Shown: positions 1-63,730, counted from the whole stretch's first letter. The stretch: DNA of 63,730 nt, filler included, from Octopus bimaculoides (GCF_001194135.2; 3 parts of 3 records of this genome joined end to end with filler, not necessarily neighbours in it); one strand, 5' to 3'. Notes: generated by a model from the sequence alone, not told the origin. Program-made: numbers and translations.

Positions 1-1170
1 CACTAACCATTCTTCTATCCCAAGTTTCCTCATTGACCACCAGATAAGGGATCGGGGGACCCTGTCAAAGGCTTTCTCCATGTCAACGAAAGCCAGGTAC
101 AGAGGTTTATCCTTAGCTAGGTATTTCTCCTGCAACTGTCTCACTAGAAATAAGGCATCAGTAGTGCTTTTACCTGGCACGAACCCAAGTATCTTGACAG
201 AAAAGTTGAACCTAAGAAGCATCAGTTGTGGTGTGCAAGACAGACGATTGCGCTGGTATGGACATGTGGCGAGAATGGATGAGGATAGCTGCGCGAAAAT
301 GTGCCACACCCTAGCGGTTGAGGGAACCCGTGGAAGAGGCAGGTCTAAGAAGACCTGGGATGAGGTGGTGAAGCATGACCTCCGAACATTAGGCCTCACC
401 GAGAGAGAGACAGAGATAGGAGCGAGAGAGAGAGAGATAGGAGTAAGAGAGAGAGAGATAGGAGCGAGAGAGAGAGAGGGAGGAGTGAGAGAGTGATAGG
501 AGCGAGAGAGAGAGAGAGAGAGAACCTTTGGAAATATGCTGTGTGTGAGAAGGGATGTAGCCAGCCTACTTACGTGTAACATTCCTTCATTGGACACTAA
601 ACTCTGCTTGCGAAGACCTGTTGAGGCAAGTGAAATCGAAATCAAACTAAATTTGTAGGAACACTAAACTCGGCTTGCGAAGACCTGTTGGGGCAAGCAA
701 AAACGAAATCGTGATGGCACCTGTACCAGTGGAGCACTAAGAGCACCGTCCAAGCATGATCGTTGCCAGAGCAGCTGTCTGGCTTCCGTGCCGGTGGCAC
801 GTAAATAGCACCAGTGTGAGCGTTACCAACGTCACCTTCCTGGCACTTGTGCCAGTGGCACGTGAAAAACTTTCGAGCGTGATCGTTGCCAGTGCCGATG
901 GACTGGCTCCTGTGCAGGTGGCACGTAAAATACACTATTTCGAGCATGGCCATTGCAAATACCGCCTGACTGGCCTTCGTGCCGGTGGCATGTAAAAGCC
1001 CCCACTACACTCTCAGAGTGGTTGGCGTTAGGAAGGGCATCCAAATAAAGAAACTCTGCCAAATCAGATTGGAGCCTGGTGTAGCCACCTGGTCCACCAG
1101 TCCTCAGTCAAATCGTCCAACCCATGCTAGCATGGAAAGCAGATGTTAAACGACGATGATGATGATGAAT
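1..1170 (+). mobile_element. RTE-clade LINE 3' end (RT C-terminus plus repetitive 3' UTR and (GAT)n tail)
   Basis: RRLRWYGHVARMDED...RGRGRSKKTWDEVV, then tandem gccagtg..tggcacgtaaaa units and an aacgacgatgatgat tail. Confidence 0.8.
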
Positions 1171-1851
1171 TCAAATTGGAATGTGTGTTGTTTGGCCTGA
1201 ACTGACAGACCACAAGCCATTTAGTTACTTATTATCCAGAAATCAATACCAACTGTTCAGTTTTTCAAAGTCACACATGAACCATAGATACACTTTTGAG
1301 AAAATATTTAGTGGTTTACTGCAAGATATATAAATGGATTTGCGATTGTCAAATAGTTATGAGCTCCCATCTAGTCAAGAAATCATTGCAAAAGAATCAT
1401 GAAGCTATAGATTGGCTACAATATATTTCACTATGGCCACTATAATTACAATATATTTCGAAATCAAATATTTTATTTATCTGTCTGTTTGTGTATCACT
1501 TTATATATATATATATATACATACATACTAGCTTTTAAGCAACTGACCCTGAATGGGAAGATCTACAAACAGATCTCTGACTTGTTTTGGAGAATTTGTT
1601 GCAATTGCTTCTTCCAGAGTCATATCTCAATGATGATCATATTCGTCACAAAAAAATCATGTAAAAAGATTGCCAAAAACAATTGCAGTAATGAAAACAT
1701 TGGAATCCAAAATTTCAGGATTGTGGGTCTGGATTTAGCCTGGAATGTTTTCAATTTACTCACAGCCTGATTCCAAAATGGTATGGGCTACTGCCTCCAG
1801 GAGTAAAAGTGTGACACACTGACATTCACATTTATTATACTAGACTATATT

Positions 1852-2078
1852 AAGGCAACAAGCTGGCAGTATCATTAGCACCCCAGGTGAAATGCTTAGC
1901 GATATTTTGTCTGCTGTTAGGTTTGAGCTCGAATTCCGCCAAGATCAACTTTGCTTTTCATCCTTTCAGATTCCATAAAATTAGTACTAGTTATGTACTA
2001 GGTTGATGTACTCAACTTAATCCTATCCCCCAAAATTTGAGGCCTTGTGCTTCCAGTAGAAAGGATTTATTAAAGTTG
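1852..2078 (+). mobile_element. SINE family A (agctggcag..gaaatgcttagc..ttcatcctttc..aagtac)
   Basis: Matches many other copies in the window; flanked by a ~40 bp direct repeat. Confidence 0.8.
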
Positions 2079-2186
2079 AAAAGTGTGACACACTGACATT
2101 CACATTTATTATATTAGATATGTTTAATTTTGGGGAAACTTTATTTCAATTAAAGTGTATTTCATAAGTGTGTGTGTGTGTATATA

Positions 2187-4016
2187 TCTACTACATATGT
2201 GGAAAATCGGTATGCGTTTGTTTGTGGCGTTGTTATCTAACTCCTCCTACATCATTTTATTGATTTTGATGAAACTTGACACGTGAATAGAATTCATGTC
2301 TGGAAACCTCGTGACATACATAGATTGTTGAAAAAAATCGACAATACGCCCCTGGAAGGGATCTTTATATTTACCTCATATAACTAATCTTTTTTTGAAC
2401 ACCCAAGGGAAATAACCCATAGCATACGCACTATATTTTTTAAACATTCAAGGGAAATAACCCATAGCATCTGCACTTACAGTTGTTAGTTTTTAGCGAA
2501 GCGATTAATATTTGATTCTCACGATCACCAGACCTAATTCTGCATTTCACTACTCAGTTTTCAACTGCTAAACCTTATTATTGCACTTTCTTGATGCATG
2601 TACACTTTCAATGCCCATAACTCCTATAATTCTGCATTTTTGCAGTTAAAATTTTTCGATGACAATGCATAAATTTTTGATTCCAGAATGTATTTAATAA
2701 GTGTGTCCCAATACAATGAACTCGTACTTTGAATACTTATAATTCTTAAAAAATGAAACCAAACTTCTACCCCACATTCAGCTGGGACACCCCATATCAC
2801 TTATACTTATTTTACAAATCATATTTATTGCTTATTTACAGTTCATACAACATTTTCATGAAATTAATTGAGCCATCGAATTTAGAAATATTTTACAGGT
2901 TTCATTGTTTATGTTCGATTACTTTGAATATTGATTTTTTTGTGTGTCCAATTTGTAATTTTTGCAGACAATATCACTTTTATACTTTATTTGATACATG
3001 AGTAAAACTCATATCTGGAAACCTCATGACATACTTACTTAGATTGTTGAAAAAAATCTATAGTAAGTATGCAATGGATCCATCTATCTACTACATATTA
3101 CTAATATTTCATTTAAACTCAAGGGAAATAACCCATACCACCTGCACTTTTTAGCGAAGTGATCAATATTTGATTCTCATGATCAGCCAACCTAATTCTG
3201 CATTACACTACTCATTACTATTGCACTTCCTTGATTTGAATTTTAAACCTTAAAGACTTCATTCATACATACTTTTTTGAATGCCCATTACTCCGAAATT
3301 CTGCATTTTTACAGTTACACTTTTTCCATGACAGTAGATAAATTTTTTATTCCACAACGTATTTGTAGTGGCTTCATGCAAGCATAGCATGGATTCAATT
3401 CTTGATTGCCAAATTTCACTTAACACTTCAACACTTTTCTCATGGTAAAGCAATAGTTTTTCTGTAAATGACAGTAATTATACATTTCCCAGATTCCTTC
3501 TCTAAGCAGAATAATGTCTTTGCCACTTGACCCGTCTAGGCCACCAGGGGCTGGAATGGAGATAAATCTCCAACAAAATCATTTGTTCTCAACAATATGT
3601 CTAGCCCTTCTGGCTGCTTATCGATAATTATAAAAACAAGAACTCCGTAAGCTAAAGGTAGTTACTGAGAGCGACCATCAGTGAGTATGAATGTTATTAT
3701 TGCACTTTCTTCATTTCATTCTTAAACATTAAACACTTCATTCATATATTTATTTACATATGCACTACATTTATATATTAACTTTAATAAATTAGCCTTC
3801 ATAAAGTTCACCTTTAAAATGCCATGACAAGTCAGAGTACTTTCTCACCAACCTCCAAAAATCTCTCCCTCCTCCAGCTGACAGTTTTTTGTACTTTTTC
3901 GTGACGGAAAATACACCTTTTGTGGCAGTTATAACGAAATTACTTTCTTATATCAGAGTAATAAGGTGCTTCAATAGAACATCTTTACCCCCGGGGATTA
4001 CCGAGTACTCCAGCTA

Positions 4017-4017
<1 letters not shown>
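2187..4017 (+). mobile_element. Non-autonomous Helitron with internal duplication
   Basis: A|TC 5' end at 2187; GC-rich imperfect hairpin then CTAG|T at 4014-4018; repeated aagggaaataacccata and ctaattctgcatt blocks. Confidence 0.65.
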
Positions 4018-4080
<63 letters not shown>

Positions 4081-4119
4081 ATTAAAGAAAGCAAAAAATA
4101 AAACAAAAATAAAAGTTTG

Positions 4120-4800
4120 TAATACTAACTTCAGGAAACCTGCCAGTCACCTATTCACTTACTGATCTGGTGGACACACTAGTCAAATTGATTACACCCT
4201 TGCCAGGAAATGGGAAAGATGGCTACTTATAAATGCCAAAACCTTCCCAGGTGAAGAATGCACCCCCCACAACATAGATTAGTAGTTAGTGACTTCAGGA
4301 TCAGTGCTAAATGGATACCCAGAAAATGACCAGCATGGAGAAGGGTCTGGAAGCTTGGACAGAGATTTAGAGACATATTACTTGGAGCTTTTGACAAAAC
4401 AAAAGGGGATATAGCATCACATGATGTGGAAGACAACTGGAGCTTTCCACAGGACAACCTGTTGAGGGTTACGGACCAGACCTGTGGATGGTGCAAAGTC
4501 CCCTCTCGACCAAAGATAAGGCGGTGATGGAACAATGTAGTTGACAAGGCCATTAGGGGAAAGAAAGAGGCATGGAAGGACTGGAAGAATGGTGGTGGCA
4601 GGAAATTGTATCAGATTGCCAAAAGGGAAGCCAGGAGACAGGTTTACTTAGCCAGAGGAGAAGCAGACGAGAAAAAATTTGACAATGTTCTACGTCGTGA
4701 GAACCAAAGACTTGAAGTGTTTTGTGTTGCAAGACAGTGTGTGACGGAGAATCGTGATGTCATAAGAGAGGAATGTGTCCACATGAGATGGCTCTCTTGC
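4120..4800 (+). mobile_element. RTE LINE fragment (endonuclease-RT linker)
   Basis: Decayed FPGEECTPQHRLVVSDF...WWNNVVDKAI.GKKEAWKDWKNGG..LYQIAKREARRQVYLA. Confidence 0.75.
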
Positions 4801-5771
4801 TGTCCCTAGTTGTACTTCTATTTCATGTTTGCTGTTATTACCAGTTGTTATGTATTTAAAAGATACACAATATATGTCTGACTATCTCAACACAAACTTG
4901 GTAAATGTTTGCATAATAATGTGACCTTATTTTGGAACAATAAATCCCAAATATTAGATATTTATATCAAGAAAAGACACACATATAAAGCCTTCAAATT
5001 GGCAGCAATATATTCCAAAATTTATTCCCTTAACTGTTTTGCTTCTTACAACTGATATATCAGTCCACAATGTCATCAAAGAAATAGATTATGTTAAAAA
5101 TATACATATATAAATTAGTTTTACAAAGAATAATTTTGGATTAATTATCATGCAGAAAAGAAGAAGCAATCAAATTTCTTTGTTCTTTAATCATTAAAGA
5201 CATGAGTGAGCCATTTCTAATTAATAGCCCAAACAATCATAGTTTTCTTCTTTACACATTTTCAAATCATTTTTGTGAGGTTGCATTAGTGCAGCAGACC
5301 TCACTTGAAGACTTCTCAAACAGTTTAAGCCATGCTAATCAAATGAGCAGGAATTATAATCTGATCTTCCCCAAAGTTATTTAAAGATAGGATCTACTTT
5401 TGGTGTAAAAAAAGGAACAAAGCATCATCAGTTGCAAGACTTGTGAAGCAATTTTCACTTTTGGCCTTTGAAAATGTAGAGACTTTTGCCATTTGAAAGT
5501 TCATAAAGTGACAAAGAAATTAATTGAGAAACTGTTCAGAACACTTAGGAAACTTCTGGTTCTAAAGATTAAAAACAATTTCTTAAAATCATTATTTGCA
5601 CTTGTTATTTGAAAGTTGAGTTTCTGGACACAGTTTCATAAACTTTATATTTTCATTCCTTATTAAACAGTAGTTCAAATCAAGAACATACAGCTGAATG
5701 TTGCAGAATCTTCAAGCTATTTTCAAGTTGTTTTGTAGGCGCAACAGCAGAAGCACTTTCACTGGTCAGCT

Positions 5772-5822
5772 TTAATATGGGGCAAAGTTTTTAGGTTTAT
5801 GTGTTTTTATCTTGAGTTTGTT
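5772..5822 (-). CDS. WDR89: WDR89 terminal exon 13 (NKLKIKTHKPKNFAPY*)
   Basis: Strong acceptor attttctttccag; in-frame TAA; candidate AATAAA (minus strand) at 5021-5026. Confidence 0.8.
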   Translation of the reverse strand, partial: NKLKIKTHKPKNFAPY

Positions 5823-8800
5823 CTGGAAAGAAAATATATAATTTAAGACATCACATTTATTATTAACAGCTACCCCATCCCAATTATTAAAAATTAACCT
5901 ATTTATTAACAAATATCACATACATTATTAAAAATATAGTACTTATTATCAAAAATCAATCAATGCATTGTTGAAATTTATCCCACTTATTAAGAGCTCA
6001 TCAACTAAGATATAAAAAAAAACTATATTTTAAAAAATAATAAGGATAAATGAAAGGAACGAAACCATGACAAACGAATGAAAGATGTTTTGAATAAGTG
6101 GTAAGATTTTAAATGGGTGATGACATTTCAATGAATAATATTTCAAATGAGTGATGACAAACATATCACTAATTGGTTCTCTTCTACTGTTGGGAATCTC
6201 AGTAATATTGTTTTCAAGCCTTTCTTTTACTACAATCTCTGTTTACATCAACAACAACAAAACCCCTCTATGTTTATATATAGATAAAAAGTTCCACAAT
6301 TACTAATTTTATCTCATTTTGATCTCACACACACATGGACATGCACGCATGCATGTGTGTGCCTAAGCATGCATGCGCATGAATAACACTGTTAAATCTA
6401 CATCCCAAAGATCCTATTCAGAACCAGAAAATATTTCAGCTCTCATTCTAATATTATAGTGAATATAAAGTGAAGGTTATTGTACTTGATATAGTGAGGA
6501 ACAGTGAATGGCTGAAAAGGGATGATGAAACCTTGTTGGAGATGTGATGTGTGGGTGTGAGGCAGATACCTGTTTGCTTACATGGCAAGTCAGACCTGAA
6601 CAACTCTACAATTTGGATCATGGTGATGATCCTGAAATGGACTAAGATCAAATACTAGTCAGTCAATCCAGTAGATGGGGACCTCCTGGAAGGTGGGGGT
6701 ACTTAAAGCCATTGAGAGAAATGCCCCAAAGTCTTCAACTAATTGTACTTGCACAAGCAAGCTGTTTCTGAGTTTCTAAGATGATGAGAAAAAGAAAGTG
6801 ATACCTAAAATGACTAATTCTGATGTAGTCAGGGGAGATAACTTCAGTATTTAAATTAATTATAAAAGAATAAATGGAGACTGAGTTTTTTTAGTAATAC
6901 GGTGACAATTGTGGACATGTTTCAGTGTTATTAAATATCAGCAAAAGCTTAGTTTAACTATTATGTAAGATCTTTCAATGATAACAAAGAGGTATATGGG
7001 ATTTTAATGAATGAACACTAAATAGCATGAGAAGATTTTCTTCACCCAATTATTCTGTACCAGGGTACATATATCATCATCATCATTATTCATTACCATT
7101 CAACATCCAGCTTCCATGATGGCATGGATTAGAGGGTTTAACAGGATCTGAAGAGTTGGAGGATTGCATCATGCTCTAATGTCTACCTGAGGTTCCATGA
7201 GCTGCATGGTGACCTCAATAGTATTGGTGAGATGAAAAAAAAAAAAGCACACAATACACACTGTAAAGTCGATGGTGTTATAAAGGGCATCTAACCATAG
7301 ACACCATGCCAAAACAGATATTAGAGCATGATACAGTACTTGGATCATCAGGTCCTGTCAAAAACCATCCAACCCATGCAAACATGGAACATGGAAATAA
7401 GCAATGATGAAACTGTATCAACAGCCCTTTTTTTATCTGTCATAAACATTCTGAAAATCTGTACCTGAAAAGTTCTTCTCCAAGGTACTGGTCCGGAGAA
7501 GGTTATTTTGTGGAAGGCAAGCAGTTGTTCATGAGGCATGTCTCCTCTCTTCGTGCCACTGTTGCTGTCCAAAGGAAGGGTAATGCTGACATACCTTATC
7601 ACAGGTGTTAATGTGTACAACACAGAAAGCTGGAACAGATGCTACAAGTTTTATGATCTGATGCTCTCATGGTTCCACAAATCCACTGACCTGGACAGAC
7701 ACTTTGTTTTTACTCATCTCCATAAGGATGAAGCATTAACCTCAGGAAGGTTTGAACTCAAACAACCAGAACAAATACCAGAAAGCACTCTAATGCCCTA
7801 CCAGCTCTGCCAATTGGCTATCACTGTCATCCTACATGCTGCAATGGATTGGATGGTTTGACAAGATCCATAAAACAACTGCATCACACTACAATGTCAG
7901 TATTGATATGGTTTTTACAGCTGGATACTCTTCCTAACACCAACCACTTTACAGAGTGTATAAGTGCCCTTTTCCATGGTGCCAACATTAGTGATATCAC
8001 CATGCAGCTTGCAAGTCTAAGAGCCTCATTGACTGAGTGGGGCTAAAAATGAGAGATTAAAGTATGAGAGAAGAGGCTAAAACAGAATTGGTTTCCTACT
8101 GGAGAGGAACTGAATGGCTGCTCACATTATAAGAGAAAGGGAGGACATAACTGTGGTGGAGCTGAAAGAGATAAAAATAATGGTCTCGCACACACACACA
8201 TGCACAAACATTTATATTACTTAAAAACGTTACCACTTCTTTATTTTCTGCTGCTGTAGCTGTTGACCATAAACAAACCATGGAATCTTCCCCTCCAGTA
8301 ACTAAACTGCTTGTCTGAAATTGAAATGTTAAAAAAAATATTTTAAAAAATGCATTCCAGAAAATCTTGGTTGTATCATTACAAAATAAACATATTTCTA
8401 AAACTAATGTTGATGGTAAAAGTTATTTCTGACTAATATAACATTTTGGAATAACTTAATTTTTACTTTTGTGTTTAACATATAAGTTGTGAGATGACAG
8501 TCAATGTTTGTTGAGTGTCAGTCTTGAGTGAAGACAAATTACCATTACAATGACAATTCTATTGTTAACTTCATCTTTATAGAATGGATTTATTTTATGT
8601 ACTTGGGATTGTCACCCTTTTTAAATTTGCTTTCCCCAGCTGAGGGAACCTTTATATGGTCGTGCGATCTGCTAAAAATAGCAGCCAAATTTCCTCCTAA
8701 TCCCCAAACCTACCATTATGAAAAAAAAAGAAAGATTGATTTAATAATGTGATTCTACATATATTATGAGCTGATATTGAATTAACGTTTTGAGCCCACA

Positions 8801-11800
8801 AGTATCATTAGCTGGCATGGTGTTGTTTGATTTAATTCCTGGAAGACATAAAAGTGGGTAGCAATATGGTTTGGATTTATGGCTGAAAATTACAATGTTT
8901 CTCCTACTTAGTGAGCCCATAAAGGAAAAACCACATGGCTGCCTGATTTTGCATCTACCAGGAGTATAGTTAAAAGAAACCTAGCCCACTAAAGCTTACT
9001 GTAGGTTCAAACAATTAAATAACAATGTTTGCAGAAAGGTAAAGATATTGGTGCAACGAGTCTGTAAAATATTAGTGCAGCATATACCATAACACTGTGC
9101 CACTACAATGTACCCTTGGCTTCTGTTTATATATAAAAATAGAAAACAAAAAATAAATGTTATTTCATCCATACATATCTACAACTGACACAAGCAGTTA
9201 CAATTCCTACAATTGTCTGCATTTGCAGATCTAACCAGCATTCAAAATATTCATGAGTTTCATGTAGAAATAATTTCTGACGCTGCACAAATTTTTAAAC
9301 TAATACAAAACAATAAGTAAATAAAATAGAAAGTTTCTAAAAAAATAGAAAAAAACTCACCAATTTATCCCAATGAAGACAACGAACTATTCCAGTGTGA
9401 CCGCCATTCAGAGAACTAATTATTTCTACATCTTTCTCTTTTGAGAATTCTAAAATGCTCAGGTTGCCACTAGTTTAAACAAAAATAAAACAGATAATGA
9501 TAATAATAACAACAATAATAATAATAATGGTTTCAAATTTTGGCACAAGGCCAGCAAGGTATTTTAAGGGAAGTCATTTACATCAACCCCAGTACTCGAC
9601 TGGTCCATAATTTATCGACCCTGAAAGGATGAAAGGCAACGTCAATCTTGGCAGAATTTGAACTCTGAATGTAAAGACAGACAAAATGCCACTAAGCATG
9701 TTGCCCGGCATGCTAACTATTCTGCCAGCTTACCACCTTAATAATAATGGTTTCAAATTCTGCCACAAGGGCAGCAATATTGGAGGAGGGGATGTGTCGC
9801 TTACATCAACCCCAGTGTTCAACTGGTGAGATAATACATTTGTGAGCAGCGAGCTGGCAGAATTGTTAGCACACCAGGCGAAATGCTTAGCGGTGTTTCG
9901 TCTGCTGCTACGTTCTGAGTTCAAATTCAGCCGAGGTTGACTTTGCTTTTCATCCTTTCGGGGTCAATTAAATAAGTACCAGTTACGCACNNNNNNNNNN
10001 NNNNNNNNNNNNNNNNNNNNNNNNNNNNNNNNNNNNNNGGGGGGGGGGGGTCAATGTAATCAACTTAATCACTTTGTCTGTCCTTGTTTGTCCCCTCTAT
10101 GTTTAACCGTTTGTGGGCAATAATGAAATAAATACATTTGTGGGCCAGGAGGTGAAGCGTGTTGGTAAATGATTTTGTTTCAATCAGCCTGGTCTAACTG
10201 ATCACAGCACTACCAGCAATAGATTACTTCAGTAAACAAAAAAAAAAAAAAAGAAAAAGAAAAAAAATATCCAACCAGCCTATATCAACATGAAAATATA
10301 AATACTAACTCTTTTGATACCAACCCACCTGAAACTACCCCTTACTCTATGATGCAAACTTCAGCCCACAAGACTTTCTGAATGGTGTGCCTAACAAAAA
10401 ATTACATTGATTTCTTTTAGTAACAAGACCTACATGATGATAAGCCATGTCTCGTGTAGCCTGCTTTCCAAGAAAGGTTACCTATACCTGTTTTAAATTA
10501 ATCTAAATTTCATGTTCCAAAACACCAGTTATTAAATTTTTTAGTATTTTCGAAATGAACTGAAACAAAAGCAGTGTATTTCATCAAGAATACAGTATCA
10601 AAAGGATTAATCAAATGAAAAGCTCATAGATAACTTAAAAACAAATTTTGAAAAAATGAAATAATAGACCTTACTTTTTTTGTCCAGCAAGAACCATCCA
10701 GTGGTCAGTTTTTTCACTTCCTATATAATCAACAATATATTCAACTTTGTCCTGCAATGCAAAAACAGATATTTTCACATAATTTCTCTTGTATAGTGTA
10801 CATGATATTCATGTTATATGTTAGGGTAAAGACCCCCTTCAAGCATGACTGATCATGGGATTGCACCTAGAAAGTTCTGCTCCAAGGCACAAGTCCAGGT
10901 AAGGTTGTTTATGAAAGACTAGCAGTTGCCCATGCATACCAGCCTCCCCTCTCCACACCACTAATATTCTCCAAGGGAAAGGCAAAGACCAATACATCTT
11001 GGCACCAGAGTCATCACAACTCATTTTCACAGATGAGTGAACTTGAAGCAATGTGAAATAAAATACCTTGCTCAAGAACAAAACACACAGCCCGGTCCAA
11101 GAATCAAACTCACTACCTTGTGATTGCAAGCCTGATGCTCTAACCACTAAGTCATGCACCTTCATATTTAATGTTAAATTACATTATATTAACCCTTTAG
11201 TGTTCACATTATTCTGTCAAAAGTAATACTTATTTATTCATTTTGTTTTGAATTAATCATGTATTATCTTGTAGCTTTGAGATTTTGATGAGGTAACTTA
11301 ATTTTTACAATGATATTGTAGGGGTGATATGAGAGGCCATATTAAAATTTGGCCAGATATAGCTGGTTTAAAAGCTAGATTTCTTTATCCTAAATAAATT
11401 TAAATAGGTCAATTTATTAACTATGACAACAGTTTGTAATTACATCTGTTCATGTCCTTAAATTGAAAAAAATAGGAATCATTATCACCATCATTATTTA
11501 ATGCCTATTTTCATGCTGGCATGAATAGGACGGTTTGACAGAAGCTGGCAAGCTAGAGGATTATACCAAACTTCAATATCTGTTATATTATGGTTTCTAT
11601 GGCTTGATGTCCTTCCTAAAACCAGCAACATTACAGAGTGTACAGGGTTTTTTTTTTTACACTTGTAAGGTCATCAAGTAACTTGCAAGACAATAATTAA
11701 ATAAATTCTTGTTTGTTAAATATCTAAACAAATGTCATAACATTTGGTGGAGATGGGTATATATTCTGTATATATAAAATGCAACAGATGGTGAATACTA

Positions 11801-14800
11801 ATTGTCACATAAATTACTTCAGCAAGAAAGATCAGCAGATGTAAACAGTTTTATCAAACTTAAGAAGATAAAAATACAATGTACTTACCTTCAGTTTCTC
11901 TTTCACATCTGTCATTTGATATAAAAGATCGCCCTACAAAATTGGATAGATAAGACAAAAACAAATTATTGTTTTATGACTTTTGTAGGAAGGGTAGAGA
12001 AAAATATATGGAAAAGGAGAGAAAGAGAAGGGGAGAGAGGTATGAAAGTTAATACTCGATATAAATGGGTAATGTCTCCATATATGGTTTAATACATATC
12101 CTTAATACTACAAGTATTCAATATTGTATATTTTCATATTTGACACCAGTTAATATATCAATGTCTTCAATACTGTGTTTTAATATCTGACATCAGTTAC
12201 TATGTTAATGTAAATCTTCAATACTATGTTTGTTTCAGCTAACTGAGATTTGAACTCAATCCTGCCAATATCAACTTTGTCTTTCATCTTTTCTGAGTCA
12301 ATATATTAAGTACCAGTCCAAGGCAGCAACAGACAAGATGCCTGGGATATCTTTGCATTTTAAGTTCCAGCTCTCTGTGATCTGAGCTCAAATTCTCCAC
12401 TTTACAGGAGTCCTGTCAATAGCAAAGTTATTGTAGAATGCTAGCACTCTGAGTCCAATATAAAATGATTTTACCTATGAAACTCCACTCAACTCAAAAA
12501 ATTAAATGTAATGGAACAGTTTTAGAGAGAAAAAACAAGAGATTTAATTGGAGAGTAATTTAATGTATAATACATAATAAATCAAAATCGCTGACAGTAC
12601 CACCTAGTTGGCACTCGTGCCGGTGGAACATTGAAAGCACCATCCGAGTGTGACCGTTGCCAGGGCTGCTGACTAGCTTCCATGCCGGTGGCATGTAAAA
12701 AGCACCATTCAAGCGTGATCGTTGCCAGTGTCACCTTACTGGCACATGTGCCGGTGGCATGTGACAAACAACATTCGAGCATGGTCATTGCCAGTGCCGT
12801 CAGACTGGCACCCATGCAGGTGGCACGTAAAAAACACCTTTTGAGCATGGTTGTTGCCAGTACCGCCTGACTGGCCCTCGTGCCGATGGCACATAAAAGC
12901 ACCCACTACACTCTTGGAGTGGTTGGCATTAGGAAGAGCATCCACCTGTAGAAACTCTGCCAAATCAGATTGGAGCCTGGTGCAGCCTTCTGGCTCACCA
13001 GTCCTCAATCAAACCATCCAACCCATGCCAGCATGGAAAGCGGATGTTAAACGATGATGATGATGAAGTTATTTGACAGAAAAATGTAAATCTGAATAGA
13101 GGATTTACAATGTTTACCTCTGTGGAATCCCATACATGGAATGTATCTACATGAGTTGTACAATATACTTGGTCATACTTAGGAGAACACCAACCAACAA
13201 ATGCCTGAAAATGAATAGAAAAAAAACATTAATTTTTGGCTAGATTTAAAAGTTTTAATAGTACATCATTGAAATTAGATTGATCATTCCTAACTTTGTA
13301 ACCAAGTTGTCGTTTAGAACAAGATCAGCACTGAATAAGCAGACAAAGATTTAAAGGTGTTCCAGTAATGAATACTCTTCCTTCCCTTTTTTCTTTTGCA
13401 AACATAATATCTCCATATTTCCATTATTCAACAAAACAGTAAGATGTGATTTAGGAATATTTAGCTGCTGTTTCTTACAAGCCAGGTGACCATATAGAGT
13501 GTCCCTTGTTGATTTACTGTTTTTTGGTGGCGTCAACAGAAATGAGATCAAAAATATCAATGAGTGTAGTATTATAAGTGGTGATAATATTAATAGAGAA
13601 GTGACTCCAGTTAAAGACTATTGACAGATTTCATTTACAAAGTTCTTCTAATTAGCACAAGAATACACACACACACATGAATGCGTGTCTATGAAAATGT
13701 TCACAATCAGTGTTGAGCTACTAACAGTGACGTCACTGTTTGTAGCTGGACTGCAAACTGCTGACAAGGTCTGTGCTTTTGAAATTCTCTAGAATGAAAA
13801 ACCCCTTACTTGAAAAACAGGTAAGGACCACGTTACCTTTGTAGCTGCCAGCATCTGCCATGGTCGCGTCCGCGTGGACGAGCAGGCTCAACAACACAGC
13901 ACCGGAGATGGAGCACGGTCAGGCAAGCGCAGAGCAGGACGAGATGGGAATAAGCACAAGAGTGCGGAGGAAGGCAAGGAGCCATCAATCAAGTGCAGGT
14001 GATGACATGGCAGCGCTGCGGAGAGCAGACCTGGCTGACCAGTGGTATCAACCAAACCATTGCGACCTGCTCAGTGACAACCAACAGGCTGGCGGCCACA
14101 TCTACACAGACGGACCTGCAGGACAACACCACGCTGGTCACCGACAATGTGTAGACAAGGGAGCCGGAAATCGCTGTGGAAGGAAGGACAGCGATGGCGC
14201 ATGCAGGTGGCAGCATCCACCAGGCAGAGTCCATGGCGCTGCAGTGCAACCAAGAGCAGTAACTTGGCCGACCAGCTCATACCCCTTACAGTAGTCCGGA
14301 CCCACTTGGGGTGCGATGGTCAACTAGAGTATGGCAATTCTGCTGCCGGCTTCCAGCAATTTACCAGAAGGACTGCATTGCAGTATCAACCACACCATCA
14401 AGGTCCGGCTTGCAATTGCGTCAGTGGCGTCCACGCAGTTGGGCATGGGCATGGGCATGCTCAACGACACTGCACCCAGAAGGTGGCGGAGACATGCATG
14501 GAAGGAAGTTGCACCGGAGAGAGAGCAAGGCTGGGTTAGCACAGAGCAGGATAAGCAGGAGAGTGCAAAGGAAGGCAAACCATCTGCCAACGATGAGTGC
14601 ATGCAGGCTGCGATGTTTTCGCTGGGTGGCCTCCGCCAACTGCAGTCGTTGTCACAGTCCAGTCTGGTCAGCAACAGCAGTCAGAGAGGTCCATGGAATT
14701 AGAGGAAGGTGTGTGTTTGGGTCGGCGCGAACAGGAACAAGAGAGCAGAGGAAGGTGAGCTACTGAGTTTGTGGTGTCGGCCCAGCAACAGCCTCCAGGC

Positions 14801-16166
14801 TGGCAGCATCACAATATCGACTGCACGCATGGACGGCTGCCAGCAGCAGTTTCTTCCTTATGTAACAGAGATTACATCTCTTCCATGCGGCTCTACCAAA
14901 AAGAAATAAGGTCATACAAATCCTGCCTCATACAGCTCACCATCTAACATATGTTAGCATAGAAAAATAGACATCAAAACGAACAAATCTCTCTCTCTCT
15001 AAAATAAATGTCCACCGACTAAAAAAGTTTTATCAGACGATTAAAATATTTAAAAAATTTCTTTTTAAATATTTGAAAAGTTTTTTACTTCCTTCATACA
15101 AGTATGTCCAAAGTTCATAAGTAAACAGACTTCCACAGGTCAAATTCACATACATCTTGAAAAAGGTCTTTTACTCCCCTCACACAAGTACGTCCAAAAG
15201 TTCTTATTAGGCAGACTTCACAGGTCAAATTCAACATTCACATATAGCTATGACCATTTTGGGAGCTCACTACCGCAGTTTATTTACCCTAAAGTGCATC
15301 ACAGCAATGACCCCTTCATCAGGATAAACAGGAAACACGCAGAGATCAAAATTTTTTTATGAAAAGCTTATATAATTTAAAAGAAAAACCCATCAGCTGA
15401 CCGGTCCAAATTTTTCTAAAAAGAACTTTTTCTGAACACTTTGAATAGATTTACTGAGGTAATCCCTTTTTGCAACCATAGGCTTTCGCCCACCTTTTTG
15501 AAAGTATATAGAAATGAAAGTAGATGTTATAAATTGTTTAGCATTACTAATTTGATCTGTGAAGTCTGCTTATTATGAACTTTTGGACATACTTGTGTGA
15601 GGGGAATAAAAGACTTTTTTCAAGATGTATGTGAATTTGACCTGTGGAAGTCTGTTTACTTATAAACTTTGGACGTACTTGTATGAGGGAAGTAAAAGAC
15701 TTTTTTTTTAAATATTTTTTAAATATTAAAAAAAAATTTTTTTTAATATTTTAATCGTCTCATAAAACTTTTTTAGTCAGTGGACATTTATTTTATTTTA
15801 TTTTTACCTTTACTCATTTTATATTTAACTATTAGGTTTTTTGGTAGTTTTTGAATTCTTAGCCATTTATATTTAACTTTTTGATGGGCCGTCCTATTTG
15901 TATTTTATTTGATTATATACTTTTACCTTCTGTGATTTTATGTATATGTATTATTTTTTATGTTTGGGAACCATGGTGATTTTTATATGTGATTAAATGT
16001 TTGAGGGGTGATGTTGTATATAAAGTCGTTGACCCAAATTTAATGTTTGTTCTATAACCAATGCTTCTTTATTTTTATCTTTGTCTCATTTATATTTGAG
16101 CACTTCTTTTGCAGTCCTATAAACCCTTTTGTTTCTATATAAAGAGACAAATATTATTTCTTGTTC

Positions 16167-16197
<31 letters not shown>

Positions 16198-19100
16198 CCA
16201 GCCAGCTATGTTATCCACCATGTTCCTAAGAGAGTCATGAGGTAGAGTCCTCAGGCAGCTCTTCCATAATATCCTATCAGAGGTATCCATCACAAGACTT
16301 CTGGCCCTTAATCTGGATGCTGTATGGGAGGGAGGAGATTATACTTCCTTGAATCAAATACAGGATGTACCAAGGTTCAACACTAAGTAGCCAACATTTG
16401 CACAGATCTTTTCAAACATGGACAAAATGCCACAACTACCTTCCTATTGTCTCCTTCAAACATCGACGTTGGCACAATGAAGGGAAGATCTGGTGAAATT
16501 ATCGAAATGATGGAGCATCGCCATGTTGATGTGTGTGGTGTGCAAGAAGTGAGACAGAAAGAAGCCTTTGCTAGATTCCTCACTGGGAAGAAACAGAGGT
16601 TCAAATTCTTTTGGGTAGGCAGAAGTGATGGAGTGGATGATGTGGGCATAATCTTAGCAGAAAAGTGGGTAGATAAGGTAATTGAGGTAGTCAGAGTATG
16701 CAATAATACATATAAATATATAAATATATATAATGACACATATACATACAGCAATAGAACGTGCATTAAGTGCTACAAGTGTCAGGTGGACATTAACAAA
16801 ATACAGAGAAGCAGGCAAGGAACATTTCCTTTTAAATACACATTGCATCACTTACAATGAGTATTCACTTGTTAAAAAAATCTAACATGGTTTCTAAGGA
16901 ATATATCATGTATTATTGCAAATATTAATATCATTACATACCACAGAAGAAAGTGAATTCATAGTTAATAGTAGGGAATTCTCCTCTGTATCTTCTGCTA
17001 AGTCAAATTTGCAAACCAAGCCATCTGTAGAGCCACTTGCCAATAGATTTTCATTGGTTGGATGAAATGATACCTAAAAGGTGACAATATTGACAATTTA
17101 ATTTAGAATAAGAAATATTGTAGACATCAGAATTTTTATAAATATTGGGTTATCCTATAAATAATGTGGTTTTTTTCAATTGCAATTTCAATTGGAGGTG
17201 GACAGGATAAACTACCTGCATCAACTTGCAAAAGCAGGTAGTAATTTTACCTTGTACTTATTCTTAGTGCAAGATCTGAAGAGTGCAGTTCAATTTCAAC
17301 AGTTATTTTTTCAAAGATATAATGGAAGTGACAAAGGAGCATATTCAGCATATTTTGCTTTATGAGTTCAATAAAGGAAACAACACAACGGAAAGTGTGA
17401 GGAATATTAATGCAGTATATGGGGATTGTACAATAAGCGTTAAACCAGTGTCAATGGTGGTTCCAGAAATTCTGAATCAGAAACTGCAGCCTAGAAGATG
17501 AGCCTCGTCCTGGAACATCTGTAGAGCCTGACAAGGATGTCCTGCAAACCCTGGTGGAACAAAATCCCAGCGTAACTATTGAGGAACTAGCAGAGAAACT
17601 TAGATTTGGTCATTCAACTATTCATCAACACCTGCATGCCATTGGAAAAGTCAGCAAATTGGGTCAATGGGTTCCGCACGAACTTTTTGAGTCTAATCGT
17701 GTACAGAGAGTGAATGTGTAGTCTTCTTTGCAGTCACATCTCAAGAATGAACCTTTTTTGGACTGAATAGTGACTGGTGATGAGAAATGGGTTCTCAATA
17801 AAAATGCCAAGAACCGAAGACAGTGGGTTGGGAAAAGAGAAACACCCGCACCCCAGGCTAAAGGCCTTCACTCATGTAAGGTATTGTTATCTGTTTGGTG
17901 GGATATGAAAAGTTTAATCCACTTTGAACTTTTAAACTCAAACCAAACGCTAACAAAGGGGGATCTTTAGATTAAAAAAAGAACTTTGTTTATCTTAATT
18001 TTGAAAAATAAAAGAAGTATAAAAAAACTGCATTATTTATGGGATGACCTAATATAACAGAAGTTCATTAAATAAGAACATTTTCACTCGTTTCTTAAAA
18101 AAGAATCTTTCCCACATTATCAAGTTCAAAGCAGAGTAACAGTAATAGAGTGGTTCAACATTGCAAAAAAAAACCCCTGTGATTAGCTGTTAAATAAACC
18201 ATTAAAAAATAACTAGTGATTAGGTGTTAAATAAACCCTTAGAAACAACCAGTGATTGACCTGCTGGTAAAATATAACCAACAGTGCTTTGTTCAAAAAG
18301 TACCTGATATATAGTAAAATAAAGTCTTCAAGTAACAAGTAAAGAAATGTAAAGATAATGTGAAAAGATGAGAAAAATTGATCATTACAAACCTGTGTTA
18401 TGTCGTCCATGTGAGAATCTGTGAAATCTGTGAGTAATACATTTTTCCTTCTATCCCTGGAAAATATACAAAATGTTTACATTGAATTGTGGAGCAGTTG
18501 AAGGTACACTGTCAAAACCTCTAAATCCCCTTAAAAACTTTCTCAACTTTACTGAAGATTTGTGTGTTTCAGAAGCAGATGTGATGAAATGTAAATGCAG
18601 GCGGCATGGCTCTGTGATTAAGAAGCTCACTTTGAAACTGCATGGTTTCAGGATCAGTCCCACTGCACAGCACCTTGGACAAGTGTCTTTACTATGGTAC
18701 CATGCTGACTAATGCCTAGCATGTGAATTTGGTAGACAGAAACCATGTAGAAGCCCATCAAATGTATGTGCGTCTTTGTGTTTGTTTATTTCCCCTGCCT
18801 CACCACTTGACAATTGGTGTAGGTTTGTTTACATCCCTGAAGTGAGTGGTTCAGCATAAGAGATTCATAGAATAAGTACCAGATTTTTAAAAAGTAAGAA
18901 GTGGGTTTATTTGTTCAACTAAAAACTTTTAATGCAGGACCCCAGCATGGCTGCAGTCCAATGACTGAGACAAGTAAAAGATAGATAATGTACTACACAT
19001 GCTCAGCCTGGTATCTCAAACAAACCAAGGAAATAGCAACATAAAAATATTACACAACAACCTCCATATTTAGTTAGAAGTAAAAGATATTGAAGAGATT

Positions 19101-19907
19101 TAAAAGAACAATATTATTTTTTACCATTTCACTTATTTCAGTCACTGGACTACAGCCATGCTGGGGCACTACCCTGAAGGATTTAGTTGAATAAATCTAG
19201 CCCAGTACTTATTTTTTCAAGATTGGTCCTTATTGTATCAATCTCTTTTGGCAAACCACTAGATTAGAGATGTAAACAAACCAACACCAGTTATCAAGCA
19301 GTGGGGGGACAAACACAGACACACACACATAAATACATGTATATGTTACTGAGACCTTTGGCAATATGCTGTGCTTGAGAAAACTCGTCAAGCCAAGTGA
19401 AATCATAGTTGTGGCTGATGCCAGTGCCATGTAACTGGCACCTGTGCCAGTGGCACTTATAAAGCACTCATTACACTCTTGGAATGGTTGGCGTTAGGAA
19501 AGGCATCCAGCCATAGAAACCATGTCAAGTAAGATTGGAACGTGGTGCAGCTTTCCTGCTTACCAGTTTCAGTCAAATCGTCTAACCCATGCCAGCATGG
19601 AAAGCAGAATCTAAATGATGAAGATGATGATGATATGTTGTTGAAAACATCTAGAAAAAGGTACTTCTGTTTCACTCACCGAAGTGAATGGAGCTTTGAC
19701 CAGAAGAAACTGATGACATCAGACATATCAAGGATCATTAGGTGTTTTAACCATCCCATTGGTGGGTCAGCAGAGGAGACCAAATCATTGCTCATCATCT
19801 CTTCCTTCCAGCTTAACTCCTTTCTCTTGCACCATAACCAGCAAGAGGCTCTTTCTGCTGCCTCTCCCATCCTATGCATAGCCTCTCTTCACTCTTTTCC
19901 TTTCATT

Positions 19908-19955
<48 letters not shown>

Positions 19956-22900
19956 AAATTTTTTTTTTAATTGTTTCAGTCATTAGACTGTGGGCATGCT
20001 GGAGCACCACTTTAAGGGTTTTCATCATCATCATCATCATCATTTAACGGCCACCTTCCATGCTAGCAGTTGAAGAAATTGACCCCAGGACATATTCTTT
20101 GCAAACCTAGTACTTATTCTATTGGTTTTTTTTTGCCAAACTGCTAAGTTACAGGAACATAAACACACCAACATCAGTTGCCAAGTGATGGTGGGGAGAC
20201 AAAGAAAGACACACACACACATATATATATATATACACAACAGACTGGAGCCTGGCGTAGCCTTGCAGCGTGCCAGCCCAGTCAAACCGTCCAACCCATG
20301 CCAGCATGGACAACGGATATCAAATGATGATGATAATGGTAATGAACCAGGCTTCTTTCAGTTTCTGTCTACCAAATCCACTCAGAAGATTTTGATCGGC
20401 CCAAGGCTATAGTAGAAAACACTCGCCCGAGGTGCCATGCAGTGGGACTGAATCTGGAACCATATGGTTGGGAAACAAACTTCTTACCACACAGCCATGC
20501 CTGCACCTATATATATATATATATATATATACATACACACATACAATGGGCTCCCACACAGTTTTCATCAACCAAATTTGCTCACAAAGCACTGGGAAAC
20601 CCAGGGCTATAATTTTCCAAGGGGCAAGGCAGCAGGACTGAACCTGAAACTATGTTACATTAGGAGAGAATTGTAGTTTGCTTGAAGCATTGTGTATTGT
20701 TTGCAAAGAATAAAAAGTTTTGAATGGTACAACAATGCACTATAATACAAAAAAATGGACTATATACCTGTTGTAATTTAGTTATCTATAGTCCGATACT
20801 TTAATTATTTTCATTTCAACATCCATATTTTTCAGATAGTATAGGCAGAAAGCTTTTTTTAGTCGCTCACTTAAGGATCTCCTTTTTATGTTAACCATTC
20901 AGTTTGGAGTAGAGAATAGATTGTTTTGACAATGGAGAAAACTAGAATTTAATTTATATTTTAATGTCTGTTAGAAAGCTGCTACTGCTGCTGCTGGTGA
21001 ACAGGATTCTAACTGTAAAATCCATTAACAGAGTGCCAGTGGTGAACAGAATTCTAACTGTAAAACCTATTAACAGTGTGCTGCTGGTGAACAGGATTCT
21101 AACTGTAAATCCTATTAACAGTGAGCTGCTGATGAACAGGATTCTAACTAAAAGCCATGTAACTGAGAAAAAAAACAAACTAAATAGCACTGAATTTATA
21201 AACTAACTGGAAGCACTTAAGTTTTTAATTTGCCCATGAATTTCTTTAATTATCACTTGATAAATTCACAAGAAAGATCATATCCATGAAGATAGCTTAC
21301 CAAATTTTTAACTCAACTTCTTTCTCAACTGATTCTGTTCCAGCTGCTATCTTGGAATCAGAGCTATTGATATCCAAACATAAAAGACATTTATCACAAC
21401 CTGAAAATTAAATTTGTATCAAATTAAAATTCCAAAAGCCTATGGCACAGGTAATTATGGTAGCAATAGTAATAAAATTACAACGTATTAGAGACATTGT
21501 AGCCATTAAAAACACATACATTCATGTTATGTTAACTGATGGAGATATGAAAAAGCTGCACCTGATCTCAGATACATTGTATCACAGTGAATGGCTACAA
21601 CAATTCTATCATAATGTAATTAGTTTAATACAAAAATAAATAGCTATAATATTATTCTAAGATATAGTACAATGAATAAAATTGAAAGATAGTACATATT
21701 TGATCAGATAATTCACACACTAGTAAACAGTTTACACTGGTTATTAAACTGTTAATCCACAGTTCAAATTGTTACATAAACAGTTAATCCACAGTTCAAG
21801 ATGTTAATTAGTCATTCTGCAATTCAAACTGTTAATCCCTAGTTTACGCTGTTAATCTACAATTATACAGTTATAGAAACAGTTAATCTAAAAATCAAAC
21901 TGACATAAGACAGGTAATTAGGCTATCAATTCCTGAACATTGAAATGAAATTCAAGTTGAATGAGAAAATAAATAATAGCACCATCAAAGTTTCTACACT
22001 GAGCCTCAATTTAATGACATCATACACTGATTAGTAATTAAGTTAATACTCTTAGTACTACCAACTGTAGATACACAGAATTGATTACTGGATACTGGTA
22101 TTTACTTTATCAACCCCAAAGAGATAAAAGAAAAATTAAGCCAACCCCAGCTGAAAGAGAATTGAGAATAATAGGATAGCAAGTATAACATAACAATAGG
22201 AAGATGTGAACAAATACAATGTTTGAAATATCAAATAGCTAACTAGAAAGATGCAAAGAGAAACCAACAATACTAAGTCATGGTCTAATATCATTCTGAG
22301 TCTTTTGGAAAGCATGGGAGTCAACTTTGAACCTGTTCGAGCCTTAAAAGACTTCATCAGTGAATTATAGTGCCCACAGTACTTGCCAAGCACGGTATTG
22401 AGAGAACACTAAGTAAATGTACAAGAAGTATACTTGTTGAAGAAGAGTAAGTTTGACGTCCCACTATCTTCAATATCTCCATCAGCCCCAGTCAATGATA
22501 AATAATAAAGTTATAAATTACCAGTGAATTCTTGAGCAGGTTTTTTGAAATCTGTCCGTATGTCCCAACACCTGGAAAAAAAGTGGTCATTAGTGCTTGA
22601 TATTAAGTACTAGATTTACATTTATGTATTAGAGTCTAACACTGTTAATGTAAATATTGCTATACATTATAGTAAATGTTTAATGTTATCATACATTATA
22701 ATCACCAACTTGAGGGAGAAAAAAAGAAACAAAGTCTACTGCCAGGATGTGAATTTGGCAGACTGGTGAATGGCTGACACTCTGGATTCAGTCTATAATC
22801 ATAGTGCTTCCCATAAAAGGCAATCTCCATTTATGCCAGAATAACTGAACTGTCAGCAAGATCAATCAAGCAAGCAACATAATGCTCAGCATCATATTGA

Positions 22901-25733
22901 AAATACTGAGATTGGAGACAGAAGATATTACAGTCAAGGAGCAAGTTGGCTTACATAAAAATAAAAGCAGTACTGAAGGGATTTTGAACCTCCACACCAT
23001 CTGCAAGAAATACTTTTGACAACAGAGAGAATTCATATGTTTTCATAGACTTCAGGAGGATATTAGATAGAATCTGCAATGATGTTTTGTGGACCACCAT
23101 AAAGAAATTTAACACAGAGCAAAAGCTGATTTATACTATTCAAAAGCTTTGCACCAAAGCAACATGGTGTACTTGTACAAGTTCCTTGTCTTTCCACATT
23201 TTTTCCTGCAAACACTGAGATCAGACATCAGTCACACAATGTTGTTGTTCTTACCAATCTGGGATGGTGATGGGCACAGTCCCTCATCTCCTGGCTAACT
23301 TATATAAAACAACTATCTGAGGAGTGGGGCAGAGAGAGAGAGAGAGAGAGAAAACAAAAGTATGATGAGAATATTATAGACAAAATAAAACTATGTACAA
23401 AGACTTGGAAGCCTACAAGAAAAACTTACTGTCTACAAATCTATTTACTAATAGCATGCATAAATGTCAATTTCTTTAATTATAAAAGCAAATGTTGAGT
23501 TTACCTGATCGTCCCATCCCAAGATGAAGAAAATAATAGATGTGTGTCATTGTGGGCAAATTTTATCCCTGATATAACATTGTTGTGTGCTAAAATACAG
23601 TGAAAATCACAAAATTGAAAAAGTAAAAACAATAAATGACAATAAAGGTTGTATTTTGATTGTCATTCAACATACATATTCAATTCATTAATGCATCTGG
23701 ATTAATTTAGATAACACATAATTACATACAGACAATTAGAAGTAGATAATTATATACAGATAATTACTTATAGATAATAGATAATTACAAACAATAAATA
23801 ATTCTTATTGCATAATTTTCTGGTTGTTTTTGTATATTAATCGATTAATCATGCTTATTACACCCAAGATATCGACATTTTTGTGTGATTAAGAAGTTTA
23901 CTCTGTAACCACATGGTTTTGTGATCAATCATGCTGAACATTCACTTGGATAAGTGTCTGCTATCATATCTCCAGTTGATTGATTCCTTGTGAGTGAAAC
24001 TTAGTAGAGGGGAGCTAAGAGAAATCTACTGTGTATGCATATGTATATGTGTGTCTTCTGTCTTTTACCTTTTACTTTTTTCAGTCATTTGACAGGACAG
24101 CAACCATACTGAGGCATTGCCTTGAAGGATTTTAGTTGAATGAATTCCACCCCAGTACTTTATCTTTTAAGCCTGGTACCTATTCTACTGTTCTCTTTTG
24201 TAGAACTGCTTGGTTACAAGAGCATAAACAATGCAATACCAGTAGTCACATGGTGGTGACACACACACACATACCAGCTTCTTTCAGTTTCTGTCTACCA
24301 AATACACTCACAAAGCTTTGGTCAGCTGGTACTATAGAAAAAGACACTTGCCCTAAGTGCCACACAGTGGAACTGAACCTGAAACAAAGTGGTTAGAAAA
24401 CAAATTTCTTACTATACAGCCACACATGCACAGGCATGGCTGTGTGGTTGACAAGTTTACTTCCTAATCACATTGTTTCAGATTCTGTCCCCTTGTGCAA
24501 CACCTTGGACAAGTGGTGTGTGTGTGAGTACATGTATATGTATGTATGTGCACATGTGTATGTGTTTACGTGAGAGCTCATTTATTCAAATATAGCTATT
24601 GTTAGTTCTTCTGCCTATAACTTGTCCATTTGCATCAAGACTTTTGAAGCAATGTGGAATAAGAGATCTCTTGGAAAACCACTAAGGGTTAGTGTCAGAA
24701 AAGGCATTCAGCTGTAAATCAATGCCTCAGTACCATATTTGTCTAACCTGCAGACTTTCATCTTGTGGTCCGCATGATACTTTCTTGAAATGGGTTTATT
24801 TAAACAAATATTTTTAAAATGTCATCAAAAATTAAAGATTGTAATGAAAAGTAAAAAAGAAAGATACTACTATTTTTGCAATGGTAATATATCATGTTGA
24901 ATCAATGATCATTCATTCATCTTTGTAATAATAGCATGAGAAAGCAAAATGCTTTCAATTCTGTCAGTATACAAGCGGCCCTCAAAAAACTTTTTGTGAT
25001 TAAAGTGGCCCGCAGTGTAATTCGAGTCGGTCAGGCCTAGCCTAACCCATGCTAGCTTGGAAAAATGGGCATAAAACATACAAATGTATGTTCATATATT
25101 TCAGTCATGTATATCAGTAGCAAAAAAAAAAAAACAATACAGAAGTGCTTTTGAACAAATGCTTTATGGTATTTGTTCCACCCAAGTGGAACAGATGCTT
25201 CCTTACCATTTTCACAATTGTAAATAGTAAACATATGATTAGCCAGTTAGAAACTTGTAATGAAGAACATTGCTGTTCACAATATATGTTATAAAACAAA
25301 TTAATAAAAATAAATAAATAAAAAATTTGTCTTTATCACCATCAATTTGTTGCAGTGTAGCCATATTGTGTCTGGCATGTAAGCGAATGTTATAACTGCT
25401 GCTACTACATGCCAGCAGTCGGTCGTCAGTTGCAGAATTAGGAGTGTCAGCACTAAAAAATATCAGAAATATTATTTCATAGTATTAAAATTATCAGATA
25501 AAATTTCATTTTAACCAATATTTATCTTTGTAAATTTGAAATCATAAAAAAATTTGTAAACAGTTAACACAATTATATAATGTAAAATGTGACATTGCTT
25601 TTAAGTAAACTATCTTAAAACAAATGATAGTGACATCATTATTGTGGCCAGTAACTGAAACCATCACATTGGGCAGCACCCTGTTGGATTCCAGGAGGTG
25701 CATGAGTGCATGGAGGTTACAGCATTGGTGCCT

Positions 25734-25778
<45 letters not shown>

Positions 25779-28700
25779 ATGTATATATACATATATAAAC
25801 ACAAGTTGTCTGTTTGTGTCAAGTTTCCATCTATACCTGTTAACGAATTTTTGTGAAGCTTTGCAAACATGTTAAAGTAACATCTAGTTTGTTACTAGGC
25901 TTACTGAAGTTTAATAAAAATCTATAATTGGATGGCTAGGGCCACTAGAAGAGGTCCACATATATAACCAATATATTTTCTTTTAACAGCCGAGGGAAAT
26001 AACCCATTCATTTTCCATAGATCACCCTAAACACTACCAAGCTCAAAGAGATGGAAATTGACAACAGATGGATCATGCCCTACAACCCATTGTTGTCTAA
26101 AACATTGGAGGCCCATGTTAATGCTGAGTCATGCAACTCAATAAAAAGTTTTAAATATGTTTGTAAATACATCAATAAGGGCTCAGATATGGCAGTTTGG
26201 GGACTTGAACAGGAGGGCAGGCAAGCAGATGAAATTCAGCAAAATAAGTTGGGCAGGTATATTTCCTCTAAAGAGGGCTTTGAAATCCACGAGCAGCATC
26301 CAACAGTGGTGAATCTATCTGTACATCTTGAAAATGGCAAGTGTGTATATTTAACACAAGACAATGTTCGAAATGTAGTTCTGAATCCACTTTCTTCAAA
26401 TTATGCCAATGTGATCTGTTTGCCTGAACATTGTTGTATGTTGAGATTCCCGTGTACTATACCTGAGCACACAATACATGGAACAGATGCAAGCAAGGAG
26501 CATGCATTGAGGGCTGGGAAGAAAATGTTGTCTTCATAAGTGAGGCCATCAGGCCGGTGTACACTGTGCACCCTAATCAGCAGGAGTGCTTCTTTCAGCA
26601 TCTACTGCAGCACATTTTCAGACCTTTGAAGACATAATGGGAAAGTCTGCACAACCTACAGAGAAGCCTGCACCAAACATGGACAACTGGGACTAGACAC
26701 TGAAGGAGGCAGCAGCCAGCAGAGCACCAAGTCAACTGTGTCAGCTATTTTCTATCATGTTGATGACATGTGGCTTGGCTGAACCTCTCAAGCTTTGGGC
26801 GACCCACCAAACAAGCATGGCAGAGGACATTCTACAAAGGATTCAAAGGCAAACCTCGGTGGAAATTGCCACGTTCAATAACGCCATTTACAATGAGGTG
26901 TTACTTGACCTGGAAATCCAAGTGCAAGCTATGTGAGGTCAAGACATTGCCACATTCGATCTGCCACAACCAGAGCAGGCACCAAACAATTTCACAATTG
27001 AGTACCTGTGAGAAATCAGCTATGACATCGAGGAAATGACAGCGTATATAGCTGATAATGAAGATGTAGTAACGCCTGCGCATGCGTAGTCTTACGCATG
27101 CATAGAATTAAACAAGCAAGCATTTCCCGCTCAATTCATTCTCTTTCTAGCTGGCCAGCGATTGAGCATGGACGTGTGTTTAAAGCTGTCTCTACATCTT
27201 TCGGTCTTATACTCGACAGCTCATTATTCTCACCTCTAAAGATGTATAACTAAAGATATGTATGTTTACCACCTAAATAAATGTTGTTTAAGTTGTTTAG
27301 TCTGGAGTTCAGCGTTCCGTCTATTTCTTTAATTTTATAGTAGAAAGTCAGGTATACAATCTAAAGATGTATAACCCACTTTCTACTAAAAAGACAAACT
27401 GATGGAGGGCCAACTGGGTGTTTATAAAACCATTATTTCAAGCACTGAAAGTGAAAGAGGAGGTCTTTTCTTTCTGGATGCTCCAGGTGGAACTGGCAAG
27501 ACATTTGTCATCAATTTTCTTCTGGCTAAATTGCGCCAAATGAAACATATTACCAAAGCAGTGGCATCAAGTGGAATAGCTGCAACTCTGCTAAGTGGTA
27601 GTTGCACAGCTCATTCCTGTTTCAAACTCCCTTTGGACCTGTCCAAGAAGGAGAAGGCAAACAGCAACATCAGTCGTGGTTCTATAAAAGGCAAACTCCT
27701 GGGTGAATGCAGGTTGATCATCTGGGATGAGGTGACAGTGAGCCATAAGGTTTCCTTTGGAGCTCTTGACATGGCCCTTCAGGATCTGAAACATATCACC
27801 ATGCTGATGGGAGATGCCACAGTCTTGCTTGCAGCAGACTTTAGACAAACCCTTCCCGTGGTTCCAAAGGCGACAAGAGCTGATGAGGTAAATGCCAGCA
27901 TAAAGTCCTCCTACCTATGGAGCAGTGTGCAAAAGCTGAGACTCACAACCAACATGTGACTGCAGATCAGTACTGATGATGCAGACAGAACCTTTTCAAA
28001 GCAACTGTTGGACGTCAGTAATGGCACTTCGGTTGGCGAGAAGGAAGGCCGAGTAAGCTTGCCTTTTGGACGTAAGGTATCTGATTTAAAGGAACTGTGT
28101 CTGGATGGATGGATAAATGGATATATATATTTATAAAGGTTAGTTACAGATTACCTCAATGACAAATGACAGTGACTATTTCATTATTGTGGCTGGTGAC
28201 TTCAATAGATATGTTGGATTGCACCCTGATGGATTCCTGGAACACATGGGGGTTACAGCTTTGGTACTAGAAATGAAGAAGGAACAAGGTTGCTGGAACT
28301 CTGTGATGCAAATCACTTGAACTGTAACACTAACTTCAGTAAACCAGCCAGTCACCTGATCCCCAATCAATCTGGTGACCATACATGCCAGATTCACTAC
28401 ATTCTCACCAGAAAGCAGGATACACATGCTTATAAATGCAAATTCTCCTAAGTGAAGAATGTACAACCCAACATAGATCAGTGATTAGTGAGTTCAGACT
28501 TTGAGATAAAATGAGAAAGAAACCAGTCTGAGAACAAAAGATAGGGAAGTTCAAAGACCCGGCAAACTGTGATACGGCTATGGAAAAGTAAGGCAGGCAG
28601 AGCTATAGAAGCAAAAAGACAGGCTTGGACAGACTAGAGACAGAAGAGAATTATACCAGCTAACAGGTTTACAGAGCAAAAGAAGAAGCAAAAAGTATGA

Positions 28701-28882
28701 GGTTTGCCAACATTCTACAGTGGCGTAGGAGTGGCTGTGTGGTAAGTGGCTTGCTTACGAACCACATGGTTCCGGGTTCATTCCCACTGTGTAGCACTTT
28801 GGGCAAGTGTCTTCTACTATAGCCTCGGGCAAAAAAAGCCTTGTAAGTGGATTTGGTAGACGGAAACTGAAAGAAGCCCATC

Positions 28883-28950
<68 letters not shown>

Positions 28951-29744
28951 CTGTGTTTGTCCCCCCAGCATCGCTTGACAACCGATGGTGGTGTGTTTAC
29001 GTCCCCGTAACTTAGCGGTTCAGCAAAAGAGATCGATAGAATAAGTACTAAGCTTCCAAAGAATAAGTCCTGGGGCCGATTTGCTCAACTAAAAGGCAGT
29101 GATCCAGCATGACCGCAGTCAAGTGACTGAAACAAGTAAAAGAGTAAAAGAGAGTGAGAGAATAAGATGCATGAGATACTAAATTGCAAGACAACGAATC
29201 AAAGAAAACAATCGAGATGTTGTGGATGAGAAGCATGTGTATGGATGGATAATGGTACACTTGCACTTATTGAGAAAGAAGTATGTATGACAAAGTGCAA
29301 ATGAGTTGAGATAAATATTTGGCATAAGAGGAATTAGATGTAGCATGCAAGAGAGAAGACTGCACTGGTTTGGTCATGTGATGCATATGGAATATGTGAA
29401 AAAGGGAGACTCAGGAAGGTATGGGACAAAGCAGCAAAGGCTGAGCTCAAGATGTTGAGCCCCACAGAGGTGATGACAAAGAACTGAAATGATCAATGAT
29501 TTATAATGATGAAGACACACCCATCACAGCTGAAGTGAGGTCCTAGAAGCACTATGTTTATGCCTCAACACATATACCATACCTTACACGTTTCATACCT
29601 TTACAAATTAAATCTGGAAACACCAACTTACCTTTGTTGAATATCCATATGAAGAATGTATTCTTCTTCCACAGGTTTTAAAGATATGGCAGCCTTTTCA
29701 CAAAAGTTTAATTTTCGCATCATATCTTCCATAGACTCCATCAT
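5772..29744 (-). CDS. WDR89: WD repeat-containing protein 89, 13 coding exons, 1107 nt, 368 aa
   Basis: Manually spliced exons are all GT-AG and phase-consistent. The product includes FSSSWDGTIRCWD, DSHMDDITQVSFHP..LASGSTDGLV, YCTTHVDTFHVWD and GGHTGIVRCLHWD..LVTGGEDSMVCLW. These match WDR89 motifs as recalled (THSDDVTQVRFHP, GSSDGLV, MTHDEGF, GGHAATVR, LTGGED). Confidence 0.93.
8234..8314 (-). CDS. WDR89: WDR89 exon 12 (TSSLVTGGEDSMVCLWSTATAAENKEV)
   Basis: atttcag / GTAACG; TGGED..LW motif. Confidence 0.92.
9361..9469 (-). CDS. WDR89: WDR89 exon 11 (GNLSILEFSKEKDVEIISSLNGGHTGIVRCLHWDKL)
   Basis: aaactag / GTGAGT; GGH..VR..W motif. Confidence 0.94.
9530..10100. mobile_element. Cluster of family A SINEs: two minus copies then one plus copy
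   Basis: 9530-9835 are reverse-complement copies; 9846-10100 is a forward copy. Confidence 0.8.
10675..10751 (-). CDS. WDR89: WDR89 exon 10 (DKVEYIVDYIGSEKTDHWMVLAGQK)
   Basis: ttgcag / GTAAGG; phase 0/2. Confidence 0.88.
10820..11165 (-). mobile_element. tRNA-derived SINE family C
   Basis: Minus strand reads a tRNA-like head (agtggttagagc...gagtttgattc) followed by gtgttcttgagcaag. Confidence 0.75.
11889..11933 (-). CDS. WDR89: WDR89 exon 9 (GDLLYQMTDVKEKLK)
   Basis: ttttgtag / GTAAGT; phase 0/0. Confidence 0.85.
12610..13066 (+). mobile_element. RTE 3' UTR repeat with (GAT)n tail
   Basis: Same family as 560-1170. Confidence 0.8.
13118..13204 (-). CDS. WDR89: WDR89 exon 8 (AFVGWCSPKYDQVYCTTHVDTFHVWDSTE)
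   Basis: ttttcag / GTAAAC; 29 codons. Confidence 0.94.
13845..14900. other. GC-rich unclassified insert in WDR89 intron 7
   Basis: Visibly GC- and CpG-rich against an AT-rich intron, with degenerate internal direct repeats. Confidence 0.5.
15000..15795. mobile_element. Fold-back / MITE-like element with ~230 bp inverted arms
   Basis: 15000-15232 is the reverse complement of ~15550-15795; each arm holds two ~70 bp sub-repeats. Confidence 0.85.
16430..16705 (+). mobile_element. RTE LINE 5' endonuclease fragment
   Basis: NIDVGTMKGRSGEIIEMM..RHVDVCGVQEVR...FFWVG...VGIILAEKWVDKVIEVVRV. Confidence 0.8.
16942..17073 (-). CDS. WDR89: WDR89 exon 7 (VSFHPTNENLLASGSTDGLVCKFD...MNSLSSV)
   Basis: cttttag / GTATGT; 44 codons open. 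Confidence 0.95.
17142..17965 (+). mobile_element. Mariner transposon, 5' TIR plus 5' two-thirds of a decayed transposase
   Basis: TIR-like tattgggttatcctataa; ATG at 17322 MEVTKEHIQHILLYEF; WVPHEL; IVTGDEKWV; KVLLSVWWD; stops and frameshifts present. Confidence 0.9.
18393..18456 (-). CDS. WDR89: WDR89 exon 6 (DRRKNVLLTDFTDSHMDDITQ)
   Basis: ttttccag / GTTTGT; SHxDDITQ motif. Confidence 0.92.
18598..18990 (+). mobile_element. tRNA-derived SINE family B (CpG-decayed copy)
   Basis: Head, then gaatttggtagacagaaac, then ccagcatggctgcagtc..gactgagacaagtaaaaga tail. Confidence 0.75.
20990..21150. repeat. 45 bp minisatellite, ~3.6 copies
   Basis: Unit ggtgaacaggattctaactgtaaaa(t/c)c(c/t)attaacag.gtgc..(c/g)t. 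Confidence 0.9.
21301..21400 (-). CDS. WDR89: WDR89 exon 5 (CDKCLLCLDINSSDSKIAAGTESVEKEVELKI)
   Basis: ttttcag / GTAAGC; AGTE motif. Confidence 0.92.
22522..22571 (-). CDS. WDR89: WDR89 exon 4 (CWDIRTDFKKPAQEFT)
   Basis: ttttccag / GTAATT; completes the RCWD motif. Confidence 0.92.
23505..23589 (-). CDS. WDR89: WDR89 exon 3 (HNNVISGIKFAHNDTHLLFSSSWDGTI)
   Basis: WD40 motif; tattttag / GTAAAC. Confidence 0.92.
25340..25452 (-). CDS. WDR89: WDR89 exon 2 (ADTPNSATDDRLLACSSSSYNIRLHARHNMATLQQID)
   Basis: Acceptor tttttag; weak donor GTGATA; phases 2/1 fit both neighbours. Confidence 0.85.
25800..28100 (+). mobile_element. Helitron RepHel relic (Rep C-terminus + PIF1 helicase)
   Basis: IDNRWIMPYNPLL..HVNAESCNSIKSFKYVCKYINKGSD..GRYISS..VHLENG; FFLDAPGGTGKTF..AVASSGIAATLL..AHSCFKLP..IIWDE..LLAADFRQTLPVV. 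Confidence 0.93.
27065..27390 (+). mobile_element. Solo LTR (326 bp) inserted in the Helitron
   Basis: TGTAGTA...TACTAAA (near-perfect TG..CA inverted ends), AAGA TSD at 27061-27064 and 27391-27394, internal AATAAA. Excision restores the frame EEMTAYIADNEDKLMEGQLGVY. Confidence 0.8.
28180..29520 (+). mobile_element. RTE LINE fragment interrupted by a full-length family B SINE (28713-29150)
   Basis: RTE endonuclease-like text either side. The SINE has a tRNA head, ggatttggtagacggaaactg, (TA)n and an aaaagagtaaaagag tail. Confidence 0.75.
29632..29744 (-). CDS. WDR89: WDR89 coding exon 1 (MMESMEDMMRKLNFCEKAAISLKPVEEEYILHMDIQQ)
   Basis: Acceptor ttctattag precedes 29766, with 22 nt of UTR before the ATG. 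Donor is GTAAGT, phase 2. Confidence 0.88.
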
Positions 29745-30250
29745 GAAAATCTTCAATTACAACACACTAATAGAAAAACACAAGAAATACATCATGTAAA
29801 TATTCTCTTTAGGAACCAACTGTTAAATTAGATTTAGTGGTAAAAATGGAATTAAGAACTAAATTGGTTAAATTGCAAAGTATTTATATATTTAAATAAT
29901 CTTTTTACTTCTTTTAGTCATTACACCATGGCCATGCCGGGGTACTGCTTTCAAGAGGGAGGACTTTCGGAAAATTCTCAAGATCTAAATTTTTCTTCGT
30001 TATATTCCGAAATCACATTCCACTTTCTACAGATACCCTAGCGTAGTACTACAGTACGTAGTGCTTATTTCTACCCACTTTCAATAATTTTTAGTATTTT
30101 GGCTTCAATTTTGTTTCATTTTCAATTATTTTTACACTTTTTTAACCCTTAGTCATTATTCTCATTCACTCATTATTACTTTCGCTCTCTCTCTCTATCT
30201 TATATATAGAGAGATAGATATATATTATATATATACATATATTATATACA

Positions 30251-31129
30251 TACATATGGGATCTTTCTGATTTGGTGGATGCCACTTGTTTTCTTAATGA
30301 AACACTTTCAAACTTGGGACAGTGGTAGAATGTATCATATAAAACATCTTTTACTCTTAGTGTTATTGAGAAAATTTTATCTTTTTAAAGTTATTTCGTG
30401 TTAAAATTGTCATATTTCGGTAATTTCAACCAATCACTGACATCTATTGAGGTGAAAACAATTACTGCTGTGAATTGTCAACAAAACATTGTGCGGTGTA
30501 ATGGGATCTTTTACTTTGAATAAAATTAGTGCCGTTGTTTGTCAACAACAACTATCGGTGGTACTGTTATTTATGACATCGTTCGTGCATTTGTACTGGT
30601 TTTAGCTTTAGGGTTTTAGGGTTAGGGTTCGGGTTTTAGAGTTAGGGTTATGAGTATTTTTGCCAAATTTGGTGAAAAATTTGTGGTGGTGTATGGAACA
30701 GATTTTCACCAAATTTGGCAAAAATACTCATAACCCTAACTCTAACTCTAAAACCCGAACCCTAACCTTAAAGCTAAAACCAGTACAAATGCACAAACGA
30801 TGTCATAAATAACAGTACCGCCGATAGTTGTTGTTGACAAACAACAGCACTAATTTTATTCAAGGGAAAAGATCCCATTACACCGCTAGAACGTGTTGTT
30901 TACATTCCACAGCAGTAATTGTTTTCACCTCAATAGACGTCAGTGATTGGTTGAAATTACAGAAATACGACAACATTTAACATGAAATAACTTCGAATAT
31001 AAAAATTTTTCTGTTCTATAAGACAAAATATACAAGTATACGAAGTTTTAGTGTTTCGGTAGAAAACACACTAAATAAAACATAAATAAAAAATGGTGCC
31101 CGCCAAATCAGAAAGATCCTACATATGTA
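30251..31129. mobile_element. ~870 bp palindromic fold-back element with TTAGGG-like repeats near the apex
   Basis: Termini GGATCTTTCTGATTTGG / CCAAATCAGAAAGATCC, ~430 bp arms, ~20 nt loop at ~30680-30700. Confidence 0.88.
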
Positions 31130-31141
31130 TATATCATCATC

Positions 31142-31241
31142 NNNNNNNNNNNNNNNNNNNNNNNNNNNNNNNNNNNNNNNNNNNNTTAATTAATTAANNN
31201 NNNNNNNNNNNNNNNNNNNNNNNNNNNNNNNNNNNNNNNNN
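31142..31241. other. Artificial scaffold spacer N44-TTAATTAATTAA-N44
   Basis: An identical 100 nt construct occurs at 56170-56269; the 12-mer puts a stop in all six frames. Confidence 0.9.
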
Positions 31242-31403
31242 CAGAATATCCTTATTTCAAAATATGCATACATAGGTGCATCCATTTACGAAATTCAAGA
31301 AAACAGAAAATAGAGCTGGCTAAGTCCAACATTTAGAGACTGACAAATGAGAACGCAAATTGGTTTTCAAGAATATCAGTTTCCTGAAAATAAATATCCA
31401 TAC

Positions 31404-31560
31404 CGTTTCCATGTCTTACAACAACATTCAAACAAGTTTCCAGTTCCATCAATAGGTGAATGCTCTTCGATTATTTAGAAGGTCTCATATTGCTACAACC
31501 TGTTAATTCGGATAAATAAACAGTGCGATGGTTACGACAGCTAACCAAAGAAAACTTTCT
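31404..31560 (-). other. Possible non-coding 5' exon of WDR89
   Basis: Donor aaacg|GTATGG at 31403, non-repetitive sequence near the CpG transition. The acceptor at 29767 requires an upstream exon somewhere. The 5' boundary is unknown. Confidence 0.25.
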
Positions 31561-32348
31561 TAACAAGCAATGGAAAGTTAGAGAAAAGGAAGAAGTAAGC
31601 CTATGTTTAAAATATCTTATATTCTTTACTTGTTTCAGTCATTAGACTGCGGCCATACTAGGGCACCGCTTTGAATAATTTAAGGTTTTAAAGCCTGGTA
31701 CTTATCCTATTTTTGTCCTTTGCAGGTTTACTAAGTTACGGGGATGTAAGCACGCCAACATCGATTGTCAAGTGAGAGAAGGGGGCAAAAACACACACAT
31801 ACATACACGCACACAATGGGTTTCTTTCAGTTTCCGTCTACTTGAGAAGGTATTTGTCAGTCCGAAGCTAAAGCAGAAGATATTTGCCCAAAGTGCCAAG
31901 CAGTGAGACTGAAACCGGAACCATGTGCCTGGGAAGCAAACTTACCACAGAGCTCCGTCTGCGTCTATAGTAAGAATATGAGAAAGAAATAACGATAAAT
32001 GGAGAGAAAATCTGTTACTAAATATCAGAAGTTAGTTGTTGTTGTTGTTCCTCCTCGAGCCATGTCTGGTCCGTCCCAGGTGAGATGCTAGACGCAGGGG
32101 GAAAGAATGGTTTCGGGTTCAGTTCCATAGTGCAATCCCTTGAGAAAGGGTTTTCAACTATAGCTCTAGGTCGACAAATGCCTAATAAGTGTGTATGTGT
32201 GACAAAGACATTTCACTTCACAACTATGTGGTTCCATGATTCCGGGTTTACGCCCAATGTGCTGTTAGTTGGGCCAAATGTCTTCTACAATAAGAAGTTG
32301 ACCACTGTTTTATGAGTCAAACTTGGTAGACGGAAACTGAATGAGAAG

Positions 32349-32384
<36 letters not shown>

Positions 32385-32629
32385 CTGTGTGTGTGTTCGG
32401 GCGTGTGTGTCCGTGTGCGATTGTGGATACTAATATAAATATCTTAAAAGTATTTACGTCACTACAGGGAAGTAATTCTCGACAAATTAAATTAACCATC
32501 CGATAAATATAGATCTATAAGATGAGGGCCAGACCAAATACTGTATATCGACTAAAACCCTTGAAGGTGATGTCCCAGCATGGCCGCAGTCAAATGACTA
32601 AAACAAGTAAATAAAGAATAGAATCTTAC

Positions 32630-32845
32630 CGTCAGTGTAGATACGTTCAATGTAATGTTTCCGAGTCGGTATTTGGCATTCGGATAAAATTCCCTCATCA
32701 CGAATAATCTGGAATCAGGTCTCCATCGTGCTACCGTGGAAGTGAGAAGTGGTCCTTCTGTAACGGTTTTCATTTCGTAAGCGGTGTAACAGCTGTGGTT
32801 AAGTGTTGAATAGTTCTTGGGAACTGCAAACCCAGTTATATTGGC
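32630..32845 (-). CDS. IR/iGluR-like last visible exon (ANITGFAVPKNY...VARWRPDSRLFVMREFYPNAKYRLGNITLNVSTLT)
   Basis: attcttcag / GTAAGA; 72 open codons, phase 0/0. Confidence 0.78.
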
Positions 32846-32899
32846 CTGAAGAATGAGTAAAATTTAATTTTACACTTTTTTAAAATTAAAGCATCTAAT

Positions 32900-33345
32900 T
32901 GAATTTCAGATCCGTCGTCCGACAGCTAATTAGCAGAAACGTTAGATCAGTGGCTTTGGCTCCAGCCTTCTGCATTCTGCGTTCAAATCCCGCTAAGATC
33001 AAGATGACTTTTTCATCGTTTCGTGGGTCAGTAAATAAAGTATCAGAGAAGTTTTGGGATTGATTTTCTCTCTCACACACTATCGGGATTGGGAAAATCT
33101 CATCTGTTGGTCGATTGTAAAGAATTATAATAATAACTCTTTCTAAATTTTGGCACAAACCAAGCAGTTTCTGGGGTGGACGACGATTACATCGACCCCA
33201 GTGTTCGACTGATACGCATTTTGTCGATCCAGAAGGATGGAAGGCAAAGGTGACCTCGGTGAAGTTTGAACTCAGTACGTAAAAACTGAAGAAATGCTGC
33301 TAAGCATTTTGTCTGGCATCCTAACGATTCTACCAGCTCACTGCT
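32900..33345. mobile_element. Inverted pair of family A SINEs
   Basis: Forward copy ~32900-33110, reverse copy ~33140-33345. Confidence 0.7.
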
Positions 33346-33981
33346 TTAGAAGAAATTAGAAATAATGTTGGTGCTTTGTTCAGATAATACATTTTACCGA
33401 ATTTTAACGCCATCGTTCGGCAGCGAAATGGCACAGTCCAACTACGATCAACTTCTCTCTTTGATTTCTTCGGGATCAGTAAATAACGTACCAGTCAAGA
33501 CCTGGGATGGATAAATAGAATTCCAGTCAACTACTGGGCTTAATGTAATCGATTGAGATTTCCCCCTAAAACCGCCGGCCAAATTTGAAAATTTGAACAA
33601 AAAAANNNNNNNNNNNNNNNNNNNNNNNNNNNNNNNNNNNNNNNNNNNNNNNNNNNNNNNNNNNNNNNNNNNNNNNNNNNNNNNNNNNNNNNNNNNNNNN
33701 NNNNNNNNNNNNNNNNNNNNNNNNNNNNNNNNNNNNNNNNNNNNNNNNNNNNNNNNNNNNNNNNNNNNNNNNNNNNNNNNNNNNNNNNNNNNNNNNNNNN
33801 NNNNNNNNNNNNNNNNNNNNNNNNNNNNNNNNNNNNNNNNNNNNNNNNNNNNNNNNNNNNNNNNNNNNNNNNNNNNNNNNNNNNNNNNNNNNNNNNNNNN
33901 NNNNNNNNNNNNNNNNNNNNNNNNNNNNNNNNNNNNNNNNNNNNNNNNNNNNNNNNNNNNNNNNNNNNNNNNNNNNNNNNN

Positions 33982-34046
<65 letters not shown>

Positions 34047-34065
34047 GTGTGTATATTATATATAC

Positions 34066-34190
34066 GCTGGAAAACAATAAAGACTCTCGTTTGTATTATC
34101 CCACGATAATCCTCTGATAAACACTTAATAGTTATCAAGAAAATCACCATGAGTTGTTTGTCGACGTGGTGGCACAAGAAGGAACTTCAT
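34066..34190 (-). pseudogene. Possible decayed IR/iGluR-like exon 8
   Basis: Acceptor cctttaaag, phase 1 EVPSCATTSTNNSW*, then HGDFLDNY* in a shifted frame (resembles ATD C....W.HG..L). The 3' boundary is uncertain. Confidence 0.3.
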
Positions 34191-34723
34191 CTTTAAAGGA
34201 ATGTAAATTTATTTTAATTATATTTTGCATTATTTTTCGATGGGTTTGCTCCAGCGGACAAAATGTTTAGCGGCATTTCGGTCTTTACGTTCTGAGTTCA
34301 AATTCTGCCGAGGTCGACTTTGCCGTTCAACCTTTTGAGGTCGATGAAATAAATACCATTTGGGCACTGGCGGCGATGTGATCAACTTAACACACCCACC
34401 CACCTTGTACCTGTAGTAGACAGGATTATTTTTCGATCGGTTTGGTAATTAATCCTTATCAAGTATTTTATTCCTGAATAGAATATAATGATAAAGCATT
34501 TCCTATTGTTGTTTGCTAAGACCGTATCCTTATCTTCACTTCTTTCTTACTTATCTGTGGCGTATTTCATCACAATATCTTTTCATGGTTTATATTATAG
34601 TTGATTTTATCTCTCGGCAATAACTCTTAGAGATTTCTCACGAGTTTAGTACTATTTAGTCAATTTTTTTCTATTTCTTTTTCTCGTTTGCTTTCCAAGA
34701 GAAATCTATGTTAAGCATATTAC

Positions 34724-34842
34724 CTATAAGTCTTATTAGTTTGATTAAGGAGAGGGAGGCTGCGCCTACGACTTCCGCAGACACTTTGAGGCTGGCAAGA
34801 TCGATACGGTTAATATTCCTTGTAACAGTTACAAATTAACGG
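34724..34842 (-). pseudogene. IR/iGluR-like exon 7 with apparent 1-nt frameshift
   Basis: Strong acceptor tttttcctgcag. It reads PLICNCYKEY*; removing one base gives PLICNCYKNINRIDLASLKVSAEVVGAASLSLIKLIRLI|GTAATA. Confidence 0.55.
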
Positions 34843-35023
34843 CTGCAGGAAAAATACAAATAAGTAGGAAATTATAGAGGATCGATTCTCAGGAGAGGAA
34901 AGACTTGGATTATTGGTTAATATGCGGCCCAAAGAACAAAAACGGCACAAATAAAGGTAGACAAAGAGGAAAAAATTATACATCACAAACAAAATTGATG
35001 CAGTTTTATTACGTTTTACTTAC

Positions 35024-35149
35024 CAGAAATTTGGTGAAATTAGAGCAGTTTGATATAGATTTTAAAGACTCGGGGTTCTCGGACAATTTCACCATTAAAC
35101 AGACAATGGTCAAGATATGCTTCTTTATTGTCTCTTCTGGTAACTGTCC
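35024..35149 (-). CDS. IR/iGluR-like exon 6 (GQLPEETIKKHILTIVCLMVKLSENPESLKSISNCSNFTKFL)
   Basis: ccgatag / GTAAGT; the only fully open frame is phase 0/0. Confidence 0.78.
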
Positions 35150-36136
35150 CTATCGGTGATGAAAAAAAGGGAGATGGCTGTTTTATTGCGGGTAACGTTT
35201 ACACAAAGTGTTCAAAATGTTTATCTGAGAATAGCAAAATAAGTAACAGGATGTTAAGAAGTAATGCAGTACGACCGTTTCAAGCGGCTCCATTTAATTG
35301 ACGAATGTAATCATTACATCAATTTAAATACAGTGCTATCTTTAGCTGCAAGAAATATGGATTTTCAACAGACAAGATATATTGAAATAATTTTTCTTAA
35401 ATATTTTAACAGAGCAAGAGGATGAAAGAATTTCATGTTGTTACTATTGCAGCAAGAATAGCTAAGGGAAGAACAAACTGCAATTTTTAGAGTGGCTAAT
35501 AGGGTTGTAATTAATTTCCAATTTATCTATCGCTTTATCATCAACAAAAAATCTAAGGCTAGAAGATTGTGTATATTTAGCATAAAGAGCAAAGTGAGTT
35601 AACAGCTCATAGCTGGCTGCTGGTCTTAAATTTCATAGTCATAAGTACCCATCAACCCACAAGAAAAAAGAAACTTTACAAAGAGTCAATTAGAAAGTAG
35701 TAAATGTCTATAAAAGATTTTATTCATCTTACATCGAGCTGTACGGACGATCCCGGACTGACTTGGTTCTTCAACTTAAGTACCCAATTCAACTGAATCT
35801 TAATTACTTCTTATATGTGTGTGTATGTGTTTGTGTGTATGTATATATATTTTCTCAGTGTGTACAAATAACAAGGAGAAAATAAATAGCTACCAGGGTA
35901 GCAAAAATTCACACAAGTGCCAAGGATATTATAGCCTACTTATAAAGGTAGAAATTCCAGAGTTAAGGGAAATGTTTTTGTATCACGTCGATAATTTAAG
36001 AAATAGAGTCAAACGCAGGTGTTATTCGTATCATTTCCAACATAATCTCAATGCTTTTTTCGAAACATATGTCGGAAGTATAAATGATTTGAATAACACC
36101 TGCGTTTGACTTAATTTCTTAATCTATCCATATATG

Positions 36137-36167
<31 letters not shown>

Positions 36168-36286
36168 NNNNNNNNNNNNNNNNNNNNNNNNNNNNNNNNN
36201 NNNNNNNNNNNNNNNNNNNNNNNNNNNNNNNNNNNNNNNNNNNNNNNNNNNNNNNNNNNNNNNNNNNNNNNNNNNNNNNNNNNNNN

Positions 36287-36324
<38 letters not shown>

Positions 36325-36436
36325 TAAATAATAAGGATGAAAATTGAATATTAATTTGATTAATATCAATTTAAAACCAGTGGCCTAGCATATTGAAAAA
36401 TCTGAAGATTCAGAAAAATTAAATTACATACATATA

Positions 36437-36574
36437 AGAGGGATGACCACTAAGTGGACATCCATTATTCTAGAAGTAGACTAGCTATGTTCTGACCACT
36501 AAGAAAAGATTGTTAATCTTTTCTTAGTGGTCTACTTCTAACATAATGGATGTCCACTTAGTGGTCATCCCTCT
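36437..36574. mobile_element. 138 bp palindromic MITE flanked by TA
   Basis: TA|AGAGGGATGACCACTAAGTGGACATCC ... GGATGTCCACTTAGTGGTCATCCCTCT|TA, with an inner 18 bp perfect stem. Confidence 0.88.
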
Positions 36575-37243
36575 TATATGTATATGTTATATGTATGTAT
36601 GTATCTGTGTGAGTTTGTCCCCCTCCACCGCCATCGCTTGACAACCGACGTTGGTGTGTTTATGTCCCTGTAACTTTGAGGCTCGGCAAAGAGACCGATC
36701 GAATAAGTGCTTGAGTCGATTTCTTCGATTAACACCCTTTAAGGCGGTGCTCTAGCATGGCTGCAGTCAAATGATTGAAATAAGTGAAAGAATAAAAGAA
36801 TACAGATAGAAAGAGTGAGTGTGTGAGAGAGAGAGAGAGATTACAAGTTAGTAATTGGTCATGATTGATGCAAACACTTTCTCTTTCTTCATATGCACAT
36901 AAAGAAATACGATCACACAGATAGAGAGAGGGAGAGAGAGGCAAAGAGAAAGTGAAATATTAAAATGTCTATTATTTACATTATTTACATTATTTACATT
37001 CGACGGATATTTGTCCTCATCTTGTTTGTTGTTAACACAACATTTCGGCTGAATGTAAATAAATATCTGCCGAATGTAAATAATGTACATAATTCCTCAT
37101 CTCTTAAATATAAAACTGTATTAAAATGTCTGCTGTCAAATAATTCGACGTCGATCAATGACGCCAAATGGGTGGCACCAAAACAGCTGTGCCAAAATGT
37201 CTCATTACCTAGAAGTATTATTATTGCTGTAATAATAACATAC

Positions 37244-37435
37244 CGTCAACTGTATTTCATTGGTTGCTTCTTCAATTGATTTCAAGTCCTCCCGGCAAAT
37301 GTCGCAGGCGTCTTTGAAAATAATCAAATTGGCGTTTCTCGGATTCAGTCCATACTGAACGAGAGACTTCACATCCAGATCATCACTTATCAGAATCCAG
37401 TAATTCCTACTTACCAACATCCAAAGTGACGCCGC
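37244..37435 (-). CDS. IR/iGluR-like exon 5 (AASLWMLVSRNYWILISDDL...NEIQLT)
   Basis: ccgatag / GTATGT; 64 open codons. Confidence 0.82.
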
Positions 37436-38263
37436 CTATCGGATTAAAAAATATGCATTAGTGATTATCTGACGGATATTTTAGTCTGAAGATTATGTAA
37501 ATTTTTTGGGATATTTGTGTATGTGAGACAAATATGTTTTTAAGCATGTTTGTGTGAAAGGGCGATATGTGGGTTTTGAAGGAGCAGGTTTGGTTGTATG
37601 TTTAAGAAGTCAGTTTCAAAACTATGTGGTTTCGGGCTCCGTTCCACTACACAGCAACTTGGGGTCTATCGTCTTCTACTATGACACCGAACGAAACCCA
37701 CCCACCCCATTTGCCCCACAAGAAAAAAAAAGAAAAGAAAAAGAAAGAACAGATACCACAGAATTTAGAAGACCCGACCCCCGGTGAAAAAGGTTACGAA
37801 TGCATGACGGAGAGAATGACGTCACTAAGCGATGGAGAAAGGGGAAAAAGGATTGGACTGAAGGAGAAAAAGGACTTAGGACCTAGAGGCGGCGAGTGGT
37901 GTTACTCAGTGTGGGGTGAGTACCCCACCCTTTATAATATCATTTTCAGATATCATTCATGTTATCATATTTTAATTTGTTTTTCATGTTTATTTTCATG
38001 TGTCATTCATTATATCATATTTTATTTTTATATTTTTGTTATATATCCCCACATGCGTTGTAGTGTCCCCCCTCTGTGTAATGCCTTTATGGCAATTTAA
38101 AAGAAATAAAGAAGATTGCTTCCCAACCACATGGTCCTGGGTTCAGTCCCACTGCGTGTCACCATAGGCAAGTGTCTTGTACTATAGCAGTGGGTTGATC
38201 AAAACCTTTTGAGTGGATTTGGTAGACGGAAAACTGAAAGAAGCCCGTCGTATATAGGTCAGC

Positions 38264-38300
<37 letters not shown>

Positions 38301-38835
38301 TTATTCGTTTATATTTATATAAGGGGCATTACTGCAGAATAATGCCACACACTGGACTTCCCAAAATAAACACATTTAGTACCGAATGCGAGGAAAACAA
38401 CCAACAGAAGAAGACCAACTTTCTTTTAAATAACTCAACTATGTATCGACCGATTTCCTGATAAAATTCTTGTAAAAGAATTTTATCCCTTTTTGAATTT
38501 ATTAATCATATATATATATATGAATGTATGTATGTGTGTATGTATGTACGTATATCTACGTGTGTTTATTTGTGTCTGTGTCTTTGACAACTGATGTTTG
38601 TGTGTTTACGTCCCTTTTACTTAGCGTTTCGGCAAAAGAGGCCCATAGGATAAGTACCAAGCTTTAAAAAATAAGTAATTGGGCCGAATGGTTCGACTAA
38701 AATTTTTCCCGGCGTTGCCTCGGCATGGCCGCAGTCTAATGACTGAAACAAGTAACAGAATAAAGGAATAAAAGAAAAAAATAACTTAAAGGCAAAAACA
38801 AAAAAAAAACTATTTTTTGCTTTCGTTCTTCTTAC

Positions 38836-39032
38836 CTCTTTAATAATGACTTCGAGGGTCTCTTTCTTTAGAATGATGAGGTATCGATTTTCAGAAAAAG
38901 CTTTTTGGTTAATAGAAATAAATGTTCTTCGAATTTTCTCCGTAAAAGAAGAACTGGAATTTATTCGGAAAAGGGCCGATTTAACGTATCTGGATGAAAG
39001 TTCGTTCGTTAACATCAAAACTTCCGTTCCAT
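38836..39032 (-). CDS. IR/iGluR-like exon 4 (GTEVLMLTNELSSRY...RYLIILKKETLEVIIKE)
   Basis: ggtcag / GTAAGA; phase 1/0; open. Confidence 0.82.
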
Positions 39033-40099
39033 CTGACCAACACCAAAAGTAAAACATAAAAACGTCAATTACTATATTTAAGAATAGCGGGTTTCAGCTG
39101 CTGGCTTAAGGGGGGACACTAGCAATCGCTGACAAAATTTCCAGAGACCCACAGGAAAAAAAAAAACACCATCTACCACATAGTTACTTACTTAAGCATT
39201 TCGCTCCCTATGTAGCGTAGGTCGTTGATGAGTTTTTCTCCTGTTTTTGACCCTGGGTTCACTTACCCTGGAGGAAGGACTTACCCAGGTCTTGTTAGTT
39301 TTATATTGATTTCAAATTTTGACACAAGGCCAACAACTTCGGGAGGCAGGGCAAGTCAATTACATCAACCCCAGTGTTCAACTGGTTCTCATTGTATCGA
39401 CCCCGAAAAGATTAAAGGCAAAGTCAACCTCGGCAGAATTTGAACTCAGGACGTAAGGACGAAAGGCTGGGTTTATATTGTCATCGATGCTTCTGAATTT
39501 TGTTTTTGTACAAAGTAATGATGTTGGTCCCACACGATCCCATTTTTTTATCTCTGGGGAGAAATGCTCCGTATTAGTTTGGCCCCTATCCTTTGACCTG
39601 TCCAATATAGAAGACCCTATCAGGAGGGCAAAGATCCCAGAGTCATTGAGGCCCACAAGCCACTATATCGCAACAAAGACTAGACCTTACAGTGGACCTA
39701 CCAAAAATTATAAAAATATTAATTCTTAAGTCTGCCCAATATATGATCATGCATTTGATTGTGTTAATTGTTTTCCATTAAATTGCATTATTTAGAGTTT
39801 AATTAAATTTGTTCTGCTTAATTTTGTATTTAATTCACTTGATTTTATATTCAAGTGGTTCATGAAAATAATTAACTTGGTCCAAGATAAGAAGTCAGTT
39901 AAGAGTCCTGAACTTAGAATTAACTTTGCTTAATACTTTAAGGAGTAGGTTAGAAGAGAAGAGATAAAGAGACTGACTAAATAGTTCATGTAATGACTGC
40001 ATTACAATTTTGCTGTTGTTTAGACTCAAGCTTGACCTCACCGATCTCTGAACATTTTTTTTTACCTTATATTAACGAGTCAAAATGATATTCAGTATG

Positions 40100-40555
40100 T
40101 TATATTGAAAAACCATATTTCATAAAGAACTCGAGAGCCTCCAACGAGTAAATAATTTCTAGGGAAGTTTTTGGAACAGTCCCATCAAGATTCCCGTCTA
40201 CTGTAAACCTAACAGGCCACATACTGCTGCGTGGGACTAATAAGAAATATATATGTCCTGTCATAGAGAGCAGTTGCTCCGCTGATGTGAATATCTCTTC
40301 AAAAAGAAAGAGAAATAAGATAACTACGGACGACTGATTCGAAACCTCCAGTTTCTATATCCAGATTATAAATTCATTATTTATACCAATCATAATTGGT
40401 GCACTTGGTTTTGTGAGTAAATGCCGATGTGACAGCCTGGATAAGCTAGGTCTTTCAGAAGATGAAATCAACCAGCTAATTCGCATACTACAAATACAAT
40501 CTGTAAGCGTAACTGTAAAAATATGTAAAACAATTGCCAAATTTAAAATGTGAAA
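40100..40555 (+). mobile_element. REL-endonuclease (R2/R4/NeSL-type) non-LTR retrotransposon C-terminal fragment
   Basis: Decayed CPVIESSCSADVNIS.K...IPIIIGALGFV...QIQSVSVTVKICKT..F*. Confidence 0.55.
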
Positions 40556-40772
40556 TGGTTTTTGTTAGCTGGAGGTTCGTGTCTTTGTTACAAACTAACT
40601 CCTCACTTAAAGGAAAACTTCAAATAATTAAAAATAGAAGAGAAGATAGATAGATAAGGAAATTGATAGATAGAGAAACAGACGATAGAATGACAGACAG
40701 AATAACTGACAAACAGACAGAGAAAGATATGGATAAGAGGCATTAGAAGTACCAAGAACTACCAAGTCTTAC

Positions 40773-41018
40773 TTATAGATTCATCATAGAATATCTTCAC
40801 GTCTGGCCACTTTAGATGGTGCATGGCATCGGCTAAGCCTTTGAATTTTTGGCTGCTTCCTCCTCCTTTTCTTCCGACTGGGTCTTTAGCTGAACATTTC
40901 TCTTCAGTCAGGAATAACATCACCGCTTCACTGGACACTTTATTCGGTAGGAAGTCAAGCATGTTGCACGATACCAACCAAATAATGAGATCAATGTCTT
41001 CCCTCACGACATCGTGTA
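40773..41018 (-). CDS. IR/iGluR-like exon 3 (HDVVREDIDLIIW...ADAMHHLKWPDVKIFYDESI)
   Basis: tttattag / GTAAGA; 81 open codons. Confidence 0.82.
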
Positions 41019-41680
41019 CTAATAAAGAAAATAGTAATAGATATGAAATATGGCATTTATATATACATACACACTCACACGCATACACACCCTCACACAC
41101 ACCCTCACAGATATATATATGTATATATATATATATATATATATNNNNNNNNNNNNNNNNNNNNNNNNNNNNNNNNNNNNNNNNNNNNNNNNNNNNNNNN
41201 NNNNNNNNNNNNNNNNNNNNNNNNNNNNNNNNNNNNNNNNNNNNNNNNNNNNNNNNNNNNNNNNNNNNNNNNNNNNNNNNNNNNNNNNNNNNNNNNNNNN
41301 NNNNNNNNNNNNNNNNNNNNNNNNNNNNNNNNNNNNNNNNNNNNNNNNNNNNNNNNNNNNNNNNNNNNNNNNNNNNNNNNNNNNNNNNNNNNNNNNNNNN
41401 NNNNNNNNNNNNNNNNNNNNNNNNNNNNNNNNNNNNNNNNNNNNNNNNNNNNNNNNNNNNNNNNNNNNNNNNNNNNNNNNNNNNNNNNNNNNNNNNNNNN
41501 NNNNNNNNNNNNNNNNNNNNNNNNNNNNNNNNNNNNATATATACTGTGCAAAAGACAACGCGTGCGTTCTGTCGTGAAACATAGGGTAAAAAATCAGATA
41601 TTAATTAATATCGATTTATTACCAGGAAGCTAGCACATTTATAATATATATATAAATATATACATAAAATATATAGCTAC

Positions 41681-41818
41681 CTAAGCCATCCAAAAATACT
41701 GGGTCCATTGAGCTGACATTATACATCTCAAATGTTACTCTCATGTTGATTCTATGGCATATGTATTCCTTCAGGTCAATCAGTCCATCATGGTATTTAC
41801 TGTGTTCTATTACGGCGG
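41681..41818 (-). CDS. IR/iGluR-like exon 2 (AVIEHSKYHDGLIDLKEY...MDPVFLDGL)
   Basis: cttttcag / GTAGCT; phase 1/1; open. Confidence 0.75.
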
Positions 41819-42093
41819 CTGAAAAGTTACAAAGTATAACATACCATGTTAATTTTTACTTAGCAAGACAATAAAATGATTTACAAACATCTTTATTATT
41901 ATTGTTGCTGTTGTTGCTGTTGTTGTTATTGTTGTTGTTAAGGCAGCGAACTGGCATCATTGCTAGTACGCCGGATAAAATGCTTTTCCTATATTTTGTC
42001 CGTCCTTATTATCTGAGTTCAAATTCTGCCAAGGTCCACAGTGACTTTCATACATATACCTGTAGACACACACATATATCTACATATACATAT

Positions 42094-42127
<34 letters not shown>

Positions 42128-43169
42128 ATATATATATATATANNNNNNNNNNNNNNNNNNNNNNNNNNNNNNNNNNNNNNNNNNNNNNNNNNNNNNNNNN
42201 NNNNNNNNNNNNNNNNNNNNNNNNNNNNNNNNNNNNNNNNNNNNNNNNNNNNNNNNNNNNNNNNNNNNNNNNNNNNNNNNNNNNNNNNNNNNNNNNNNNN
42301 NNNNNNNNNNNNNNNNNNNNNNNNNNNNNNNNNNNNNNNNNNNNNNNNNNNNNNNNNNNNNNNNNNNNNNNNNNNNNNNNNNNNNNNNNNNNNNNNNNNN
42401 NNNNNNNNNNNNNNNNNNNNNNNNNNNNNNNNNNNNNNNNNNNNNNNNNNNNNNNNNNNNNNNNNNNNNNNNNNNNNNNNNNNNNNNNNNNNNNNNNNNN
42501 NNNNNNNNNNNNNNNNNNNNNNNNNNNNNNNNNNNNNNNNNNNNNNNNNNNNNNNNNNNNNNNNNNNNNNNNNNNNNNNNNNNNNNNNNNNNNNNNNNNN
42601 NNNNNNNNNNNNNNNNNNNNNNNNNNNNNNNNNNNNNNNNNNNNNNNNNNNNNNNNNNNNNNNNNNNNNNNNNNNNNNNNNNNNNNNNNNNNNNNNNNNN
42701 NNNNNNNNNNNNNNNNNNNNNNNNNNNNNNNNNNNNNNNNNNNNNNNNNNNNNNNNNNNNNNNNNNNNNNNNNNNNNNNNNNNNNNNNNNNNNNNNNNNN
42801 NNNNNNNNNNNNNNNNNNNNNNNNNNNNNNNNNNNNNNATATATATATATATATACACGCATACATATACACATGTATGTGTGTATATATGTGCGTGTGT
42901 ATGTGCATCAGTGCGTGTTTGTGTGTGCGTGTTAAGATTGATGAAGGGAACGTACATGCATAAAGAAGGGGATTTGTACATATAAATATAAAGCTATAGA
43001 TATATACGTGTACACAAACATACGTACAGACATCCATATAAACATGCATACATGCAAACATACATACATACATAAATAAACGCATACATACATGCGTACG
43101 TACGTACACATAGAAAGCAAGCAAAAATGCAAAGTGGAATGGAGGAAAAAGTCGATGAACATATTATCA

Positions 43170-43245
43170 ATATAATCATTACTTATTATGACGCTTCACA
43201 TCACATCATCATCGTTATCATCACTATCCTCACCAACATCATCAA

Positions 43246-43289
<44 letters not shown>

Positions 43290-43410
43290 ACATTACCATT
43301 ATAATCATCATCATCATCATCACCATTGACAGCGTCATAATCCTCACCACATCATCTCATCATCATCATCATCATTTTCATCATCATCATCAAAATCATA
43401 GTCGCCGTGG

Positions 43411-43454
<44 letters not shown>

Positions 43455-43772
43455 TTCATCATCACCATCATCATCGTCTTCATCATCACCATCACTATCA
43501 CGGCAGCCATCCATCACTATCATCATTTACATCATTATCGCCAAGATCATCATCATGATTATCATCATCATCATCATCACCATCGTCAACAACAACAACA
43601 ACAGCAACAACAACATCACTTGTATTGTTTTTATTGTAAGCGGTATTTCGCCAGCGTCGTTCAGTTATTTTTTTTGTGTTACTTTTCTTATTCTTTTCTT
43701 CTTTTATTTTATTTTGTCCTTCATTACATATGACGAGTTCTGTAACTGTTAAGTGTTATTATTGGTCTTGTA

Positions 43773-43823
<51 letters not shown>

Positions 43824-43900
43824 GTTATTGCTGTTGTTGTTTTCTTTTATTGATATTAACGTTGTTGTTATTGTTATTGTCTTCGTTATCGCTGTCTTCG
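43170..43900. repeat. Compound (CAT)n/(CAA)n/(TAT)n/(TGT)n microsatellite block
   Basis: Seen directly. Confidence 0.95.
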
Positions 43901-44375
43901 TTATAACTGTTGTTGCTTTCACAGCTGTAGATATCGATTTAAGACATATCCGTCTGCTTGTTTACCTGTCTGTATGACTGTCTGATTGGCTGGCTAGATG
44001 ACTGACTGGCTGGCTGGCTGGTTGGCTGGTGGTCTGTCTACCTGTCTGGTGGTCTGTCTGTCTTTGTTCTTCTTTCTTTCCTTATTCTTTTGTACCCCGT
44101 CTTATTGAAGATTGCTTGTGGCATTCTCTTTACGTTAATTTAGACTGTAAAGCCGTTGAAAGTAGGTTTAAGAATTGTTTGTATAATTACTGAAGAAGAT
44201 TGGAGATTGTGTATATGCACATAATATATATATATGCATATGTATATATGAACATATATATGCTCGTATATATGTTCATTAGAATTATATATACACAGTA
44301 TATGTACACATATATGTCCATATATGTCATATGTACATAATATACATGTATATATGAATTTAAGTGTGCGTGTAC

Positions 44376-44452
<77 letters not shown>

Positions 44453-44589
44453 NNNNNNNNNNNNNNNNNNNNNNNNNNNNNNNNNNNNNNNNNNNNNNNN
44501 NNNNNNNNNNNNNNNNNNNNNNNNNNNNNNNNNNNNNNNNNNNNNNNNNNNNNNNNNNNNNNNNNNNNNNNNNNNNNNNTATCTATGTA

Positions 44590-45000
44590 TATGTAAGTCA
44601 CTTACAGCAGATGTATACATCAACCAACTGGATGTAATGATGAATGAACTTGTAATTAAACAACTGAGATTGGTCAAAAGAGACCGGCCAATTCTCTTGC
44701 AAGACAATGCTCGACCACATGTTGCACAAAGAACGCTACTCAGGTAACAGGAACTGAACTTGGAAGAACTCTGTCATCCACCACATTCGCCAGACCTTGC
44801 ACTAACTAGCTATCACGTTTTCCAGGTATTAGAAAACGTGAAGCTCAGTTAGAAACGTGATTTGCAATGAAAAAACTCAAATCTGAAGATGCAAAAACAG
44901 CCTTTCGTGTTTTCATCACCTCTTGTTCTCCAGAATTCTTCGCTGCCGGCATAAATAAGCTAACGAGAAAATGGCAAAACTATATGCACGCCAAACTATA
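44590..45000 (+). mobile_element. Mariner transposase 3' fragment
   Basis: TADVYINQL...PILLQDNARPHVA...HPPHSPDLA...EFFAAGINKLTRKWQ. Confidence 0.88.
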
Positions 45001-45192
45001 TAAGCGCATCTGAACACCCACATAAAAATATATACTTGCACACGCCGCCCCTTCATATATGTGTGTATGAGTATGTATATATATGTATTGATGGACAGAT
45101 AGATATATGTATGTATGTATGTATATATATGTATGTACGTATGTATGTATGTATGCATGCATGCATGCATGTATGTATGTATGTATGTGTAT

Positions 45193-45224
<32 letters not shown>

Positions 45225-46611
45225 TGCACACACAGACATACATACACAGGCATACACACACACGCACAAACACACACAAAGACACAAACACATACGCAAA
45301 AACACACACAAACGCACACATACACACGCATATATTATTTCTTCTATGTATTTATTCTTTCACTTGTTTCAGTCATTAAACTGCAACCATGCTGGAGCAA
45401 CGACTAGAAAAATTTATATTGTTTTAAAGCCTATCGCTCTCTTTTGCCGAATCGCTAATAAGAAATGACAGAAACAGAAAATGGAATTCTCTAGATTCTT
45501 TATTAATCACAACGATCGTTTCGGCCCATCTTACATCGCTCCGTCGCTGCTAAGACACTATACAGCTGGTTATGATGCATCCTTCGGTGTAGATGTGTCT
45601 CGCCAGGCGACTTTTCAAAAGGTACCTCGCTCAATAAATACGGTTTCGTTTGGTTCTATTTTTTAGCATGTCGTTATTTGCCTGTACGTTGTTCCCTATA
45701 GGCTTCGGTGGCTGCCTGGTGAGAAGCTTGCTTCCCAACTACATGGTTCGGGTTCAGTTAGACTGGATAACACCAAGGGCAGCTGCCTTCGACTATAGTC
45801 TCAAGCAGACCAAAGCCTTCTGAGTGGATTTGGTAGACAGAAACTGAAAAAAGCCCGTCGTATATATATATATATATATNNNNNNNNNNNNNNNNNNNNN
45901 NNNNNNNNNNNNNNNNNNNNNNNNNNNNNNNNNNNNNNNNNNNNNNNNNNNNNNNNNNNNNNNNNNNNNNNNNNNNNNNNNNNNNNNNNNNNNNNNNNNN
46001 NNNNNNNNNNNNNNNNNNNNNNNNNNNNNNNNNNNNNNNNNNNNNNNNNNNNNNNNNNNNNNNNNNNNNNNNNNNNNNNNNNNNNNNNNNNNNNNNNNNN
46101 NNNNNNNNNNNNNNNNNNNNNNNNNNNNNNNNNNNNNNNNNNNNNNNNNNNNNNNNNNNNNNNNNNNNNNNNNNNNNNNNNNNNNNNNNNNNNNNNNNNN
46201 NNNNNNNNNNNNNNNNNNNNNNNNNNNNNNNNNNNNNNNNNNNNNNNNNNNNNNNNNNNNNNNNNNNNNNNNNNNNNNNNNNNNNNNNNNNNNNNNNNNN
46301 NNNNNNNNNNNNNNNNNNNNNNNNNNNNNNNNNNNNNNNNNNNNNNNNNNNNNNNNNNNNNNNNNNNNNNNNNNNNNNNNNNNNNNNNNNNNNNNNNNNN
46401 NNNNNNNNNNNNNNNNNNNNNNNNNNNNNNNNNNNNNNNNNNNNNNNNNNNNNNNNNNNNNNNNNNNNNNNNNNNNNNNNNNNNNNNNNNNNNNNNNNNN
46501 NNNNNNNNNNNNNNNNNNNNNNNNNNNNNNNNNNNNNNNNNNNNNNNNNNNNNNNNNNNNNNNNNNNNNNNNNNNNNNNNNNNNNNNNNNNNNTATATAA
46601 GCAATGTTAAT

Positions 46612-46647
<36 letters not shown>

Positions 46648-46860
46648 CTAGCAGAGATACCGGGCCTTGGTAGGGATTCAAACGGTGACTGGAAAGTGTG
46701 ACCGAAGATATTTGCAATGATAGACAGGGAGACAGGATACTAAAATAGTCTCAATGTCATCAATGCGTAGAATGCAAATGAATGAGTCAGCAAAAAAAGG
46801 GTAGATGGAGAAATTATATTCAGTTTCGTATTCTGCAACAAGCAGAAATAATGATCAAAT
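46648..46860 (-). mobile_element. Possible Helitron 3' end
   Basis: Plus-strand A-CTAG followed by a GC-rich imperfect hairpin (ataccgggccttggtaggg). Confidence 0.35.
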
Positions 46861-46899
46861 AGAAAGTCGGTCAAGCAGCCTGTAAGCAAAACATTCATT

Positions 46900-47270
46900 C
46901 GAATTGTGACATTTGTCAAGATTTCTGATCGATAATGTGCAGAGATGATGAGTAGAATAAGTAAGCATTGAGCGTGGTTTGAAATCTATGTAAACAGGTT
47001 ATTTTGTCAACAGATGATTTTTTAATCTTTATTGTGTTGGCTGGCGCCTGTAATTTGCTTAGTTGTGGCAAATACATTGCCAATTGGCGATAAAATTTGA
47101 TAATTGTGTGTCCAATACAACAGTTAGAGTCATGAAGTTTGCAGTTGTTATGTTGGGTACACACTTTTGTAAAATACTTTGTTTTTCTGAAATTTGTTCA
47201 GTGATTTACAAGTTTGCGTGCTTGTAGAGTTGTAGTGTATTCTTGAAGAGGATTTTTCTGCTATTACAAA
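46900..47270 (-). mobile_element. Decayed Penelope-like RT fragment
   Basis: FYKSVYPT...CIGHTIIKFYRQLAMYL resembles PLE RT (LYPTG..S.IGT.TY.LAKYL); multiple stops. Confidence 0.4.
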
Positions 47271-47367
47271 GGGTATTCAAATTCATTTATACCATAAAGC
47301 TATAATACTGGACCCTGTCAAAATATTACATTAAAGCACTCATTCAAAAATACATGAACATATATAT

Positions 47368-47780
47368 AGGCGAAGTGTGGATGTGTGGTAAGGAGATTGC
47401 TTCCTAACCACATGGTTCTGGGTTCAGTCCCATTGCAAGGCACCTTGCGCAGGTGTCTTCTACTAATAACCTCGGGGCGACCAAAGCCTTTTGAGTGGAT
47501 TTGGTAGACGGAAACTGAGAGAAACCCGTCGTATATGTACGTATGTGCATGTGTGTGTGCGTGCGTGTGTGTGTGTGTGTTAGTGATTGTTCTCCACCAC
47601 GGTTTGACAACCGGTGTTAGTGTGTTCACGTCCCCGTTACTTAGCGATTCAGCAAAAGCCGCCGATAGAATAAGTATGGAGTTTTACAAAAAATAAGTAC
47701 TGGGATCGATTCGTTCGACTAAAATTTTTCAAGACGGTGCTCCAGCATGGCCACAGTCTAATGACTGAAACAAGTAAAAA
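47368..47780 (+). mobile_element. Full-length family B SINE (CpG-retaining copy)
   Basis: ggcgaagtgtggatgtgtggtaag head, ggtagacggaaactg, cgtccccgttacttagcg, tail. Confidence 0.85.
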
Positions 47781-48874
47781 GATGAAATATATTAAATTTA
47801 CGAGACTCTAAAAGGGATATAAAAGTTGTAAAGGATAATGGTTGAAGGGAAAACATGGTAGGGAAAGCCACGGTTGAGGTTTGATGTTTTGAGCAGGAAA
47901 ACATATTGGAGGAAGTGGATAGTGGATAGACTGGGCGTAGGATGGACCGAGAATGGATTAAGAGAAAAAGGAGAATTAATAAGTCGGCAGAGTCTGATTG
48001 GAGGTGCTACGAGAGACATTGTGAGGAAAGAACTGTTACGTTTGTAAATATCGATTAGAGTGAATCAGTGAGAAACATAACGACATAACGACAATTGGTT
48101 GAAGTAGTTCAACTCCATCGGTTTCCGTCTACCAAATCCACTCACAAGGATTTGGTCGGCCCTACGCTATAGTAGAAGACGCATTCCCACGGTGCCACGC
48201 AAATAGATGGCCGCACTTTGGATCACTCGGGTAAATTGTTTTATGGTCTGTATTCTATAAGCCACATCTCTCAAGGACTCTGACGTTTGGGAGGAGGAGA
48301 AACAGATTAGCGTCAAATGCAATGTATTTGATGCGCAGATTCCTTACAGTTTCTGTCAACTTAATTTCACTGACAAAACATCGGTCGACTCGAAGTTATA
48401 AATAATTGTCCTAGGACAGATGGACCGAACTATGCCTTTAGAACACTGAATAAAAATAAATATTCGACCGGTGACACATCGATGCATTTATAATTAAGGC
48501 ATGATTTAGTATAAAGACTTCTACGAAGTCTTAATATTTTATACTTTATACTTTATAAATAACGTAGAGACGTCATCTGCATGAAAAGTAATAGCAAAGT
48601 TAGTGTCATAATATTTAACGGTAAGAGCTTTATGTATTAAATCAGAAATAATTGACCGGCGAGGGAGAAAAATACAGTAGCTCAATGGTTAATATTGATT
48701 TAACCATTTTTAAAATTACGAAAGACAACTCTGGGTGTGTTTTAGTTTTAGACCTTATCAGCGAAGCATGCAATTTAATAAAGACGTAATGAGAGTATCA
48801 CTTATTAGATATTCAATATTGTATAGCAGTAGAGTAATTTCACTTTTGTGGTTTATTTCATATAAATATCTTAC

Positions 48875-48950
48875 CAATTTTCAGATGATCCAAGTTAGTT
48901 TGACCCACGATTTGTTTTCCTAACGCCAGAACCAGAAGTAACAGGTACAT
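48875..48950 (-). CDS. IR/iGluR-like exon 1, signal peptide (MYLLLLVLALGKQIVGQTNLDHLKI)
   Basis: Acceptor atttcag precedes 48967; hydrophobic N-terminus; donor GTAAGA, phase 1. Confidence 0.8.
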
Positions 48951-49199
48951 CGCTGGTTATTTGTCACCTGAAATAGTAAAAATATTGAAAAGCTGTCTTG
49001 AAGTAACAGCAACATATGTAATAGAAGTGAGAGAAGGAAGAGGAGAAGGGGTGGCTTTTGTTTACAAAACGAAAGAAAGCAAAAAGTGGAAATTTTCAGA
49101 TGATGAATGAGTTTTCACCTTTTCATACTTTCATTATGCTTACATATATGCATATTTTGTATTTGATGTATTTAATATATTCAGTATATTTGATATTTT

Positions 49200-49625
49200 C
49201 TACTCAAGGGACAAGGCCCGAAATTTTGGGGGAGGGGACCAGTCGATTAGATTGACCCCAGTACGCAACTGGTACTTAATTTATCGACCCCGAAAGGATG
49301 AAAAGCAAAGTCGACCTCGGCGGAATTTGAACTCAGAACGTAAAGACAGACGAACTACCGCTAAGCATTTCTCCCAGCATGCTAACGTTTCTTATTTCTT
49401 TATTGCCCACAAGGGGCTAAACATAGAGGGGACAAACAAGGACAAACAAAAGGATTATGTCGATTATATCGACCCCAGTATGTAACAGGTACTTAATTTA
49501 TCGATCCCGAAAGGATGAAAGGCAAAGTTGACCTAGGCGGAATTTGAACTCAGAACGTAACGGCAGACGAAATATCGCTAAGCATTTCGTCCGGCGTGCT
49601 AACGTTTCTGCCAGCTCGCCGCCTT
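49200..49625 (-). mobile_element. Tandem pair of family A SINEs
   Basis: Two consecutive reverse copies, with gtcgacctcggcggaatttgaactc intact in the first. Confidence 0.85.
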
Positions 49626-49649
49626 ATATTCAGTATATTTAATGTGCCT

Positions 49650-49990
49650 AAGGTGGAGGCGCAATGGCCCGGTTGTTAGGGCAACGGACTGGCAGTCGTA
49701 GGATCGCAGTTTCGATTCCGAGATTAGGTGTTGTAAATGTTCATTGAGCGAAAACAGCTAAAGATCCACGAGGCTTCGACAGGGGATTGTGGTGAATCCT
49801 GTTGTACTCTTTCACAACTTTCTCTGTCTTTCTTCCTGTTTCTGTTGTACTTATATTTAAAAGGGCCAGCTTTGCCACACTCTGGGTCACGCTGAATCTC
49901 CCCGAAAACTACGTTAAGGATACACGAGTTTGTCGAGTGCTCAGCCACTTGCACGTTCATTTCACGAGCATACCCGTGTCGTCAAAAAAT
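49650..49990 (+). mobile_element. tRNA-derived SINE family D
   Basis: ggaggcgcaatggcccggttgttagggc...gtttcgattcc (A/B-box-like head); the 3' part recurs at ~51200-51400. Confidence 0.65.
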
Positions 49991-50502
49991 GCGGACTGCT
50001 TTATTACTGATAGAAAATGGCGCATCAACACAATGGGAGAAACCATTATTAAATGTCAGCAATCTTGTAAATATATGTTCAAACGCAGAATTAAAGCACT
50101 TGAAGAATCAGATACGGTTATAACGTTTCCGTTGTAAGTATCGTTCACATAATGCACGTGTGTGCGTGTGTGTGTGTGTATAGAGAGGGACACACACACA
50201 CACACTCACACATGCATACACACACGCTCACACATGCGTACACACATACACACACTCACACACATATATATATGCTAATACATACGCATGCATATTTATA
50301 TGCAGCTATGCATGTGCGTGCATATACATATGTGTGCATGCGTCTGGGAGTCTGTGAATGTATGTGAGCGTGCGTATGTTTGTTTACATTTTTAGATCGA
50401 TGAAATCAGTAAAATATGTTATTCTTTACTTGGAAAAAGAAATAAGGTGTTTATTAGAAAGGGCAAGTATGGAAAAATGAGCTAAAGCAAAAAGAATACA
50501 TC

Positions 50503-50655
50503 TGTGTGTGTGTGGAAACAATTGTCGGGATTAATAAACATTCTGGTATCTTCCATCTTCCGTTTTTCATTTGCCATACGTGTGTATGTGCGCGCGCGCG
50601 TGGAAACAATTGTCGTGATTAATAACAATTCTCGTACCTTCCTCTTTCGTTTGCC

Positions 50656-50694
<39 letters not shown>

Positions 50695-50756
50695 GAAACA
50701 ATTGTCGGGATTGATAAAAATTCTGGTATCTTCCATCTTCCGTCTTTCATTTACAA

Positions 50757-50793
<37 letters not shown>

Positions 50794-50870
50794 AAACAAT
50801 TTTGGGGATTAATAAAAATGGTGGTATCTTCCATCTTCCGTGTTTCATTTACAATGTGTGTGTGTGTGTA
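50503..50870. repeat. Compound minisatellite: ~60 bp unit + (TG)n, 4 copies
   Basis: ggaaacaattgtcgggattaataaa.attctggtatcttccatcttccgt.tttcattt repeated. Confidence 0.9.
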
Positions 50871-51867
50871 AGTATGTATGTATGTATGTATGTATGTATG
50901 TATCATATAACTGTCCTAACTCAAATATTGAATATCAGTAGCCTTGCTGAAATAAAATACTTCTGGTGTGCATCATGTATATAGTAAGTACATATATAGT
51001 AATATTGAAATCTTCAATTAAATTATCATTGTGATTAGGAGACAAAAGCTCCCTATAAATGTCTGTATGTCCGAGTTTGTATATCTTGTGTGCGTGTGCC
51101 TGATATATCTTTATGTGAGGTTAGGTTATGAGTTCAAGTGCTGGCGACGCCTTGTGTCCGCCCTTAACCAACACACTTTATTCCCCGTTACTATACACCA
51201 CTCAACTGGCAAAAATAATTCAAAGGGCCAACCTTGTCACATCCTGAGTCACGTTGACTCTCCCAGAAGTTTATTTTAATTGTACGCGTGTGTGTGTGTG
51301 TGTGTGTGTGTGTGGAGTACTCAGCCACTTGCTGGTTAATTTTATGAGCAGACTGTATCGTGGATCACCGACTGGAACCCGTGTCGTGTACGTGACGGAG
51401 TGCTAGTGTGTGTATGCGCGTGTGAGTGTGCTCGTGTGTGTGTGTTTATGCGTAGATATGTGTATATATGGGCATACATATGTATGTGTGTATGGACGTA
51501 TACTGTAAGATATTCGCCACTTTTAATATTAAAAACAACTTACCAATTTGGTACAGAAAATATAAACTCAAAAACGTCAAGTCTCAGGAAGTAAACCAAC
51601 CGTTCTGCTGAGGACAGAGGATAACGTTTGTTGTTTTTATACACTACCACCAATACTACTACCAACACCTCTACCGTTACTACTGCCACTACGACCTAAA
51701 AAACCACTACCTCCGTCCACCACCGCTGCATCCATCACTCCCGTTGCCTTCTAAAACACACACCATCTTCCCAACGTCTCTAACTCACTGTAGGAGACGT
51801 CAATTACCGCCAGTTCGATAATTGATTCTATATTGCAGAATCATTATTTTATTACGATGTGGTAGTG

Positions 51868-51924
<57 letters not shown>

Positions 51925-51996
51925 AAACTTGTCGCCAAATTAGCTGTCTCTCAGCCACTTGTGTGCATCTGTTGACAGAGTCTGATCTGCACACGC

Positions 51997-52047
<51 letters not shown>

Positions 52048-52068
52048 GTATGTATGTATGTATGTATG

Positions 52069-52138
<70 letters not shown>

Positions 52139-52479
52139 TGTGTGTATATACATATACGCTTTTACATGAACAATCAAATTTGTACATATGCATTCAGGAA
52201 CATACACATGCACACACACACGCACACTTCCACTTTCCTTTTTGTTTCAATTTCTCGTTCTCTTTTTATAGGTATCTATGCGTGTGCGCGTATAAATGAG
52301 TGTGTTTGTATATGTGTGTGTATATGTGTGTGTATGTGTGTGTGTATGTATGTATGTATATCTTTGCTTGTATGTTATATGTATAACTGTATATTCAAGA
52401 ACACACGCACGCACAAACATAATACATGTATGCGTGTGAATGTGTATATGTATATATAGACATGTCCTCTGGATCCATT

Positions 52480-53940
52480 CTAAATGACTTCGTAGTAGTC
52501 CTTATTCCATCCTTAAACCTTTTTTTTAGGTTTAGGCCGATAGCGTTTCACCTCTGTAAACAGGTGTTTGAGCATGCGTTCATCCACCATTCGAACAATA
52601 TGGTCACGTCATCTCATTTGCTTTCTCAAAATCATAGCTTTAATTGGGGTGATGCCTGCTTTAATTGGGGTGATGCCTGCTTTAATTGGGGTGATGCCTG
52701 CATATGCAGGGCATCTGAGTTTGGAGAAAAAACTCTATTCAATGTTTAAAATGTGATGAAAGCATTTTTGGTGGAATTGTTCTCACAATTTGAAATGTCT
52801 TTCATAACATGTCAATGTTTCACAAGAATACAACAGAGATGGTACGACAAATGATTTGTAAAGAGCCAACTTTGTATTGTTATTTATAAACCGCTGGCAC
52901 CAAACGCGTGGCTCCATGCCACCAAAGGCTTTTGTTACCCTTTAAATTCGCAGATGTATTTCTGTATCAAGATTTCCATCATTTTGTGCAGAGTTTCCAA
53001 GGTAGATGAACTAATCAACAACCTCAAATAACTAACCCTTAACAAAAATTTTACGGGGCTACAAACAGCACCAGACGCAGGTTGATGCATTACAACTATT
53101 TTTTTTCTTTTTTAAGTTGATGGTCAAGCCAAAATCATCACAAACTGAATCAAATGCAGATACAGGAGATTGCAGACCTGTTTCAGAATGACTGACAAGA
53201 TCGCAATCATCAGCGTATAAAAGTTCCCTAATGAGTGAAGTAAAAACCTTCGTTTTGAAATTCAGTCTGGTCAGATTAAAAACATTTCCTGTTGCTCGAT
53301 ATTTTATGTAAATACCCTCCTCAGAGTTTTGAAAAGCGTGTGACAACACAACAGCAAAGTATGTTGCTCCTTGCTTTATTCCATTTTCCACGGCAAAAGA
53401 TTCAGAGAGCCTACCACCAAAATTAACTCTAGCTTTCATATCTTGATGTAGAGCCCTGATCGAGCTTACAAATTTTTCTGGGCAACCAATTTTCCTTAGA
53501 AAATGCCCCACAGCATTTCGATTAACAGTATCAAATGAACAAAGTAATGGTATAGAGCAAGATTCTGTTCAATGCACTTTTCTTGCAATTGTCTGATAGT
53601 AAAGATACAATCAGCTGTGCCCCTGGAGGAACGAAAACCACACTGAGACTCAGACACTATATTTGGAATTATGAAGTTATTTAAACGTTCTAATAAAATG
53701 CGGGCAAGTACCTTTCCAACCACAGACAAAAGCGAAATCCTAGGAAAATAACCACACAGATCCTTTGGCCCCAATTTATACAAGGAGACTAAAAGCGCAT
53801 TTACCAAGTGCTTCCGACTTTAAATATTTCCTTGTTGCAATGGGATTTTGGTAAAGAGTTTTCCCACAGCAGTAAGGCCGTTATATATTTTGTTATAATT
53901 GACAAGGCTTTGGTCTTTCAACATTTCCCCAGTTTATTTG
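52480..53940 (-). mobile_element. RTE/BovB-like LINE RT, decayed
   Basis: RISLLSVVGKVLARILLERL..SESQCGFRSSRGTADCIF.IRQLQEKCIEQ; GCPEKFV; GIKQG; FNLTRL..KTKV..IRELLYADD; C-terminal RM.D.R.LK..KKRFKD; 21 bp triplication at 52637-52699. Confidence 0.88.
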
Positions 53941-54588
53941 CAGCGTTTCTTTAAAGACACGACTTAAATTCAGGAGGGTTTTTTTTAATATGGATTATGT
54001 TTTTTTTTTTGTTTGGAGTGAGAAGTGATATTTTATTTAAATTTGAATGCAAAAAAAAGCAGGATAAAAGAGAGATAAGAAAGGAAAAGAAAGAAAACAA
54101 AAGGAGGAGGTAAAGCAGACGAGGAATGAGGTGGAGGGGGCGATGGGCCACATACACTGGAACGAAAAGTGTGCCCAGCCATGCCCTGTAATGACCACGA
54201 TGGCATTGCCACGGAGAATGTTTTGTTGTCTTTCATTTACCAACGTTTTTCAAAGAAGAGGCATGACTACGAAAGTTTTTTTAATGATCTTTCTATCATA
54301 CCGTTATAGTGCTACAGGGGGACGGGATGACAAGTTTGTTTGGTTGTTGATTAAACCTCTGCTTCGTTTTTTATGGCCTCTGTATTGCAAGATATTTTCA
54401 ACGACTACGGCCTCTTGTTTTCATATGAGCAAGTTGCCACATGGGGAGTGCTAGCATTATTACTTATAATTTGATTCATGTCAGCTATGCAATCATATTC
54501 TACCTTAAGGCTTGTAGTTTATTGGGTTTTTTTTCTTTTTTTAACTGACTTCTATATTTAATGTTGAATAGAGAAATAGAAAGAAAAT

Positions 54589-54623
<35 letters not shown>

Positions 54624-54631
54624 GTACAGAC

Positions 54632-54688
<57 letters not shown>

Positions 54689-54833
54689 TTAATGTTTTTA
54701 TATTCAGTTATAATAAAAACAATTTTACATTCATTTGATGGGCGGCTCTATAGTTTTGTAGATAACAAATTTAATATTCTGGAAATAATACATTTCTAAA
54801 TCTCTCAGAGAGATTTATGCAGCAGTGATACGA

Positions 54834-55140
54834 TGAAGTAGTTGTATGCTGTCAACTTAATGTGATAGTCACCTGAAGGGAATAATACTACTGTTGGTTA
54901 GACCTTGGAAACTGGATCAGCTAAGAGATCCAGCTAAGCCTGCATGCAAATTTCTCAGATACATGTCTCTGGATGCAGGCTTAGCTGGATGGAGGTGCTT
55001 GTCTCCCCCTTGTAAACATAAGGGCACAGGAAATGTGTTAAGGCCGACAGGAAGCGGTGCAGCTTCCTAGGTCTAACCAACAGTAGTATTATGTCCTTCA
55101 GAGAACTGTCACATTAAGTTGACAGCATTTAACTACTTCA
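54834..55140. mobile_element. ~305 bp MITE-like element with ~80 bp TIRs and internal hairpins
   Basis: tgaagtagtt..tgtcaacttaatgtga..ataatactactgttggttagacct mirrored at 55061-55140; inner 18 bp perfect stem at 54928-54990. Confidence 0.82.
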
Positions 55141-55147
55141 AATTTAA

Positions 55148-55272
55148 TATTCTCATACAAGAATGTTGTTGACTGGGATTTCGAAGTTTCGGCCAGTTAA
55201 GCCATCGTCCAACGATAGCTTAGCCGGCTGAAACTTCGAAGTCACTGTTAACAACATTCTTGTATAAGAATA
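55148..55272. repeat. 125 nt near-perfect hairpin (~61 bp stem, 3 nt loop)
   Basis: tattctcatacaagaatgttgtt..ttcgaagtttcggccagttaagccatcgt cca acgatagcttagccggctgaaacttcgaa..aacaacattcttgtataagaata. Confidence 0.85.
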
Positions 55273-56138
55273 ATAGAGAGAAAGAAAGAGAGAGAGAAAT
55301 TTAAAAGAGAAAGATACCACAAAAATACAGCTTAATCCATTCTGAGTACCCGGAAACGACATCGTTGCTTCTGTTATTAATCCACACATACGTGTTGATG
55401 TACGTAGGTGACAGACAGAAACAGTAATATTAACCTCACACTCAGAATAGATGGTAGATATATTATTGGTATTTAACTACATTTTTTTTTTTACTTTAGA
55501 GTATCTCTCCTCTGTTTAGCAAATTAATTGCTCTGAGCTTGCTGCTTTTCATTCTTATTGATCTCGCTCGTTAATTCGTTACCTAATAAAAATAACTCTC
55601 ATTCTAACTTCGAAAGATCTCTGGGGAAGTGTTTAAACTGTGTTAGTATATACAAGACTGTACACAGTTTCTCTACAGTGCATTGTTTGATAATGTTATC
55701 TGTTTGTTTTGCGATCTTATGTGTTGGGTATGTTTACTTAGGTTATCATGTTTCTTAACTGGCTGTTTTGTAGCTATGTCCAAGAGTAAATACCGGAAGT
55801 AGGATTAAGGGGTTCCTTATTCATTTTAATTAGTTTCATTAGTTTAACTTTTGATTAGATGTCTCATTGGATCTTTATAAATTTGTATTTTTGGTTGAGC
55901 AAATTGTTACATTTTTTTTATTATTCTTTTTGGCATTATATCCGACTGCGTCATTGCATCTCACTGCGAATATGTGCCTTTTATCACGATTATATAATAT
56001 GACGTGTTGTCGTGTTGTCGTTATTTCTTTGTATATAGAAAGCAGAAATTGTTTCAGTTTCTTGGTGTATCGGATAGCTATTTTTGTAGCATTTACCTCG
56101 GAGGAGGCCTTAAATATTATCATCTATCTATCTATCTA

Positions 56139-56169
<31 letters not shown>

Positions 56170-56269
56170 NNNNNNNNNNNNNNNNNNNNNNNNNNNNNNN
56201 NNNNNNNNNNNNNTTAATTAATTAANNNNNNNNNNNNNNNNNNNNNNNNNNNNNNNNNNNNNNNNNNNN
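56170..56269. other. Artificial scaffold spacer N44-TTAATTAATTAA-N44
   Basis: Same construct as 31142-31241. Confidence 0.9.
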
Positions 56270-56318
<49 letters not shown>

Positions 56319-56910
56319 CATATGCATATATATATAATATACATATGCATATATATATCCGTACATATATATGGTAAATGATAGACATATTTACACACAC
56401 ACAGACATGTAATATATTTATACATATATATAGATATATGTATATATAGATATGTATGCATATATATGTACACACACACACGCGCACTCACAGAGAGACA
56501 TACCTGTGTATTTATGTCTCTACGTATGAATGTATGTATGTAGACCCCCCCNNNNNNNNNNNNNNNNNNNNNNNNNNNNNNNNNNNNNNNNNNNNNNNNN
56601 NNNNNNNNNNNCACATAAATGTATTGCCATACGAAGTATTAGGGAGAATCAAGGTGAAGAACGGCGAGAAGCAAAGGTCAAGAAGTCAGGTGACACTTGG
56701 TGTCCATTCATGTCTGTAAATATCACTGAACTGTTTAACTCTTCAATAAAACATTGAAAAGATAACAAATCTGTTATTAAATATTCGCCCCGTGTTGAAA
56801 GTTTCGCTTCTTTCTCGTCTCTTTTCTTCGTTGCTCTCCGGTGTGTTAGGCTTTTATTCTTAGTTTATGTTATTGTTGGTTTTGAGAATATGTTCATTAT
56901 TTGCGGCTCA

Positions 56911-56947
<37 letters not shown>

Positions 56948-57333
56948 TTGTGCGTGTGTGATTGTGCGTGTGTGTGTGTTTGCGACTGTACGTGTGTTGG
57001 GTTTGTGTGTGTGTATTTATCTGCTCTACATGCTTGACAATTTCATGCAGTCGAATGAATTCACAGGAAAAAAAATTACTAAAATAAATTGTTTTAGTAA
57101 ATCTAGACCAAGTGAGAGACGGAGAGAGAGAGAGAGAGAGAGGGAGAGGAGAGTTACAGACAGACTGACAAATAGAGAGAGAGAGAGAGAGAGAGAGGTG
57201 GAAAAGGAGAAAGAAATGTTATCAGGTTCGTATATTAAAATGTATGTGTGTGTGTGTGTGTGTGTATGTATGTGACCGCCTGTATATTTGTATGTTTATA
57301 TGTGTACGTTTGTATGCATGGATGCTCCAAACT

Positions 57334-57408
<75 letters not shown>

Positions 57409-57599
57409 TGCTTGTATGCATGTATGTAAATATGTTTTTGTTTAACTCGCGCCACCGTTTAAAAATTGATGTTCAACTTTTCACGTCCCCGTAACTTAGC
57501 AGTTCGGCTAAAAACACCGATAGAATAAGTATTAGGCTTTAAGATAAGTATATGTTCTACCATTGTACGTGGGTCATGAATTCGTAAGGTGGTATGACC

Positions 57600-58200
57600 G
57601 GATTATCAGCTGTCAATAATGCCAAGTTTCTTAACACGATGTATCCTTGATGACAACAAAGTTGGGTTCCGATTTGTGTATATTGAAACCTGGCAGTTTG
57701 TGCAATTTCTCGCGGAGGCAGTCTTGGCGTCTACAATCTCCATATGAGTCCCACCGCATGGAGTTTCCTTGTCAAAGACGTTACATGTGATACTGAGAGT
57801 CTTTTCGGTGGTCTTGGAATGTTCAGATGCAGCAAAACTGGGACGTGGAATTTCCCCTGTCCCTATACCTGAAGCTTTATACATTTATGGCATGAATCCT
57901 CTCTTCAAGTCACGGACTGTTATACAATATCTCGTGATGTTATTTGATGGTTTACGGCTGTATCGGAAACTCACAGCCTTTGAGAGGTATGGTCCTCCCA
58001 GTAAGCAGCGGGCAAGAATTTGGCAGATATCGGTTGGTGTGTAGGGTGAAAATTATGTGGAAGTATATTTGCTTCAGCTGCCGCGTGCGACGTACGAAAC
58101 AATATTATCTAAACATGGGCAGCTAATCTTCACGTTATGGGGTTTAATGCGTTTCTATTATCTATGGGTTCTGGGAAAAGGTTGTCTAATTAACGTCAGG
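57600..58200 (-). mobile_element. Decayed Penelope-like element C-terminus (GIY-YIG region)
   Basis: NPHNVKISCPCL.N, CQ...CLLGG.YL.K, C...CLREKL, NRN..LLS.R.HR.K.L resemble PLE HNVKISYSCM / CPL.G.CL / CLxEK / N.R.EL.S.CRH motifs. Confidence 0.5.
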
Positions 58201-58380
58201 GAGATCCTAGATGTATTAATGAACACATTTAGATTTGAGGATTAGAATTGAGGATTAAACTAGATTAATGTTTTCTTTCTAACTCTCTTCCGGTTTGAGA
58301 TTGCGATGAGGAATCCTACATGTTATCAATAAAACCACTCTCCGCCAGTATCTCATTATAATAGGGAGCGGTTTTGTTGA

Positions 58381-58465
<85 letters not shown>

Positions 58466-59473
58466 GATATATCGACGATTCTTCTTTCTTCTGCTGATAC
58501 TTGTGGTTAGGTTTCTAATTACAATTCTAGGTGAGTAGAGTATCCATGAAAATAAACAGTTTCCTTGAGGGTAGTGCTTCCCTGCCTCGAGGTCTAAGTT
58601 TAAGACCATGAAGTCTACCTTTGTTAAGTTGGTCTTAACAGTTAAAGTCAGGTTCCATTCTTTGAATTATATGATTCTTTCTGAACTTGTCCATGGGGTG
58701 GCTTTCATACATACATACACACACGTACGTATGTATGCATACATATATATGTGTGTATGTATGTGTGTGTGTGTGTGTGTGTGTATAAACACACACGTGC
58801 ATATGTGAATGAAAGTGCATACACGTGTGTATATCTGTGCGCGGCGTGAACATATGGTTTGTGTGTGTGTATGCATGTTTGTATGTTTGCATGTGTATGT
58901 CTATAAGAAAATAATAAGTCAGCTGTACAGAGACCCAAAATGGATATAAATACATATGAACAGTATTTACAACAGGTAATCCTTGTGTATTTTATCCTTT
59001 GAAGACACAGAGCAAACGTTTAAATAGCGAAAATAACGTGAACGCGTTTTTATACTTGCTGTCATCCACGCTGATTATCTGCCCTTGCTGCTGGGGGTTG
59101 ATATTCCCTCGTTTCGTTGAATCCCAAATTTAGAGACAATATTTGTGAAGAGCAAAACATCCACCACACCTGCATCACATCAATGAATGTACACTGCACA
59201 TGTGTGTATGTATGTATCTATGTAAATACATTTACATATATACATATACATGTCCACACATACATACAGGTATGCACATTTATGGGTGCATTTGCGCGCG
59301 CACACGCGCGCATATCTGTATATGCATATATACACATGTATATATATAGAATATATATACGTGTGTATGAATACATACATAAAATAAACACCTCTAATAT
59401 ATACATATGTGTGTGTGTGTGTGTGTGTGTGTAGGTGTGTATGTGTATATGTATACATACATACATACATACA

Positions 59474-59505
<32 letters not shown>

Positions 59506-59937
59506 GATACGCTCTTATTTGTACCTTGGATAACAGCTTAGATCTAAATCAGAGCAGAGATTGCACGATGGATTCTGGATTTCCTCTGCAGAACCAAAAA
59601 CAAACTTAACATGAAGCTACTTCCTGCTTTCTCGAAAATTCCTGGCTAAATTCAGTCCTGGATAAATGTAAATAGATTCCGAGAACAACGCCTCGGGTTC
59701 CTCTTTACGCAATTCTGTACCAAACGAAAGAAATAAGTTGCTTCATGCACACGGAAGCCTCTTTTATCCGTACAACTATGGTTCTTCCCTCACTAGGCTA
59801 CATCGCCTTTCGCATGTTCTGTGATTCATTTCCGGTAGTCACCTGACTTCCGGTATATTCATCTGAAGCGTAATATTTCTTGCCGTCTTGACCAAACCTG
59901 CGTATGTTTGAATGTTTGGGTGCCATGTTGCGATGTA

Positions 59938-60041
<104 letters not shown>

Positions 60042-61376
60042 TGTGCGTGTGTGTACGTGTGTGTGTGTGTATTCTTTTGAGTGTATGTATATGTACGTCA
60101 TTTTGTATATGCTCGTGAAATGCGTGTATGTGATGTTTGAATTTTGTGTGAATATTAGGTGCGTTATCACGTGTGCGTGGTTGTGGACGCGTGCATGTCC
60201 GTGTGTGTGTATGCGGGCGCGCGTGTGTGAAGCTTACCTTCAGAACCGTTGGGAATGCGAATTTCTTATGAACTGGTGCATATAACGCTGTTATATTAAC
60301 TCAAGAGTTTGTGAGATCAAATCACGCCCGAATACGAGTTAAATGCTCTTATTGACTACCATCTGCATTAAACCGTCTTTATTAAGCAAAAACGTTGAAA
60401 AATCAGTCAAAACCATAAAATAATACAACTGAAAATCCGGCAAAGATATCAAATAGTTTTTCAGCTTGAAATCTTACANNNNNNNNNNNNNNNNNNNNNN
60501 NNNNNNNNNNNNNNNNNNNNNNNNNNNNNNNNNNNNNNNNNNNNNNNNNNNNNNNNNNNNNNNNNNNNNNNNNNNNNNNNNNNNNNNNNNNNNNNNNNNN
60601 NNNNNNNNNNNNNNNNNNNNNNNNNNNNNNNNNNNNNNNNNNNNNNNNNNNNNNNNNNNNNNNNNNNNNNNNNNNNNNNNNNNNNNNNNNNNNNNNNNNN
60701 NNNNNNNNNNNNNNNNNNNNNNNNNNNNNNNNNNNNNNNNNNNNNNNNNNNNNNNNNNNNNNNNNNNNNNNNNNNNNNNNNNNNNNNNNNNNNNNNNNNN
60801 NNNNNNNNNNNNNNNNNNNNNNNNNNNNNNNNNNNNNNNNNNNNNNNNNNNNNNNNNNNNNNNNNNNNNNNNNNNNNNNNNNNNNNNNNNNNNNNNNNNN
60901 NNNNNNNNNNNNNNNNNNNNNNNNNNNNNNNNNNNNNNNNNNNNNNNNNNNNNNNNNNNNNNNNNNNNNNNNNNNNNNNNNNNNNNNNNNNNNNNNNNNN
61001 NNNNNNNNNNNNNNNNNNNNNNNNNNNNNNNNNNNNNNNNNNNNNNNNNNNNNNNNNNNNNNNNNNNNNNNNNNNNNNNNNNNNNNNNNNNNNNNNNNNN
61101 NNNNNNNNNNNNNNNNNNNNNNNNNNNNNNNNNNNNNNNNNNNNNNNNNNNNNNNNNNNNNNNNNNNNNNNNNNNNNNNNNNNNNNNNNNNNNNNNNNNN
61201 NNNNNNNNNNNNNNNNNNNNNNNNNNNNNNNNNNNNNNNNNNNNNNNNNNNNNNNNNNNNNNNNNNNNNNNNNNNNNNNNNNNNNNNNNNNNNNNNNNNN
61301 NNNNNNNNNNNNNNNNNNNNNNNNNNNNNNNNNNNNNNNNNNNNNNNNNNNNNNNNNNNNNNNNNNNNNNNNNNNN

Positions 61377-61415
<39 letters not shown>

Positions 61416-61429
61416 GTTTGGTTATATTG

Positions 61430-61844
61430 GACTCATAAAGAATCAAGGCATGTCACACGACTACGTCACCGATTGGCTACACAGAATTATTACGCAGGAT
61501 AAACCTTCACAAACTCACATACTTCCCGACACTCACAATACGACACAGTTTATTGAAACTAGACCGCATGTAATTACTCTAGATTTATATGAAACTCACG
61601 GCTCGTTTCTCGTTCGTCTGCCGTAGTGCAGACGTTCGATTTTCGATGGTTGAATCATTTCCCCTCGCAACATTTATCAGATCGCCAATATCAGGCCGAG
61701 TTCAATAACCTGCAGAGAGATAGTATCCGCATGGTAGACTTCCTGCATAAAATACAAAATACAGATCTCATCCTTTCATCGGAGATCCAACGATTCTTTT
61801 GGTATTTTGACCGGGACAACTGGCCTTACATTCTTGGTCAGTAA
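61430..61844 (+). other. Orphan coding-like segment: two ORFs joined by one frameshift
   Basis: MSHDYVTDWLHRII...FLVRLP, then VVQTFDFRWLNHF...FFWYFDRDNWPYILGQ*; no family recognised. Confidence 0.35.
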
Positions 61845-62621
61845 AGACTTCGTTTTTTTCGGTTGGTAATAAAAAATTATTTCATAAAACGTAACTTCAC
61901 ACTTTCTTTTCCGTTTTTGCTTTTCTTAGTCTTCCTTCCACCCTTTCTTGTCTTTTTCTTTCTCCTTTATTTTGTCGCTAAGTTTAAACATATCGATTGG
62001 ATTTCCATCTAATGGCTATTGATTTATGACTTGTGTATTTAGTGTGCATATCTCTGGACATAGAAATTAATCAAGCAACGCAATTTCACACACACCCCGG
62101 TTCGTATACACACACACACACACACATACACACACACTCATACATATATATATANNNNNNNNNNNNNNNNNNNNNNNNNNNNNNNNNNNNNNNNNNNNNN
62201 NNNNNNNNNNNNNNNNNNNNNNNNNNNNNNNNNNNNNNNNNNNNNNNNNNNNNNNNNNNNNNNNNNNNNNNNNNNNNNNNNNNNNNNNNNNNNNNNNNNN
62301 NNNNNNNNNNNNNNNNNNNNNNNNNNNNNNNNNNNNNNNNNNNNNNNNNNNNNNNNNNNNNNNNNNNNNNNNNNNNNNNNNNNNNNNNNNNNNNNNNNNN
62401 NNNNNNNNNNNNNNNNNNNNNNNNNNNNNNNNNNNNNNNNNNNNNNNNNNNNNNNNNNNNNNNNNNNNNNNNNNNNNNNNNNNNNNNNNNNNNNNNNNNN
62501 NNNNNNNNNNNNNNNNNNNNNNNNNNNNNNNNNNNNNNNNNNNNNNNNNNNNNNNNNNNNNNNNNNNNNNNNNNNNNNNNNNNNNNNNNNNNNNNNNNNN
62601 NNNNNNNNNNNNNNNNNNNNN

Positions 62622-62673
<52 letters not shown>

Positions 62674-63065
62674 GGTATAGATATGAATTTATTTAACATT
62701 GAATCGGTGTAAATTGTTGGTTCCACCTATGAATAATATTGAGCTTTTAGGTATTTGTGTTCTTCGTTGAGAATTGTTTTGTCTGGCTCCAGTTTCGAAC
62801 TCTTTTCAACAAAGTTTATATTGTGACGTCCGTCTCATCTTTTATTTGTTTCATTCATTGGACTGTTGTCATGCTGGAGGACCGCCTGCAAGAGTTAAGT
62901 CGAACAAAATGACTCAGTACATATTTTCAAAGCTTTATTCCATTGGATCCGTTTTGCCGAATTGCAAAGTGACGGGAATGTAAACATACCGACAACGCCT
63001 GTTGTTTAGCAGCGGTGGGAAACAAACACAAGCACACGTGCTTATATAGCTCCTGCATAGGTTAC

Positions 63066-63110
<45 letters not shown>

Positions 63111-63730
63111 NNNNNNNNNNTATGTGTGTGTGTGTGTGTACATATACGAAGGATTTCTTTCAGTTTCCGTCTACCAAACCCACTGGCATGGCTTAGGTCG
63201 ACTCGGGCTATAGTAAAAGACATTTGCTCAGGGTGCTGCGCAGTGGGACTGAACCCAAGGCCACATGGTTCTCAACCACAGAGCCACACTTGTGCCGAAG
63301 TGGAGTAAAACATAAATATTCTTTTTAGATTATTTCATACAAAATATCTTCAGGATTTTAGATTATTTTAGATTATTATTTTGTCATATAATTTTGTGCT
63401 TTTCTTTTCACCGAGATCGATAAGAAATGAAAAGTAACAGTTACATATGGCTGGTGTCTGCTTGATCGATCAAATTCATACCTTATCGATTTCAAGAGAT
63501 TCAAATCAATGGGGAATGTTTGTCCGTGTTTCTGTAAATAAGGTTGTTGTTTGAATAGGGGGCTTGAGATTCGGGAAGGATACTTCAATGAAGCCCTGAG
63601 CGCTCCAGAGTTTTTTTTAGTAAGTTTTCCTAGTATTGTATGGAAGATATTCGAAAAGTATCACATCCTGATGATGCTATCCATTCTCTTTATAAGACAC
63701 GCGCGCACGCACACATACACACAATATATA

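What the first reader, a model, noticed from the sequence alone, without database searches (positions are those of the whole stretch)
32630..48950. Hidden, highly divergent ionotropic-receptor-like gene next to WDR89
Seen: six consecutive GT-AG, phase-matched exons give a 325 aa open product beginning with a signal peptide, and a further clean 72-codon exon lies at 32630-32845. Knowledge: motifs ADAMHHLKWPDVKIFYD, IIKEAASLWM..NYWILI and VARW.P..L..FYPN...NITLNVSTL resemble the iGluR/IR amino-terminal domain and its junction with S1. Inference: a lineage-specific, fast-evolving IR/iGluR-type receptor (possibly chemosensory) that the ORF track shows only as scattered fragments.
Basis: partly seen in the sequence, partly recalled or inferred. 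Interest (0 to 1): 0.8.

Follow-up and report, generated by a model that had tools for sequence, protein, structure and literature searches.

The report
Annotated divergent octopus glutamate-receptor-family gene

Summary
On the minus strand, seven GT-AG, phase-matched coding exons give an open 397-aa product that runs off the piece. They are 48950-48875, 41818-41681, 41018-40773, 39032-38836, 37435-37244, 35149-35024 and 32845-32630. A 5'UTR exon ends at about 51544. RNA contigs of about 2.9 kb from two runs, plus a 599-nt contig from a third, join the exons base for base. All six assembly gaps lie in introns.

The product is 100% identical to RefSeq XP_014773477.1, "glutamate receptor ionotropic, delta-1" of Octopus bimaculoides, so the gene is not hidden. 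The window encodes the signal peptide, the amino-terminal domain (ATD) and the first strand of S1. The rest (S1, M1-M3, S2, M4) lies beyond the piece. Gapless O. vulgaris DNA gives a clean 13-exon, 819-aa reading frame.

The ATD is very divergent. It falls below Pfam's ANF_receptor cut-off, and a profile search of 1.84 billion proteins finds one non-cephalopod hit. It is nevertheless under purifying selection (dN/dS 0.16 against O. vulgaris).

The ligand pocket keeps the Arg and Thr but, in the orthologues, lacks the acidic residue that holds glutamate's amino group. That resembles variant iGluRs (IRs). A chemosensory role is untested.

The parts
51544..51666 (-). 5'UTR exon (exon 0). Its 3' end is at 51544/5 with a GTAAGT donor. 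The 5' limit is only the end of the RNA contigs, so the true transcription start may lie further upstream.
   Evidence: A 122-nt loose end of the RNA contigs lies upstream of E1. Its first 30 nt match uniquely at 51545-51574. An in-frame stop lies just upstream of the ATG.
48875..48967 (-). Coding exon 1: 17 nt of 5'UTR, the ATG at 48950, and 25 codons plus 1 nt (MYLLLLVLALGKQIVGQTNLDHLKI). The signal peptide is inferred from the hydrophobic stretch.
   Evidence: RNA contigs in X13, X14 and X15 cover 48875-48968 and run on into E2.
41681..41818 (-). Coding exon 2 (138 nt, phase 1 to 1), start of the ATD.
   Evidence: It is the only open AG..TTAG|GT candidate of the right phase. The same RNA contigs cover it at record positions 216-354.
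40773..41018 (-). Coding exon 3 (246 nt), ATD, holds ADAMHHLKWPDVKIFYD.
   Evidence: RNA contig record positions 351-600. Splice sites.
38836..39032 (-). Coding exon 4 (197 nt), ATD, ends ...LEVIIKE.
   Evidence: RNA contig record positions 601-798..
37244..37435 (-). Coding exon 5 (192 nt), ATD, AASLWMLVSRNYWILISDD...
   Evidence: RNA contig record positions 799-990..
35024..35149 (-). Coding exon 6 (126 nt, in frame), ATD lobe 2. The public O. vulgaris model skips it, but it is present and conserved in O. vulgaris DNA.
   Evidence: RNA contig record positions 991-1116. Orthologous exon in L003 at 44077-44202, 95% nt identity.
32630..32845 (-). Coding exon 7 (216 nt, 72 codons): end of the ATD, the ATD-S1 linker and the first S1 strand (NITLNVSTLT). 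The frame continues; the next exon is off the piece.
   Evidence: RNA contig record positions 1117-1331, with 1563 more nt of contig downstream. The Pfam Lig_chan-Glu_bd match starts at residue 390.
32846..48874 (-). Introns 1-6, holding all six assembly gaps, (TA)n/(TG)n microsatellites, SINE-like repeats and a CAT-rich low-complexity tract (43127-43950).
   Evidence: RNA contigs are contiguous across all joints.

Best explanation
Window 32630 to about 51666, minus strand, is the 5' half of a 13-coding-exon gene: one 5'UTR exon plus coding exons 1-7. The gene encodes a divergent non-NMDA-type (AMPA/kainate/delta-like) ionotropic glutamate receptor family subunit of Octopus bimaculoides, already in RefSeq as XP_014773477.1.

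The window's exons encode the signal peptide, a clamshell amino-terminal domain of the periplasmic-binding-protein-1 / ANF_receptor type, and the first strand of ligand-binding segment S1. The remaining six exons lie beyond the piece. They encode S1, M1, the pore loop, M3 (YFTANLTAYF in place of SYTANLAAF), S2, M4 and a short tail, giving about 819 aa in total.

Shown: gene structure, transcription and splicing, family membership of the core, conservation under purifying selection in Octopus and Argonauta.

Inferred: the protein assembles through its ATD into tetrameric ligand-gated cation channels. The pocket keeps the Arg and Thr that hold an alpha-carboxylate. In the O. sinensis, O. vulgaris and Argonauta orthologues it has Leu/Trp where glutamate receptors have the Glu/Asp that holds the alpha-amino group. 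It also has hydrophobic residues where AMPA/kainate receptors have the Ser/Thr that hold the distal carboxylate. The agonist is therefore probably not glutamate. More likely it is some other small carboxylate-bearing ligand, or the subunit is a non-binding partner. That makes it a variant (IR-like) iGluR whose tissue and ligand are unknown.
For: Structure and RNA:
- Seven GT-AG phase-matched exons give a 397-aa open product.
- RNA contigs of 2894 nt (X14) and 2973 nt (X15) carry E1-E7 contiguously, and a 599-nt contig (X13) carries E1-E3.
- RNA runs labelled as three other organisms also hold words of the exon-containing stretches.

Identity:
- 100% identity and 100% coverage to P0001 = XP_014773477.1, with Pfam Lig_chan-Glu_bd at 86 bits and Lig_chan at 63 bits.
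- The O. sinensis orthologue XP_036368701.1 has a full Lig_chan match including M4.
- Gapless O. vulgaris DNA gives a clean 13-exon 819-aa ORF, and Argonauta DNA holds the corresponding exons.
- The RNA contig length of 2894 nt fits 140 nt of UTR plus 2460 nt of CDS plus about 294 nt of 3'UTR.

Core class: phmmer against the PDB gives GluK2 139.5, GluA2 138.3 and GluD1 136.1 bits over S1 to M4. GluN3 scores only about 56 bits.

ATD:
- Weak ANF_receptor hits fall at the same profile region in three orthologues, E 0.003-0.05.
- The ATD profile hits the ATD of Haliotis XP_067672970.1 (E 1.3e-6 in 1.84e9 proteins), which itself passes ANF_receptor at 51.6 bits.
- hhalign gives 95.7% probability.
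- BLASTP is colinear from ATD to M4, 261 bits.
- The top 50 Foldseek matches of the model are all iGluR ATDs, E about 1e-8.

Constraint: dN/dS is 0.156 (dS 0.16) against O. vulgaris over E1-E7.

Pocket: residue mapping comes from the HMMER alignments to GluK2 and GluA2 and to Haliotis. The SLWSEVKLY stretch is identical in Argonauta.
Against: - The ATD does not reach Pfam's ANF_receptor cut-off (14.4 bits against 25.4).
- The two AlphaFold models are poor (mean pLDDT 36.6 and 44.7). Foldseek TM-scores are only 0.25-0.30, and Haliotis rows in the alignment may have steered the second model.
- The O. bimaculoides exons for the second half of S2 and M4 are not in the assembly stretches I could read. 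The pocket's missing acidic residue is therefore read from orthologues, and its exact column differs between two alignments (Leu or Trp).
- No channel or ligand activity has been tested.
- Expression is low in three raw RNA runs, with a few reads per exon in the 6% sampled and no joint passing the listing threshold.
- Tissue is unknown.
Confidence: 0.9

Rival explanations
1. It is a chemosensory ionotropic receptor (IR) in the strict sense. That means a member of the protostome IR clade, expressed in suckers or the olfactory organ, and gated by environmental chemicals together with an IR25-type co-receptor.
For: - An IR-like loss of a glutamate-contacting residue.
- Strong divergence and narrow taxonomic spread: only cephalopod hits plus one Haliotis hit.
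- Patchy presence among RNA runs of the same species. Four hold it, and eight other listed runs hold no words of it.
- Molluscan IR clades (IR25, IR-A to IR-D) and IR25 expression in Sepia suckers and olfactory organ are described (PMC11682238, citing Andouche et al. 2021).
Against: - It keeps a full-length ATD of about 385 aa. By my knowledge of Croset et al. 2010, only IR25a and IR8a among IRs do.
- It is not IR25. No highly conserved IR25 relatives appeared in any search.
- No phylogeny was made.
- Run and tissue labels are coded, so expression in a chemosensory organ is not shown.
Confidence: 0.2
2. It is a true delta-class (GluD) orthologue, as the RefSeq name says. It would act mainly as a trans-synaptic organiser through its ATD or as a D-serine/glycine/GABA-modulated receptor.
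For: - The RefSeq name, given by best hit.
- GluD1 is the top PDB hit for the truncated O. bimaculoides model, and a very weak sub-threshold alignment of the ATD is in register with the GluD1 ATD.
- The top Foldseek hits are GluD1 and GluD2 ATDs.
- The nearest non-cephalopod relative, from Haliotis, scores marginally best to GluD1 with its ATD aligned.
Against: - With the full-length orthologue, GluK2, GluA2 and GluD1 score the same (139.5, 138.3, 136.1 bits), so no class is preferred.
- The acidic pocket residue that delta receptors use for D-serine is absent.
- Deltas are reported as poorly represented in molluscs (PMC6307864).
Confidence: 0.15
3. It is a decaying or non-functional gene copy, or an artefact of annotation across assembly gaps. 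The public O. bimaculoides model ends prematurely in S2.
For: - XP_014773477.1 stops at 656 aa with 'VD*' read from intron sequence.
- All four public models are incomplete in different ways.
- Expression is low.
Against: - dN/dS is 0.16, with conserved splice sites.
- Intact 13-exon ORF in gapless O. vulgaris DNA, and the corresponding exons in Argonauta.
- The spliced 2.9-kb RNA contigs have a length that fits a full 819-aa CDS.
- The truncation coincides with N-runs downstream in the same scaffold.
Confidence: 0.04

Closest known systems
RefSeq XP_014773477.1, 'glutamate receptor ionotropic, delta-1' [Octopus bimaculoides], with orthologues XP_036368701.1 (O. sinensis), the O. vulgaris 'glutamate receptor 2-like' model and Argonauta hians Ahia01_001282500
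   Same: It is the same gene: 100% identity over the window's 397 aa. The orthologues are 94% (O. vulgaris, E1-E7) and about 53% (Argonauta ATD) identical, with the same exon structure.
   Different: The RefSeq model lacks the last two exons (second half of S2, M4, tail) because of assembly gaps. The window adds a 5'UTR exon. The 'delta-1' label is a best-hit name that the scores do not support.
Vertebrate AMPA / kainate / delta receptors (GluA2, GluK2, GluD1; solved structures 3kg2, 5kuf, 6ksp)
   Same: The domain order is the same: signal peptide, ATD, S1, M1, pore loop, M3, S2, M4. The S1 Arg and the PLT Thr are kept. There is an M3 gate motif of the SYTANLAAF type.
   Different: - Only about 136-140 bits to any of them.
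- The ATD is not recognisable by sequence.
- The GluA2 E705 / GluK2 E738 position is Leu or Trp.
- The GluA2 S654/T655 positions are Ala/Ile in O. sinensis and Val/Leu in O. bimaculoides.
- The gate motif is YFTANLTAYF.
- The Q/R position aligns to Ser.
Haliotis asinina / H. rubra 'glutamate receptor ionotropic, delta-1-like' (XP_067672970.1, XP_046562924.1)
   Same: This is the closest non-cephalopod relative found: 27% identity, 261 bits, colinear from ATD to M4. It is the only non-cephalopod hit of the ATD profile.
   Different: The Haliotis ATD passes Pfam ANF_receptor at 51.6 bits. Its pocket keeps an Asp at the alpha-amino position, and its M3 is canonical SYTANLAAF.
Variant iGluRs / ionotropic receptors (IRs) of protostomes, including the molluscan IR25 and IR-A to IR-D clades and the 'mollusc-specific' GluR-m clades (Andouche et al. 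2021, as cited in PMC11682238; PMC12837371)
   Same: It is a divergent iGluR relative that has lost one of the three canonical glutamate-contacting residues, and it has a narrow lineage distribution.
   Different: It has a full ATD. Clade membership was not tested here. It carries both Pfam domains used to build the published 312-sequence molluscan set (two cephalopod species), so it may already be in that set, but I could not check.

Membership tests
iGluR superfamily (ionotropic glutamate receptor-type ligand-gated channels) | Bipartite S1/S2 ligand-binding domain (Pfam Lig_chan-Glu_bd PF10613, SBP_bac_3) | tested here: met
   PF10613 scores 86.2 bits (cut-off 30) at residues 390-497 of XP_014773477.1, and PF00497 scores 35.6 bits. 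Only the first strand (NITLNVSTLT, exon 7) lies in the window.
iGluR superfamily (ionotropic glutamate receptor-type ligand-gated channels) | Channel module M1, pore loop, M3 and M4 (Pfam Lig_chan PF00060) with an SYTANLAAF-type gate | tested here: met
   PF00060 scores 62.7 bits in the O. bimaculoides model and 78.9 bits, covering profile positions 3-143 of 146 including M4, in the O. sinensis orthologue. The motif is YFTANLTAYF. These parts are encoded outside the window.
iGluR superfamily (ionotropic glutamate receptor-type ligand-gated channels) | Amino-terminal domain of the PBP1 / ANF_receptor fold (PF01094) ahead of S1 | tested here: inconclusive
   Direct Pfam scores are 13-17 bits against a cut-off of 25.4. 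Support is indirect:
- profile hit E 1.3e-6 to a Haliotis ATD that passes PF01094;
- hhalign 95.7%;
- Foldseek top 50 all iGluR ATDs at E about 1e-8, but TM 0.25-0.30 on a model with pLDDT 44.7.
Delta class (GluD), as named by RefSeq | Closer to GluD than to AMPA/kainate receptors (clade membership) | tested here: inconclusive
   GluK2 139.5, GluA2 138.3 and GluD1 136.1 bits. No tree was made because reference sequences were lacking.
Glutamate-binding iGluRs | Pocket triad: S1 Arg (GluA2 R485), S1 Thr (T480), S2 Glu/Asp (E705) | tested here: not met
   Arg and Thr are present (GPLTLTQERSQVIDY). The E705/E738 column is Leu (GluK2 and Haliotis alignments) or Trp (GluA2 alignment) in the O. sinensis and O. 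vulgaris orthologues, and the stretch is identical in Argonauta. The O. bimaculoides exon itself is not in the sequence I could read.
Protostome chemosensory IRs | Loss of one or more glutamate-contacting residues | tested here: met
   See the row above.
Protostome chemosensory IRs | No ATD (except the co-receptors IR25a and IR8a) | tested here: not met
   About 385 aa of ATD are encoded by exons 1-7. No IR25-like close relatives were found in any search. The feature itself is from my knowledge of Croset et al. 2010.
Protostome chemosensory IRs | Placement inside the IR clade, and expression in chemosensory tissue | not testable with these tools
   No IR reference sequences could be fetched, and run, sample and tissue labels are coded.

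The most novel reading that the evidence does not exclude
The gene founds a cephalopod-restricted orphan clade of full-length iGluRs. Members are Octopus, Argonauta and a more distant unannotated copy in contig L002. Its ATD has diverged past recognition. Its pocket has been rebuilt (Arg kept, acidic residue lost, hydrophobic S2 wall) and then frozen by selection. On this reading it is a receptor for a non-amino-acid ligand, possibly an external chemical sensed in suckers or the olfactory organ alongside the known nicotinic-type chemotactile receptors.
Probability: 0.15. Interest if true: 0.6.

Novelty: already known. Interest (0 to 1): 0.2.

Why it matters
As it stands, the result is mostly housekeeping.

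Two modest points have practical value:
- Every public model of this gene is incomplete in a different way. A full 13-exon, 819-aa model can be read from O. vulgaris DNA, and the O. bimaculoides model can be extended by a 5'UTR exon.
- The 'delta-1' name is not supported. The conserved loss of the amino-group-binding acidic residue marks this as a variant iGluR whose ligand is probably not glutamate.

If it proved to be expressed in chemosensory tissue, it would add an iGluR-type receptor to the octopus chemosensory repertoire. Functional work on that repertoire has so far centred on nicotinic-type chemotactile receptors.

Tried and rejected
1. A 'tandem paralogue' in O. vulgaris. Searches seemed to show a second copy at L003 3001-15779. 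This was my error: /data/L003.fa also holds record L004 (Argonauta), and the BLAST table lacked subject ids. I withdrew it. No paralogue is shown.
2. AlphaFold on the ATD with 3 and then 7 sequences gave mean pLDDT 36.6 and 44.7. That is too poor for a structural claim, so the Foldseek result is used only as a weak pointer.
3. The search for homologous proteins with the S1-TMD segment alone returned nothing at E<=1e-20, not even the protein itself. This looks like a limit of the word index and is not evidence.
4. phmmer of the isolated S2 segment against the PDB found nothing. The full-length orthologue was needed.
6. Raw reads from three 2026 RNA runs gave only a few reads per exon, and no joint passed the threshold.
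7. Literature: the accession is cited in none of the held papers. Andouche et al. 2021 is not held, and no supplements are held for PMC11682238.
8. The piece holds no tRNA genes.


Full report
**The piece.** The finding's piece (31242-56169) is 36% G+C and holds seven blocks of sequence separated by six N-runs. It is identical to part of chromosome CM046624.1 of the Octopus bimaculoides assembly GCA_001194135.2. That assembly carries the same gaps, and the piece itself is bounded by gaps.

**Observation.** The coding exons are:
- E1: 48950-48875
- E2: 41818-41681
- E3: 41018-40773
- E4: 39032-38836
- E5: 37435-37244
- E6: 35149-35024
- E7: 32845-32630

All have AG acceptors and GT donors and match in phase.
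- E7 is the 72-codon exon and follows E6 in phase 0, giving 397 open codons that continue past 32630.
- The quoted motifs are all present.

**RNA evidence.** Public RNA runs of the same organism hold about half of the 31-mers of exon-containing stretches. Laid on the window, a single 2894-nt contig (run X14) and a single 2973-nt contig (X15) cover E1, E2, E3, E4, E5, E6 and E7 with contiguous record coordinates. A 599-nt contig (X13) covers E1 to E3.
- Nothing is left over between exons. No exon of this isoform is therefore hidden in a gap, and no reading frame has to cross a gap. All six gaps are intronic, which answers the scan program's request.
- The contigs also show that E1 begins at an acceptor at 48967/8 and is spliced to a 5'UTR exon ending at 51544/5 with a GTAAGT donor. 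The 30-nt loose end matches uniquely at 51545-51574. An in-frame stop lies just upstream of the ATG.
- The contigs continue 1563 nt beyond E7, so the gene runs off the piece.
- RNA runs labelled as three other organisms also hold words of the exon-containing stretches.
- In three raw 2026 RNA runs only a few reads per exon were seen in the 6% sampled, so expression there is low.

**What it is.** The 397-aa product is 100% identical over its whole length to a 656-aa protein held by NCBI as XP_014773477.1, 'glutamate receptor ionotropic, delta-1 [Octopus bimaculoides]'.
- That protein has Pfam Lig_chan-Glu_bd (86 bits), Lig_chan (63 bits) and SBP_bac_3. The gene is not hidden.
- UniProt also has a 246-aa fragment from the first annotation (A0A0L8HCY6).
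- Its further exons map downstream in the same scaffold, outside the window piece.
- The RefSeq model ends 'VD*' by running into the intron after exon 11, in a stretch full of N-runs.

The orthologues fill in the rest:
- The O. sinensis orthologue XP_036368701.1 (769 aa, N-terminally truncated) carries the rest of S2, M4 and a short tail.
- From gapless O. vulgaris DNA (L003) I could thread a clean 13-exon, 2460-nt, 819-aa frame.
- Argonauta hians DNA (L004) holds the corresponding exons too, including the three that its public model skips.
- An 819-aa CDS plus 140 nt of 5'UTR leaves about 294 nt of 3'UTR in the 2894-nt O. bimaculoides RNA contig.

**Family placement.** Against solved structures, the full-length orthologue scores GluK2 139.5, GluA2 138.3 and GluD1 136.1 bits over S1 to M4. 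GluN3 relatives score about 56 bits.
- It is therefore a non-NMDA-type iGluR that no vertebrate class claims. The 'delta-1' name is a best-hit label.
- It is far from everything. The word-indexed search of 5.8 billion proteins found only Octopus and Argonauta orthologues, one annelid protein at 29% identity, and GluN3s.

**The ATD, which is the part in the window.**
- Pfam ANF_receptor is hit at the same profile region in three orthologues, but at 13-17 bits against a cut-off of 25.4.
- An exhaustive HMMER search of 1.84 billion representative proteins with an ATD-only profile found six proteins. Three were the family itself. Two were exon-sized fragments. The sixth was one full-length Haliotis iGluR (E 1.3e-6, ATD positions 108-261 to 105-255).
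- That Haliotis protein passes ANF_receptor at 51.6 bits over 79-368. It aligns colinearly with the octopus protein from ATD to M4 (27% identity, 261 bits). hhalign gives 95.7% probability.
- AlphaFold models were poor (pLDDT 36.6 and 44.7). The better one nevertheless drew only iGluR ATDs as its top 50 Foldseek matches (GluD1, GluD2, GluA2, GluK2/3/5; E about 1e-8), with low TM-scores of 0.25-0.30.
- Together with its position ahead of S1, this makes a PBP1-type ATD the only sensible reading. The formal family threshold is still not met, and I mark that test inconclusive.
- One of the exon-sized fragments lies on a 756-kb ENA contig of unknown organism (L002). That contig holds colinear exons E3, E4, E5 and E7 at 40-47% identity. 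This is a more distant, unannotated orthologue.

**Selection.** The seven window exons all have orthologous exons with conserved splice sites in O. vulgaris. Amino-acid identity is 94%, dS is 0.16, dN is 0.026 and dN/dS is 0.156. The domain is divergent from other iGluRs but is not evolving fast now, and it is not a pseudogene.

**Likely mechanism.** The order of domains and the intact pore module imply a subunit of a tetrameric ligand-gated cation channel.
- In the alignments to GluK2, GluA2 and Haliotis, the S1 Arg and the PLT Thr that hold an alpha-carboxylate are kept.
- The Glu/Asp that holds the alpha-amino group (GluA2 E705, GluK2 E738, Asp in Haliotis) is Leu or Trp.
- The S2 Ser/Thr pair (GluA2 S654/T655) is Ala/Ile in O. 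sinensis and Val/Leu in O. bimaculoides.
- The SLWSEVKLY stretch is identical in Argonauta, so the altered pocket is conserved.
- The M3 gate reads YFTANLTAYF.
- By the criterion used for IRs, this is a variant iGluR that probably does not bind glutamate.
- Its ligand and tissue are unknown. It keeps a full ATD, unlike most IRs, and it is not IR25.

**Literature.**
- Molluscan iGluR/IR repertoires have been catalogued. A set of 312 proteins from ten molluscs, including two cephalopods, was selected by the same two Pfam domains this protein carries. It defines IR25, IR-A to IR-D and mollusc-specific GluR-m clades (PMC11682238, citing Andouche et al. 2021; also PMC12837371).
- Deltas are said to be poorly represented in molluscs (PMC6307864).
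- I could not read Andouche et al., and the accession appears in no held paper. Whether this gene already has a clade name is therefore open.

**Verdict.** The chemosensory suggestion is untested. This is an already annotated gene of a known kind, with a divergent ATD and an IR-like pocket. Interest is low.

Noticed in passing
window 53059-53807, minus strand: A broken LINE-type reverse transcriptase. Two overlapping ORFs in different frames hit Pfam RVT_1 at 23 and 28 bits, below the 29.6 cut-off. It lies upstream of the receptor gene's 5'UTR exon.
   Followed up: partly
window 39355-39505, 49242-49392, 49459-49609; and 36698-36796, 38666-38764, 47688-47786: Two families of short dispersed (SINE-like) repeats lie in the introns and upstream region. 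RNA contigs and reads pile on these regions at depths of hundreds to tens of thousands, dwarfing the gene's own signal. ARAGORN calls no tRNA.
   Followed up: partly
window 43127-43950: An intronic CAT/ATC-rich low-complexity tract gives long poly-His, poly-Asp, poly-Ile and poly-Met ORFs on both strands.
   Followed up: no
window gaps 33606-33981, 36168-36286, 41145-41536, 42143-42838, 44453-44579, 45880-46593: The gaps are bordered by (TA)n or (TG)n microsatellites. The chromosome-level assembly GCA_001194135.2 carries the same gaps unchanged.
   Followed up: yes
L001 35778-36005; L003 30900-54876; L004 3001-15779: All four public protein models of this gene are incomplete in different ways:
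- The O. bimaculoides model stops in the intron after exon 11.
- The O. sinensis model lacks exon 1 and half of exon 2.
- The O. vulgaris model skips exon 6 and the transmembrane exons.
- The Argonauta model skips exons 7-9.
The genomic DNA of O. vulgaris and Argonauta holds the full exon set.
   Followed up: yes
L002 8506-18781 (ENA ERZ21867824, contig ctg123305l): A contig of unknown organism (34% G+C) carries colinear exons matching E3, E4, E5 and E7 at 40-47% amino-acid identity. This is probably a distant cephalopod orthologue that is called only as exon-sized fragments.
   Followed up: partly
window 50478-50853: Four tandem copies of a unit of about 95 nt, each starting with a (TG)n run, lie between exon 1 and the 5'UTR exon.
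   Followed up: no
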